A DNA stretch of 64,000 nucleotides, taken from Phoronis australis. Taxonomy: Eukaryota > Animalia > Phoronida. Position numbers and translations under genes: made by a program. The notes below the pieces were generated by a model. It was given only the letters and a program-made list of their open reading frames with translations, made no database searches and was not told where the DNA came from. The stretch spans positions 248,001-312,000 of the forward strand of contig NMRA01000361.1 of assembly GCA_002633005.1 (NCBI GenBank). The letters are read 5' to 3'. Below, piece after piece: positions 1-64,000 of the stretch; the stretch's first letter is position 1, and each line of letters starts with the position of its first letter.

Positions 1-666
1 ACAATATGGGCCGCAAAATTGAGCTCTGATACATTTTTCGAATTCCCATGACAAGAAGATTCAGAAAATAGTAATATGAAGTTTGATCGTTGATACAGTT
101 GCATTCTAAGTAAAAGTCTGCTGCTGAGAACCAATTTTCATTGAATAATGGCAAATTGCCATTAAAATGGACCATGTTTTGGCATGTAGAACGCTACGCA
201 ACTGAATTTCGACTCTTGCTTGGGTGAGCAAACTAATATGGCCAAAATTCAACAAGAGTGAAATTTTTCCATTTTTCGTGGTTTTCACAAGCTAATATCT
301 ATTACCATAAATGGTGGAAAATGAAAAACATGCCAGTAAAATGTTAAAACTTTCTCCTTTCTGTTGATATCCATTACAATGAATGGGGGCATTAATGGAC
401 AACATGTTAAAACAGGCTGTGGAGAATATACAAACTTATACAAGTTTACATTTACAGCCTGTAAAGTGGATATTTGATATGATGTAAATTTTCTGAGGGG
501 TGTAAAAATGGTGCATATAAACAAGGTTTTAGTCACTGTGAAGTGTGTTTCATAGCGCAGTTATGTACAGTCTGCAGCCTTTACTCCCGAACGACACGCA
601 ATTTGAGCACTGTCTACGTCATTACCTATGTAGAATAAGCAGCAGCCATTTTTCTTTTCTTTTTAG

Positions 667-725
667 CTGCGAGAGGAAGAGGTCGAGGTGGTGGTCGTGG
701 AAATGTGTTCCAGAGGCGAAAATAG
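667..725 (+). CDS. SNRPD3: Final coding exon of small nuclear ribonucleoprotein Sm D3 (rest of gene lies upstream of the window)
   Basis: Polypyrimidine tract and AG at 665-666, then (x)ARGRGRGGGRGNVFQRRK-stop (TAG 723-725). This closely matches the RG-rich C-terminus of metazoan SmD3 (AARGRGRGMGRGNIFQKRR). Confidence 0.85.
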
Positions 726-1666
726 ACGAATGAAGTTGAACAAAGGGAATGCGGTTGACATGAAATGTTCTGTCATGATGCCTGGATGGTGTTCAAACAT
801 CGGAAGAGTAGTTTTAACTCAGCACATCGTCCCTGGAAGGATTATCCTCATTGATGAGCTGTGGATGAGATCGTTATTTTTATGAACACGTTTTGACACC
901 TCAAGAAATGGAAGAAGGAAGTACTCATCTTGTGACCAAAGTTTTTATGAATTGTTCTATCAGTGCAGTACTTGGTTAAAGGATACATTCCTGTTTCGTC
1001 TAATGATAGAACTGCGTTTTTATGTACTGTAATTTTTGTACTAGACTTAGTTGAATTACACATGTAAATTTGTATCACTTGTCTTCTTTCCTAATGCATT
1101 ATGAATATGCTGCAGTATTTGCATATACTGTACATGCATAAGTGGGTATTTTCGATTAAGTGTGACAAAATTGTTGCAGTTCGGTTTTTCCAGTTTGCAC
1201 TCTCAGCCCTTCAGATAAGTCCGGTTTCGCCTGACTTGGATGAAATCACTTGGTCTGGTTGGATCTGACTTGTACGAGTTTTAAGGTCATTGTAGTTAGT
1301 CTTCAAGTTCTTGAAAAGAAATGTTGTTCTTGCGATTTTTAAGTTCTACAAGTTATGTGTGGTTACTAGAACAGCTGGTCTTGATTTAGCAACATGCAGC
1401 TCGCCCATGCAACTTCAGATTTTTGCAAGTTGAAACGAAATCAGTATGGTATTACTCCCAGGTTGCTATCAAGTTTGAAGAAGTCAAAGAATTCACCTGC
1501 AATTCACTTGTGATTTCAAGACTTCAGAATTAGCAGCACTTTTCCAAATACAGTACTTTTGGCAGGGCTCTATGCTTAGCATATCAACTTGTTCAATGAA
1601 CCTGTTGCTGAATGAGAAATGAGGTCACCAAAACGAGGTAACTCCTATGTGACAGTGTGATAGTTG

Positions 1667-1908
1667 GGGACCCTTCCAAGAAACTGACTTATTGTTGACT
1701 TATGTCTAAGATTTGTCTCAACCTCCAAACTTTGAAACTTCCACATCCGGATAGTTAGTCAAACTAATGACAAAACTTAGTCAAAAACAACTCAAACTTA
1801 AGATCACTTTCTTGGAATAGACTTGAGACAAATTTAAGGTTTGCCTTAAAGTTGACTAAAATTTAAGATTTGTCTTTTAATAGCTAAGTCAATCTTGGAA
1901 CTGGGCCC
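1667..1908. mobile_element. ~240-bp non-autonomous DNA transposon (MITE), PIF/Harbinger-like termini, copy 1
   Basis: Terminal inverted repeats GGGACCCTTCCAAGA...TCTTGGAACTGGGCCC. Its reverse complement aligns along its length with 48435-48685. Confidence 0.65.
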
Positions 1909-2465
1909 TTCACAAATGATGCATACTTGCCAACTTTTAGAAATGGGGAAAACTGATTAAGTAAGGAACTATGCCCAATGAATGTCAGCCACAATACAGC
2001 GTAAAATTAGGTATAAACCCTGTGTTCACGATGACACCGAATTTCCGTTCAGCTTCTGCCTGAGGAGGAAGCTTACAACAGGAACTTGTATGTATGCATC
2101 ATGGTCTGGCCTTGCCTGTTTTTAAGGTACAGCTTGGGACTCCTGCATCTTTTGCTTCTATTAATTTTATTCGGTGTTCGGATGTTTGGAAGTCACCACA
2201 TATCTTGAAGCAACTTACTTATTTATCATTTAAAAGGATATCAAACCTGGTGTTGGCCCAGTAGCGGATATTAAAAATGATTTTCATCCCAGTTCTCTGA
2301 AACAAAAACAAATGACAGCCCTCATAAGTTGGAAGCAAAATTTGAAAATTTCAAAATGGCTTGTTGCCTTATAAGGGGCTGAAACCAGCAACAGGAATGG
2401 TGTGCAGTCGGATACTGCCTACAGGTGTCGTTGCATCACGAGGGACTGTCGCCAGCGTAGTTTAT

Positions 2466-2625
2466 CATGGGCGGATACAGGGTTTTGAATTAGGGGGACG
2501 AGGGCAGAGTATTAGCCAGGATTTTGGCTGTCAGACATTGGCGCTCCCGAACTGCCCAATGGAATCTTGGAGAATTTTAGGGGTTGGCATGGCCCCCTTG
2601 CCCCCTCCCTCTAAATCCGCCACTG
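2466..2625 (-). mobile_element. ~160-bp MITE with CAGTGGCGGAT-type TIRs and 5-bp TSD
   Basis: Termini CATGGGCGGATA / AATCCGCCACTG, flanked on both sides by TTTAT. Reverse complement of the copies at 3829-3980 and 40354-40512. Confidence 0.75.
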
Positions 2626-2760
2626 TTTATCGCCTGTGAGCAGAGGGATACAAGACCACAGATTCGTGTTGCGTCGCAAAGAGCTGCGACCAGCGAGTAC
2701 ATAGTGCTAAATGGACATAAGTAACTTAAACTTTAGGCGAGTTACATGGCAACTTAGGTA

Positions 2761-2925
2761 GAAGACCGCCCACCAAGAACCATAATATGTGTGACGGGTA
2801 GCATGATGAGCTAGTTCAATTCTGCTTTGGTCACTCAAGTGGGACGGCAATGATGCATGAGCAGGTGACAGAACCACAGTTGGTTGAAATCACCAAAACA
2901 GGGTGTGGTATCCTTTTAATTGGTG
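2761..2925 (+). repeat. Dispersed repeat fragment, similar to 16350-16505
   Basis: Shared blocks GACC(G/A)CCCA(C/A)CAAGAACCAT and TTGA(A/T)ATCACCAAAACAGGGT..GTATCCTTT at both loci. Confidence 0.5.
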
Positions 2926-2999
2926 GATTTGTATTAAGTAGCCACACAAAAGCCGAGTTCCCATTAGCGATCTGCGGGTCACCAAATCGAGCCTTGTTG

Positions 3000-3147
3000 C
3001 ATAAGCGGCGCAGCACTGAAAGAAGTGGGGTGTTAAAGCCTCCTCAGCCTCCCTGTGGTGAACCGCCTATAAATAGACCACGTGCGGTGTAGCACTGAAA
3101 AAAGTGGGGGGCTATAGCCCCCAGCCCCCTATGGTGCGCCGCCCATG
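3000..3147 (+). mobile_element. Short MITE (CATGGGCGGCGCA-type TIR) with internal duplication and 5-bp TSD
   Basis: Starts CATAAGCGGCGCAGCACTGAAA and ends TGCGCCGCCCATG; TGTTG on both sides. Same family as 6368-6440 and 11522-11597. Confidence 0.7.
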
Positions 3148-3828
3148 TGTTGTTATGCAATTATATTTGTTTCTTGAAATTGTTGGACTAGGAGCACATC
3201 TGAGCTGGTATTTAAACTACAACAAGTAAACTGCAGTGCTGGAATTGTTCCGCAAAAATCCGATGCCCTTTGTGTAGACGCAGTACACTCGCAAAAATGC
3301 AAAATCACGCTACTATTCACGAGATAGGGCCATGCAGCATAACCATGCGATCTCACTCGATTTACGCCTGAAATTCTTGTGTAGTTGACCCAGCAGGGGC
3401 CGACCAATGCACCTTGACGCCCTGCTCGATCAGTCGAAATTTGGGGAGTCCGACATACACCCTGCAACATACGTTTGAATGAGGTCCTTGCCGTCGTAAA
3501 ACTGGAAATAGAACGGTTCTAAAATCGCGCGGCGTCTTTCAGCTGCAGCTGAAATGAGCGCATTTCTATCAAATGTTGAGAGCAGATTTTTTGGTATTGG
3601 TCTCTATCTACCAAACTCTGTCACTTTCCTCCACCGGGGGCCGAAATTATGTGTTCCTGTTGAGAAGACCACTGGTGTTTGTTTTGCTTTGAGATAATTT
3701 TTTATTTTATTATTTATGTCAAAGTATACTCCACTATACGTCAGCAAGACCATCGGTAGCGGAATTCATTGCCCTACCCAGTTAGTCACCGCCAGGTAAG
3801 GTCCGTATTTGATGCTACTGTATCGGCA

Positions 3829-3980
3829 CAGTGGCGGATTTAGAGGGGGGCCAAGGGGGCCATGCCCCACCCCCTAAAACTCTTCCATTTGGCAATTCGG
3901 GGGTGCGTCGTCTGACGGGCAAAATCCTGGCTAATACTCTGCCCTGGCCCCCCTAAATATAAATCCTGGATCCGCCCCTG
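3829..3980 (+). mobile_element. ~150-bp MITE with CAGTGGCGGAT...ATCCGCCCCTG TIRs
   Basis: Clear TIRs; body closely similar to 40354-40512 and to the reverse complement of 2466-2625. Lies about 560 bp upstream of the HCP start codon. Confidence 0.75.
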
Positions 3981-4539
3981 CCGCGGCACAACTAATTCTT
4001 AATAACTAGTGCTCCAATTCGTGAAGATAGTCTTACGAATGTGAAATGTTCCTTGGCTCAGGAATCGTTCTACTAACGTGCTAAAAAGTAAACCGTGCCT
4101 GAACGCGCGACGAGGAAGGCCCCCCGGCTGACATTCAGTTGAAACCGCTTGGAAGAGAAGTTACGTAACAGGTCTCCAAATATTGGTCGCATCAGGAAAG
4201 CACCTTCCTCAAAGATACTATAAAATCTTTGCCTTCCTGGACGCATTCATGTCTTACCGTAATCACTCATTGACGTTTCGGTGTCATGCGGCTCTTTACT
4301 CCGGACTCGTGTCTCAGTTTACGGGAAGCAGTTTGCCAATCACCCAGTCTACATGTACGTCATTTGTTGCTTCACACTACGTTGACGTTTTCCTGACCTA
4401 TTTAAAAACAAATGTTTGATGACCGTAATCGCCCTATATAGCATTCCTAGTCGGGTTAATGTGTTGTGCTACAGTATAGTTGCCGTGGGTGTATTTTATC
4501 CGCGCTCTGATTGCTAGGGTCACTTACCATTTGGTTTCA

Positions 4540-7500
4540 ATGGCCTCTCGTGTGCTTTTGCGCTGGGGAGCGTCTGGATTTGTATCCACAAGCAAAATAT
4601 GGCAGTCATCCAGGAGCGTGGTGGTTGGCTCTCTTATCCGGAGGCAGAATACAGACTACGCACCAGGTCTTGCGGCTTGTAATGTGGTTTTGAACCGAGG
4701 ATATGCTGTTAAACCGAGACCTTCAAAGGAGTCCACACGCGAGGGTATGTGTATAAGGCTATGTAGGACCTATCAACAAGCCTGGCTGTTTAGCAAAATA
4801 TCTACAAATTATGGAATTCAAGTCAATAAAAGTACTTTTTGTGAAAGTAGAAAGCCTGTAGAATTGATGTTTGGATTTTGATAGATCTTGGATGAATTGG
4901 CAGACTTGTTCATGTCCTTTAGTAAAATTTAAAAAAAAGGAAGGACCATCGACAGCAAAATCACGGTATCAACAACATTGTTTTATATTGACTTGACTGA
5001 GATTAGACATGCTCTTAGTTAGAATGACTTAACGACTGGGCTGATGTGGTTATAGGCTATGTACTGTCTTATTCTGCTATATAGTACCTATCGGAAACCA
5101 TGCTTTGTAAAAAGAAGGAGTAACTGAACGCCTTGTGCCTTGACACTCGCAGACTCCTATATAAACATGCATTTCTTGACAAAGTGTTCAAAATGAAACC
5201 TCAAAAACTCTGTTACAATTTTCTAAATTACCTCTTCCATTTCGTTTATGCAACATCAGATTTTTTCATGAAAATCGCAACAGTCTAAATTTTGATAGCC
5301 CTCACACAAAAGTGGAACATTTAAGAATAGGGTTTTGAAGAACATCGCATAATAAAGCAAAGTATCTGAGAAAGTTTCATATGAATCCGATCTCCCATCT
5401 CTGAGATATGATGGATGTTACTAATTTTGGTCAAAATTGAACTTTTTATGGGTCTGCATAGCCTTAAACCAACTAACTGGACAATAGTACAATGTCATTA
5501 TTTGTTAATTTGTATAATTTCAAACGTCAGTGGTAAATGCTATTGGTAGTCCAGTAATTGGAGTAGCAGTCCGTTTTATATCCCATAGCAACAATACAAT
5601 AATTTCGTTAGAGCTCGTCAAAATCTTCATAACGCATACCAAAACTGTGTGGAGGAGGCAAGAAAAAATTATGAAATTGAATTGTGACTTATTTCATTTT
5701 GAACACGAGCAAGTTCTTTGAACTATTTTGACGCTGGAGTGTTAACGTAGACAGGAGACTGGATAATGTCTAAATATTTCGTTCAGACCACAGTCTGCCA
5801 AATCACTATCTTGAGGTGACTGTTACGATAAAAATGTGCAATGTCATAAAGGATTACCTGGTGAAACTGATTAATGTGGTCGTTATCTTATGAATAATTT
5901 TGTGATTGTGACTTTAAAAGTCTTTCCCACGTTACGGATTTTTTCAACTTCTCCCCATCTTCAATGCACATTGATTTTCTTCTGACACTCATGCCCTCCA
6001 CTATATCTTCATGACCCTTCCGAAAAAGATCTGATCACTATTTACACACGCTATAGGGTAAAGCTATAGATTTGACACTGAGCTGTAGAATTTCAAAAAA
6101 GTTGGTCACTTTTTTGAAACTGAATGGTGTCCGCAGGAATGTAATGTATTCCTTAGCACTTGAATTTCGACTGGAACCCTATCTATGAAGTCTATCTGGC
6201 GAGGTACAGCATTTTTTTCTTTTTCATTTCGTTTTTTATTTCTTTATTTTACTTCACAAAACCTGAGTTTCTAACAGCGCAATTATTTAATCTCCAAAAT
6301 CCCCCACCCACGTCAAATTTTGATGGTACGCGAATTGCCAAATTGTATACAGGAAAGATCGGTCCTACATGGGCGGCGCAGCACTGAAAAAGGTTGGGGG
6401 GGGGCTATAGCCCCCAGCCCCCCATGGTGCGCCGCCCATGTCCCATTGATATGCTGGGATGATTTTAGGACCGCGCCATTGTCGCGTAAAGATTTTCAGT
6501 CGTGACGCACTGTAGTTACTTAACTTGCCGGGCCAATGCACATATAAAAATTGGGTCGCAGTCACGCCTCATTTTATATCCATTGAATTCAGATAGTAAC
6601 TCAAGGACAATGCAGAGCAGTCGATCAAAACTAACTTTGTCGATGACCAAAACGACAATGTTGGGGTGGTGGTAAAGCATTGTATGAAAATATACATATC
6701 TCAACTATGGATTTGTGTGTTTGGTTCCCAGGTAGCCGTTTAGACAAATCACTATTCGCCGTGCAACGTACTAAAGTAGCAGATGAAATCACACGTAAAA
6801 ATGTACCCCCCCCCCCATGGGATCAAACAAGGACTGAAAATGCTAACGAGTGACATGTTACTAATTTGTCCATACGTTTGAGACCCTGTGAGTCAATTTT
6901 CGAAAAGGATCCCTGACTTAGACATGTTTCTCTTTCCTGATCTTAATATATTCAATTTCTTAGCTGGACTAGAAGAAATGAATGGGCCTCGGGTTTTTCG
7001 TCAGGAATACTTCCAGTGTGCCGGCGGCAGAACATTTTAGGCGCCAAGCGGCAAGGCCTCAAGCTGTAACGAACTGTCCGAGCTTCGCTTCTTATTTGAG
7101 TTAAGACCAAGTTGAGATCAGATTTGTAACGAGATGCTTGGTCTAAATTAAAAGTTTTTTTGTGACGAACTTGCGTCCAAGTGCTCACGAAGACGAGCAC
7201 TTGCCGATTTTTTTTTCTTCAGCCAATAAGGAGGTAAATTATCGATTGCTTGTGAAGTATAGAGATATGCCAATGTACATCTTCAAATTGGAAAGTTTTA
7301 TATCTTTGACTCTAGTGACGGGTAATCCACGTTGTCTTCCAGAGATGTTTTGTTTTCAATGTGAACAGACAAAAAACCGACGAGGATGTGTCGAGATTGG
7401 TGTTTGTGGAAAGACACCAGACGTCGCTGCTCTGCAAGACCTCCTTGTGTTTGTTTTGAAAGGCATCTCTGTCTACGCCAATAGGCTTAGAAAGATGGGA

Positions 7501-10500
7501 GTTGGGATTCAACAGGAGATTGGAGAATTTACGTTTGGGGCTCTTTTCAGGTAGACCTATTCAAAATTAAGGATTATTACGCGATATTGTCTTAAAATAC
7601 CCACGGGTAAATCAAATAGGAACTTACCAGCACCCACTTGCAAGGCCCAGAGGCGGATCTACAGGGGGGTTCAGGGGGTTCAAACACCCCTTTCGTGACA
7701 GGATCAAAAATAAAAACTCCAGAAAAAAGAAATCAGCAACTAAAAACCACAACAAATCTTACACGACCTTCCTTCCGCTCAGCGCTATGCGCCTCGGATT
7801 CGCTCGAATCCTAACACCTCCCCTCCATTACTGAAAACGTAGATCTGCCACTGCAAGCAATTGTTCGTTAATATGCATACTTGTCTCTATTGTCATTAAA
7901 ACGCACTTCTTTGTTGTTTTGATTTTGTGTCAGTTTTACAGTCGATCTTTTAGTCCTGATTACAATTTCAGTTGATCCAAACAAATGTTATTTTGTGGAG
8001 GCTGTTAGGGCCGGTGTTTATTTTTTGTCTGAATATTCTTTCAGTACTCTCACGAATGTTAACTTCGATCAAGATCGTTTTGTTGAATACATATCAGACG
8101 CAGTTAAATATCGAGATCAGCTCAAAGAATCATACATGCTGACATGTAGTGATGAGGGAATCCCACCGGACGTGTTCCTGCACGGACCTGCGCACTGGAA
8201 GCCTCCTGGCAATAAGTTTGACGTGCACAGCCTGGTAGAAGAAGGTATTTTTGCACGATTATGCATCAACTTTTTTCGCTGTAACTGTAAGTGAACCTCT
8301 CGAAAACAAACTCGTGGTATAAACCTATTGAAAATAGATTTTCTAAACAGTTGTTTTAACGTAAACGTTGATCGTTCTCACAGTCCTTTCGAGTTTTAAT
8401 GTCCAGACTTGAAATTAGAGTAATTCATTTACTTCAGAATTTTTTTTCTCGTAAGTATGATAGTGCAACTCATTACAGGAAAGCAGGTGAATCTCCGTAA
8501 CGAGGAACTCCAGTACGGCGAGGATGTTCACGGCGTTCGACAGATGATCATCTACGGCCTGAAAGGCATGGCGGCTTATGGGCGCCATGCGCAACTGGTG
8601 GACGAATATGACGATTCGCTGTGTGGGTTTGTGTATGAAGTACGTTATTTCGAACACCATTCTATGGCCATTATTAGTCTTACAGGTTCATTTCCGATCG
8701 CTATATGTTTACTTAAGTTTTGGCCACAATTCTACTTCTGCATGAAGATATACCTTTCATTTTTATGCTACTAAATGTTTCACTGGATGGAAGCTCCCAC
8801 CTCGTACAGAATATAAAGTCTCAATAATTGGTGCATAGCCCAGGCTGAAGAGGTCAACCTAGCACATAGTATCTGCCGAGTGAATTGGCTTTAGTTGTAG
8901 TTTGTCTATACCGCTAGTGGTGAATAAAAAAATCTTTTTGACTTGAGATCACTGCACCAGTTGAGTACAATATTAGGCCATCACTACCACCTCCACTAAT
9001 ACTACTTCTGCTAAATCGTTCCAGGCACTTGACTGGCTAGCAACTGGCCCACCAAAAGAAACAAACGATTTGGGAGCTAATCTTGCCATGGCTTTGAGGG
9101 TCGGCGAGGAAAACATTAAGGGGCTCCAGCTTCTGGACAAGGGTCACTGCACCTTATATGGAAACCCATCACCAACTGAAGTCAACTTAACACCGGTACC
9201 TGGAAAGGTAAATGTTTTCGGTTCTACAAAAGACTTGTCAGTAGCCGATAAGCACACAGGTGCCAAGATACTGTTTACTTCTAAAGCTGCTTTGTGAGAA
9301 ATGATTAGGTTTCATAGTTTGAAGAACATTTAACAAATTTCGTTTCAGTGTTTATTGGTATCCGGACACGACATTCATGACGTATATAACATCCTCAAGA
9401 TGACAGAGGGAACTGGAATCAACGTCTACACTCACGGTGAATTGCTTCCGGTGCATGGCTATCCCAAACTAAGAGAATTTAAGGTGAGGATAGAAGTGGC
9501 GGAGTAGAGAAGAATAGTCCCCACTCGTCTGGAACCTGGTTGCCAACCCTTTCTGTAAGAAGCTAGTCCTTTTTTCATCTGACGTGCTGTAGGCCCAGTT
9601 ACGCCCTTTTAAGTTTTAAACAACTTGGTCTGACTATTGGTTCGAAATATTCAGTTCTGATGCTAACTAGGAATCATTTTTTTAGCACCTTGCAGGCCAC
9701 TTCGGTGGGGCGTGGCAACTACAGCGGTTCGAGTTCCCTATGTTTCCGGGCCCTATTGTTATCACCACCAACTGTTTAACAGAACCCATGAAGTCGTACA
9801 AGGACAGCATCTACACAGTCAATGAAACAGGTAGCCATTACACACGGTTGCTGCGTTACTTGGTGTTTATCAGACATCGTGCCAAGTTAATGACTGTAGC
9901 CGTTATAGTTCTAGGCTTAACTATAGCGCTTGTGTTTAAATGAACACGCCATGAGCACCCCAACATTGAGAACAAGCTGGGAAGTGTGGTCATTTATTTT
10001 GTAACTAATTTAAGATGAAAATCCGAGTCGCTATGAATACTGAATATGACGACCATATTAACACTTTTCCTCAATGTCACTCTCACTCTCGTTTAATCCA
10101 TCACGGCTTTGTTATTGACGTTTTTTCGCCAATTGTAGTTAACGTTCCGATCTTTTCTTTGCGGAGATTCGATGATTTCCTGTTGGTATATTTATACGCT
10201 TAGTACTATAATTTATTTTAAGGCTGGCCTGGGGTGAAACATTTGCGTAACTTGGCAGAGGACTTTCCTCAAGTGATTGACCAGGCATTGTCAATGGAAG
10301 GGTTCACTAAGGCCCGTCAGTCTGAGCAACAAAAGACACTAACTGTGGGATTTGGTCATCATGCTATTGTCAGTAACGCCGACAAGGTAACTACTGTGTA
10401 GCTAATCTTTCCAATTTTTAAAACCATTGAAACCTTTTGTGTAAATGAGAGTAAAAAGTTCAAAGACAACCCACCATCGAACTGTATATTATACTATATT

Positions 10501-11075
10501 ATATTATATTAGTAAATACTTATCCAGTGTTGCTTTATTATCGCCTGGCGTTCTTTTCTTTATAGGTCATAGGTGCAGTGCAATCCGGTGAACTTAGTCG
10601 CGTATTCCTCGTAGGCGGATGCGATGGTGCTGAGAACAAGCGCACATATTTCTCCAAACTCGTGGATGGGTTACCCGAGGACACTCTCATCCTCACACTA
10701 GGTTGCGCCAAGTACCGCTTCAACCGGCACGAGTTCGGGGAACTGGGGTCAACTGGACTCCCACGCCTTCTGGACGTCGGACAGTGCAACGATGCTTACG
10801 GCGCCGTTGTAGTCGCTACAGAACTTGCTAAAGCGTTCAATACTGACATCAACTCCTTACCCCTGTCGTTGAATATTTCATGGTTTGAACAAAAGGCCGT
10901 TGCAGTTTTACTGTCTTTGCTGCATTTGGGCGTCAAAAATATTCGCTTGGGTCCCGTCATGCCGGCTTTCCTCACCCCAACTGTTGTTAACATTCTACAA
11001 GACAAGTTCAATATTATGCCAACTCAAGTGAGAAACCCGAATGATGATCTGAAGGAAATGATGTCGGGAAATTAA
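4540..11075 (+). CDS. hcp: Hybrid-cluster protein (HCP / prismane / 'hydroxylamine reductase', NO reductase family) with N-terminal mitochondrial-type presequence; spliced, 636 aa (657 aa with optional exon)
   Basis: Exons 4540-4744, [6732-6794 probable], 7343-7550, 8045-8244, 8479-8639, 9025-9207, 9349-9483, 9686-9830, 10223-10386 and 10566-11075. All introns are GT-AG and phase-compatible; total 1911 nt (1974 with the optional exon). Motifs: [23 protein letters not shown] (cubane Cys cluster), [75 protein letters not shown] at about 11142 and 11212. Confidence 0.95.
5055..5463. mobile_element. Probable non-autonomous DNA transposon (Kolobok-like termini) in HCP intron 1
   Basis: Short TIR GGCTATG / CATAGCC with TATA / TTAA flanks. 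Only one copy seen in the window. Confidence 0.35.
6368..6440 (+). mobile_element. 73-bp MITE with CATGGGCGGCGCA...TGCGCCGCCCATG TIRs
   Basis: Perfect 13-bp TIR; flanks TCCTA / TCCCA (4 of 5 match). Same family as 3000-3147. Confidence 0.7.
7648..7853 (+). mobile_element. MITE with CAGAGGCGGATCTAC...GTAGATCTGCCACTG TIRs, in an HCP intron
   Basis: 15-bp imperfect TIR related to the CAGTGGCGGAT family. TSD not clear. Confidence 0.6.
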
Positions 11076-11521
11076 AAGTAAGAAGTGGTCAACTTCAAAG
11101 GAACTCAAGGTTTTTCGCTGAAGAGGAACTTAGAGTTGGGAAATAAAAATGCAGTTCATTTTATTCTGTTGAATGATTTAGCTTTATTTATGTCCATTTT
11201 CTTGAATTAAGAATAAAAACCCCAATTTGATGTTCGTTTTAGTCGGTAAAACTTGGCGAGACGCAGCTTCAACTAATGAAAAGGTTAGCGTTTTAAAGAT
11301 CTGTAACCAAACCACAGTTCCGACTCCGTAAGACCAACACGGCGCCAATTCCAAGCGGGAAGTCGCGATCTCTGTAAGGTCGTAACTTCTTTTTGTTCAA
11401 GTACAAACATGTTAATCTTAGTTTCTGGTAAATATAATGTGTCAGTGGTAAAATGTTGCATTAACTATTTAGTAGCATTCTTGTCGCGCCGTGTTGAGTA
11501 ATTGCAACAACAGCGTATTGA

Positions 11522-11597
11522 CATGGGCCGCGCAGCCATTAGTGGGGGGCTATTGCCCCCCCTCCCCCAGTCCCCTATCAGGGGCGTGCCTCCCATG
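11522..11597 (+). mobile_element. 76-bp MITE with CATGGG...CCCATG termini and 5-bp TSD
   Basis: ATTGA directly flanks both ends; internal GGGGGGCTATTGCCCCCC hairpin shared with 6368-6440. Confidence 0.7.
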
Positions 11598-12011
11598 ATT
11601 GAATCGACCGGTTGTTGCAGTTTTGTGGAAGAGGCTTTTCCATCATTGAATGCAAAGGTTATAATTGAGAATCTTCTCGTTTACGATGTAATTATTGTTA
11701 AGTTGTATCATTGTAAATTTGATCGTCATGTAAATAAAAAGCCTATACAAACCTTAGTGTTTTAAGTCAGTATCTCAATACATGCCTTTTTCAAAAACAC
11801 ATTTTGGAGTCTTTTTGCAAGCATTTTCCAGCACTTACCAGGCAACAATCTCTTCACCGCGTGGAAAAATACTTGCTAACCACAGTCGACGACGTGAACA
11901 AAGTGTGACGTCACGACCGTGGTGTAACGCAATATGTACACATGATTTCGTTGAAATGGTGGTTTTCAACCGAGCATATTACCGACCTAAAGAAGCCATG
12001 AAGTCTATGAG

Positions 12012-13972
12012 ATGGGAATACATGTATCTTTCCCAATAGTTCTAGATCCATTGGCATTCGAAACTGACGAGACATATAACTGCATGGGTAAGCAGGTACA
12101 CGTAGTTGATAAAAAAGTTGTTTTAACGCGACGTGGTGACGCTTCTACACACTTTTCCGAAAATGTATATTTTAACCGGAAACTTTTCAAATGTGCCTCG
12201 TCGTCTTGTTGTAAGCCACGTCGTTTTTAGTAGCCACCCAAACTAGTATAAAAATGAACGACTGGAAGAGTTCCGTAGACCAGTACATTCGCCGCGCTAA
12301 TACATGCATGCGTGAAAAATACAGGCAGTCCATATAATTTGTGAAGTCGTATGTGAACCTACTGTGATCCCTCATAAATAATTGCTGTTATAGAAACAAA
12401 TGCCTCATTTTTGTTCAGTCTTTCAAATGAGCCCATGATAACATATGTATAGGGGCTATTGTGAAAAAATACACCTCCCTCCTTAACAACAACTCATTTG
12501 CTAAATTATAGTTTTCTTTGTGATTCAGAATCTGATTAGGTGACTGAAATATAAGCTTATCTTATTTTCAGAAAAAATCGTTAATTTTCACTTAAAATTC
12601 CTTCTATGTGGCCAGGTAAACTTAGGACATCTCAGAAGAGCGCGGGTCACAGACGAAGACGACGTCACAAACTGGAAAGGGTGACTGAAGAATTCTTCAC
12701 GGGATTTATCGATGAACGTAAAGATATAGAGGAAAGCAAGAAAAAGTTCAGAGGCAAGTCCCGTCCTTAAATGTTTTACATCCTGAATATACACAAAGAC
12801 AACCTCGAAATTACCTTCCAGAGGTGATTAATTATATGCCAAAGTCATTAATAAACTTGGAATGAAATGAATCGTTGTATCAATCAAATTCTGTTTGATT
12901 TCAGAAATCGACATCTCGTCACTGCGGGAGAAATTTCCCAAGTTCTGCGAGGTGGAAATTCTTGTGTTTAGGTCGTTGTTTCAAACATTTGACGTAAACC
13001 AAGATTGTGTTATAGATTTCAATGAATTGTAAGTATCTCTATGCTAAACTGCAAACTCGACACCTGTTACGGTGTGTGGCTCATTTATTACGAAAATTAA
13101 AAAATGTCAGCTTTGATGCGGTTAGATTAAAAGGCACGCTTTAGCGTGACATTTGAATTTCTTGCAAAAGTGAGTAATCGATAATGACTTTAAGCGACAT
13201 CTGACTCTTTTAAGGTGTCGAGTATTAGATGATCTAGGGGACCGTTCAACCAGAGCGGCTCGAAGAACTTACTTTGACTTAGCAGACGAGGACAAGTCAG
13301 GATCGATGGATTTCGAAGAATATTTGAAGGTAACTCATTACAAATAGGTGATTTCGAACGTGGTCGACTGGCATAGTTTTGAACTTCGCCAACCACCGTG
13401 TTGTGCTTATCAAAACCCTGATTGTAATGTAAGGCAAGGAAATTGCAAACCCTTGTCCTTGCTTATATGAACTGAGGAAAAACACCGAGTTAGAAAACAT
13501 AAAAGTAAAAACGCGTCCTTTCCCATCATCAAGGTTTTTTAACTATGCTATTCTCACCCATCGTCTTGCCTTTTGCCTCTTGTTGGTATGCGTCTGGAGC
13601 ACGCGGGTACTACTGGATTGGGAAACAAGGCAGTTTTGGTTCTCCTCATATTGTAATATGTACAGTGTATGTTTGTAGTGTGAATGCACGAAAAAACCGT
13701 AACTTCCATTCTCCCACGAAACGGTACCTACTTTGAAATTCTTTTTTAGCTGCGAAAAGAGTGTTCAGCTTGATAACTCGGCAGTGATGCTTATGAGTTC
13801 GGCAATTTTCGTAATAACCCGTTTTGTTTTCTAGTTCCTCGATCTAATACTTCATCAGCACGAGAAGCAGTTCTCTGAGCTGAGGCTAGAGTTAACTAAA
13901 CGCGGCTTGGAGAAGGCAGAGCGACTACGAATGCTCAGTGTCCCAGAACAAATGCGACATGGGTTGTTCTGA
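12012..13972 (+). CDS. 196-aa two-EF-hand calcium-binding protein (AIF1/EFHD-swiprosin-like layout), possible N-myristoylation
   Basis: Exons 12012-12087, 12616-12753 (GC donor AG|GCAAGT), 12905-13028, 13215-13329 and 13835-13972; total 591 nt, open frame. EF loops DVNQDCVIDFNE and DEDKSGSMDFEE; N-terminus MGIHVS; ends MRHGLF-stop. Confidence 0.8.
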
Positions 13973-15489
13973 CACTAACTTATTTTTATAATTAAAATGT
14001 TTTTATATAACTTATTTATTGTTATTTGTACGCACTGTTTTGATTTACCTAGCTATAGTAGATTACGTACGTAGTACTTTCATAGAAGTTACACTTTACA
14101 GTTTTATTCACCCTGGCAGTTGTTTCTACATCACTGTGTGTGCGAATACGTATAAACATTACGTATTGCAATTAACGTGCGTTCTAAGAGCTGTTTTTTG
14201 AGTGCCTTAGTAGAAATTTATCATTAAGACTGCAGTATATTGGCACTATTTCAACTTGTGAAGAAGATAAACTGATGTCGCAAGGACGTAAATAGTTGAA
14301 CACAGCAGTGTTACTTGGATTACAAATAAATTTTCTTATCGGTGTAAATTCGTGGTCAATTTTGTTCAAACGTAGTAATTGTTATGGCAGTAATGTAATG
14401 TTACGTCACTGGACCTGCCAATTTACAACTGCAGACGGTCATTCAGTGTGTATAAATAAACATTAAATAAAATTTTGTGACTCTGTTTTATCCATTAGCT
14501 TGACTGACTTCAGACTTCTCTCCTAACTTTAGCGTCATCGACTATTAACTGGCAAAGCGACAACACTTGCTTGAATTCATTTTTGTCATTGGACCAAGAA
14601 TCCTTGATAGCTTGACGCCGATGTTCCTATAGTCGAGCAAATATCATTACTAATATCTCCCAAAACAGCGCCCATGCCTTTACAATTGTCTACTCGATTT
14701 CACTCGATCCTCTTTCTTCACAAACGAATCGTTATAACTTCCACATTTCCGTTAAATCTAGTATGAAGAAGAATTGATGTGAATTATTGCAAATGGCAAA
14801 TGTCTGAAACAATTACTTTGCTGATTGTTGTTTTTTGTGAGCTATAACAAACCAAAGCCTCACTTGGCTGCAGAAGATAACACTAGACACGCAACGTGTC
14901 TGCAAACACTTATTTAGAGACTCGCCGGAACCAGTAAAAATTCGTGGAACATATTTCGACCTACTATGATTTACAATTCAAAACTTTACCTTTGGTAGTT
15001 GCAATGCCTGATGAAGGAGACGGTAATACGAGAGCTTTCCGCCATAAAGTGGATCCGTGTGCGTGGTCCGTTCGGAATGGTTAGCGACATTTCTTTAACC
15101 ACTGCTCATTCTTGTGAAATTACTTTATTTTTAAGATATGTGCCCACCGAAAGTTCCCTCAACATCTACACATGTGACCTTTTACTTTGGTACCAGCCAA
15201 GTGTCTCTATTGACTGGTAATTGAATGGAAAATATTTTGTATACGACCTAGGGTCAAGAGGACGCACACGGACATTTGAAAGAGGATTGCACATTGTGGA
15301 TTGATGGGAACCGTTATTTTACTCCAGATTTCTACGATTTGGTACTACGAATATTTTTGAAGGCCACATGAATAATGTTTCATAACAAGTGTGAAGGTAG
15401 CACATTTCAAATTTCTCTCAAAACGCTTTCTGGCACAAGAACAGCCATTGAATATGGGTACTGACGGTAACAGACTGGGAGAATATATT

Positions 15490-15590
15490 TTTGGTCTGTA
15501 TAGAGTTCAATAGCCGTCTCGCAACGAGAAAAACTTAGCCAAAATCACACAGCTCTGATTGAAAATACACAGCAACATCTCGCGGAATAT
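15490..15590 (+). repeat. Dispersed repeat fragment, similar to 57535-57625
   Basis: Shared TAGAGTTC..TAGC.GTCTCGC..GAGAAAAA..TAGCCAAAATCA...GAAAATACA..CAA.ATCTCGC at both loci. Confidence 0.5.
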
Positions 15591-17236
15591 CTTTTCAAGC
15601 GTGGTGCTTACATTAATAAACTCCACCGTGACCCTGAAGTACCTGGATATGAAACCAGCACGTCAACAAGGTCAATGGCCTTCGTCCAGAGGTCACCATG
15701 GTGCAGCAGCGCAACTTGCGCTAGGAACAAGCTAATCGAGGGCAATCGATCACGAGGACAAAAACTAAGCGAGCCGAACTAGACACTGCTGAGCCAATTA
15801 ACATCACTTTATCAGGTACAGGCAGTGCAATATGCATGTATTCAAGAGGCAAAAACTGCTTCACTAGAGCAGAGATGAATTGGACCTTTTGTTCTCAGAC
15901 ATCTCTTACATCCTACTATTGTGCTGGCTGTGCAGAGAACTAGCTGACTGGACGATGAAGATGTGATTTGTTATACCAGCCCAACACCCTGCATTTGATG
16001 ACCCACATAAAACAAAGACAAATAAGGATAAAAACTCTATTAAAACAGTATCCAAAATACATGTGCATAATATAAAAATATGGAGTAAAACATTCATAAC
16101 AAATGTGTTTGTTAGACGCAGTAGGGTAAAAGTTATAACAATTAACAAACATTAAAAAGATACTAAACCTAATTTTGGCCTATTAACAGATATTAACCAT
16201 GACTTTTGGTCCAGCTCTCTAAAACAATTTAACACTTTGTAACCCTCGTCAAGACTAAAAAATAGGGGGCAAATTTTGAAACCTCCTTACTAAGTGTACT
16301 AAAGGGGCTAGGGTGACCTACGTTTTAGGGGAGTCATACAACTGTGGGGAAAGACCACCCAACAAGAACCATGACATCCAGTGAGTATCTGTTTTCAGCT
16401 GAATCCTGCATTTATCATTGACGTCAGACGCCAACAGAGCATTAGTTAGCAGGGGAACGAACGAGAATTGATTGATATCACCAAAACAGGGTTTAGTATC
16501 CTTTATAAGAATGGAGGGGTTTTCTAGAACAGTGAAGTTTCAGATACGTTTACAGGAAAACCTTTGATAGAATTGATAAGTCACTTCAGGACAGTCGATT
16601 TCAGTGTAAACTTATTGTCATTTACGACTTCGTATTGACCTTGTGTTGACTAATTAGGTTCAAAAACACATACCTATACTGCATAAAAGTCGTCATTGAG
16701 TTTCATTATTCTTAAGGTTGGTCCTTGGCTTGAAGTCAACAGCAAACAACCTTTTACAAAACTGGTAACGGGGGTCTCCCTGGACAAAAAATTTAAAAAT
16801 GTGCAAATTGCATGTCTTGTTCTCACGTACCAGTCTTTCTTTTTGTTAATTAATGAAAACAATTACAGTTGCACATTATTTTCACTTTTTGGCCAGGTCA
16901 CCATCATTTTACTGTCAAATAATAAAAAATACACCACTGTGGAACACAACTGCAATCATTTGACTTAAAAGCAAAAAATAGACTTTTCAAACATCGATCA
17001 ACATTTCCAAGCACAGTGCAGAACCATGTTGGGATAGATGTAGGGAGACCACTAGGTAAGTTTAAGAAATAACCTCAATGCAAGAGTTGAGATTATGTGT
17101 TCAACAAATATTTGCAGACAGTCTGGTACACGGTGTACCAGACATACATAGGCCGCTCACCTGGAACCATTTTTATGTTTTATTAACAGTTAAACCAATC
17201 TGAGGAGCTAGAGAACTGACTGAAGGGTCCAGCTGT

Positions 17237-17310
17237 GTGCCCCAGTGGGACTCAAACCCATGACCTTGAGCAAAGGAAGTGAACACTTATCCCAAAAGGC
17301 CACACTGCCT
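17237..17310 (-). mobile_element. Degenerate tRNA-derived sequence (SINE head or tRNA pseudogene)
   Basis: Minus strand reads GGCAGTGTGGCCTTTTGGGATAAG...CATGGGTTTGAGTCCCACTGGGGCAC, with A-box-like and B-box-like motifs at tRNA spacing. Cloverleaf is imperfect. Confidence 0.45.
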
Positions 17311-17977
17311 CCTCAGATGACGGGCTAACAAACTTTAAAAATTTACAAATTGAGACTTTACCACTACATAGGTACCAATTCAATTTTCCATAAACCAGTG
17401 GTGACATTAACATGAGACTAGTGCAAGAACAACACTACAGGTTATTTAAGCAAACTGTTCCCATAACACACACTGTGTACAACCACTTAAAACACGTAGT
17501 AAAAATATTTATTAACAGAAGGCGAATGCCAAAAATGTGTCTGAATGCATTTAGCACAATCATACAATAATAAGAAATGAGGTAAGAATTACAGGTGATA
17601 CAACGACACTAAGTCTAAACCCATAGTTATTTTTAACCAGCCATTTCACAGCTAAGAACAATGTTTCAAATGGTAGTTTTCACCAGACAATTTATAATAT
17701 TGCAAATCAAGTACATCCATATTTCAGGAATCTTCCTGAACAAACAATAGAAAAGTATCACTTAGTACTATTTGATTCCAGCTGTAGTTTGTGTGGATTA
17801 CATTATATGTTATGTCACAAATGACAACAACATGAGGTCATATCATGAATATCTAATTTGGCACTGACATGAGGCATTTCTAGAAGTTTTACTTAAAGTT
17901 ACAGTCAACAACATGATTGACTAAAATAGTAAGTAACACCCTGAAAAATCCTTCGACTGTCTTGCATAATAGCCTAA

Positions 17978-20900
17978 TTAGGTTGTGTCTAGTCTAATCA
18001 TGCGTAGTTTGTGACTGTCAGCCAATACACAGGCAGCTTCATTTGATCCTCCGCAGTAACCAGACGAAGAGAAGACTGTTAACAACTTGCCCTTCTGTTG
18101 AACCTAGTCAAATAATGTGCACTGTTAGTTTTGACACTTTCCAACGGGTGATTCAGGAAAGTGTGGACCCTTCTTTGTTTGAGTTTGTTGTTTCAAGCTC
18201 AGTATCTCATTTTTTTCAAGACAACTTAAGCCATAAAAATTCGGTTTTGGAGCTCTAAGGTTTGAATTTGTAAGCTTAAAGAATTTGACTTAACAGACAT
18301 TGCAAATGTACAAACCGATAAGAAGATATTGTACGTAATTAATACGATATAGTGGACAATAATGAATCCACCCTTGGCACTGATACTCTAACCACTGTGT
18401 TTGGGTTCCATTTCCACATTTAAACAAGAGTATGTGCATAAAAAGGCACGCTGATATCTTGCCACAAACATCTCTCTTCCACTGCAGACAGAAACGAATC
18501 TAAGTTTGACAGAGACGAGCAGGTCATTACCTAAAATGTGATGGTACAGCCCTTCAAGATAAGGCTTATGACAGCCACCCACCAACCATGACAAACGAAT
18601 TACCACTATCCATGACTACTGCATGACCACCATCCATTAGTCACAACTAAAGATCATAGAACCCTACAAGATCAGATGGATGACCACCAGACATAAGTCA
18701 TGACCAGTGAATGACTACCAAACATCAGTTATGACTTGAGACCAACTTACCTGGAACCCCACTTGTTGTACCTCATGAGCTCTAATCACGTGAGACAGAC
18801 CATTTCGGGACAGAAACTTCACCAAAGCATCACAGCTGAAGAAGTAGGCCGTACCTCGTCGTGTGTTGTGAATGAATCCGTCACCGTCCTTCAAGTCTTG
18901 CTTCTGTTCTTCGGTCAATAAGTCATTACTGTAAAGGTGGAAGAATTCGAGTGCTTGTTAAAAAGTCAATTGCAAATAAACAGGTCATTCATTACCACAC
19001 TCGTCCGGGTTACCGCCCAGGGTGCTTTAATTGGGAATCTAAAAACCCAGGGGGTTGGCGGTAAGTCCAGTATAGGTGGTAACAAGCACGAGTACTGTAT
19101 TACATGAACAGAATGAGAGAAAGACACAAACAAAAGTAGTTGCCTATGAGCAGATTTGACAGAATTACAATAGCTATACACTTTGATAGATACTCCAAAG
19201 GTTTTAAAAAGATAAAAAGGTGGAATTTCTGCATAAAACAAATGTCAAACTTAAAACTGTTCACTGCACTGTGAATTATTGATAAACGTGCAACATGGCT
19301 TAGCACTGCTTAGGAAATCAAATGAAGGCGTCCAGTGTGCAGTTTCACAGAATGAATTCCAAGGTATTAGACTCCATTTAGAAAATGGGGAAAAGAAATT
19401 CACAATAGACACAAACCTGGTTAGGGCTGTTCCAGTAAAATCTGTATGGGAGGGGGAAGGCACTTTTTTTCGCACCCACCACCCATATTTTTCACATATT
19501 TCTTCAGCCCACCATCTGTATGAAATGAAACCACCCGTAATTTTTTTGTTCTTATGGTTGACTGCACAGGTGCTTGAGTTTATCTGTTCCTCGATCACAA
19601 TGGACGTAATTCAATACTAAGAAAACATATGTTTCTTATATATGGTTATTAACCATCGGGAAATTCGAGCGCCTGTGATTGACTAGTGTTATGGGCATGC
19701 CGATGGGGAGATCAGAGGGAGTGAAAAGTCGGACCTTTTTGGAAGTTGCGTTTTTATTTTAGTAGTTGATTCTGTGCAGATTGTTTATAAAACTTACTGA
19801 AATTACCATCAAACATTTATGGCACAATGAAACAACAACGACCTGTGAATTTTTATTTTTTTGAAGAACGACTGCCAGCCATTTTGAATTTAAATCAAAC
19901 ACAACCACCCCTAAATTTTTATTTTAATTGCTTTCCCCCCTCCCATACGGATTTTACTGGAACAGCCCTTAGGTAATATCCAAGAGTGTTATTTTATGGT
20001 TCTTATCAATGTATCTATAACATCTTGGCCCAAAATTCAAAAATACATTCCAGGTGCATGAAAGCACATTCTTGACATCAACTTGACTAAGAAATACATC
20101 CGTTAAATTTGATGAAGTTGTACCACGGAACTGGAGTTATTGCGGCAGACATGAAAAGGTGAAATTGCCACGAGGGGGCACAGCATTGCGTCAAGGAAAG
20201 CTAGTCTATACTCTCTATGGCTATGTTCTTTTGCAAAACTGACTTTAAATAAATTAAATCCAAACAAATTGAATTGAATTTTGGGGTAAAGCGGCATTGT
20301 ATTGATCTGAAAATGGACCCCAGTCATGCTCCAGCAACAAGAGCACATCCATCAAATGGACCTCAGTCATGCTCCAGCAACAAGAGCACATCCATCAAAT
20401 GGACCTCAGTCATGCTCCAGCAACAAGAGCACATCCATCAAATTTCTTGCTGTTCCTTTAACTGGCAGGTAGAGCCGCATGCCAAATACAGACACCGAAA
20501 TACTCAAAAATTGCTACTTGGGGGCGCACAACATAACGGAAATGTCTGAAAATTATTAGGTGACGCCCCTTTTTAATACAGACATATCTGGCTACTTTTA
20601 TAAAGATCCATCAAGGTAGACGGAAAAAAAATTGCCACCGGAAGCAGTCACTGAATTTCTTTGAAAATAGTCATCATCCATTGTTATGTTTTGAAAAAGG
20701 AACACACCTGCCCAATTTCAAGGAGATGCTGCGAATGCTGAACAACCAGACGGGGACGACTACAGTATGCGTGGACATACATATTGTAAGAGAGTGCATA
20801 TCACCTGATAAATAATAAACGGCACAACTGTATTTACTTGCAACCTCCATATTGACCATACCTGGCTGGGTCACTCCACATGATTTCCCAAGCTAGATCA

Positions 20901-23900
20901 GATTGTGCTTCAGGGTCCTTCAGTGGTACAGGTATATTGTCTATTGCTTCTAGCTTCCCCTCCCCATGGTCCGTAGAGGGTATACCACCATGAACGCAGA
21001 ATATCTAATATACAAAAGAGATGACACAGCATGTAATGGACAATCGAGCAGACAGAGAAATGCAAATACAGTCTAGCACAGAAAGAGTTTGATCTAGGTC
21101 ATCACTTCATGATTTTAAGACATTTGCAAAAGGTTAAAAGTTAACGGTACATACGTGTATTTAGGCCCATGTACCTAGTATGTATTTATTATAGGGACAT
21201 AACAGAGTGCAATTAAAAAACAAAAAGACTTTCTATGCAATGCATCCCCAGCCTCTTGGGCTTATAGGTCACCTGATACAAATTAACATGCGAGTGGTTA
21301 ATATACACTGAATACAGGCAGATCTTGTGGCAATCTAGTGCCTTAATCAAAAACTTGTCAAGGGCTTCTGGATAATCAAGAAACAATTCTAGAAGGGAAG
21401 ATTCATTTGGTAAATCGTTCTAAAACAATTTTTCTAGGTGCAAATGAAAATAAAAAAGAACAGAAAACATTAAAGAGTAATATCTACTGGGAATTAGGAC
21501 AACACAAAGAAACTAGGGGCTAGATTACCTTCTCATCTACAACGGCAGCAATTGGCATGACATCAAAACAGTCGTTGACTGCCTCCCACACTTGACCTCC
21601 CAGAGTCTCACCAAACTTTAAAGTGCATTCCCTGTTGAACAACAATAAACATCAGGGAAATACAAGTATTAACAATAATGTAGTAAATTCTCACCAGTTT
21701 CTGAAAAAAATATTGGATAATATTGACCTTTTTTATTTTCTAACATTTTGTGAATGTCCACAATTTCTCTGATGTTACTTTAAGTTATCATTTATTATGA
21801 AAAAATAAACTTTCAGTTGTCTGCCATATCATGTGTTAAATCAGTGAGACTTTGCATACATTCCCTTTCAAGCAACAATATGAGTATCTGCACACGTACA
21901 AACAAATTCAAGATCAACGTTTCCTTTTTCGTCTAAATGCATCATGATTCCTTGGCCAAGAACTAAACTTGAAATGTTATTGATTTTTCCAGTCTCCTCA
22001 GACTTAAACTAATGAATGTAGAAGCCATCACCTCTGAAACATTATGTCTCAAGATCAGCCGACTATGTCATCATAGGAGATATAGGGTTTTAGTACCGGG
22101 AATTTCTAAAAACTGGCCCACCCAAAAGTACGGCCATGGGCGCATTTGGAGAAAATTTTCCAAAAGTACGGCCATGGGCATATTTTTGGTAAATGTTGGC
22201 ATGTTTTGAAATTACAATGGATTGTTTTCCTTGGCAAGACATATTTGGGGCTTGTGATTACACTGAAATGACTATGATCATGTAACAAAATATTAGGTGA
22301 CTTTGTTGGTAACTAACCATATAAGCACAGTATGACGGACAGTTTTAAAAACAGTTTCCGAAGATACGACCCCCTTTTCTGAAAATATGCGTTTTGGTAA
22401 GGTCATTTTCCAAATATCCAACCATGGGCCTATTTTACAATGGTACTGTAATCATATGATAAACAATCAAGTCAAATTTGATACCACAAAATGACAAGAA
22501 ACAGCATTTTAGTCAAAAAATGTACTTGTATAACCTAAATTTTGTATTTTCTTTAGAGCAATATGTAAATCATATTATAAAACAATTATTTGCCATGGCG
22601 TATTGGTTTTTATACCCCAAATTTGTAATCACAGCCAATAGGTGGGGTTTGAAAAAGGACATAGTGACATCGGCAAACATCAGAAATTGTTGGTATAATA
22701 ATTCATTATCGTGTACAACTAGAAAATTTTTAAATATCAACCCTTCAAGAGGCTTGCCCATTAGTAACGATTTTATTTTAAAGAAATGGTTTTAACAATT
22801 GAGTATTCAAAATTTAAACAGCCCCCATAAGCAGACATGTTGACATGCTGTTTGAAACTGAACTATGTACTTACTTCTCAAACTGAAACATTTGCTGCAC
22901 GGACCTCAGCTCGTGGTTTCCTCGAAGGAGGTGGAATTTCTTTGGAGCCAGAATTTTTTGAGCAAACAAATATGAAATCACCTGCAAGGATTCAATGTAA
23001 ACATATAAACATGTCAATTGCAGGAGTTTCTTTTATTCAGTGCGGGTGAAGAAAATGTGAGCGCACCTCTTGGGATTGTTGGTTTCATGTCTGATCTTGC
23101 TGGTGCAGCAGTCCCAAGGCATGTGTCAATATTTACAGCCATACACTTAATGCAGCATTAACCAATTGGAATCTCCGAATATTATTTCCCAACCAATCCG
23201 AATATCCAAATGTCACCCTGTTCTGCTAACCAATGAGAAACCAGATTCATCATCCTTGAACAATGCTCTCTCTCATAATACTGGATTAAAGTGTACTACA
23301 CTGAATACGTGTGACATAATTCGAAGGAAATCTTGCCAGCATAAATCAGTTTCTGCAATGGTGACTTCTAAAATTCATGTCTCTATACGTGAAAAGACCG
23401 GTGACAACTTATTGCGTGTGGTTCAGCAATACTACCCTTTACTATGTACCCTCATAATACCAATACTGTGAAAGCACTACAGCAACAGTTAGTGAGAAGC
23501 TCCAATTGACTGACTACTTCACCTTACCTCCACACCATGCTCCCCTCTGTCCACATAGTCACCCAGAAACAAGAATGAGGCAGGCGTCAGTAGAGGACCC
23601 ATTCTCCACAGAACCTTCTCAAAACAGATCAGGTCACGGTAGTTGCCGTGAATATCACCTGGACAAGAAAAAATTTACTGAGCACTTGATGTAAAATAAG
23701 CAATTATCAACAAATCAACAGAAGCAGGATTATCACACAACTTAATAAGACCTCAGCAACAGGAAAGTGAGATGTTGTAAGTCAATGGAAAAGGCATCAC
23801 TATTCATTTGATTTCACGTATTTGTTTGCACCTGTTGTTATTGCGTATAAATTAGAAATATAATGGTCTGCATTACTCACTGTAGAGGTGACATTCACAA

Positions 23901-26900
23901 CATAACATGAATACAGTCAGAGTTGTAAGGTGATATTAATGACATAACGTGAATACACTGAACAGTGGTATCACATTGCAGTGGTGATATTCGTGACATA
24001 ACATGAATTCACTTAAAGTTGTATCACATTGCTGTGGTGATATTCGTGACATAACATGAATTCACTCAAAGTTGTATCGCATTGTAGAGGTGATATTCAT
24101 GCTGGTACAAAACACTTTTTTACGCAGACTTGTACAAACCGTTAATGGAGAATTTAAAACGGGAATGAACTTTCCACACAAAAATCTAACTAACCTAGAA
24201 TGTAAGTGGGTGACTTGAGTCTCAGTAAACGTGTTTCATTCTGCAGGATGAGTCGCACCTCTCGACACAAAGACAGAAGACACTTGGCAAGTGCATTCTT
24301 ATCCACAGGGCCCCAGTCAAAAGCATTCTGAAACAAAACAGTTTAAAAATCGTCTTGAAATTACCACGGTGGGAGAACCATTAAATATGCTAAGTTTCAA
24401 CTGGTGTAGTGGTTACGGTGCTGGACTCAAATTATCTGTAGTTTCAGGAGTCGTGGGTTCAAATCCTGCCTCGGACAAAAAATCACACCACGAGTGCGCC
24501 ACATATTTGTGCACATTCTTCTAAGAACGCGGGAACACCTGACGATGGCCGGAGAATAGATCGACCGAAACGTCGTGACAATGTAAATAGACAAGAGGTC
24601 GGTGTAAACAGACCAAGAGGTTTAACGATAGTTGTAACACGTCACCACCTCAGAGAGGTGTTAGAAAGTCATTTAGAAAATCCTGCTATGGTTCCCGTCC
24701 AACTTTTCCAACATCAAGACCTTCCAACTATTATGTAAACCAGAAGTAGCAGCTGCAGCAGTTAATCCTGAGTCTCTGACTTGAAAGACTGGAACAATGA
24801 ACATGTGTAGTGAGGGAACTTGTAAAGTCCTAACTAAACACCTGTTAACTCACCTTACACTCTTTACCGTTGTCAGCCTTTAAATGTCGTTCAAAATATT
24901 TGAGCCCCGTTAACATTTCATTAGGATGAGATTTCTGGAAAGATTTGAATACTACTTGATACAATAAATAGCATAAAATATCACCAACATTGAAATTCCC
25001 CCCAAATCCCCTGAATCTCTAAAGATCAAAACGAAGCCGTAATATGCGCCCACAGTGAAGCACAAGCAATGTGTTTCTAGGGTTCTTATCAGTTCCATGT
25101 TAGATAAAGAGACAACAATTTGACTACAAGAGGTAGCAGCAATATTCAGAATTCACACAAATTGTTGGTACCTTACCTTTTAAAACTAACATGAAATCAA
25201 AAAGTTTAAAAAGTAAACAGTTTTCATTTGCAATAAACAAATAAAACATGCCACAAAGGGACTCAGCACTAAGTATCTAAAAATTAACAGGTCTAGTACA
25301 CTGCTTCTCATAAAGAACACTCATTAGGTTTAGCAGAAACAAAGATAGAGACACAAAATGACATAACAGGTACAGCACTTGTTTGAATCTGCTCAAATCT
25401 GGCAGCTACAAAATAGAGTGGCCACTAGGGTAGCAGTCCATTGCTGTCAAATACCTTGATAAAATCTGGATATTCTTCTTCCCAAAAAACCATAATACAG
25501 GGCCTTGTCAAGAAAAATGGCCACTAGAGGCTGCTGCAGAGATTGAATTCGCCCAAAAATCGACTGCAAACCCATGTGGCAAGTTTCATGAAATCCATCA
25601 ATAGGTTCCCTAGACATCATCTGGAAATGCTCATAGTAGAGTAAAAAAATCTCGAGACCAAACTGGCCACCACTAGAGGGTGTTGCTGCAGAGATCGAAT
25701 ACGTCTGACAAGTGGCAGCAGACTGCAGTCACAAACCTCTGGATGACAATATGAACCACACTACAAGACAACCAACTTACTAACTTAGTCTATTCTGATG
25801 GTGAATTTGGCTTCCGCTGAGCTGTCAAAACAGGGAATTGTGGGTCATTTTGTCTGAATACTTTTGGCATGTACATATACATGTACATGACTTTGTACAA
25901 AAAGGTCATACAGAATCATAAAAATGATAGAACAGAGGTGATGGCTGTGACAACCCAACATCATTATGTAGACTAAAGCAGATAAATGCTTAAGAAACCT
26001 AAAAAAGTGTTAGAGGCAGAACCCACAAATTTCCACAAACAGAACTATTTGCCCTGTTGCTGTACCTACCAAGTTGAAGGAGTCCACAGAGGCAAACCGC
26101 TGAAATCTGTTGCGCTCTCCTTCCAACTCTTGAGCAACACTACCACTGATTGCTGCAGTACCTAAAGAAACAACCAAAGATTTTTATCAACTTGAACAAC
26201 TAAGGCCACTTTGGTAACCAATGCCTCATAGATAACCGTTTATTACACACTAACAATTGCTGTGACTAGCGACAGAATGCTTTATAAGTTCGCTTTGTTG
26301 CAAACTGACACCAAGCTTGAGACAGTCAAAAATGTAAAGTGGTAAAAAACATTCATGCATGTTTATTTTTAAGAAAAAACCCAATTTTTTTTAACTCAAA
26401 ACATTGCGCCCCAACCACCAAAGCGACAAAGTCTACGAGACTTGCTATGAATCACTTAGTCGCAAGAATATCACTAAACTTGCTAAACTGACATTAAATT
26501 TCAATTACTACACATATAACAACAGGAAAATTTTACTATCATTATTCGCCATCTCATCAAAAAATAAAAGTAAGCTGACCAAAAGGTGGCACTTAACGGG
26601 GAGGAGTGTAGTGAATTAGCTGAATGTATGCAAATGTATTAGTGTCGTGAGCATGACACAATTTCTTAAATTTTTCATCTCAGGAATTTTAACTATTCAA
26701 AGCTTGCAAGAATCTGGTTGGACCCATAGAGCAGACATTATGTAGGATGTTTTGTTTGACATGACTTGTGTGTACGTTCAATCGAAATTAATACTAAAAG
26801 TGATTTAACTCGGTGGGGCTTTAAAGTAATTCAGATATGTGTGAAATATGTGGAACAAAGGAATTATTTAAAACTGATACGCGAAAAATATGAAAGTTAA

Positions 26901-29900
26901 TACTTGAGAGGCAGCCAACTCTTTATTGCTAAGGAGAAATATTACAGGGATGCCATTTTTCTTCTCATGTCAATTTTCCGTTTTGTTGTTAATGACTCGT
27001 TTGAGAAACAAAGAACAGACAATTGCTAACGTAGCTGTTAAATTTACTGTCACATATCTGTCCATGCATCACTATTCACTCACCATGTACAGTGACACAT
27101 GAATAATGAAAAGATACCAGTGACACCTTCAGTCAGTCGATGAGAACTTCCAACCATCAGTATCTTCATTGCATGTTATAACATTCTAATGCCAATGCAC
27201 TGATTCCTCACCCTTTAAGTCCCAGATGGCCATCACATCGGACAGTGTTCCAGTTCGTCGGACTTTGACTGCATGTGTGGCAAGTTCATACTTCCAGCCA
27301 GTTCCAGTAGAGGGCGGTGTGAATGTGGGTGAAAGGAAAGACAGGTCGTCCATTTTGTTATCTGAAAAATAGTGTTTGATGGCTGAAAACATAAATTGAA
27401 AAAATCAGTGTTGCTTTGCTATGTGTATTGTTCAAGCAGTCTGCAACCATTCTACCGAGTTGAAGAATATTGTGTGAAAGCGAGCAAAACTCCATGAAAG
27501 CATGTTTCACTCAAAGACAGCAACTCCTAATACATTTTGGGTGTTACAAGTTACAGACTAACCCCCAATCAGACAACAAGAATCATTTTCCAGGTTCTAA
27601 ATGACATATATCGAAACCGGATATAGTTAGACAATGTAGAAAAACAATAGCTTTCGAGTCTTAACGGATGCGGCTCTTCATATTTTCCATGTTCTGTTAT
27701 TTTGACTTACCGGCTTCAAAGTGATCAGACGTACTGAGTACCTCACTCGCTCTCATTCGCTTCAGTGGAGGAGGACTGGTCTGTAAGTGCCTGTTAATAA
27801 TTCACGCGACCATCAGGTTTTAATTATTAATATTCATTTAACTAAGAATTATTGGTTGAAACGCACATGTTCCACATTCTTGCAAAAGATTATTTTGGGA
27901 ACCTGACGACAGCATCAGATACAGACAAGAGACATGCACATCGTACATTTTATTCATGGGTAATTTAATCTCTCTTTAGACATACTTAACATTTTCGCTG
28001 ACAAAACTATATGTCAAATGGCATAACATCAGATCGTGATAGGGCTAGCCAGTGTTTAAGCAAAAATTTGCACAACTTGCTGATAACTGGGAATCTAGCA
28101 CGAGTACAACAGATGTCAAGCTGAGCAACCCTGCACAGCTCACCTTAGCAAATCTCTGGCAAAGACGATAACCATTTGTGCGGACAAATAAATCAGGATC
28201 ATTTTGGAATGAGAGCTAAATGACATTTCGAAAGTACAATGTATGTAAATGTATACGAGTGTCGTCACTAAAATTCCTCCAATCATTTTGTCTTCCTTAT
28301 CCTGTTCCCTAGTTCTCATGGCTCGCACATGCTCGTCCTGCTGAACCATTTTCAGTCTCTTTAGGATTTTCTTAACAAATAATAGTGAATATCTTTTGCT
28401 TCCTAATCCCAACTGCTGGCCGTAAATGTGACATTGAATTGAAAAGCATGTTTTAAATCTATTCAATCCATTGCCACTCTTTCGTAATTAAATGCAAGAT
28501 CCATGGTGCAACTTACTTTTTTCTCAGAGCTCCAACACAAGAACTTGGCAGTCGAAAAAGTATTGATGTTCCCCTGAACTTGAGCTGACCCACATGAGTC
28601 AGGAAGTCTGTCACCGAAAGACTATCCTTCTTCTCATTACCAAATACTCTGTAAAGTGAATATTGAGAGTACAATGTGCATGGAAATAAAAGTATTGAAC
28701 AAATTGCATACGAAAACATTGAATTTCTACTGTGTGCAGGTGTTGTTCATAGCTGTTTGAATTGTGAATCTTGTGGTGACATAGACAAAGGCAAGTCAAT
28801 AAGCCCAATAGTTCATTACATTTGCCAATTCATTTTACTGGTGGGCTCAGAGTGGTGCTCTTAACATTCTATAGTAACCAAAGTTACATGTGTTACCATT
28901 CAAATAGGTTTTAAAGTTTAAGCAGTGAGGTAAAATTATTTGGATAACTACGTAATTTTATATCAAGCATAACCACTTTTGATACAAACAACAGTTACTG
29001 TGCTTTACTTTGCATTGTTGACAGCCTCTGTTTCAAGAGAAGCGTCATCCACAGGCAAGTTCTTCAGAACTCTAATGTCCTTCACCAGTTCCCTGGAAAC
29101 AAAGTGTTAAACTGACATCATGCAATCATTGCGAAGACGGGCGTCACTTCGCTTTTTAGGGGTAAAACAGAAACACATCATGCCTTCAAAGTTAAAGATT
29201 AAAGTAGACACAATTTTCAAACTGCAGCTTAAAATGACCTAAATTTTACAAGAGTTTAGATCCATTTTACGTAAACAAGCTCGGAGGCTGAAGGTTTATA
29301 GTGAACAATACCCTAGTCTGTACAACTCAGGTGACCAAATAACAAGAACCAAACGCACAACAACAAAACAAAGAATAACACTAAGCAATCCTAACGTCTT
29401 GACCAACTTAAAAAAGAGTGCAGGTGGCCTGATGCCTTTTTTTTAATGTTTATTACGAAATCTTCAGAATACAATGAATATACATAACCCAGAAAGCGCC
29501 AAGAGGCATTAGATCTGGGTAAAAAAATACAAAGAAGTCTATATACAATGATTATATACAAATATATAAATAAAAAAACTGATGTTAAGAATACAATGAT
29601 ATATGACAACGAATGAAAATAATTTATTTTCATACAGATGTCTTATTGCGGTACATCAGGCGTGTTTAGGCCACAAGGCTCTGCCCATTGCACTAATCAC
29701 CTGATTGTCACTTGACTGACTTGAGCACAGCAGAGAAAATCTTGTTTCCAAGGCAGCCACAAGTGTGGGGCCAGCACCAAAGACACGCAACCAGATGAAA
29801 AGTAGATTTTGGTTACAAGAACATAGGGCACCAGGACAACCTACAACTCTGTGTGTGTCCAATTGGTAGTCATGCATCATGAAATTTGCACCTTTTCAAT

Positions 29901-32900
29901 AAAACTGTGCCCATGTCGCAAAATGGATTCAAATTTAAATTTTGTATAAGAAATTAGAAATTTAAAGTTTATAATGACACTTGAGTGTTTCGCAAACACA
30001 AATAACGTACCTAAAGTCATCGAAATGTAGCAGTCCATCTGTGTGGTTGTTATAATACCTGAAGATATACCTACACCTGAGCTCAGCAGGTGTGCCCCCA
30101 TGTTGAGTGCAGGGCTCTAACGCAGCTAAACCAAGTAATACATCTTTCCAGCTTAGCACATGACGCTGATGGACATCGAATGATCTGAAACAAACATGAC
30201 ACGGAGACATTCACTCACTGACTAACCAAATATGATTATTACTTATTAAGGAAAAAACAAAAAGCATAAATTTTAAAGTATTTTTGGGAAAAACTTAAAA
30301 ATGACACCGTGCATTTATTCACTTATATGGATACTGCAGTTTGAGACTCCATTCAATGCCTGTTATTCAGTGGAGAAAACTGGTTCTCAAAATGCAGTGC
30401 CTCTGCAAGTGACTATTACGCAGCATGAATAGAAAAAGGCAAAATGTTAGCGCTAACAACCAGCACCTCAGTCACGGATGACAAACAAATAATACTCACC
30501 TGAAGTATTTGTTGATACAGGAGTCACTCGCACCTTTGCTGACTAGATACTTTGTAAACACCACTTTGTTCATCATGGTACTTGGATAACAGTAATCCAA
30601 GAATTCGTTGAATAGCAGTTCCTGCTCTGGAAAATAGAGTCGGACCACATATGTGTACAACACAAAGATATGGAACTCTGCTGAATACTATGCAAAGAGC
30701 AGAATCTGATGGAGACAATACTGATGAGACAAGTTGAGATGGGTGATGACACTGGGATTAATACAAAGTAATAACAGTTTCAAACAACCAAAAAGAAAAC
30801 AATTTTGAAGTCCAATCGAATAAAATTGGCACACACAAAAGTAAGCAATCAACTTTTGATGGGGTACATTACGGTAAAAATTCTCCAGTTTGAGACAGTA
30901 AAAAATTATTAAAGTATTTTGGTCAAGGTCGGAGCTCGTACCAAAACTTAAAAACAGGCAATATTGGCCGTCCCAAAATCAGGAATCAGGAGAAAGCTGC
31001 ATTTTGCATTGAAAGCCATTTTCTATAATTTTATCTCGTCAATACAAAATGCAGTGTGAAATATTTGAGAAATATGACGAACGCCAAAATTACCCATGTC
31101 CCAATCTTCACAAGGGCTGTTCCAGCAAAATCTGTATGGGAGGGGGGGGAAGGCACTTTTATTTCATACCCACCGCCCGTATTTTTCATTTATTTCTCCA
31201 ACCCATGACCCATAATTTTTTAATTATTTTTAATAGGTTAAAATATAAAATCCAACACTTGCAAACAAATTGCCTCCAGGAGGACCTATTAAGAACTTAG
31301 ATGACTGACAGACAAGAACTAGTTGTCTTGTCCAATATTGTCAAAAACTAAAGTAGCCTGTGAGCAATACTTTTGGCAGCCACCAGGTGTCTCTGTTCAC
31401 CATGTGTCTATAATTTCAATGAACATTTTTTTCATTTATAAGGATCTATGAATCTCAAACTGTCTCCACGAACTCTTCTACACTTCTATGTCAAGTGAAT
31501 ATTGGAACTTGTTTATCTTACTCCTCATACTTTTTATTTAAAAATCATCAATTTTCTTATATGTGTTAACACCAGTTCAGTGTTGCATAACTTTTCAATT
31601 CAATAGGACTGCAGACAAACAGTTGGCTCAAATCAAGTTGCCCATGACTTGATTAATGGCTTAGTGAACATATTGCACTCTGTTCACTGGCAATATGGGC
31701 TTTTTTGTATTTGGATAAGTTAGGACAATTGCATTTATTTTTGAGTTTTTACCGCTGAAGTAACCAACCTATCGACATTAACAGGTCAAAAAATACCACC
31801 CATTTTTAATGCATTACTTATTACAGGAACGACCACCCATAATTTGAGTTTTTTTCTGAAGACCACCACCCATGAATTTTTATTTCTACTGCCGTCCCCC
31901 CCCTCCCACACGGATTTTACTGGAACAGCCCCAATCAAGAATATTCAATGTTGGCGTGAATTTCAGTGCTCCAAATTTTAGAGACAGTCCCAAAGTGAAG
32001 ACTTTTATCAAATATTTCTGTATTGCATCCATGAGAACCAAAGTATGTCTTGTCCATACAAGACAAATTGTCTGAAACAAAAGCTTTCCACATAATTTCC
32101 AGTTCCAACAAACCTGGCCTGCCAAATTTTGCTGCCTTGATAAGAAGTTCTTGAGGACTGTTAGCATTCAGTTCCCGAGATGATTCAAAGATGTCGCTAG
32201 TCAACTCAATCAGGTCAGATGTTGAGGTTATTTTCTTGCCTGCAAATAATTGTTCAAACAATTAAAAACATATTACTATGACTACAAAATTCTAAACATA
32301 CCAGCCACCAACTGCACTATTAATGATTTTTGCACCAGATCTTCAGCACCGTCTTAATAGTTCTATTCCAAGCATCAGCAAGTAACAGACAAGTACCTTA
32401 AAAGACTGTGCGTGTGACTGCAATAAACTACTTGAAACCAACTACACAGCATTATTCAGCTAGTAAAGGCTGATTTCCAGCCCCACCTGTCTGCACTACT
32501 GTGGTACTACGGCGGTGGACCGAAGAAGCTCCAAATACATGACGTGGTCATTGTACACTCAAAGCGTAGCTGGTATGATAGGCGAAGAAAGTTTTTTAAC
32601 AGGTTTTAACTTTGACATAGATTGTAGCTAGAACACAGGTACTGGCAGTATGTGGAAACATTTGTTCTGGTGACTAACACTTTCTTTGGTATATACGTAT
32701 GAATGTACATATGTATGTGTAAAATTATGTTTATATATACCGGTGCCTGTTAAGGTTTGGAAACAGATACACAAAACCAGGCAGAAACTGTGTGGAGAGT
32801 CCTGGGGTGGTCTGATGTGGTGGAAATGGAAACACTACAATACAGTTACTCTCAGGTTGGGTCTGCAGGGAGTGACCTTATTGAAATGCTTGCACTGCAG

Positions 32901-34580
32901 CTGTTCTCAGGATTAGCCTGCAGTTCACCTGAGGAGTCTCAGGGAGTCCTGGGGGGCTTGAAGTGTGGTGGAAGTGTCTGTAATTCTGGTAATGCTCAGG
33001 TTGGGCCTGAAGGCCACCTGGGTAAGGTTGGGGTCAGATACTACGGTGCTGAAAACCAGCCAGACAGGACTCACCGTTTTCCAGGCGCTCAGCTATCTCA
33101 ATAGGTTCACGACCCAGTAAAGGCTCAGTGTCCTGTATAAGCAGTTTGTTCATGTCAGCCAAAGTGAAAAACTTTGCACTGTCTGTTGGCTGAAAAGAAA
33201 GCTAATATTGAGGAACAGGATTCGCAGTAAAACACAGTCTTATCATAAGTAGTTACTATTGAATAGGATGACAAACTGATTCTGCCAACCACTACAGATA
33301 AAAAAAGTTAACATCTGAGAAAACTTATAGTGACTCTGCTGTGTTATTTAGCTGAAATTTTCATGAAGATTAAACCCGATTAGACCACTGATTGGTTGCT
33401 CATTTATTTAACAATGAACATTCACTGCCCTCTATTTGAAATGTCAGCTCAGCTGTTACAATAAGAGCTTCAGAGGTCAACGTACAGTTTTCTCTACACA
33501 AAAGACAATGTTGTCATCAAAAACATTTGCAGGTAAAAGGAACGTCTTTAGCACCAGCTCAGATTGCAACTTTAACTTATCCAAGTATACCCTACCTTAA
33601 AATCTGGCACTGGTTGAGTTAAAAATATGATGTGCAAAGGTGATGTGGCAGAGGAAGTCCGGATAGTTCTCAGAACTCCATTCAAAGTAACCTTTGTCCC
33701 CAAAACCTGAGGAGCATAAAAATATTTCATGTAGTATTTTCCATTCACCATTAACAACCTGGAATATCTGAGGCTACTTCATCACTTGACAAGTTTTTCA
33801 GTGACTAAATGGCTCTGGTCAACGTCAGTTTCGACCTGCCACGTGTCAACACACCTCAGGCAAGCACCTATCAAGATCCCTCCTAAACAAAAATGTAATT
33901 ATTTCAATTTAAATAGTGTTTGTCCGTGAACAAAAATAGCACCATCACCAACAAAAGTAGCCCATTTCATTTCCCAAGTCATTCGATAAAGAGGTCAGCA
34001 TTCCCCTAGTTTGTGTCAACAAAGTGCTTCTGAAGAACTAATGAAACATGAATTACACCACTAGAAGTATTACCTATCTCACACAGAATTTTATTGAGAG
34101 TTGATTAGTTGTAGTGTTTTAGTCACGAATATATTCCAAAAACGCTCGATAAACCGGTCCTCTGGCTCTGAGTCCAAACTAATTAGTCTTTTGAAACCGC
34201 TTAGGTCAGGAGAGGTATGTAGCTTTTCACAACCAGTTCCACATACGAATGTGCCTTTTCTGAAAAATCCCAACAAAAAATCACTTTGAGAGCCTGAAAC
34301 AGTACTAAAGGCGTCAACTTCGAAGTTGAATGTCATAAAATGACTGATTGAGATTGAATGAAGAATGAAATGTCAAGACTGAGTCAAGTGACTGTTTATT
34401 ATTGGTTACCTGCTGGCCTACTCGGCGGGCTGCAGCTTTAAAAGTCTCTCCATTGTCAACAAGACCAGTGGGAAACCACCATCCCGAGTCCTTGACCAGT
34501 AAGTAGCTCTTCGAGTCTTCATCGGAAATAAACAGGCTTACCGATCCCAGTGAGCCACCTGCACACTGTTTTGAAGCCAT
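17978..34580 (-). CDS. 787-aa PPP-family Ser/Thr protein phosphatase with N-terminal degenerate Nudix domain and NCS/calcineurin-B-like EF-hand module
   Basis: 19 phase-compatible exons in 5'->3' order: 34410-34580, 33596-33706, 33075-33189, 32114-32239, 30500-30626, 30011-30184, 29009-29092, 28517-28648, 27711-27790, 27212-27361, 26070-26161, 24854-24934, 24195-24327, 23528-23658, 22875-22981, 21529-21631, 20862-21004, 18751-18928, 17978-18103 (2364 nt). PPP motifs [45 protein letters not shown]. Confidence 0.88.
19424..19968. mobile_element. PIF/Harbinger-type MITE, copy 1 (intron of phosphatase gene)
   Basis: About 35-bp TIR GGGCTGTTCCAGTAAAATC(T/C)GTATGGGAGGGGGAAG; 3-bp TSD TTA/TTA. Confidence 0.8.
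20311..20443. repeat. Minisatellite, 3 x 43 bp
   Basis: Unit AAATGGACC(C/T)CAGTCATGCTCCAGCAACAAGAGCACATCCATC starting at 20311, 20354 and 20397, with no spacers. Confidence 0.9.
23876..24102. repeat. Minisatellite, ~53-bp unit, about 4 degenerate copies
   Basis: TCACATTGCAGTGGTGATATTCGTGACATAACATGAATTCACTTAAAGTTGTA-like units at 23971, 24024 and 24077, plus more degenerate upstream copies. Confidence 0.8.
24398..24625 (+). mobile_element. tRNA-derived SINE-like element with Penelope-type hammerhead tail (antisense in phosphatase intron)
   Basis: Pol III A box TGGTGTAGTGG (~24402) and B box GGTTCAAATCC (~24456), followed by CTGACGA...CGAAACGTC core and a duplicated GTAAA(T/C)AGAC(C)AAGAGGT tail. 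Confidence 0.55.
24536..24577 (+). ncRNA. Minimal hammerhead ribozyme-like motif (Penelope-associated variant)
   Basis: CAC-CTGACGA-T-GGCCG GAGAATAGAT CGACC-GAAA-CG-TC-GTG: core CUGAnGA and GAAA, stem II with one mismatch, palindromic ACGU helix III, GUC cleavage triplet, 3-bp stem I CAC/GUG. Confidence 0.5.
31114..31931. mobile_element. PIF/Harbinger-type MITE, copy 2 (longer internal region)
   Basis: Same TIR as 19424-19968 (GGGCTGTTCCAG...CTGGAACAGCCC); 3-bp TSD CAA/CAA. Confidence 0.8.
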
Positions 34581-34812
34581 TGCATTATTCTGTACAGAGT
34601 TGACCTCGATTAGCTAATGTCAATTGCGGATTTCATTGTTTCCTCAAAAATCCAACAAATACCTTTTGCATTGCTTGTTTAGCTCAAATTTAATTTTCAT
34701 TATACACATTTTATTTTGTAGTGCTGTAACAAACCAGCAACTATTGTAATTCGAAACTAGTGTAAGAAAGTATAAGTAAGTTCACGTAATGAGTTTCCGT
34801 TCCCAAACGAGC
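34581..34812. promoter_or_regulatory. Probable bidirectional promoter shared by the phosphatase gene and ZNHIT3
   Basis: Only 232 bp between divergent start codons (34580 on minus, 34813 on plus). Confidence 0.6.
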
Positions 34813-36866
34813 ATGGATGTAAAGACGTTTTCTTGCGAAGTTTGTAAACTTGCACAACACAAGTACAGATGTCCAAAATGTCGCACTAAGTAGTAAGTGT
34901 TCTGCAAAATTGTATTTTCTAACATTATGCACTTGATTTGAGACATCCGGTGGTAAATATGCCAGAAAATAGTCAAATGTTCAGTCTTCGGCTTCAACAG
35001 TTAATCTCAAGACATTCTCAATCTCATGTTTGTCTCACTCTCAGAGTCATGTGTCGAATAAATGGGCCTAATGGTCATGCGAGTCAAATATGTTTCTTTA
35101 CAAGTGTGGTGGTGTGCTGTTGTGTTTGTACCTTCTGCTTCAACAGTGACTTTTAAAATGTATTGTAAACAGAGTTGTATCATGTCTCTTAGTCTTTGTT
35201 TCCAAGCGCAATAATATTACTAAACAGAAATGGGTACAGTGTTCTCCCCAACATAACATTCTGACTCGGCTGGAATTGGAAAATCCATGTTCACGTTCGA
35301 AATTGCATGTCCATGCTTTGGGGACTTTATGCATAAAAGTCATGGAATAAATGTGCTGAACTGTTTCCAAGAATCCCAAAAGATCCTAATTTGTCGATTA
35401 AATGACTAATCTCCCAATACTCTAAACTCTTTGCACGTTAAGTTTTGAAACTTGATACAAGTAAGCTAAACCTGTCTCAACATAAAGACGAGTCAAAACA
35501 GATTGTGAAGAACCGTGGGTTGGATACTTGGGACAGGGCTGCAGATTGTGCATGTAGTGGGGGGTGATGATGACAATATGGCCAGTGTAAGTTGATTGAA
35601 AATAAGTGTTGGTTGTTGGATAGACTTAGAGTTTTCCTTTATAGACATGTTTGAATGATACCAGAAATTGCTACAGCTGCGCATAACAATTTACTGCTAT
35701 TAGCAAGACCATGAATGTGCACTTCCCTTTCAGTTGTTCTGTGGTATGTTACAAGAGTCACAAGGATGTTGGCTGCTCCGAGATAATAACCAAGTGTGAC
35801 AAAGCTGAACAACCTGGTAATACTCTCGGTATGTAGGCTGTTATGGCTTCTTTCATCTCGTTTACATTGAAGCTTGGAATTGACATACTTTAAATCAATT
35901 TATCCTTATCTGCTTAAGGCGCTTTGTTTCTGCATCTGCGTTACAAAAATTGAGTCAGTTTATACTCCGTAGAGTCTGTGCATGCCCAGTTTTCACTTCC
36001 TTACATTTCTTTATAAACAGTTATCATAAAATGTTGGGTAATTGGATTGTTTTGGTGTCATTTACTTATTTTTTATTTTGCCCATATAACAGTTAGTTTA
36101 TCAAAAGACCAGGTATGTATAAAATCGAAGATTATCGAACGTGAAGTCATGTGGTTAGTTTGGACAAAGATAGACACAGGGTCTAGGTATGCTCGTGTGA
36201 AAAATTACGTCAGTCCCTCATTTGAGGCGAGTCAATTGGATTACTGTGCATTCGCATGTGGTGAGATAAGTATCGGTTTAAATCTGTTCGAAACCACGTC
36301 CTCGAGCAGCTTTTACTTGAATCGATTTATAAGCTAAACCACCTCCGTTTACACTCTCTTCCTAAAGGTATTTGAACCGCAAACTGAGTTCAAATCTATT
36401 GAAAGTCTCCAATGTAAACGAGGTAGTAGTCTGTATTTGAAGAGTACTTGGAAGTTTAATTGAGTGGAATACGAGTGAGTTGGATTATTTTATTATGAGT
36501 GTAAGCCATACCAACATTAGACACATTGTATATCCAAAACTGAAATACTGTGTGAGTGAGTAATTTTCACTCCTGTTTATTACATATGCTTGTAATCTTT
36601 TAGAGGAAGGCGAGGTGTCGTCCGACGATGACATTGACTCTGAGGATCATGTGTCGCGTGAGAGACTTGCTATGTTGGAGAATAATGATGAACTACGGAC
36701 ATTGCTTGGCAACCGTCATTTACGTGATCTGTTGAGGTCACTGACAAGTGCTGAGGCGCCGTCACAAGCCATAGATAATGCCATGCAAGAACCTCTATTT
36801 GTCGAACTTGTTGATCAGTGCTTAAGAACGGTGGAACCAGAAAAATCTAGCCACCTAATGGTTTGA
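34813..36866 (+). CDS. ZNHIT3: Zinc finger HIT domain-containing protein 3 (box C/D snoRNP assembly factor), ~166-170 aa
   Basis: Exons 34813-34892, 35734-35828 (or 35816), probable 36093-36112 and 36368-36422, and 36604-36866. zf-HIT CEVC..KYRCPKC..YCSVVCYKSHK and C-terminal LRTLLGNRHLRDLL...AMQEPLFVELVDQCL. Confidence 0.88.
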
Positions 36867-36923
36867 TATGGCTTGCATTTGGTATGCAGCATGTGAATGT
36901 TGTCTGGCAGTTAATCCAGTGTT

Positions 36924-37411
36924 CAGGGCTTGGAATTTTCCGGGGAAACGCGGATTTCCGCTTTTTTCAAATGTTCTGTCCGCGCATTTTATTATATTTC
37001 CGCGTAAAAAAAATCTGATTTGATCTAAAATTTCTGCGGCAAATTCCTTTCTTACCGCGGCGTTGCAGACGACGTTCCCTTCGAAAAGCGGAAGTTGCTC
37101 TTTATGTTTCGGAGGAACGTAAATTGTCAACATTGCCGGGGCATCTGGGATAGCGTGGTGGGATTTTCAATGGCGTCTCGTGTTATTGTAAACCGCGGCG
37201 ACAAATACTACGGCTCTGCAGCCAAAAATGTGTGGGTTGGGAGTGGACCGACGAGCTAAAAGGACGCAGACGCATGCTACTGATGGTGGTAACGTTTTGT
37301 TGTTTTTTTTTCTTTTTTTTAGTCCTCCTGATTTTTGTCGGGCTGCGTAGCGCGCATCAGTTGGGCCTTAAAAGTTTCCGCGTTTTTTGTCATTGGTCAT
37401 TCCAAGCCCTG
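36924..37411 (+). mobile_element. ~490-bp non-autonomous hAT-like element with 6-bp TSD, copy 1 (just after ZNHIT3 stop)
   Basis: TIR CAGGGCTTGGAAT / ATTCCAAGCCCTG; AGTGTT on both sides. Highly similar to 61258-61735. Confidence 0.85.
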
Positions 37412-38781
37412 AGTGTTGCTCTTTGGCGCCTGCAACTGGAGAGGAGTCTGGCGCGGTCACAAATGATGTTGGAATTAAAGAAGTACCACTGTATCTGTGC
37501 CATTCTTTGATTTGAAATGGGTGTAGAAAATCTGTGATAGTAGTGGTACCCATTTCTTGCGTCGAACTCGGTGAGTCAGCATGCTCTCTGTTTCAGCTCA
37601 AAAATCAGATGCACGATTGCTTACTTTTCATAATGTTTACAATTTTCTTTAATGTATAATAAAATAGGGGTAAGTTTTTGTGATGAACAGATTTTTCGAC
37701 ACTAAGGTAAAGATGGCCAGTGTTTCAGGTAAAGCCTGGTGCCTGTCCAACTGCTTGAAAAGGTGCTTGGGGACATTTTAGCCTCTGGTCAATTATTAGG
37801 GGCTTTTATAGTAACCTCGATACTTCTTTGGGAAGTGTCGGTCAGTATGAACGATAAACTTCAGTCTTGTTCTGAAGTTCCGATCACAACTTAACTTTGC
37901 AAGAAACGGGTGCATTAATAGCGGAGCTTCGGTGGATTATGAAAGGTTAAAGTTGCATTTTGTATGTTTAGTTGTCATGTAAAACGTAAGTCAAGCTATT
38001 AGCCAAAGAGCCAAAACCAGTAGCTGATCTGAAATGTACTCGCAGGCAGTGGTCATTTTCGTGTGACGTAACTGAGCTAGTTTTGAATGGAAGTCATTGT
38101 TCGCCATTTTCAGTCTTCAGGGTTGGCCAACCTAAATAAAATCAATGATTTTTCTGATACATCTCTTGACCTGTTCAGCATTTGTATGTTTTTTGGTTAC
38201 ATAACACCAGTCTCGACTTTACGAAATTCAGCTTTAACTTTGTTGTTGTCGGACATATTGGCTCATGTTGCTGACTGTTTAAGCATGTGTTGTGGATTAC
38301 GTTGCGTTCAAATATTCACAATTCTATGGCTACAGTAATTTCATTTCATTATAATTTCCTAAACATACGTATATGTACAGTATTTCATATCTTAATGAAT
38401 TTTTTACCTGCGTAATGTTTCTGCTGTGCCAGCTTTCTGTGTGCATCTACCTGTGATAACTTGGTTGTCCATTAAGTACCGCAGCCATTTCAAAGATTCA
38501 TGTAACGTAGCAGTTTACATGGACGCTACTAATGTACCGTAGTTGATTTGGTTGAAAATGGCCTTTCAGCAGCCAAATTAATTTGCAATCTTGTTTACAG
38601 TTGGAGTTGTCTGTATAGACATTATCACTAGAAGAACCTTTTCAAAATATTTACCATTGGTGAAGATGTGATCGAGTCTGTCGTGTGGTTATAATAGGTT
38701 CTCATAATATCACATCCTACAGAATGGTTCATATGAGATGAGCTCGGCTCTCCTTGGTTACTTTTGGTGGGATTTGTGAAG

Positions 38782-38950
38782 CAAGGCTTGGAATTTTCTG
38801 CGGAAACGCGGATTTCCGCTTTTTTCTCTTGTTCCCTCCGCATTTTTGTTATATTTCTGCAGAAAAAAATCGGATTTTGCTATAAAATTTCTGCGGCAAA
38901 TTGGTTTCTAACTGCGGCGTTGCCAATGACTCGAAAAGCGGAAACTGCTA
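38782..38950 (+). mobile_element. 5' fragment or relative of the 36924-37411 element
   Basis: Begins CAAGGCTTGGAATTTTCTGCGGAAACGCGGATTTCCGC; similarity fades after about 170 bp. Confidence 0.65.
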
Positions 38951-39101
38951 GTTACGTTCCAGGGCACCTTGCATGGCTTGCTGGTTCCCTGCGTGCCTCT
39001 AGGTAGTACGCAGTAGCACGCGCTTTATCACTGGTTGATGTAACCTCGACAGTCATTGGTTAGCTTTACAACAAAGTGAGAAAATGGGGGATTATGAACG
39101 A

Positions 39102-40548
39102 TTTTTATGCGCCCACATATTTATATGTGGACGCATTATGCCGTCGTCTCCGGCCGTTTGTCCGGCATTGCTGCTCTATCTCCAAAACCCTTTGACATAC
39201 ATTCATGAAATTTGGCACCTTTCACGGATGGGTGGCATGAGCGAACTTTCGGACGGATCTGACGACCGGTGTGCCCCCTAGGGACAATTTCATTTTTTAT
39301 GTTTAACTCTATCTTCAAAGATCCTCTACGTATTTTCATAAAACTTGGCGTATATCCGTCTATTAGTCAGATGACGCTATCATCCCATTTTCGGATTGAT
39401 TTGACGTAGTTTGAGCCACCTAGTGCCCATTTTTACTGTTTTGGAGTCTTTTGGTGTCCACCCCTCTATCAACAAAACGGCTCTAAGGATGATTGTGAAA
39501 ATTGGCATGTATGTTCTTACTATGAAGAGGACGGCTGATGATGATTTTCTGATGATTTCGTCTACTGTGGGACCTCCTAGTGGCAGTTTTTTTTGTTTGC
39601 TTCCATGGCTGTATCTCCTAAACCGTTTGCAGGATCTTTGCTAAATTTAGCAAGTGTATTTATATTATGTTCACAACGAATGACAACAACTTTCTGACTA
39701 CCAGTGTTCCCCTAGTGGCAATTTTAGTTTTTTAGGTTGATCTCTGTATCTTCAAAGGTCCCCAACAGATTTTCAGAAAATTTGGAAAAAAGATGTCAGT
39801 TGGTGAGATCATGCTATCCTCGGATGGAATCGAGGTACTTTGCGACACCTAGTGGCCATTTTTCCTGTTTTCGAGTCTGTTTTTTGGCGTCCCCAGTCGA
39901 TCAACCAAACCTTTCTAAGGATGATTTTGAAAATTGGCTTATATGTTCTCAGTGTGAAGAGAGCGGTTGACTATGACGAATTCGACTACTGTGGCACCTC
40001 CTAGTGGTAGTTTTGTTTTGTTTTGCGCCCATAGCTGCATCTCCTTAACACACTGCATGATCTTTATTAAATTTAGTAATTGTATTTTTAGGAAGCTAAC
40101 ACAGATGACGTCTTTCAGGCCCATCCATTGAACCCTGTGCCCCATAGTGGCCATTTCCTTTTTTCCGTTTTCCTTCGTTTCTCTGAAGTTTCTTGACTGA
40201 TATTTATGAAATTTGGTAAATGGCTTTCTATTAAAGAAACGATGGTATTTTCCCGTTCTCAGTTGGATTTGATGTTTTTGCGGCATCTAGTGGCTTTTTT
40301 ATGAAACAAACAAAACAACCTTAGAAGCACACCGTTAGCGGTGCATTCGTAGGCAGTGGCGGATTTAGAGGGGGGCCAAGGGTCCATGGCACCCCTAAAA
40401 TTCTCCCAGATTCCATTAGGCAGTTCGGAGGTGCGAAAATCTGACGGGCAAAAGCGTGGCTACTATGTTGCCCTGGCCCCCCTCCCAACTCAAAATCCTA
40501 GATCCGCCCCTGGTAGGCGCATTTCAACGCTCCGCGTTGCGCTTGTTA
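39102..40548 (+). mobile_element. Helentron-associated non-autonomous element (HINE/DINE-1-like) with internal degenerate tandem core repeats, interrupted by a MITE
   Basis: TTTTTAT followed by inverted pair GCGCCCAC..GTGGACGC, a GTCC-like microsatellite, repeated ~90-150-bp units containing (CAC)CTAGTGG and AAATTTGG, and a 3' hairpin AACGCTCCGCGTT then CTTGTT. Related sequence at 50246-50806 and ~25400-25700 (minus). Confidence 0.6.
40354..40512 (+). mobile_element. CAGTGGCGGAT MITE nested in the 3' end of the HINE-like element
   Basis: TIR CAGTGGCGGATTTAG / CTAGATCCGCCCCTG; 5-bp TSD GTAGG on both sides. Confidence 0.8.
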
Positions 40549-43500
40549 TCCTTATCACGCAAGTAGCGTAGCAGCAACTATTTCGTTTCTGCAGTAGACT
40601 AATGTTTAATAGCCGCGTGCTTGAGGCACATACATGTATAATAAACACGCCGTCATCTGGCCGATTTAACTAGTGTGTTATTCATACTGTATGAATACAG
40701 GACAGCAACGTAAACAAAAGTCAACGGCAGTAGAAAGATGCACTCCGAAAAGGCGCAACCACGATTTTCTGGGATTTACACTTCTTGAACATGAATTTTA
40801 AGGCTCCGATTTGTCTGTACTTCAGACCACGTTTACACTTCCATCAGTCATGCCGCTGTCTGTTGAGAATTCGAACAGCCAATCAAAAACGCCGATGTAA
40901 ACAAAATTCCTGAGGAAAATTAAGCGATGCCTGCGTGCTGGCTACCACCTGTCGGCACGCAGGGAAACAGCGAGCTGGGATGGGAGCTGAACAACTTGAA
41001 AGTCAACGAGCCCATCCAGGTATGCAACAGTTACATCTGTTGTCGAAAATCATGATTCTATTTTTGGAGTGCGGGGATTCCTAGACACTCTTTTACATAG
41101 GAATGGAATTCTTACTGCTTACTAAGGCCATGGGCTCAGAATTTCAGAAATGCTCAATCAGTCACCTTACAACTCCAAGCTTCTGAAAACAGGTCTGCCG
41201 GTAATAGAAGTCGGGATTTCTTGTCTTGACAAGAGTATAAATTCGGAATTTTCAGCGCTGCTGAATTTAAATTTCTCAGTTCTTCTAACTTTCAAAAATA
41301 GAAACCTCCCAGTTCTGTAATACTTTCATGTGGAGAATTTCTCGCTTACACTGGTCACCGCTCAGATTCCCTTAACCCCAGCCAACTTCTAGGATGCCTA
41401 TTCAGCACGCCCTTTGCATTGATGTAGATCTGAGCTAATGAAGTGGAAAGGTAATTGCTAGCATTACTGCCTCAACAATGGTTGCTCTTAGTACCCCCAA
41501 TTTGGTTTCCTCTGACATTTGCAGAGTTACAGCCTGCAACTCTGGAGAGTAGTTTTAACTTGGTACATTATAAATATTACAAAATGACTAAAAAGGTTAA
41601 CTTGTGTTTATCTTCACAAAGGGCCACTTCCCAAAGGAACGGTATGTTTCATATTGGTTTTCGTTATTAAATTTTTAATGCTTCTGCCCACTTGTTTTTT
41701 TTCACCGGGAACGGGTTGATAACTTTTTATCTAAGTTTTATACCTAAAGTAGCAAAACCGTGATAGATTTTAATCGCCAGCAAAACTTAGTTAAGTTCAT
41801 TGTGAGTCCATCCCTAAACTTTCCACATTACAGGTACACTTAATATTTCGCGTGTCATTAAAGTTTAATTTTTATTAGAAAGCAATCATAAAATATATAC
41901 AAAAGTAATCACACGTCTCTCTTGTCACAATAGCAGTGGCTTTCTGGTTCCAATAGCGATATTCAGTTGAATCTCATTGGCGGGAAATACAAAAATCACG
42001 TGACAAGTCGAAGCTTCGCGCATTCTCTCCCCGTTGTTCTATTAGATGCACTCAGTGGGCAGTGCCGACAAACTCAGTTACGCCACGCCCACCATAGTTA
42101 CCTCTTGCGCAGTCCCACTGAGCGCAAACCAAAAATGGAATTCGGTCCCCAGCATACAAACTACGTGAATAGGTTCTTTTAAATGGAGTTCCTCATGTGG
42201 CGCCAAAGCATCACAAAGGCCTTAGGAGGAAGAGGGAAAGCTGTAATTAATTGAGCTCATTCACAGATGACTTACAAATTCACATGAACTTTGAGCGTTA
42301 TTCGTGTGTCAGATCGCTTCTGGGTCCCGCAGTTATTCACATAGCACAAATAGCCTACAACTGTATGAGGCGGGTTGAGAGGGTAGTAGTAGCTAAGAGG
42401 AAAAACGTTGGGCAAGGAAAGAAAATGATGGGCAAAGAAATTCATTCATATTGTGGAGCATTTCGGATATGAAAAAAGTGTTTCATGAGGATTCACTGAC
42501 GGTGATAAATTTGCCTTGTACGCTTTAACTGTGGGTTGCGGTCAATCTAGTATCGCCGACTCAGATCTTGAAAAATGCGGGTTCATACATCCTTGTGATT
42601 TTTTTCAAAATGTTTTATTTTAGATTATTCGGGCCAATATTTTTAAAGAGCATAAGCAAAATTTTGGCCCAAAATAGCCCATTTTGGTGCACATAGGTAA
42701 AGTAAGTAAAGCCGTTTTAAAACGGTGCAATTGAAAGGTAGAGATAAAATGTTTACATTTTTTTTTGTAAAAATTGAACCTTTCTATCAAAAGACAGTCT
42801 TTTCACTTTTAAAGAGGTTTCCCACCTGAATTTGAGCGCAAAATGTAGTAAATTCTGTCCGTTTTTGTGTGTAACCATTTATTAAGTGCTTTGGGGGCCA
42901 ATTTGTGGTATGCTGGTGATTTCAAATAATATTTTCTTGTCAGTTTTCTGTATCACCAAGAAACTAAAAAAATAAATATTGGGCTTTTTGTTTGTTTCCA
43001 ACTAGCCCGGATTATGGAAGGAACGTACCATCTCTTTCTTGATTACGGGCATTCGGCAGTTGTAACTTGTGAACCTCATCAAGGTGCTTCATTATTTTTT
43101 TGCAAATATATTTCTGTGACTGTGACAATGGTGGGCATCTATAGTGTGCTGTGTGGACTTTCTGTAGCCTGCCCAAGTAAAAATTAGAAAGTAACTCCAT
43201 GTTTTCAGACGCAAAATAGGGTCTGACTGTATTCTGGAGATTCCTCATGAAGTCTTCAGCGATCAATCATTATAAATATAGACGAAAATTTTACCACTGT
43301 GAATTTTTTAGACGTACGTCGATAGATCGTTGTCTGAGGGGTGTTCACGACGGCGGTGCAACATTCGTGGTTTCAAGCCAAATGAACGAGACAAGAAAAT
43401 GTTATTGTTTTTTGAACCGTGAAAAACACGAAAAACCACTGTAGACGTCAAAAATGCGAACAGAGAAAGGAATATTTGAAGAAAAATTGAAAGAACTTAT

Positions 43501-45429
43501 AAATTATTCAGATTCCGCGAGTTTGATGACGTCTTAGCCCGCTCGGTTCGGCCCTTGCTCACGAGACCACCAAGTAAACCTTCATGCAAAACTACAGTGC
43601 ATTAAGCCGTAAAAGTTGGTTGATAACTTTCTAGAGACACGTAGAAGAGTAAAGATTTTGTTGTAGCTGCTAGGTATATGTCAAGTGAAATTAATTATTT
43701 TTCATTGACGTCAAGAATTTCGTCTGGTCCTCCTGGTAGCCAAACCGTGTCTTTTATTTGATGGCGTCACAGGGCACTCCGTCCGGCGTGACGTCATAAA
43801 AGAAATGCATCCACACATTTATCTTTTAACCGAGTTTTTGCGGGTGCCAATTTGATATCTTGTACAAGTACGCCAATTAGTGCTAGCATACAGCAGAGGT
43901 AGAAAGAAACAAAACGGTAGACAATCATCCATAGACAAACTAGTTATTGGTTGAGTATGCTGTACTTGAAACTTAGGGGTACATTCCCACTTTTAGTAGA
44001 GTTTAGAGATGCATTCATTCAAAATCCCATTTACGCTGCTGAATGATCCGTAAAGGATCTGGAGCCAGGATCTAATCTTTTTACTGGAAAATGAAATTGT
44101 TTTTAACTTTTTCTGTTTTATTTTTGTGTAAACTCGAGATATAATTTCTGTTTTTCCCGGTGCTCCAGTCTGTTAGGGTTAGTTATGTCTAGTCTAAATT
44201 CGCACTTGATAAACACAAAATTTAAGCTACAAACTGTAGATTTCTAGTATAAAATGGAAATTTCGAGTTGAGACTGGGGTCATCAAGTGCAATCCAGGGT
44301 TTGACAGCCATTCACATAAGTCGCATTTATCTTGCCAGTTTCAGTTGGACACTGACTGCTAGGCAGACTGAAATGTGAAAAATAATTTTGAATTAGATTT
44401 CAAACATGAATATTAAACCCCGGGCGCTGGTCGTGCATAGTCAATATTTCCACAAATATTCTGCTCATGCACATTGTAGCTGAATTCACCAAACTAACGG
44501 TTTGGTGAATTAATTAAAGTACAATTTTGTTGTCTCCGATTGCCAAAAAGTACTGCTACTCTTTAGCGCCATCTATTAGATTTTTGTGAAATTGCTGTTT
44601 TCGTGCTGCCATCTATTGATGCAGCTTGTAACTAGAATTGCGTGAATCGATTTGGAGAACTTGTCAAATAGTCAAGAAGTTATATCTGAAATTCACCCGT
44701 ATATTCAGGAGTTATTCAATATTTCAATCTGCTAGCAGCTTTATCTCACCATGTGTGACATGTAGTTACTATTAGGTAAGACTCTGTCTTATGTTTGGAC
44801 CCTTTTCCACGAAGATAGGAACTGAGTGAATGTGTTGCTGTGTGTTGGCCAGTTTTCACTTTCACTGGCTTCAGTCGGGTTTTCAATTTAATTTCCCTGC
44901 CTCTGGATTTAATGAGAATCTTGGTTTTCGTTGACGTAGGATAAACCCTATTTTTATATTTTGAATGACGGGGGTTAGTACTGCCAGTAAGTGTGACTCG
45001 GTCTGGGGATCTGACTGAAGATGTTTAAAATGTCAAAACCCAGTTCGACAAAACATGGCCGTCCGCAGTGAATTTGTTGAATATGCAATGGTGGGCGTTT
45101 AGGTGAATGTGAAGGTAAACTGAACTCGTACGGTAAAGTACACGTTATACATTTTTCCTCTGTCTGAATGTAAATATGGCTGAACTAAATGTGACAATGA
45201 TTTGATGTGTTGTTTTATTTAAAACGACACTCTAATCATATGTGCATTGTATTATAATCAGCCCCTCGACAAAAAGCTATAGCATCAAGGCTAAGGGCTG
45301 ATTAAAGATGCCTGGGGTCTGATTGAATTAAGTAACCAAACGAGATCTGTCTGTAGGCCTATTGCAGCGTAGGCACGTAACTGGTCTGTACCCTAAATAA
45401 GTATTACAGACTGGTGTAAAATTTTACCA

Positions 45430-45819
45430 CTGATGCCTGCACCCGGCAAACTAATTTTGCGTACTTCAATTTGGTGTGGGTTGGTGAGACAAACTGATGC
45501 CTGCGCCAGTCTGAAAGTACTGTTAGCTCCCAAATTTCTGCCAGTTGTTCATAGGTTTTTTAACGGTTATCACAACGGAAATTGATTACATTGAGTGTGG
45601 AGTGGTGAGCAACACTCCCCCCATGTGATTAATCCATATGACCTGCATATGTGAGCACTCATTGTCATCAATTTTGGTTCTGATAAGCGTTAAAAATTCC
45701 ATAAGTCACTTCCAGTAATTTGGGAACTTAGTCTGGCTTCAGTTTGGCGCAGGTATCAGTTTGGCTCACCAATCCACACCAAAACGAGGTGTAGCAAATC
45801 ACTTTAGCACAGGCATCAG
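45430..45819. repeat. Long imperfect inverted repeat (foldback / MITE remnant)
   Basis: Arms of ~105 bp: CTGATGCCTG...GGTGTGGGTTGGTGAGACAAACTGATGCCTGCGCCA...TCCCAAATT versus AATTTGGGA...TGGCGCAGGTATCAGTTTGGCTCACCAATCCACACC...CAGGCATCAG. Confidence 0.65.
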
Positions 45820-46501
45820 ACCTAGGCTTTGTGTGAATTTAAACCAAATTTCCCTGGCTTCAAAAATAAGGTAGTAACTCTTGGTTAATCTTTCTTTGGA
45901 GTGACCCTATGAGTAAGATTGAGACACAGTTTACGAAAAAGTCTGTATAGCGTATGGCTTTAGATTTAAAACTACTGTGTGTAAAATTCAAAATATCTGC
46001 ATTTAAAAATGCTCTGTTAAGTAATAAGTGAAAGTTGAAATTGTTTATGCCTTAGGGAATGCCACACCACTTAATCCAACATATGACCATTGAGCCTGGC
46101 AAAAGTGATTCTGGTCATGAAATATCAAAGGGAAATTGTTAAGGTTATTTATCACATGCACTCCTTCTTGTGTTGTTCAAACATTTTCTTTGACATCCTT
46201 GCAAATTCTCTAGAGCAAGTTTAGAATGTGGCAAGTGACGTCTAAACACAAAGATCAAAGGAATCACGTTCGGGAAATCCCTAAAATGACATGGAATGTT
46301 TCCTTGAAGGCTTGAGAACAGCAGAATTTTTATATAGGAAAATGACGTTCTTAATTAGCTTACCCACCAGGCAGAATCACTGAACAGTGTTGTGTCAAAT
46401 CCTAACGCATCAATGTACTCATCATGGTTTGCACTTAAGTCTTTGTCTTATTATTGATTTAATTTGATTTGATTTAGCCTTGAAGATGTGGTAGAGTACC
46501 A

Positions 46502-49500
46502 ATGACTGGTTCAACGCGAGACGACAAAAATATGGAGTCGCCACCAAATCAGGTTTTTTAAGTTGTTTTTCTTGTATTTTATCTTTTGTCCAACTGGCAG
46601 TATGCTAGAAAAAAGTCATGTGGTCTTGTATGCGAGTTAGTGTACAAGAATAATGTGTCAAACACCAGGAATATTGCACGTGAGGTGGATAATGGGTTGT
46701 GTAACTTAAATGGCTTTGCACGCAGTCGTCATCTTTATTCGCTAAGCTTTCAGTTCATAGAATGTTGTACAAGCTTTGTGTCAACTTCATCGTCAGTCAG
46801 TCATAACTTAGTTTATCTTTAGTTTTACTGACATTGACTGAGACTTTCTACAGAAAACATCTTTTGTCTATTAGCATAAATATGCCGTTGCCTTCTAGTT
46901 ATTTCACATTCTTGTTTCAGAGTACAAGTGGTGATTCTAAAGGTCGGCCGGGGTCACGGGTTCTACCTCGGGCAACTGACACGCCCACTTCTGGGCGGTC
47001 ACTTGACAGACAGAATAGTACACCCAAGGGAGTCATGAATTACGGACCATTCTTTTTGGAATACTCATTGTTAGCGGAATAGTAAGTATTAAGTGTTCTG
47101 TGAATGGCCACATTCCATCATAAGGTGAACTCTGTGCTGTTTAACCGCAGTAATTCTGCTCACCTGCCTAGCAGCGCATGATGCTCCAGCTTATTATCAT
47201 AGTTGTGCCATCACTACCAAGTTTTGCAGTGCACAGTCTGTTGCAATGCTGGTAACATACTTTTACCTTGGGAGTAAATGAGGCTAAGTGTTGACTCATG
47301 CAAATCATTGTTATCCAAAATCATCCACTATGAGGGTAGTTACCAAGGCATTTATTTGACTTCAGTTATTAAGTGTTATTTTACTCTATTGTAGTAGCCA
47401 GGCTATGTGGAATTTGACTTCTGGAATTGTTCAGCGAGTTGCTACTATATTTGAGTAACAACTTTGTAAATTAAAGTAATTTAATTGTGCACCGTGTTCC
47501 TATTAGGTTTAGTAACGATTTAGTCGCCAAGTTATAGTCATAGTACTGTTATACTCATAGCACAAGTCTTAGCTATCATAATAGTGCAAGTCATAGTTAT
47601 AGTCATAGTACAAATTATGGCTATAGTCATAGTTCATGTCATAGTACAAGTCATAACGCTACATTTCAGTAACCAGCTACAAAAGCAGCAGTTACCAGGT
47701 GTCTATGTCATGCCATCAGCCAACTCAGTATTATGTAAGTATTAATTCGAAGAAGTGTTAAAAACCAGCAGTTTCATGATTTCGGCATGTTGCTATACTG
47801 TTAAAATCCCTATATAATTATAGCTCATAATTTCAAACAAAGCGTACTACAACAAACAAATAATGATATATTTTGTGATTTCTGATGGAGAAATTGTCAA
47901 TGATTTGTACCTTCGAGTGACAATAATACCAGCGTATTCAGTGTTTTCTGCAATTTTCTATCATGTAAGTATTAACTATGTTTTGGGCCATTTGCTAATG
48001 GTTGGATATAACATGCCCGAATTTTGAGAACCAGTTTTCTCCACTGAATAACAGGCATCAAACTGGTTCTCAAAATACGGACACATTATATCCAACTGAT
48101 GCCACCTATTCAGTATGTTGTATCAATAATGATATCAGCCATTTCAGCATGGCAATAGTCTGATATAACGTATCTGCATTATAATCTTGAGAACAAGTTT
48201 GATGCCCGTTATTCAGTGCAGAAAACTGGTTCTCAAAATTCAGGCACGTTATATCTGACCATTACCTTTGAGTATTTACCATGCTTTGCTCTCCTGGGAT
48301 CAACATGATCCATTCTGGTAAAAAAATCATAATTAACATCATGGAATTCTTTGAGAACTGTTCAAATCGATGAAATAATCATTTATTGATGAGACTCACT
48401 TAATGTTCTTAATTTGTAAAAACGAAGAGGCCTTGGACCCGTTCCAAGAAACCTGACTTAGCTCAGACAAATCTTAAATTTGAGTCAAATTTAAGTTAAA
48501 ATTTCAATTTGCTCTTAAAGTCCGTTCCAAGAAAGTGGTCTTAGGTTTGACTTAAGTTTTGACTTGAGCTTGGAATGACTAACTTACCAGATGACTTTGT
48601 AGAAGTTTCAAAGTTTGGAAGTTGAGACAAATCTAATACTTATATGTAAAAGATGAACTTAAGTCCGTTTCTTGGAAACGGACCCTTATGTTTAAAGCCT
48701 GGGTGTATTACACGTGTGTGTGGTTTGATTATGGCTATATAAACCTGGGATATTATTTCTTTCAGTATGGCATGGAGTGTTGTTTCTTCGACAAGGCCTG
48801 TACCAAGAGGGTATCTTTCGCTTCTCACTCTTGATTCCTGACAATTACCCAGAGGGAGACTGCCCTGTGCGTACCCAGTGATAAGTTCATCATTATCATT
48901 TTGGAAGTTTTATTACGAAATTGTCATTCCGAGGGAGACAGTTGCGTTCGTGTTGAGTTTAAAAATTTGTTATTGCCAAAACTGCAATGTTCATGGCTCA
49001 CCGAGTACTCTCTGCTTACTATAATCATAATTTTCACTTGTCAGAAAAAATTAACCCTAAAATGACTTTGGATTGATAAAGATACCCTAAAATTCCTTCG
49101 GAGTCATGAAGATAATTTAGCATTTAGGAAATTACTGGCATGTGGTACATGTTAGTTTTGCCCATTTATTTCTCGTTACGTCCATTACAGTCATCCGTAG
49201 AATGTAAGACTTTTTTATTGTTGTCTACTTCAGCGTTTAGTATTCGATCCACCAGTCTTTCATCCCCTTGTTGACCCTGATTCTGGAGAACTCGATGTGA
49301 AGCGAGCCTTTACAAAGTGGAGGTGCGTAGTGTGTGTTGATGAAATTCATTTGTACCCACCAGTCTGCTTCATTATAGTATAGGGCAGGATTGGCATTGC
49401 TATGATCTCACATTTATTTGCTGTCTCACACATTTGGACTTGAACAGAAATCAGTTTGTAAGCAATCCAGAGGATCTACAAAATTTTTGCCTGCGATGCC

Positions 49501-52500
49501 TAAAATGTACATAAAAAGTTGTTAAACTGAACATAGCTCATTAGTAATTGCTCAACTTTCGTTATTTACTCACACTGCGCCACCTGGTGGTATGATGTCA
49601 TAAACAGAACACATGCACTCTGAGCCTGTCTACAGAAAGTCACAAAAGGATTACTAAATTAGCATTTTCTAACATTTGTTATCCACCAAGAATTAAGGCG
49701 CAAAGTTTTAGTTGATCAAAGATTGCAATAAATGGTTTCAGGTGCATTTCTAGTTTCTTACTTATTTTTGTCTTTCACTCGGTTTAGGAAAAATGTCCAT
49801 CACATCTGGCAGGTCCTGCTTTACGCTCGACGGGTCTTCTATAAGATAGACACAAAGAATGCTCTGAATCAGAAAGCTGCCAAATTGTAAGTATTTTCAT
49901 GTTAACACTGTCACCTAGCAAAAGGAATGCGTATCATTGTGACAGAGCTCTATCCTACTGACCTATCGCAAGCTCCGCCCCCTTGCGAAAAGTCAACTAT
50001 TAAACAACAAGTTTTACCTGATGACGTATTGTTTGTCGGGTAAAGTGGCGGCTTGGAAACGGAAGGTGTGTCAAGAATGCTGCGTTCTGATTGGCCAGTT
50101 AAGTCGTCACTCAAAATCTTGGCAATAGGTCAATTATCAGTGAAATAAATTTTCACAATCCGAGTGGCATTGATGTTTGGCGTTGTTATTTGTCACTTCA
50201 ATTCATCGTTGGAATGCATTGATCATTTTGTAAAATTAAAATAACTCATATGTATCTATGTGTGTATCTATGTGGGTGCATATTGCCGTCATCTCTGTCT
50301 GGCGTGCGACATCTGCTGATGTATATCCTAAACCCCTTGCAGGATCTTAATGAGGTTTGGTAGATTTGTTCTTGTGAAACTGACAACATACGACGATGAA
50401 TTTCAAATTGTCCAACTAGTGATGTGCCCCCTAGTGACAATTTTATTTTTTTTCGCCTTTGCCTTTGCCTCTGTATTTAGGAGGCTCTTGAAGGATTTTC
50501 ATGAAAATTGGCATATAAGTTTCTATTAAAGAGAGGACGATGTCTTCCAATTTTTGAGTGGATTTGATATATTGTGCACCACCTAGAGGCTCTTCTGTTC
50601 CACTTAATGGCAAATTTGTTTTTTCGCAGTTGCCCCTGTATTTTTGAAGTTTCTTGATGTCTTTTGGGGAACCCTGTATTAGAGAGATGACAATGCATAT
50701 TTTGCACCATTTGATGGCCATTGTTTTGATACTAATAAACACCCCAAGTAGCATACTGTTTGTGGTGCATCCATGGACGTATTTCAATGCTCCACATTGC
50801 TCTTGTGTAGCAGATCGTTTCCTATGACACACTTTAATTGTGATGAATGTAGCATGTTATATGGGCCCTCTATATTCAGTACTCACTCAGCACAGTGATG
50901 AACAAGACCTATTGGTCTACAGTGGTGTACATCCAAGCTCCTGTGTTAGGTCTAGTTGAAATTTAGGCTTCTGTGATCTGGTCTATGTCTGCTCCAATGT
51001 TTTGCAGGTATGAACAGGACCCAGAAATGTTCAAGAAGAAGGTGTCTGACAATGTTGCCCTGTGTAAAGACAAGATCTATGAACCTCCAAGCTCATCTGA
51101 CCCTTACGCACTTAGGTTAGTGAAATACATCAGTTCTAATGGCAGATTTTGATGACTGCATTCATTTGTATTGTCGTATTGACTCAATTTAACAATAGAT
51201 GTCTCTGTTAGTCCTGGATTTTGTTTGCTCTCTCAAAATAATGTATCAAACTCCACCAACTCTGCTAATTGTCATTGTTTCACATAATATTGCCAGACAT
51301 ATTATTTACAGAAAGTCCAAAAAAGCTTGGGAATAGAAGCAGTTTTCAAATAAACCACCACATTTAATTTCCTTGATTCTGTAAGAATTATTAGGTAACC
51401 TCTGTCAGTTCATTGTTAAATAACAACTATGAACAATGCGTGTAATGTGAATTCCTGTCTTGATGGTTGTCAGAGAATTAATAAACTAAAACAATAAACT
51501 ATGACTGTGGTGGTTGCGCAAAAAACCCAGTAGGATTCATGAATAACTTCTCAAATTTCACTGTTTTTAAGTACTCTATTTATGCCCGTCAATGTCCACA
51601 TTTGGTTAAACTTACACCCCCGGATTTTCCCTATCTTCTGGTTTAAATGACCCTCTTATGTGCCAACCTCCAGTTATTGAAGGAACTCGTATGTTTCTTT
51701 GCAATGGCCATGGCATCAATCTCTAAAGAATTTCAGTGCCCAAAATACACGCAATTTGTCGAGGTGTGACTAATATCATTCTGTATTCTGCTGAAGTTGT
51801 GTTTCACGGTTGCATGTGACTTGACATGAATACAACTCCTTGGGCATCAACTCAATTGGTTGTTGGGTTAAATGTTTGACTTTTCATAAAATTTGAATGC
51901 TTACTGAATCAGGTTCTCAATTTAAGCACGCTGGGCTTTAATCTGGACTAACACGATAACTGTTCATTATCATTGGCATTCTGTTTCGTCCAATGCACTC
52001 TCATCAAGACTTTGTGCTCATTTCACCAATACACTCTCGTTTCAGGTTCAGCCACTGGGACCCAACTGTACATGCAGAACAAAAAAACAAAATGCTCTCT
52101 CCAAAGGTACATGCAGGTGATTAGTTCTGTCTTGCTTCATAGTTCTCCCTATGGTCATTGTTTAACCTTCCAGGGACTGGCCTGTATAAGTTACCCCGCT
52201 ATTGCTTGGTTTATGTTGTAATTTGCTGTGGTGGTGGCCTAGAATGTCCTGTTTACTTATTTCTTAGAATGCTAATTTCTTTGGTGTTATTTAGTTTGTA
52301 TTCAGAGTCCTGTACAGTACAACTGTGGTAATTAAGTCAAGTTGAAATTGACAACTTCAGACTGAATCGCATTTGCAATCTGTGGAAAATTGGAAAATAC
52401 TAACTTTTCACATTTAACAATACTAAAACGCATTTAGATATTTCCATAGTGGATCTGTATGTGGCTATCAGTTGTGTGTTTTATTATTTTCTGATATATA

Positions 52501-54025
52501 TCTATTTCGGTATTTATATGTGCTTGCTCATCTTATATAAAGCTGTCACTAAGTGTCATTGGAAAAAGGACATTAATATTGATGAAGAATAACGGAGTGG
52601 CCATGTTCTGGTGAAGCTAAAAGTGCATTCACTTTACAGTTCAGGTGGGCAAGGGCGAGGGTCTGGTAGTCTCTTGTCTTACTTTACAATCAGTTTTTAG
52701 ACGTCTTAACTAAAAGAAAAAGTACATCTGACCTGGCTTTTGATGAACAAGACAATCATGTAAAAAGAGTACCTAGAATAGTTTGTACTGTACATTTCTG
52801 AAGAAGGGAGAGAGTGATGCAAAAAGTGTAATTTTACATTGTAATTATACCCTTCATTGTTGACATCTATTTGTAAACTTGTCGAACTCTAAACTCTATG
52901 AATAAACGTATTTCTCAGAACAGTAATGTAAATCTATTTCTTTTCGCAATGCAGTTAAATCTTTAGGTTCACCATTGAGACGTTACTTATATTAAGTGGA
53001 ATTTGCAGACGTAAAATTAAATTTTGCTCTGGGTGATTTCTACATCTGCTACCATATTGAACCGTAACTGCATTGGTAGTCGGAGATATTGGTTCTTTTT
53101 TTGACCCAATTCTCAGGTAGTATTCTAAAATTATTGAACATCACACTGCCAGTATAAATGAAGAAAAGTCTCGGGTTCTCTTTTACGGAGAGAGGAATTA
53201 CAAACACCCAAACACCAATTTTTACAAAAAAGAATTGTCATTGATAATGCTATGAGATAGCCTAAACTGGAACCACTGAAGTTTCACATCAAGAGTAAAA
53301 TTCACATAATAAGCATTTCTCAACCAATCAGAAGTACTGGGTATAGCTGTTGTCAAGCACCAGTTCTTTATTGCAATTTCCCACTGAGTTAATTGTGTTC
53401 AAATGCCAATCGACCTCCAACTCACAGATATAGATATTCACCAGACTACTAACATTCCTTGAAATGTCAATACCAATGTTACAGCTATTGACCCTACGAG
53501 ATGGTGGACGTTATGAGTCACCCAGGCGATGTACTTGATGACCAAATTACAAAACTAAAACTTGTTGAAACTCGCTGTAATCTCCCAACATTGCGGAGCT
53601 GTCTGGCAGATTCCTTCAAATGTTTCGCCCTCTGCTAGTGTTGCTAGGTACAAAATTCAGTGTCCTGAACCATGAGTTGGACTATTAAGTCCGATACCGC
53701 GGTGGGATTACCACCACGTCTGTTCAGAAAGTGATTGGATTTCACCCACCCAGCGTTTCGGACACCCCGCTCAAACCAGAAATTCATGTTCACTGTATCA
53801 GATGTCCCATGTCACAAAGGTGTTCAAACACTGCAAAACTGAACCATTGAAAATTAGATTCCAGGAGTGTTTTTTTCACAATTTTCATGATGATTGACTC
53901 GAATTGTGTGAATATTTATGTTCATGTGTTATTTTCAGAGTAAAGAGATAGAGAAGTCAAGAATAGATGGGTTCACATGGATGTTGGGCAATAGAATCTT
54001 TGAGAAGGATAAGCTAGATTTGTGA
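46502..54025 (+). CDS. AKTIP: AKT-interacting protein / Fused toes homolog (catalytically inactive E2 variant), ~273 aa
   Basis: Exons 46502-46552 (start less certain), 46921-47081, 47670-47734, 48766-48866, 49234-49322, 49788-49886, 51008-51115, 52046-52106 and 53939-54025 (822 nt). Motifs [54 protein letters not shown] (Asp at the E2 Cys position), [17 protein letters not shown]. Confidence 0.92.
47996..48264. mobile_element. Palindromic MITE with ~65-bp TIRs and TA flanks (AKTIP intron)
   Basis: TAATGGTTGGATATAACATGCCCGAATTTTGAGAACCAGTTTTCTCCACTGAATAACAGGCATCAAACT is mirrored at 48197-48264. A fragment also occurs at ~30355-30393. Confidence 0.75.
48435..48685. mobile_element. ~250-bp MITE, copy 2 of the 1667-1908 family (opposite orientation)
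   Basis: TIR GGACCCGTTCCAAGAAAC / GTTTCTTGGAAACGGACCC; shared internal GAAGTTTCAAAGTTTGGA.GTTGAGACAAATCT. Confidence 0.7.
50246..50806 (+). mobile_element. Degenerate second copy of the HINE-like element
   Basis: GTGGGTGCATATTGCCGTCATCTCTGTCTGGC start, CCCCTAGTG/ACCTAGAGG core units, and 3' CGTATTTCAATGCTCCACATTGCTCTTGT, all paralleling 39102-40548. Confidence 0.55.
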
Positions 54026-54936
54026 TAAACAGCAGGCTGTTGTTTCGACTTATACAGAGACGGTTTTAGCTTGTGAACTTTGTTGCTGAGAAGCATGGAC
54101 TAAATTGAGTGTGAAACTGCCGTGTTCATCTGGTGCCGTGAACTATTGATTTCATGAGTATGGATAGCTGGTACATGTACGGTAACGGCTCTACATTTTT
54201 GCACAAAATTAGATAATTACTTTTGTCTGGCAGTGGGGGTGAGCGAAAGAAGTAGAATGGCTGGAAATATCAAATGAATAGAAACTTAAAAAATCATCAG
54301 TGGCATTTTAGCTTCTCAAGCATTGTTTCAGTAATATTTTCGCAGGAAATTGCCAGGCATATAAATAGCCCGGTGCAATAGATTACGACACACTGTAGCC
54401 ATAGTTTTGAATGAACAGAAAGTAAAAATACCGGCTGTTGCACCATTTTGCATTAACAGAAAGGTAAAATATTTTTTGTTAACTAATTTTGGGTGTGCTG
54501 AAAATTAGAATGTACGAAATTGTAAAACAGTTACCGTGATATAAACGAAGCTGCAGCCTAGGAAAGGACTCTAGTAGTGACAACTGACTGCCGATACAAG
54601 TAACAGTGTATGATCTGTTTGTTTCTTGGCCAATGGGTCTTCCATACTAATCAACATTTTCAGCAGCATACAAAATATTTATTTAACTGCCAGGATACAT
54701 TTTTGAAATTTTCTCAAATTGTCAGTGAGGACAAGAGAGGAAAGTTAATTTTTGAAAGTACTCTATACGAGGTAGATGACATAGGTTTTGTATGCTTTTC
54801 AAAATGTAAGTAATAATGGGAGTCATCCTTGATGTAGCTTTGTTTCCACTATGCCTGTGTGCTGTTGTGTGTGTGTGGGCTATTGGATATTTAATTTAGT
54901 GTTGGTAGCTGGGATGACTGGAAGGTTCACAGATTG

Positions 54937-55148
54937 ACATTGAGGATACTGTGTACAATTGTGGTAAACAGATTGTCTAACTTGGTGTTGTATCACGTGA
55001 CATTGAGAATACTGTATACTTGTGGTCAACAGATTGTCTAACTTCGTGTTGTATCACGCGACATTGAGAATACTGTATACTTGTGGTCAACAGATTGTCT
55101 AACTTCGTGTTGTATCACGTGACATTGAGAATACTGTATACTTGTGGT
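54937..55148. repeat. Minisatellite, ~61-bp unit x 3.5
   Basis: GACATTGAGAATACTGTATACTTGTGGTCAACAGATTGTCTAACTTCGTGTTGTATCACGT units at 54937, 54999, 55060 and 55121. Confidence 0.9.
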
Positions 55149-56283
55149 TCATCATTGCATTTCTTGCTGTAGGCGCAGGTCACAGTATTTTTCCTCTCTC
55201 GCTACGTTACAGTGACACTTCTTGAAACAATAAGTAAATGTATTTTAAAATTGTCTGAAAACTTGTATTTACCTCACTTGATTAACTGGTAAAACTGAAC
55301 ACTAACCATCACTGAATGATTATTGAACTAATGAAGTATAGCTGGGTGAGCAACGGGGGAAATTCTGTGATACGTGCCTTTAAACATGTCAAAACCATGA
55401 TTAGATTGTACGGAACTAAGTCTATGTTGAGTACATCATTGTTTGTCAGTGTTCACACTTTTTTCAAACTTGGTTACCGTGGTTACCGTGGTTAATAAGA
55501 GAAATTAGAAAAAAAAGTAAATATGCTGTATGAATTTGTCATTTATGCATTGTGTGCTTGGGTACAGTCTTCACCCTTAATTGACCTACTGGTTGCAAGA
55601 CAGTAATCTTTGCATTTTTGTCGGCATGCGTGGTTTTTTAGTCAATTTGCTAGCTGAAATACTTGTGGGTTTGTCAATTAACACTGATAACGTTTACTCT
55701 TTTTGGCTTGGCTGATGCTCGTTATTTTTATCAGTTTATTTGCATAATTCTTCCGTGCAGAATTTGTAAATCATAGAAGGGAGTCGGTGTGTTCAGCATT
55801 TACTTCATAGACCAATGCTGGCATGTGTTATTTTACTTAGTTCGGGTCAGATTATCTCCACATGTTACCACATGCGGTATTATCAGACATCAAAAGCAAT
55901 GCCAAGCAGCCGTTTCTGGTTTTGGTAACTTCTGCTTCCCTTTCTCGCAAATAGTGTCTTTGCTGAACTATTTTTAGCACAGTCACGAAATATTTTCACG
56001 TTTGGCAATTCTTTGTTAGTCGACTCATGGATGAGACTGTCTCGCCACCTGGTGACTGACTTGTTAGGCGGGGTTAAGTGTTACTATGTGTTCACTATTC
56101 AGATTTTTGTGTAAAACATATTGTGTATTGTACATTTCCTTTGCGCAAACAACAATGATGTGTGTGCTATATTTTCTTATCTGTACACCTTACAAAACAT
56201 ATCTATTCATTGTATCTAACAGGTCTTGAAATGAAATTTTCCATTCAAATTAATTTTGTCTACTAAATTTTTTTGCAATAAAT

Positions 56284-59200
56284 TCATCCATTTTGCATTG
56301 GCGACCCAATGTTGTGATTATGAATTGCATCTGCCAGTTGATTACTCAGCGTATATCGCACGCCTCTCCATGTGAAGTGGCTAGGTGGGTCAGCACCTTC
56401 GTCACCACTGCTAAACTCAAAGTGTTTGCTGAACTCGATAGCCAGGCTGGATTTAATGAGTCCAAAACCTCCGACTTTATCAGGTGCTGGGTGGTAAATT
56501 CTACCACTCTCCGGCACCATGCACACTTGATCTGGCTGGAATGGTACGGTTAATAAATCCCCGCCGTTATTGTGGGAGAAGAGTTCACCATCCTTTCCTT
56601 CTAACACCTGTGTGAACACTATGGGGCAGTCGTCGCACCTGATGTAGTTCATCTCTGGACCACACGGCGATATGTAGGGGAACTCGGAATAACGATCAGT
56701 GGTGTTTGCTTTTAATCTCTTGAAGAAAAATTGTAAAAATTTCTTTTCTGCAAAATAAAGCAGAAAATATGTCGGCATATGAAAAGGAACTGAAAATACT
56801 GTCTCGCTATATTTTGCACCATACTATTTCAATAGCTAGCTATAGATCTGTGCAATTTTATAAAGACAAACACATTATTTAAAAGGGTACTAAACCCTAA
56901 TGTTAGGTGATTCCAGCCAATCCTAGTTGTGTTCCAATACAACACTGGTGTTGTAATGATAAAAGTAGTATTCAAATAAACACTAGCTCATTAACTGCAC
57001 TTGATTGACTTTGTCGATTCTGCCAGGTCAAACAGCTAAGATGTCTGAGTGGTATAAGCCACAAGTCATCATCGAGAGCCAATCGGATGTCTTGGATGGT
57101 TAACCCGCCAGAACTTGCAAAGTCAATGAAAAACAGCCATTCTATCATAAGATGTGTCATGTAGGTTTCGATGTGTAGCCTTTCCCCACAGTTGCCGTTA
57201 AATTGGCTAAAGCGTTAGTCACCCTTGGCAGGTTAGCAGACTTTGTAAGAAGTTTTGTTCCAAACTTTTGAGAGCTGACAAGGGCATTATTTTATATTTG
57301 AGACCAAAATGGCAGAGTCCTTAATATCTGCTAATGGGCAAACCCGGGTTTAGTATTTTTTAAACTAAAGAAAGTAATTTCCACAGTAACATCCCTATAT
57401 TCTGAGTCGTATGTTGAAAGTGAACTATACCTTTGAAGCATGATGTAAAGTTTTTCATCTTGGCATCGTCAAGGAACAACTGAAAGATAAAATGTTGAAC
57501 ACAGTGAGAAACCATGGTAGTATCCAAGGAAACGCTTTGTAGAGTTCTGTAGCTGTCTCGCGGAGAGAAAAATCTAGCCAAAATCAGATGCTCTCAATGA
57601 AAATACATGTCAATATCTCGCTAAGTCTCACTTTTTAGTGAAGTCCTAGCATAACTGAACTCTGCCCTGGTGTTAGCAAGTCACTTTTGGCATTACAAAT
57701 ATCTCGTCAGACTATTCCAGACGGAGAGAAGCTTTTCAATTGCATCTCATCTAATGTTAAATTTCCCTGGCAGTCTTATCGAGTATCACACTTACTGATG
57801 GAGAGAAAAGGAACTAAGATCATCTGGTTGTCACTATCAGTTCTGGTTTAGCACTTTTCTATAAAACTGCAGGGTACCCTCATCAGGGTAGATAAAAGAC
57901 TCTTTGCTATATCCTGTTGCGATAAAAATTCTCCAATTCGGGACAGCCTCTACAGCACTGAACACAAATTACAAGTAAACAGGATTTGATATAAAAGTCA
58001 AGTAGAATAAAGAAACTGAGATTGCAATTAAACGATAAAAATATTAACCTGGCACTTCATTAGTTCATATCATCCTAATCTACTGTTGTGATCGCTCAAG
58101 GTATCAGCTTGAAATACGCAGACAAACACACATTGACAGTCACACTTCACACCCAGCCCAGAGGCAGCACCTAGCTAAAGGCTTTTGGGAAGTCTTTGGC
58201 TTCTGCAGCCAATCCCAATTAGTTAATCGTTAAGTCACTTACAGGATTCTAGCATTACATGAACCAGCTTTTCTCTTTTGAATAACGGGCATAAAGCTGT
58301 TTTTAAATATCTGAAACCCTTGTGACTTATTGACCACTCAGATATTGGTAACATCGATTAAACAAAGGTGACCTCAGTTCGTCTACCAACCCTACTACCA
58401 GGAGCTGGCAATAACTTTTAGTGATTGAAAATATACCAAAAAGTCACTCAGTTTAATTTGCCAATAACTTTGTCCTCAGTTCTTTTATCATTCGCTCTAG
58501 CAATTAAGTTAAATTCAATCCTATCACTGGTGCAAATTACTTGAACATGTGTTAAAAATCATCCACGATTGACAAACATGTTTTCTTATGGCCAAGCTCA
58601 CAACATTTTTAGGTCAGGTGAGTTTTAATTTGCACATTTAGGACAAAAAATGAAAGGATCGAGATAAGTGAAATTTTCAAAGTGTTTAAAATACATGTTA
58701 CTGTTTTCACGCGTATTGTTTAGCATGCTTTATTTCATCAATCAAATCGGTAAAGTATTCTAATTACAGGGCCGTATTACAGTGCCTACCTTGGGCAACG
58801 GGGAGCATAAAAACACTGACAAAACTGCTATTGCCTCACTTTCGTTTTTTTGTCGTAAATATGGAACATTATGGGTCAACTGACCAGAAAAAGATGTGTC
58901 CTTGGTTCTCAACAGACAAGTTTTAAAATGGCGTCAAAAAGTATAAAGGTTATTGACTGGTAAGTCTGAACTTGTTGAACTTTCTGGAAGTACATTTTCA
59001 TTCAAAAGTTCAAAGCAACAATTCCGATAGGTAACCGAGGTAGGATTACCAACCCTTCCGCAATCGATGAACTGTTGTCTGGTTATTATTCATGCGCACA
59101 CCCAACCTTTAACATGGTGGGCTCATGTGGACCTTTTGCTGACAAAAAAGCGGGAGGACTAAAAAAACAGGGTACAACCTTCAGAACTTTGAACTGCGTC

Positions 59201-59584
59201 TGCACTTTTTTCGTGGACTTTTGTCACTATGCTCGGATTTTTTGTTTCTATGAGGCGGACCTTTTTGCCTAATGGGGGGCGCCTTGGAGCCCCCCCAAAA
59301 CCCGCCCCCCCGGGTGCGCGCATGTTATTGACTGTCACTGACTCAGCCTGGGCCACGGTTAAGCCATGCTGGCTTAACGTGGCCCAGGCTGAGTCAGTCT
59401 GCCTGTACTCAGACTAGTAATACTTTGTCTTATCTCGTCAACACACCTGTCCTTGATGATCAATGTAATAAAAGTATTCCCTAACTTTTGGTTTTGGCGA
59501 TTGTCCTTGTACATAGTGAACGAATCGTCTTTCCATGCATGGAAATACTCTGTACATTTTAGGTTTCACCCGCACAAACATCAT
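56284..59584 (-). CDS. C8orf82: UPF0598 protein C8orf82 homolog, 216 aa
   Basis: Exons 59447-59584, 57431-57479 and 56284-56747 (651 nt). Motifs YVQGQSP..REYFYYIDHQGQLFLDDAKMKNFTSCFKEKKFLQFFFKRL, FPYISPCGPEMNYIRCDDCPIVFT, GRIYHPAP, GLIKSSLAIE. Confidence 0.9.
59091..59324. mobile_element. 234-bp MITE with CATGCGCACACCC / GGGTGCGCGCATG TIRs and 5-bp TSD
   Basis: 13-bp TIR with one mismatch; TTATT directly flanks both ends. Confidence 0.75.
59337..59398. repeat. Near-perfect 62-bp palindrome (hairpin) in C8orf82 intron 1
   Basis: ACTGACTCAGCCTGGGCCACG(G)TTAAGCCA-TGC-TGGCTTAACGTGGCCCAGGCTGAGTCAGT: about 29-bp stem with one bulge. Confidence 0.85.
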
Positions 59585-60019
59585 TTTCTCTTGTTGTTTA
59601 CAGCGGAAGTTCACAAAGAACACAAACAAATTTTATTATAGAATATTTTTGCATTTCATACATAAATATAGTCAACTATCACTTTTTATAAATATTACTA
59701 ATTATTTCTTCAATAAATTTTGAAATCTAATGGTTATTCAAAATTAAATTATTTTATGTTTCCAGTCAATTATGAATTAGCCAATCAAAATCTAATAAGT
59801 ACGTTTTGTCCGTGGATCAAGCGCGAGCTTCAGCCCAGGAACTCATTCTTGCTTACTGTGTGCTGTCAAATTAAAAAATTACACGATTGGTTCATATTTC
59901 GTTGAGTCGAAATGGTCTAAGATTTTATGACCAGTTTATTCCTGTAATATTCTTATCTTTGTATATTTAGCGACTAAACTAGACGCTTGCCAAGGATCGT
60001 GAGAGGCTCAGTCTGAAAA
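59585..60019. promoter_or_regulatory. Probable bidirectional promoter shared by C8orf82 and KATNB1
   Basis: 435 bp between divergent ATGs; CCAAT motifs on both strands (AGCCAATCA ~59779, GATTGG ~59885). Confidence 0.6.
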
Positions 60020-63000
60020 ATGGCGGTCCCTACAAAAAGAGCTTGGAAACTTCGTAAGTCATTGATTTATCAAATACGTACAGAGAGATTTCCTTAATAT
60101 ATCAATCAATTGGAATTTAAAATTTGTCGGACATAGTAGTTCCTGATTTTAAGAACCTGTTAATTGTTATTCAGCTTGCAGTGCAGGCCTTCACGGCTTT
60201 AGGCGTGTTGACAAGAATTCCATCCGATCATTTCCATCCCCACTTTTGTGTTTCTATTATTTTTTGCTACTATCTGTGAGCCTGTGATGTAGGCTTTCAT
60301 TGGTCAATTGAAACCATGAAAAATTTGGCCAACCAGAGCGACTCAATATAAGCGAAAGCTACTTTGCAAAACTCATGTGAGTTACTCTTGATTGACTTGA
60401 CGTAATATTTTTTTGATTTGTTCTATCTTGGACAAATTGTTTTTAAGGTCACGGTTAACGTTTTACAGATACTTTACACCACTGAGGTTTATTTAAAAAA
60501 GCTTTCATAACTGTTTTGAAATTATTAACAAGCACGTCGTAAGAATGGTGACAGGCGACTATGTGCCAACCAGAATTACCGTAATAATTTACGTAACTCA
60601 CACAAAGTAATGGTTCTCATTGCTTTTCACTGTTAGCACAATGTATTCCACCCCAGACCAGACTGTGACAGCTTCACTTCAATTTAGTAATAATTGTGCC
60701 GATAAGCCTGCGCCAGTGCATGGGAGAATACAGGACTTCTAGGAATGAGTAAAATAAAGCCTTCATTTTACTCATAATAAAGGCATCTCTTAATCACCCT
60801 TCTACGTGCAATTGCTCTTTTGCAAATAGGCCAAAACCCAAGGTAGTAGTGGTAGACTCTGACTTCATTAGTCTGTGCTAAGTATCCAAGTTCTTTGACT
60901 TTTTCAGAGGAGTTTGTTGCTCATTCAGCCAATGTCAATTGTCTGGCCTTCGGTCACAAGTCTGGCAGGGTGCTGGCCACGGGAGGTGAAGACAAGAAGG
61001 TCAACATGTGGGCACTGGGCAAACCTAACTGTATCATGGTAAGTGTCGCCATGGTAATATCTGCCTTGAAGAGAAATTGAGTGTGTTTTAAGTTACGATT
61101 GCAAAAAGCGTCATTTGCTTTATGTGGAACAGCATATTCAAATGTGAAAGAATTTTATGGAAATCGATTGATTTATGCCTTTTGAACTATTTTTTGAGCT
61201 TACATTTGAATTATATCACGTTGGGGGAACTAGTACCAGTAGATGTAAAATGAAGCTCAAGGCTTGGAATTTTCCGCGGAAACACAGATTTCCGCTTTTT
61301 TCAAATGTTCTGTCCGCGCATTTTATTATATTTCCGCGTAAAAAAAATTGGATTTGATATTAAATTTCCGTGGCAAATTCCTTTCTTACCGCGCCGTTGC
61401 CAACAAGGTTCACCTCGAAAAGCAGAAGTTGCTCTTTATGTTTCGGAGGAACGTAAATTGTCAACATTGCCGGGGCATCTGGGATAGCGTGGTGGGATTT
61501 TCAATGGCGTCTCGTGTGATTGTAAACCGCGGTGACAAATACTACGGCTCTGCAGCCAAAAATGTGTGGGGGTGGGAGTGGACAGACGAGCTAAAAAGAC
61601 GCAGACGCATGCTACTGATGGTGGTAACGTTCTTTTTTTATATAGTTCTCCCAATTTTTGTCGGCGAAAGGTAGCGCGCATGTTTTGGGCCATGAAAGTT
61701 TCCGCGTTGTTTGTCATTGGTCATTCCAAGCCCTGGAAGCTATATAGTTGCTTTTGCTCTTGGGCTTGCTGTTTGTCCATAAAAGTGCACTCCATGGAAC
61801 CAGTTGTGCAGCTCCAGTGCAGATATTGAGAATCTCCCAACATAGCTGATGCACTAATATGGAGAATGATTAAAGAATTGTTTCTATGTTTCTGCAGTTG
61901 AAGCTGTTTTGATTTGAACGTAGAGTTTGGTAGCTGTTGAGCATGTGATGTATGTAGGAGAGTTGTGTGTGCAGAGTCTAAAAATCTGTCGTTTTTCTGA
62001 TCCTTTCAAAAGCAATTTCAGTATTCCTAGAACACATACATATGAGAAGTTCCCAGTGAAACCAATTTTTGGTATTCATGTTTCAGAGTATTTTTTAACA
62101 TTTTGGCTCCCCTTATACCAGACCTGTGTACATACATGTTCGTATGAAAATTCGACCTGCATTACTCAAGTATGCATTGACTGCAAAAGATACGGAAGTC
62201 AAAACAACTTGGGTGACCCGTGTGTTTCTGTGTTAAATGCATAATAGAAATCTTGGAGTGGAATAAGATTTTTTTTATTTAAATTTTAAAACATATTTTT
62301 GCTTCGCAACTTTGATCTAAAATTAGTTGGAATTAGCTGCAGTGGAGTTGTTTATCAGTTGTCTTTTATTATTTTCATTAACTACAAAATAATTGAATTA
62401 CAAGGCCACTTCTATCAACATTCGTTGCCATCCTGATGAAGTCTATCATATTACCAAAACAGCTCTCAAAAACACTTTGATAAGCTTGGCATGAACATGT
62501 TTTGTGGCTATTAGCGTAGACGACTGGTACAAGTCTCGCTAACCAGTTCTGTCCCAGTGAATATATACTGAACTGCACCTATAAACCATGACTGATCATA
62601 ACCCCATGACTGACTTTTCAGAGTTTGTCTGGTCACACGAGTCCAGTGGAAGCTGTCCGGTTTGGAAATGCTGAGGAGCTGGTTGCAGCTGGGTCAATGT
62701 CTGGTGCTCTCAAGATATGGGACTTGGAGGCTGCCAAAAGTAAGGTGTCTTGTAAACTTGTTCTCTATGTGTTACCAGTAACATGGACATGTTGAGTGGA
62801 GGGGTTATGATTGGGATTTAGACTCGTGGTGGGAATTTTGCCAAAACCTTTTAAGTAGAATAAGAGTCTTCCTACATGTCGACATGTGGCGCCGACATGT
62901 GGCATGTAAGAAAACTAAATTGTTACTTGTACTACATCAGCATGATGATTTATAATGGCAGTTTTAAGTGAAATTGTTAAAATGCCTTAAATTTTATTGA

Positions 63001-64000
63001 ATTATTCAATTAGGAACTGGTTCGATTAGCTTGCATTGAAGACTTCTCTAAAGATTGTTCAAAGACTACTCCAAAGATCGTTCAAAGACTTCTCTGAAGA
63101 GTGCTCAAACACTTCTTCAAAGAGTGTTCAATATTTGTGACTGAGTGTGATTAAGGACAGTTTAAACTATGCACTGTTGATTACGTAATGTCTTACATTG
63201 TTTACAGTTGTGCGCACGCTCACGGGACACAAATCAAACATACGAAGTATAGACTTTCATCCCTATGGTGATTTCTTAGCTTCCGGATCTCTAGATACAA
63301 ACGTTAAGGTAAAGTAGGCTGGCTAGTCTATCTTATCACTACCACAGTCAGTACTCATATTTTGCCTCATTGGCATTCCTTGTATTTATGACTAGTGAAA
63401 ATATGTAGGGTCACTTATTTTTGGTTATTACTGGAGTCTAGATTGTAATGCTGGCATGGAGACCAGGTTTGGAAATAAAGTCCCAGTGTCTTGATTAATG
63501 TTCAATGCTGATCTTAATACTGGATATAAGTAAATGATAAAATGTAAGAAAATATGTTTTATGAATGCAGTGATGAGTTGAGACTGAGATAATTTTATTG
63601 AAGGTAATCTGTTATGTCTCCTTGCATTTTAGTTATGGGATATTCGTAGAAAAGGATGTATATTTACCTACAAGGTAAGTTTGAGATTTTGACTTGATGG
63701 GTGAATACTGAGGAGTGATGTACCATGGAACAAATACATAATGTAGTTGTATCAATAAGTGCATCTCAATCTATCTTACTTCTCATTTGTTTTCATTGAC
63801 TATGTACTCATTTTTACGGTTGTATGAGATTGCAAATACAGCTCACTAATTTGTTACTGTTATCACCTTAATTGTATTTTAGATAAATGTTAATTACAAC
63901 TATTTCATTTTCTTCCACAGTTTAGTTTCAGTCGTGTGCACTATAACCTGTTGTTGCAGGGTCATACAAATGGTGTTAATTACCTCCAATTCAGCCCTGA
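60020..64000 (+). CDS. KATNB1: Katanin p80 WD40 subunit B1, 5' part (runs off the window)
   Basis: Exons 60020-60053, 60908-61038, 62622-62739, 63208-63308, 63633-63674 and 63960->end. Translation [65 protein letters not shown]...[58 protein letters not shown]. Confidence 0.95.
61258..61735 (+). mobile_element. ~480-bp non-autonomous hAT-like element with 6-bp TSD, copy 2 (KATNB1 intron 2)
   Basis: TIR CAAGGCTTGGAAT / ATTCCAAGCCCTG; GAAGCT on both sides. Highly similar to 36924-37411. Confidence 0.85.

Follow-up and report, generated by a model that had tools for sequence, protein, structure and literature searches.

Hybrid-cluster proteins (HCPs) have been pictured as proteins of microbes. 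A 2006 study knew the gene from microbial eukaryotes only and predicted that this trend would persist (PMC1484493), and the HCP carriers named in a 2023 paper are still bacteria and archaea, with a few unicellular eukaryotes (PMC10210160). A 64,000-nucleotide stretch of the genome of the phoronid Phoronis australis (contig NMRA01000361.1, positions 248,001 to 312,000; hereafter the window) nevertheless appears to carry an intron-rich HCP gene. Does this gene belong to the animal, where did it come from, and what might it do? Our literature search found no study of an animal HCP and one passing mention in an animal genome paper (Ruditapes; PMC5499747, in part), and HCP terms have no occurrence in the Riftia proteome paper (PMC6918071) or the Lingula genome paper (PMC4595640). 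Helobdella and Lingula are within the 673-species set of PMC13777428 and absent from its 203-species set, and that work may thus list animal HCPs. Animal HCP appears to be unstudied so far, in agreement with the original prediction of a largely uncharacterised animal NO-detoxifying or anaerobic nitrogen pathway.

A spliced gene under purifying selection

The nine exons (Table 1) join into 1911 nt that encode 636 amino acids and a stop, with no internal stop codon. They are separated by eight introns of 141 to 2598 nt, all with GT-AG ends. All eight exon joints are present in each of four RNA runs (X1 to X4): a single 2334-nt transcript contig of run X1 covers the whole set, and sense-strand reads per joint number 15–44 in X2, 7–28 in X3 and 28–53 in X4. 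The complete, canonically spliced reading frame that had been proposed from the DNA is thus seen in RNA, and the earlier count of eight or nine introns is settled at eight. Candidates for an additional exon within the 2.6-kb intron 1 (near 6593 and 6965) were ruled out, as RNA joins 4744 straight to 7343. The gene is transcribed in all three raw-read runs, which may speak against a low-oxygen role.

Table 1. Positions of the HCP gene and its parts in the window
Feature	Positions	Strand	Evidence
HCP gene, 636 aa	4540..11075	+	Pfam, gene model, RNA joints
Exon 1: 68-codon N-terminal extension, predicted mitochondrial-presequence type; opens at first in-frame ATG	4540..4744	+	gene model, RNA; targeting predicted
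Exon 2 (208 nt), class-I cubane motif at 7351-7407	7343..7550	+	Pfam scan, RNA, intron comparison
Exon 3	8045..8244	+	gene model, RNA, intron comparison
Exon 4	8479..8639	+	Pfam scan, gene model, RNA
Exon 5	9025..9207	+	Pfam scan, gene model, RNA
Exon 6: H326 (SGHD) and E350 (HGE)	9349..9483	+	Pfam scan, RNA, alignment
Exon 7: C394 (TTNC)	9686..9830	+	Pfam scan, RNA, alignment
Exon 8	10223..10386	+	gene model, RNA
Exon 9, coding part: C486 (GGCDG), C514, C541, E575, K577, stop	10566..11075	+	Pfam scan, RNA, alignment
3' UTR, minimum extent (end of X1 transcript contig)	11076..11512	+	RNA contig

Differences between RNA and the window were taken from the 40 best-supported of 414 rows, 19 of them within the coding sequence. 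Of the listed differences, 17 fall in the mature coding part and every one is synonymous, against an expectation of 23% (binomial p = 1e-11). The gene is under purifying selection.

A class-I HCP with a predicted intact active site

Profile scans of the window gene were made on separate exon segments, and full-length scores are those of its orthologues. Pfam Prismane matches six of the nine segments (E = 3e-59 for the last exon), and on exon 9 alone PF03063 scores 201 bits against a cut-off of 27. The NCBIfam model (NF003658/TIGR01703) gives exon 9 alone 260 bits, under the whole-protein cut-off of 367, and full-length animal orthologues 669–682 bits. A search of the atlas returned solely the HCP family's own clusters.

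Every motif named in the original prediction was found: the cubane motif, SGHD, HGE, TTNC, GGCDG, GCAK, GQCND and WFEQK. The cubane motif is complete (C72-x2-C75-x8-C84-x5-C90) and all hybrid-cluster site residues are kept (H326, E350, C394, C486, C514, C541, E575 and K577), so that 12 of 12 cluster-site residues are intact; C486 is, by homology, the persulfide cysteine. Among the 28 other proteins of the animal clade described below, the eight hybrid-cluster residues are conserved without exception, and the four cubane cysteines in 27, the remaining protein being gapped there.

The model of the Owenia orthologue, which is 58% identical to the window protein, has the HCP fold (pTM 0.82). Its match to Desulfovibrio vulgaris HCP 1e1d (TM-score 0.90 by target length, E = 1e-45) compared with that to Ni-CODH (TM about 0.5, E = 1e-17) points to an HCP rather than a Ni-CODH fold. 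Across the prokaryotic class I HCPs of D. vulgaris (1e2u/1e1d), D. desulfuricans (1gn9) and Methanothermococcus (8cnr), the TM-score by target length is 0.89–0.91, with about 40–42% identity in the structural alignment. These three share the cubane spacing C-x2-C-x8-C-x5-C with the window protein but are prokaryotic and have neither introns nor a presequence. The window site residues align to D. vulgaris His244, Glu268, Cys312, Cys406, Cys434, Cys459, Glu494 and Lys496, which we take to have ligand roles in that enzyme.

By the class definitions of PMC10210160 (in part), the short cubane spacing and a full-length N-terminal domain, in a core of 567 aa, are those of class I. Class-II-type loci have a spacing of 11/6, against 8/5 here, and the NAD(P)H reductase gene that adjoins class II genes was not found: Pfam gave no match for any of the 103 stop-free segments scanned, which lie upstream of the gene or on its opposite strand, a scan that short exons could escape. 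The class II Hcp–Hcr of E. coli (7de4) belongs to the same family and has the same hybrid-cluster residues. Judged from its sequence, the window gene encodes a class-I HCP whose active site is intact.

A place in an old animal clade

The original prediction set the gene among animal housekeeping genes. ZNHIT3 is confirmed (ZNHIT3_C, Pfam E = 8e-19); it is no immediate neighbour, lying about 25 kb downstream of the HCP gene, with an EF-hand-like gene and a calcineurin-like phosphoesterase (both weak matches) and a NUDIX gene between them. A WD40 exon at 62.6 kb is compatible with KATNB1, the profile match being to WD40 only, and the neighbour names SNRPD3, AKTIP and KATNB1 are ones we presume from the appearance of the exons. 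The top named matches of a C8orf82 exon in the window are from a nemertean and gastropods (about 60%), and its tree places it among bilaterians (SH-aLRT 93). GC content at the HCP locus resembles that of the rest of the window. A repeat inside intron 1 recurs upstream of the gene (read joints 3122/6370).

Phylogeny places the window gene in an animal HCP clade of 29 rows, with a support of 100 in all five trees carrying support values. The clade joins it to annelids, Lingula and bivalves: Owenia fusiformis, Lingula anatina, Helobdella robusta, Lamellibrachia satsuma and Ridgeia piscesae, and, among bivalves, Mytilus spp., Mercenaria, Mya, Dreissena, Mactra, Solemya and Sinanodonta. Carriers thus span vent and seep tubeworms, Solemya, a freshwater leech and mussels. 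The orthologues are about 51–60% identical and have the same cubane spacing, site residues and type of N-terminal extension, differing in species alone; databases label them automatically as 'hydroxylamine reductase-like' or 'hcp'. In three HCP trees the window row falls outside the named spiralians, and in one it is sister to Owenia. A search of 50%-identity representatives added no row to the clade, and the named matches listed include no arthropod, nematode, deuterostome or cnidarian HCP.

Three intron positions are common to the window gene and bivalve-type genes on two genomic fragments (L082 and L083). Exon 2 is identical in length, ends and phases in both, and exon 3 matches its counterpart in L083 at both ends, by position as well as phase. 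RNA-supported splicing, the position in the animal clade and these shared introns support an animal (bilaterian) nuclear gene. On comparison of these sequences, it belongs with others to an old animal clade and is not special to P. australis.

Origin among eukaryotic HCPs

The animal clade sits among eukaryotic HCPs, from a choanoflagellate, Amoebidium, amoebae and algae. One doubled algal protein aside, the top-scoring named non-animal match is the choanoflagellate Salpingoeca punica. In quick trees built without an Acanthamoeba sequence, all named eukaryotes are split from all 67 named prokaryote loci with a support of 99 (97 with 16 of these loci, 92 after 65 distant representatives were added), and amoebozoan and algal HCPs are on the animal side of this split. 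The prokaryote sample covers 5 of 64 parts of the collection, with 67 of 80 loci kept and 13 lost at the extraction filter.

In AU tests (LG+F+G4, short searches), a topology uniting animals with prokaryotes was rejected (p = 0.007; 66 rows, 16 prokaryotes), and full monophyly of Holozoa (animals, Salpingoeca, Amoebidium and Pigoraptor) was marginally rejected (p = 0.043). Animals with chlorophytes (p = 0.49) and animals with the choanoflagellate (p = 0.50) fit equally. Because of this equal fit and the marginal rejection of Holozoa, vertical descent is unproven. Vertical descent would also require many losses.

As far as these alignments tell, the sampled prokaryotes are rejected as direct donors, and direct transfer from bacteria seems distinctly unlikely overall. 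The proposal of a gene domesticated from bacteria is accordingly disfavoured; of the two routes first offered, horizontal transfer or patchy retention, there remain retention and transfer from another eukaryote. The probable origin is an old mitochondrial gene of eukaryotes that some animal lineages retained and many lost; an old eukaryote-to-animal transfer is less probable.

Might the locus instead reflect contamination, misassembly of a microbial gene, recent transfer from bacteria or a pseudogene in decay? The link with the flanking genes is known from contig sequence alone, as contamination or misassembly would allow. Against this group of explanations stand the eight introns spliced in RNA, the exclusively synonymous differences listed for the mature coding part, the introns shared with bivalve-type genes, the animal-clade position, the rejected animals-plus-prokaryotes topology, the GC content and the recurring intron-1 repeat. 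These explanations are largely refuted, and we regard them as very improbable.

A predicted mitochondrial presequence

The original prediction overlooked the basic 68-aa extension encoded by exon 1. Its first 40 residues have a net charge of +5 and it has no long hydrophobic stretch; its composition, charge and hydrophobic moment are compatible with a mitochondrial presequence. The net charge of the first 40 residues ranges from +3 to +8 in the window protein and all 12 named animal proteins tested, and +5 is not reached by any 40-residue segment within the mature part. The extension is predicted to be of the mitochondrial-presequence type and to direct import, and the other animal members would have one of the same kind.

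Nuclear-encoded HCPs are known from other eukaryotes, such as Acanthamoeba castellanii and Chlamydomonas reinhardtii (HCP1-4). The Acanthamoeba protein is mitochondrial by microscopy and increases under hypoxia and anoxia, and its mitochondria additionally contain hydrogenase, PFOR and NirK (PMC13632651, in part); Chlamydomonas HCP2 is stated to be mitochondrial. These hosts are unicellular, whereas the location of the animal protein is predicted only.

A candidate nitric oxide reductase

We consider it somewhat probable that this class-I HCP acts in mitochondria and reduces NO to N2O when oxygen is short. The first step of this pathway is established, the nine exons being transcribed and spliced to the 636-aa frame. 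The extension would then direct the protein into the matrix and be cleaved near MFCFQC, at the start of the bacterial-type core, and matrix Fe-S assembly would load the N-terminal [4Fe-4S] cubane and the 4Fe-S-O hybrid cluster. Electrons could pass from matrix NAD(P)H through some flavoprotein or ferredoxin to the cubane and on to the hybrid cluster, where two NO would give N2O; no reductase gene that could serve as the donor was found beside the HCP gene. The outcome may be less inhibition of cytochrome c oxidase by NO and less damage to Fe-S enzymes, during burrowing, shell closure or life in sulfidic sediment. This NO-detoxifying role is inferred from bacterial enzymes: the bacterial protein is portrayed as reducing NO with high affinity, on evidence from E. 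coli Hcp–Hcr, its action on hydroxylamine and peroxide being treated as a side reaction, in a text that also calls its function still debated (PMC10210160, in part). In the clam Arctica islandica, NO forms at low pO2 and inhibits cytochrome c oxidase (PMC7205294, in part).

Instead of clearing NO, the same mitochondrial protein might chiefly be an S-nitrosylase or NO buffer, handing NO on to mitochondrial proteins and so helping to start metabolic depression. E. coli Hcp has been proposed to transnitrosylate other proteins, and there is speculation that the algal enzyme does likewise (PMC10210160, in part), NO is implicated in the onset of metabolic depression in the clam (PMC7205294, in part), and the missing neighbour reductase, within the reach of the segment scan, would suit such a role. 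But the nitrosylase role is itself described as debated (PMC10210160, in part) and the conserved electron-entry site of the cubane fits a reductase, which makes this reading unlikely. Reduction of hydroxylamine to ammonia, for detoxification or nitrogen salvage, is what the NCBIfam and RefSeq names suggest, and the activity is confirmed for several HCPs; with a millimolar KM and low activity at physiological pH, it is called a side reaction (PMC10210160, in part), and we find this role quite improbable.

Removal of peroxide or redox balancing on reoxygenation, or another substrate of sulfidic, anoxic life, likewise has a low probability. Peroxidase activity is reported for bacterial HCP, but its turnover of 0.05–0.17 per s is judged too low physiologically (PMC10210160, in part). 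The Ruditapes genome paper places the family among antioxidant reductases by listing alone (PMC5499747, in part). Vent and seep tubeworms and Solemya would suit a sulfidic setting, whereas the freshwater leech and the mussels do not.

Implications

Orthologues are already annotated in public databases, and one clam genome paper has mentioned the family. The microbes-only picture of HCP is overturned by a conserved animal clade that is old and bears introns, and the equipment of anaerobic mitochondria in animals likely includes this Fe-S enzyme of the anaerobe type. The clade is also relevant to a proposal of 2026 that traces HCP back to ancestral mitochondria (PMC13632651 and PMC13777428, both in part). 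Tentatively, bivalves, annelids, brachiopods and P. australis may have kept a mitochondrial Fe-S-O NO reductase since the first eukaryotes; such animals would own an NO-to-N2O step that sets the depth of, and exit from, NO-driven metabolic depression and is a tissue source of N2O. Until now, N2O from animals has generally been attributed to microbes of the gut and shell. In mussels and clams, the gene is a concrete candidate both for the handling of NO in hypoxia and for any N2O that the tissues give off.

Gene structure and active site

Six-frame reading and splice-site fitting resolved the HCP gene into nine exons, whose spliced frame of 1911 nt encodes 636 aa without an internal stop. The original prediction of 8–9 canonical introns was right about the splice sites, all GT-AG, and the count settles at eight (2598, 494, 234, 385, 141, 202, 392 and 179 nt). 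Pfam Prismane matched six of the nine exon segments submitted. The predicted cubane and hybrid-cluster ligand motifs were all found in this frame, the former as C72-x2-C75-x8-C84-x5-C90 (class I spacing) and the latter as H326, E350, C394, C486, C514, C541, E575 and K577. Counted on an alignment of the Owenia orthologue (58% identical, our stand-in for the window protein) with the D. vulgaris structure 1e2u, these residues align in that order with His244, Glu268, Cys312, Cys406, Cys434, Cys459, Glu494 and Lys496, which we take to be the cluster ligands. For Methanothermococcus HCP, persulfide Cys402 and Glu490 are described (PMC10210160).

Missed in the original prediction was the extension encoded by exon 1, 68 residues preceding MFCFQC, where bacterial HCPs start. 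The first 40 aa have a net charge of +5, a value that 40-aa windows reach nowhere in the mature part, and a moderate hydrophobic moment, with no transmembrane-like stretch. The equivalent charge ranges from +3 to +8 in 12 named animal HCPs and from +4 to +9 in five protist HCPs. This profile is predicted to be of the mitochondrial presequence type.

Expression and constraint

All eight exon joints were present in each of four RNA runs, so the predicted splicing held. One 2334-nt contig of the assembled run (X1) spans every joint, and in the raw-read runs, with about one fifth of each read, sense-strand reads per joint numbered 15–44 (X2), 7–28 (X3) and 28–53 (X4). The four runs share a species label and depart from the window at a few letters in each exon, so they stem from different individuals or from a closely related animal. 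Among the 40 best-supported of 414 difference rows, 19 fell in the HCP coding sequence; all 17 in the mature part were synonymous, against 23% expected (p = 1e-11), which speaks against the dN/dS near 1 that would have told against the original prediction, and exon 1 held the sole amino-acid change and a 3-nt deletion.

Runs X2 and X3, and not X4, also contained opposite-strand RNA across the entire gene, introns included, at a depth of ~9–50 per bin, partly from repeats, and with an abrupt end near 11.0 kb. Sense joint counts in X2 and X3 were somewhat below those in X4. The opposite-strand RNA is possibly a tissue-specific antisense transcript. It begins within ~1 kb of the start of a spliced EF-hand-like transcript. 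That transcript is expressed in X2, is represented in X3 by its first intron and is almost missing from X4; the closeness of the two starts suggests a shared two-way promoter.

Genomic neighbours

Features of the window around the HCP gene
Feature	Position	Strand	Remarks
HCP gene	ATG 4540 to TAA 11073-11075	+	nine exons
Opposite-strand RNA	4000-11015	-	X2, X3
EF-hand-like transcript	11914-14300	+	weak EF-hand match at 13174-13344; introns near 12087-12614, 13029-13214, 13328-13832
Calcineurin-like phosphoesterase, scattered exons	18718-33200	-	weak Pfam match 18718-18957; phosphatase-like exons by eye at 20837-21004, 21523-21651
ZNHIT3 C-terminal exon	~25 kb downstream of HCP		Pfam E 8e-19
C8orf82/DUF4505 exon	HCP neighbour		Pfam E 3e-56
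NUDIX exon	HCP neighbour		Pfam
WD40 exon	HCP neighbour		Pfam
G/C-run-rich repeats	3090-3148, 3829-3980, 6368-6440, 19500-19940, 30356-30397, 31100-31950		short, interspersed
Duplicated stretch	36858-37256, 61254-61826		near-identical copies, same translated text

Among the neighbours originally named, ZNHIT3 is borne out by Pfam, yet lies well downstream; judged by exon sequence, SNRPD3, AKTIP and KATNB1 are presumably present too. All named matches of the C8orf82 exon are animals, the best being a nemertean and gastropods, and its tree places the host within bilaterians, with resolution stopping above phylum. The phosphoesterase gene is poorly expressed in the RNA runs. The G/C-run-rich repeats, which sit in HCP intron 1 and between genes, are plentiful in these runs, and the duplicated stretch is probably a repeat or mobile-element fragment.

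Animal relatives

Relatives were sought with the last HCP exon (best 120 of 7996 matches) and with a profile of 23 animal-type proteins. Top matches in both searches were Owenia, Lingula, Helobdella and seven bivalve genera; cluster look-ups brought in five Mytilus species and the tubeworms Lamellibrachia and Ridgeia. Among those of the best 120 matches that carry a species name, none came from an arthropod, nematode, deuterostome or cnidarian. Many animal entries bear the database label "hydroxylamine reductase-like" or "hcp". The window protein groups with 28 rows, 12 with species names, in an animal clade with support 100 (26 and 15 rows in smaller tree sets), throughout which the eight hybrid-cluster residues are invariant. 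For both M. galloprovincialis and M. edulis, several entries (P0142–P0151) map to a single contig or chromosome, which suggests tandem copies or split models.

A metagenome scan for an animal-type motif yielded three loci: an unbroken reading frame and the genomic fragments L083 (81% to Mya) and L082 (74% to Mercenaria), which are both closest to bivalve-type proteins. Exon 2 measures 208 nt in the window and both fragments, with identical ends and phases, and exon 3 of L083 and of the window ends at the same phase-1 site. From these common ends and phases we infer that the gene and at least three introns are older than the split between the host and those bivalves.

Origin of the animal clade

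One doubled Tetrabaena protein aside, Salpingoeca punica (a choanoflagellate) and Amoebidium (an ichthyosporean) headed the profile's named non-animal matches; next came amoebozoans, algae, a malawimonad and Pigoraptor, a filasterean. Prokaryotes were represented by 67 named loci, out of 80 fetched from 5 of the collection's 64 parts. All named eukaryotes split cleanly from them with support 99; support was 97 in a mixture-model quick tree of 66 rows and 92 with 65 distant representatives added. AU tests (LG+F+G4, short searches, 66 rows) gave p = 0.007 for animals with prokaryotes, 0.50 for animals with the choanoflagellate, 0.49 for animals with chlorophytes and 0.043 for all named Holozoa as one group. 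Old horizontal transfer or patchy retention had been proposed; together, the splits and AU results disfavour direct transfer from bacteria into animals, and vertical descent and eukaryote-to-animal transfer are not separable by these sequence comparisons.

HCP homologues with predicted mitochondrial location are found across a wide range of eukaryotes and possibly go back to LECA (PMC13632651). In PMC13777428, one passage includes HCP in the anaerobe-enriched set of LECA mitochondrial proteins, and another list there of enzymes inferred present leaves it out. The ~1200-aa proteins P0396, P0398, P0402–P0404 and P0423, with the HCP domain after ~600 extra residues, fall in the eukaryote-containing clade.

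Fold and function

The Owenia model (pTM 0.82, extension disordered) matched solved HCPs at TM 0.88–0.91 by target length, and CO dehydrogenases far worse. HCP is described as a high-affinity NO reductase giving N2O, its reduction of hydroxylamine and peroxide being secondary and its nitrosylase role debated (PMC10210160). In Acanthamoeba, HCP resides in mitochondria and is induced by anoxia; the authors of that work propose NO removal or nitrogen metabolism as hypothetical roles (PMC13632651). Tissues of the clam Arctica form NO, and at low pO2 this NO inhibits cytochrome c oxidase (PMC7205294). Because of this fold, the bacterial activity, the Acanthamoeba location and induction, and Arctica NO, we lean slightly towards the window protein being a matrix NO reductase active under hypoxia. 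Such an enzyme would be imported into the mitochondrial matrix, loaded with its clusters and served by an electron donor; NO would be its substrate, and its physiological role would lie in hypoxia. No reductase gene was found beside HCP: 0 of 103 stop-free segments lying upstream or antisense to it gave a Pfam match, a scan that short exons could escape. In addition, the animal HCP proteins carry no reductase fusion.

According to PMC1484493, the only eukaryotes known to have the gene were microbial; PMC10210160 gives its holders as bacteria, archaea and unicellular eukaryotes, and PMC8003979 treats algal HCPs. Accessible papers held nothing on animal HCP beyond a passing mention in the Ruditapes genome paper (PMC5499747), which places the family with antioxidant reductases; subscription articles and large supplements may mention members. 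The window HCP is real and looks functional. It adds to a known enzyme family a member from a host group that, by the accessible literature, lacks it, though databases already contain many orthologues. Animal mitochondria reducing NO to N2O with HCP, if true, would raise the significance of this finding.
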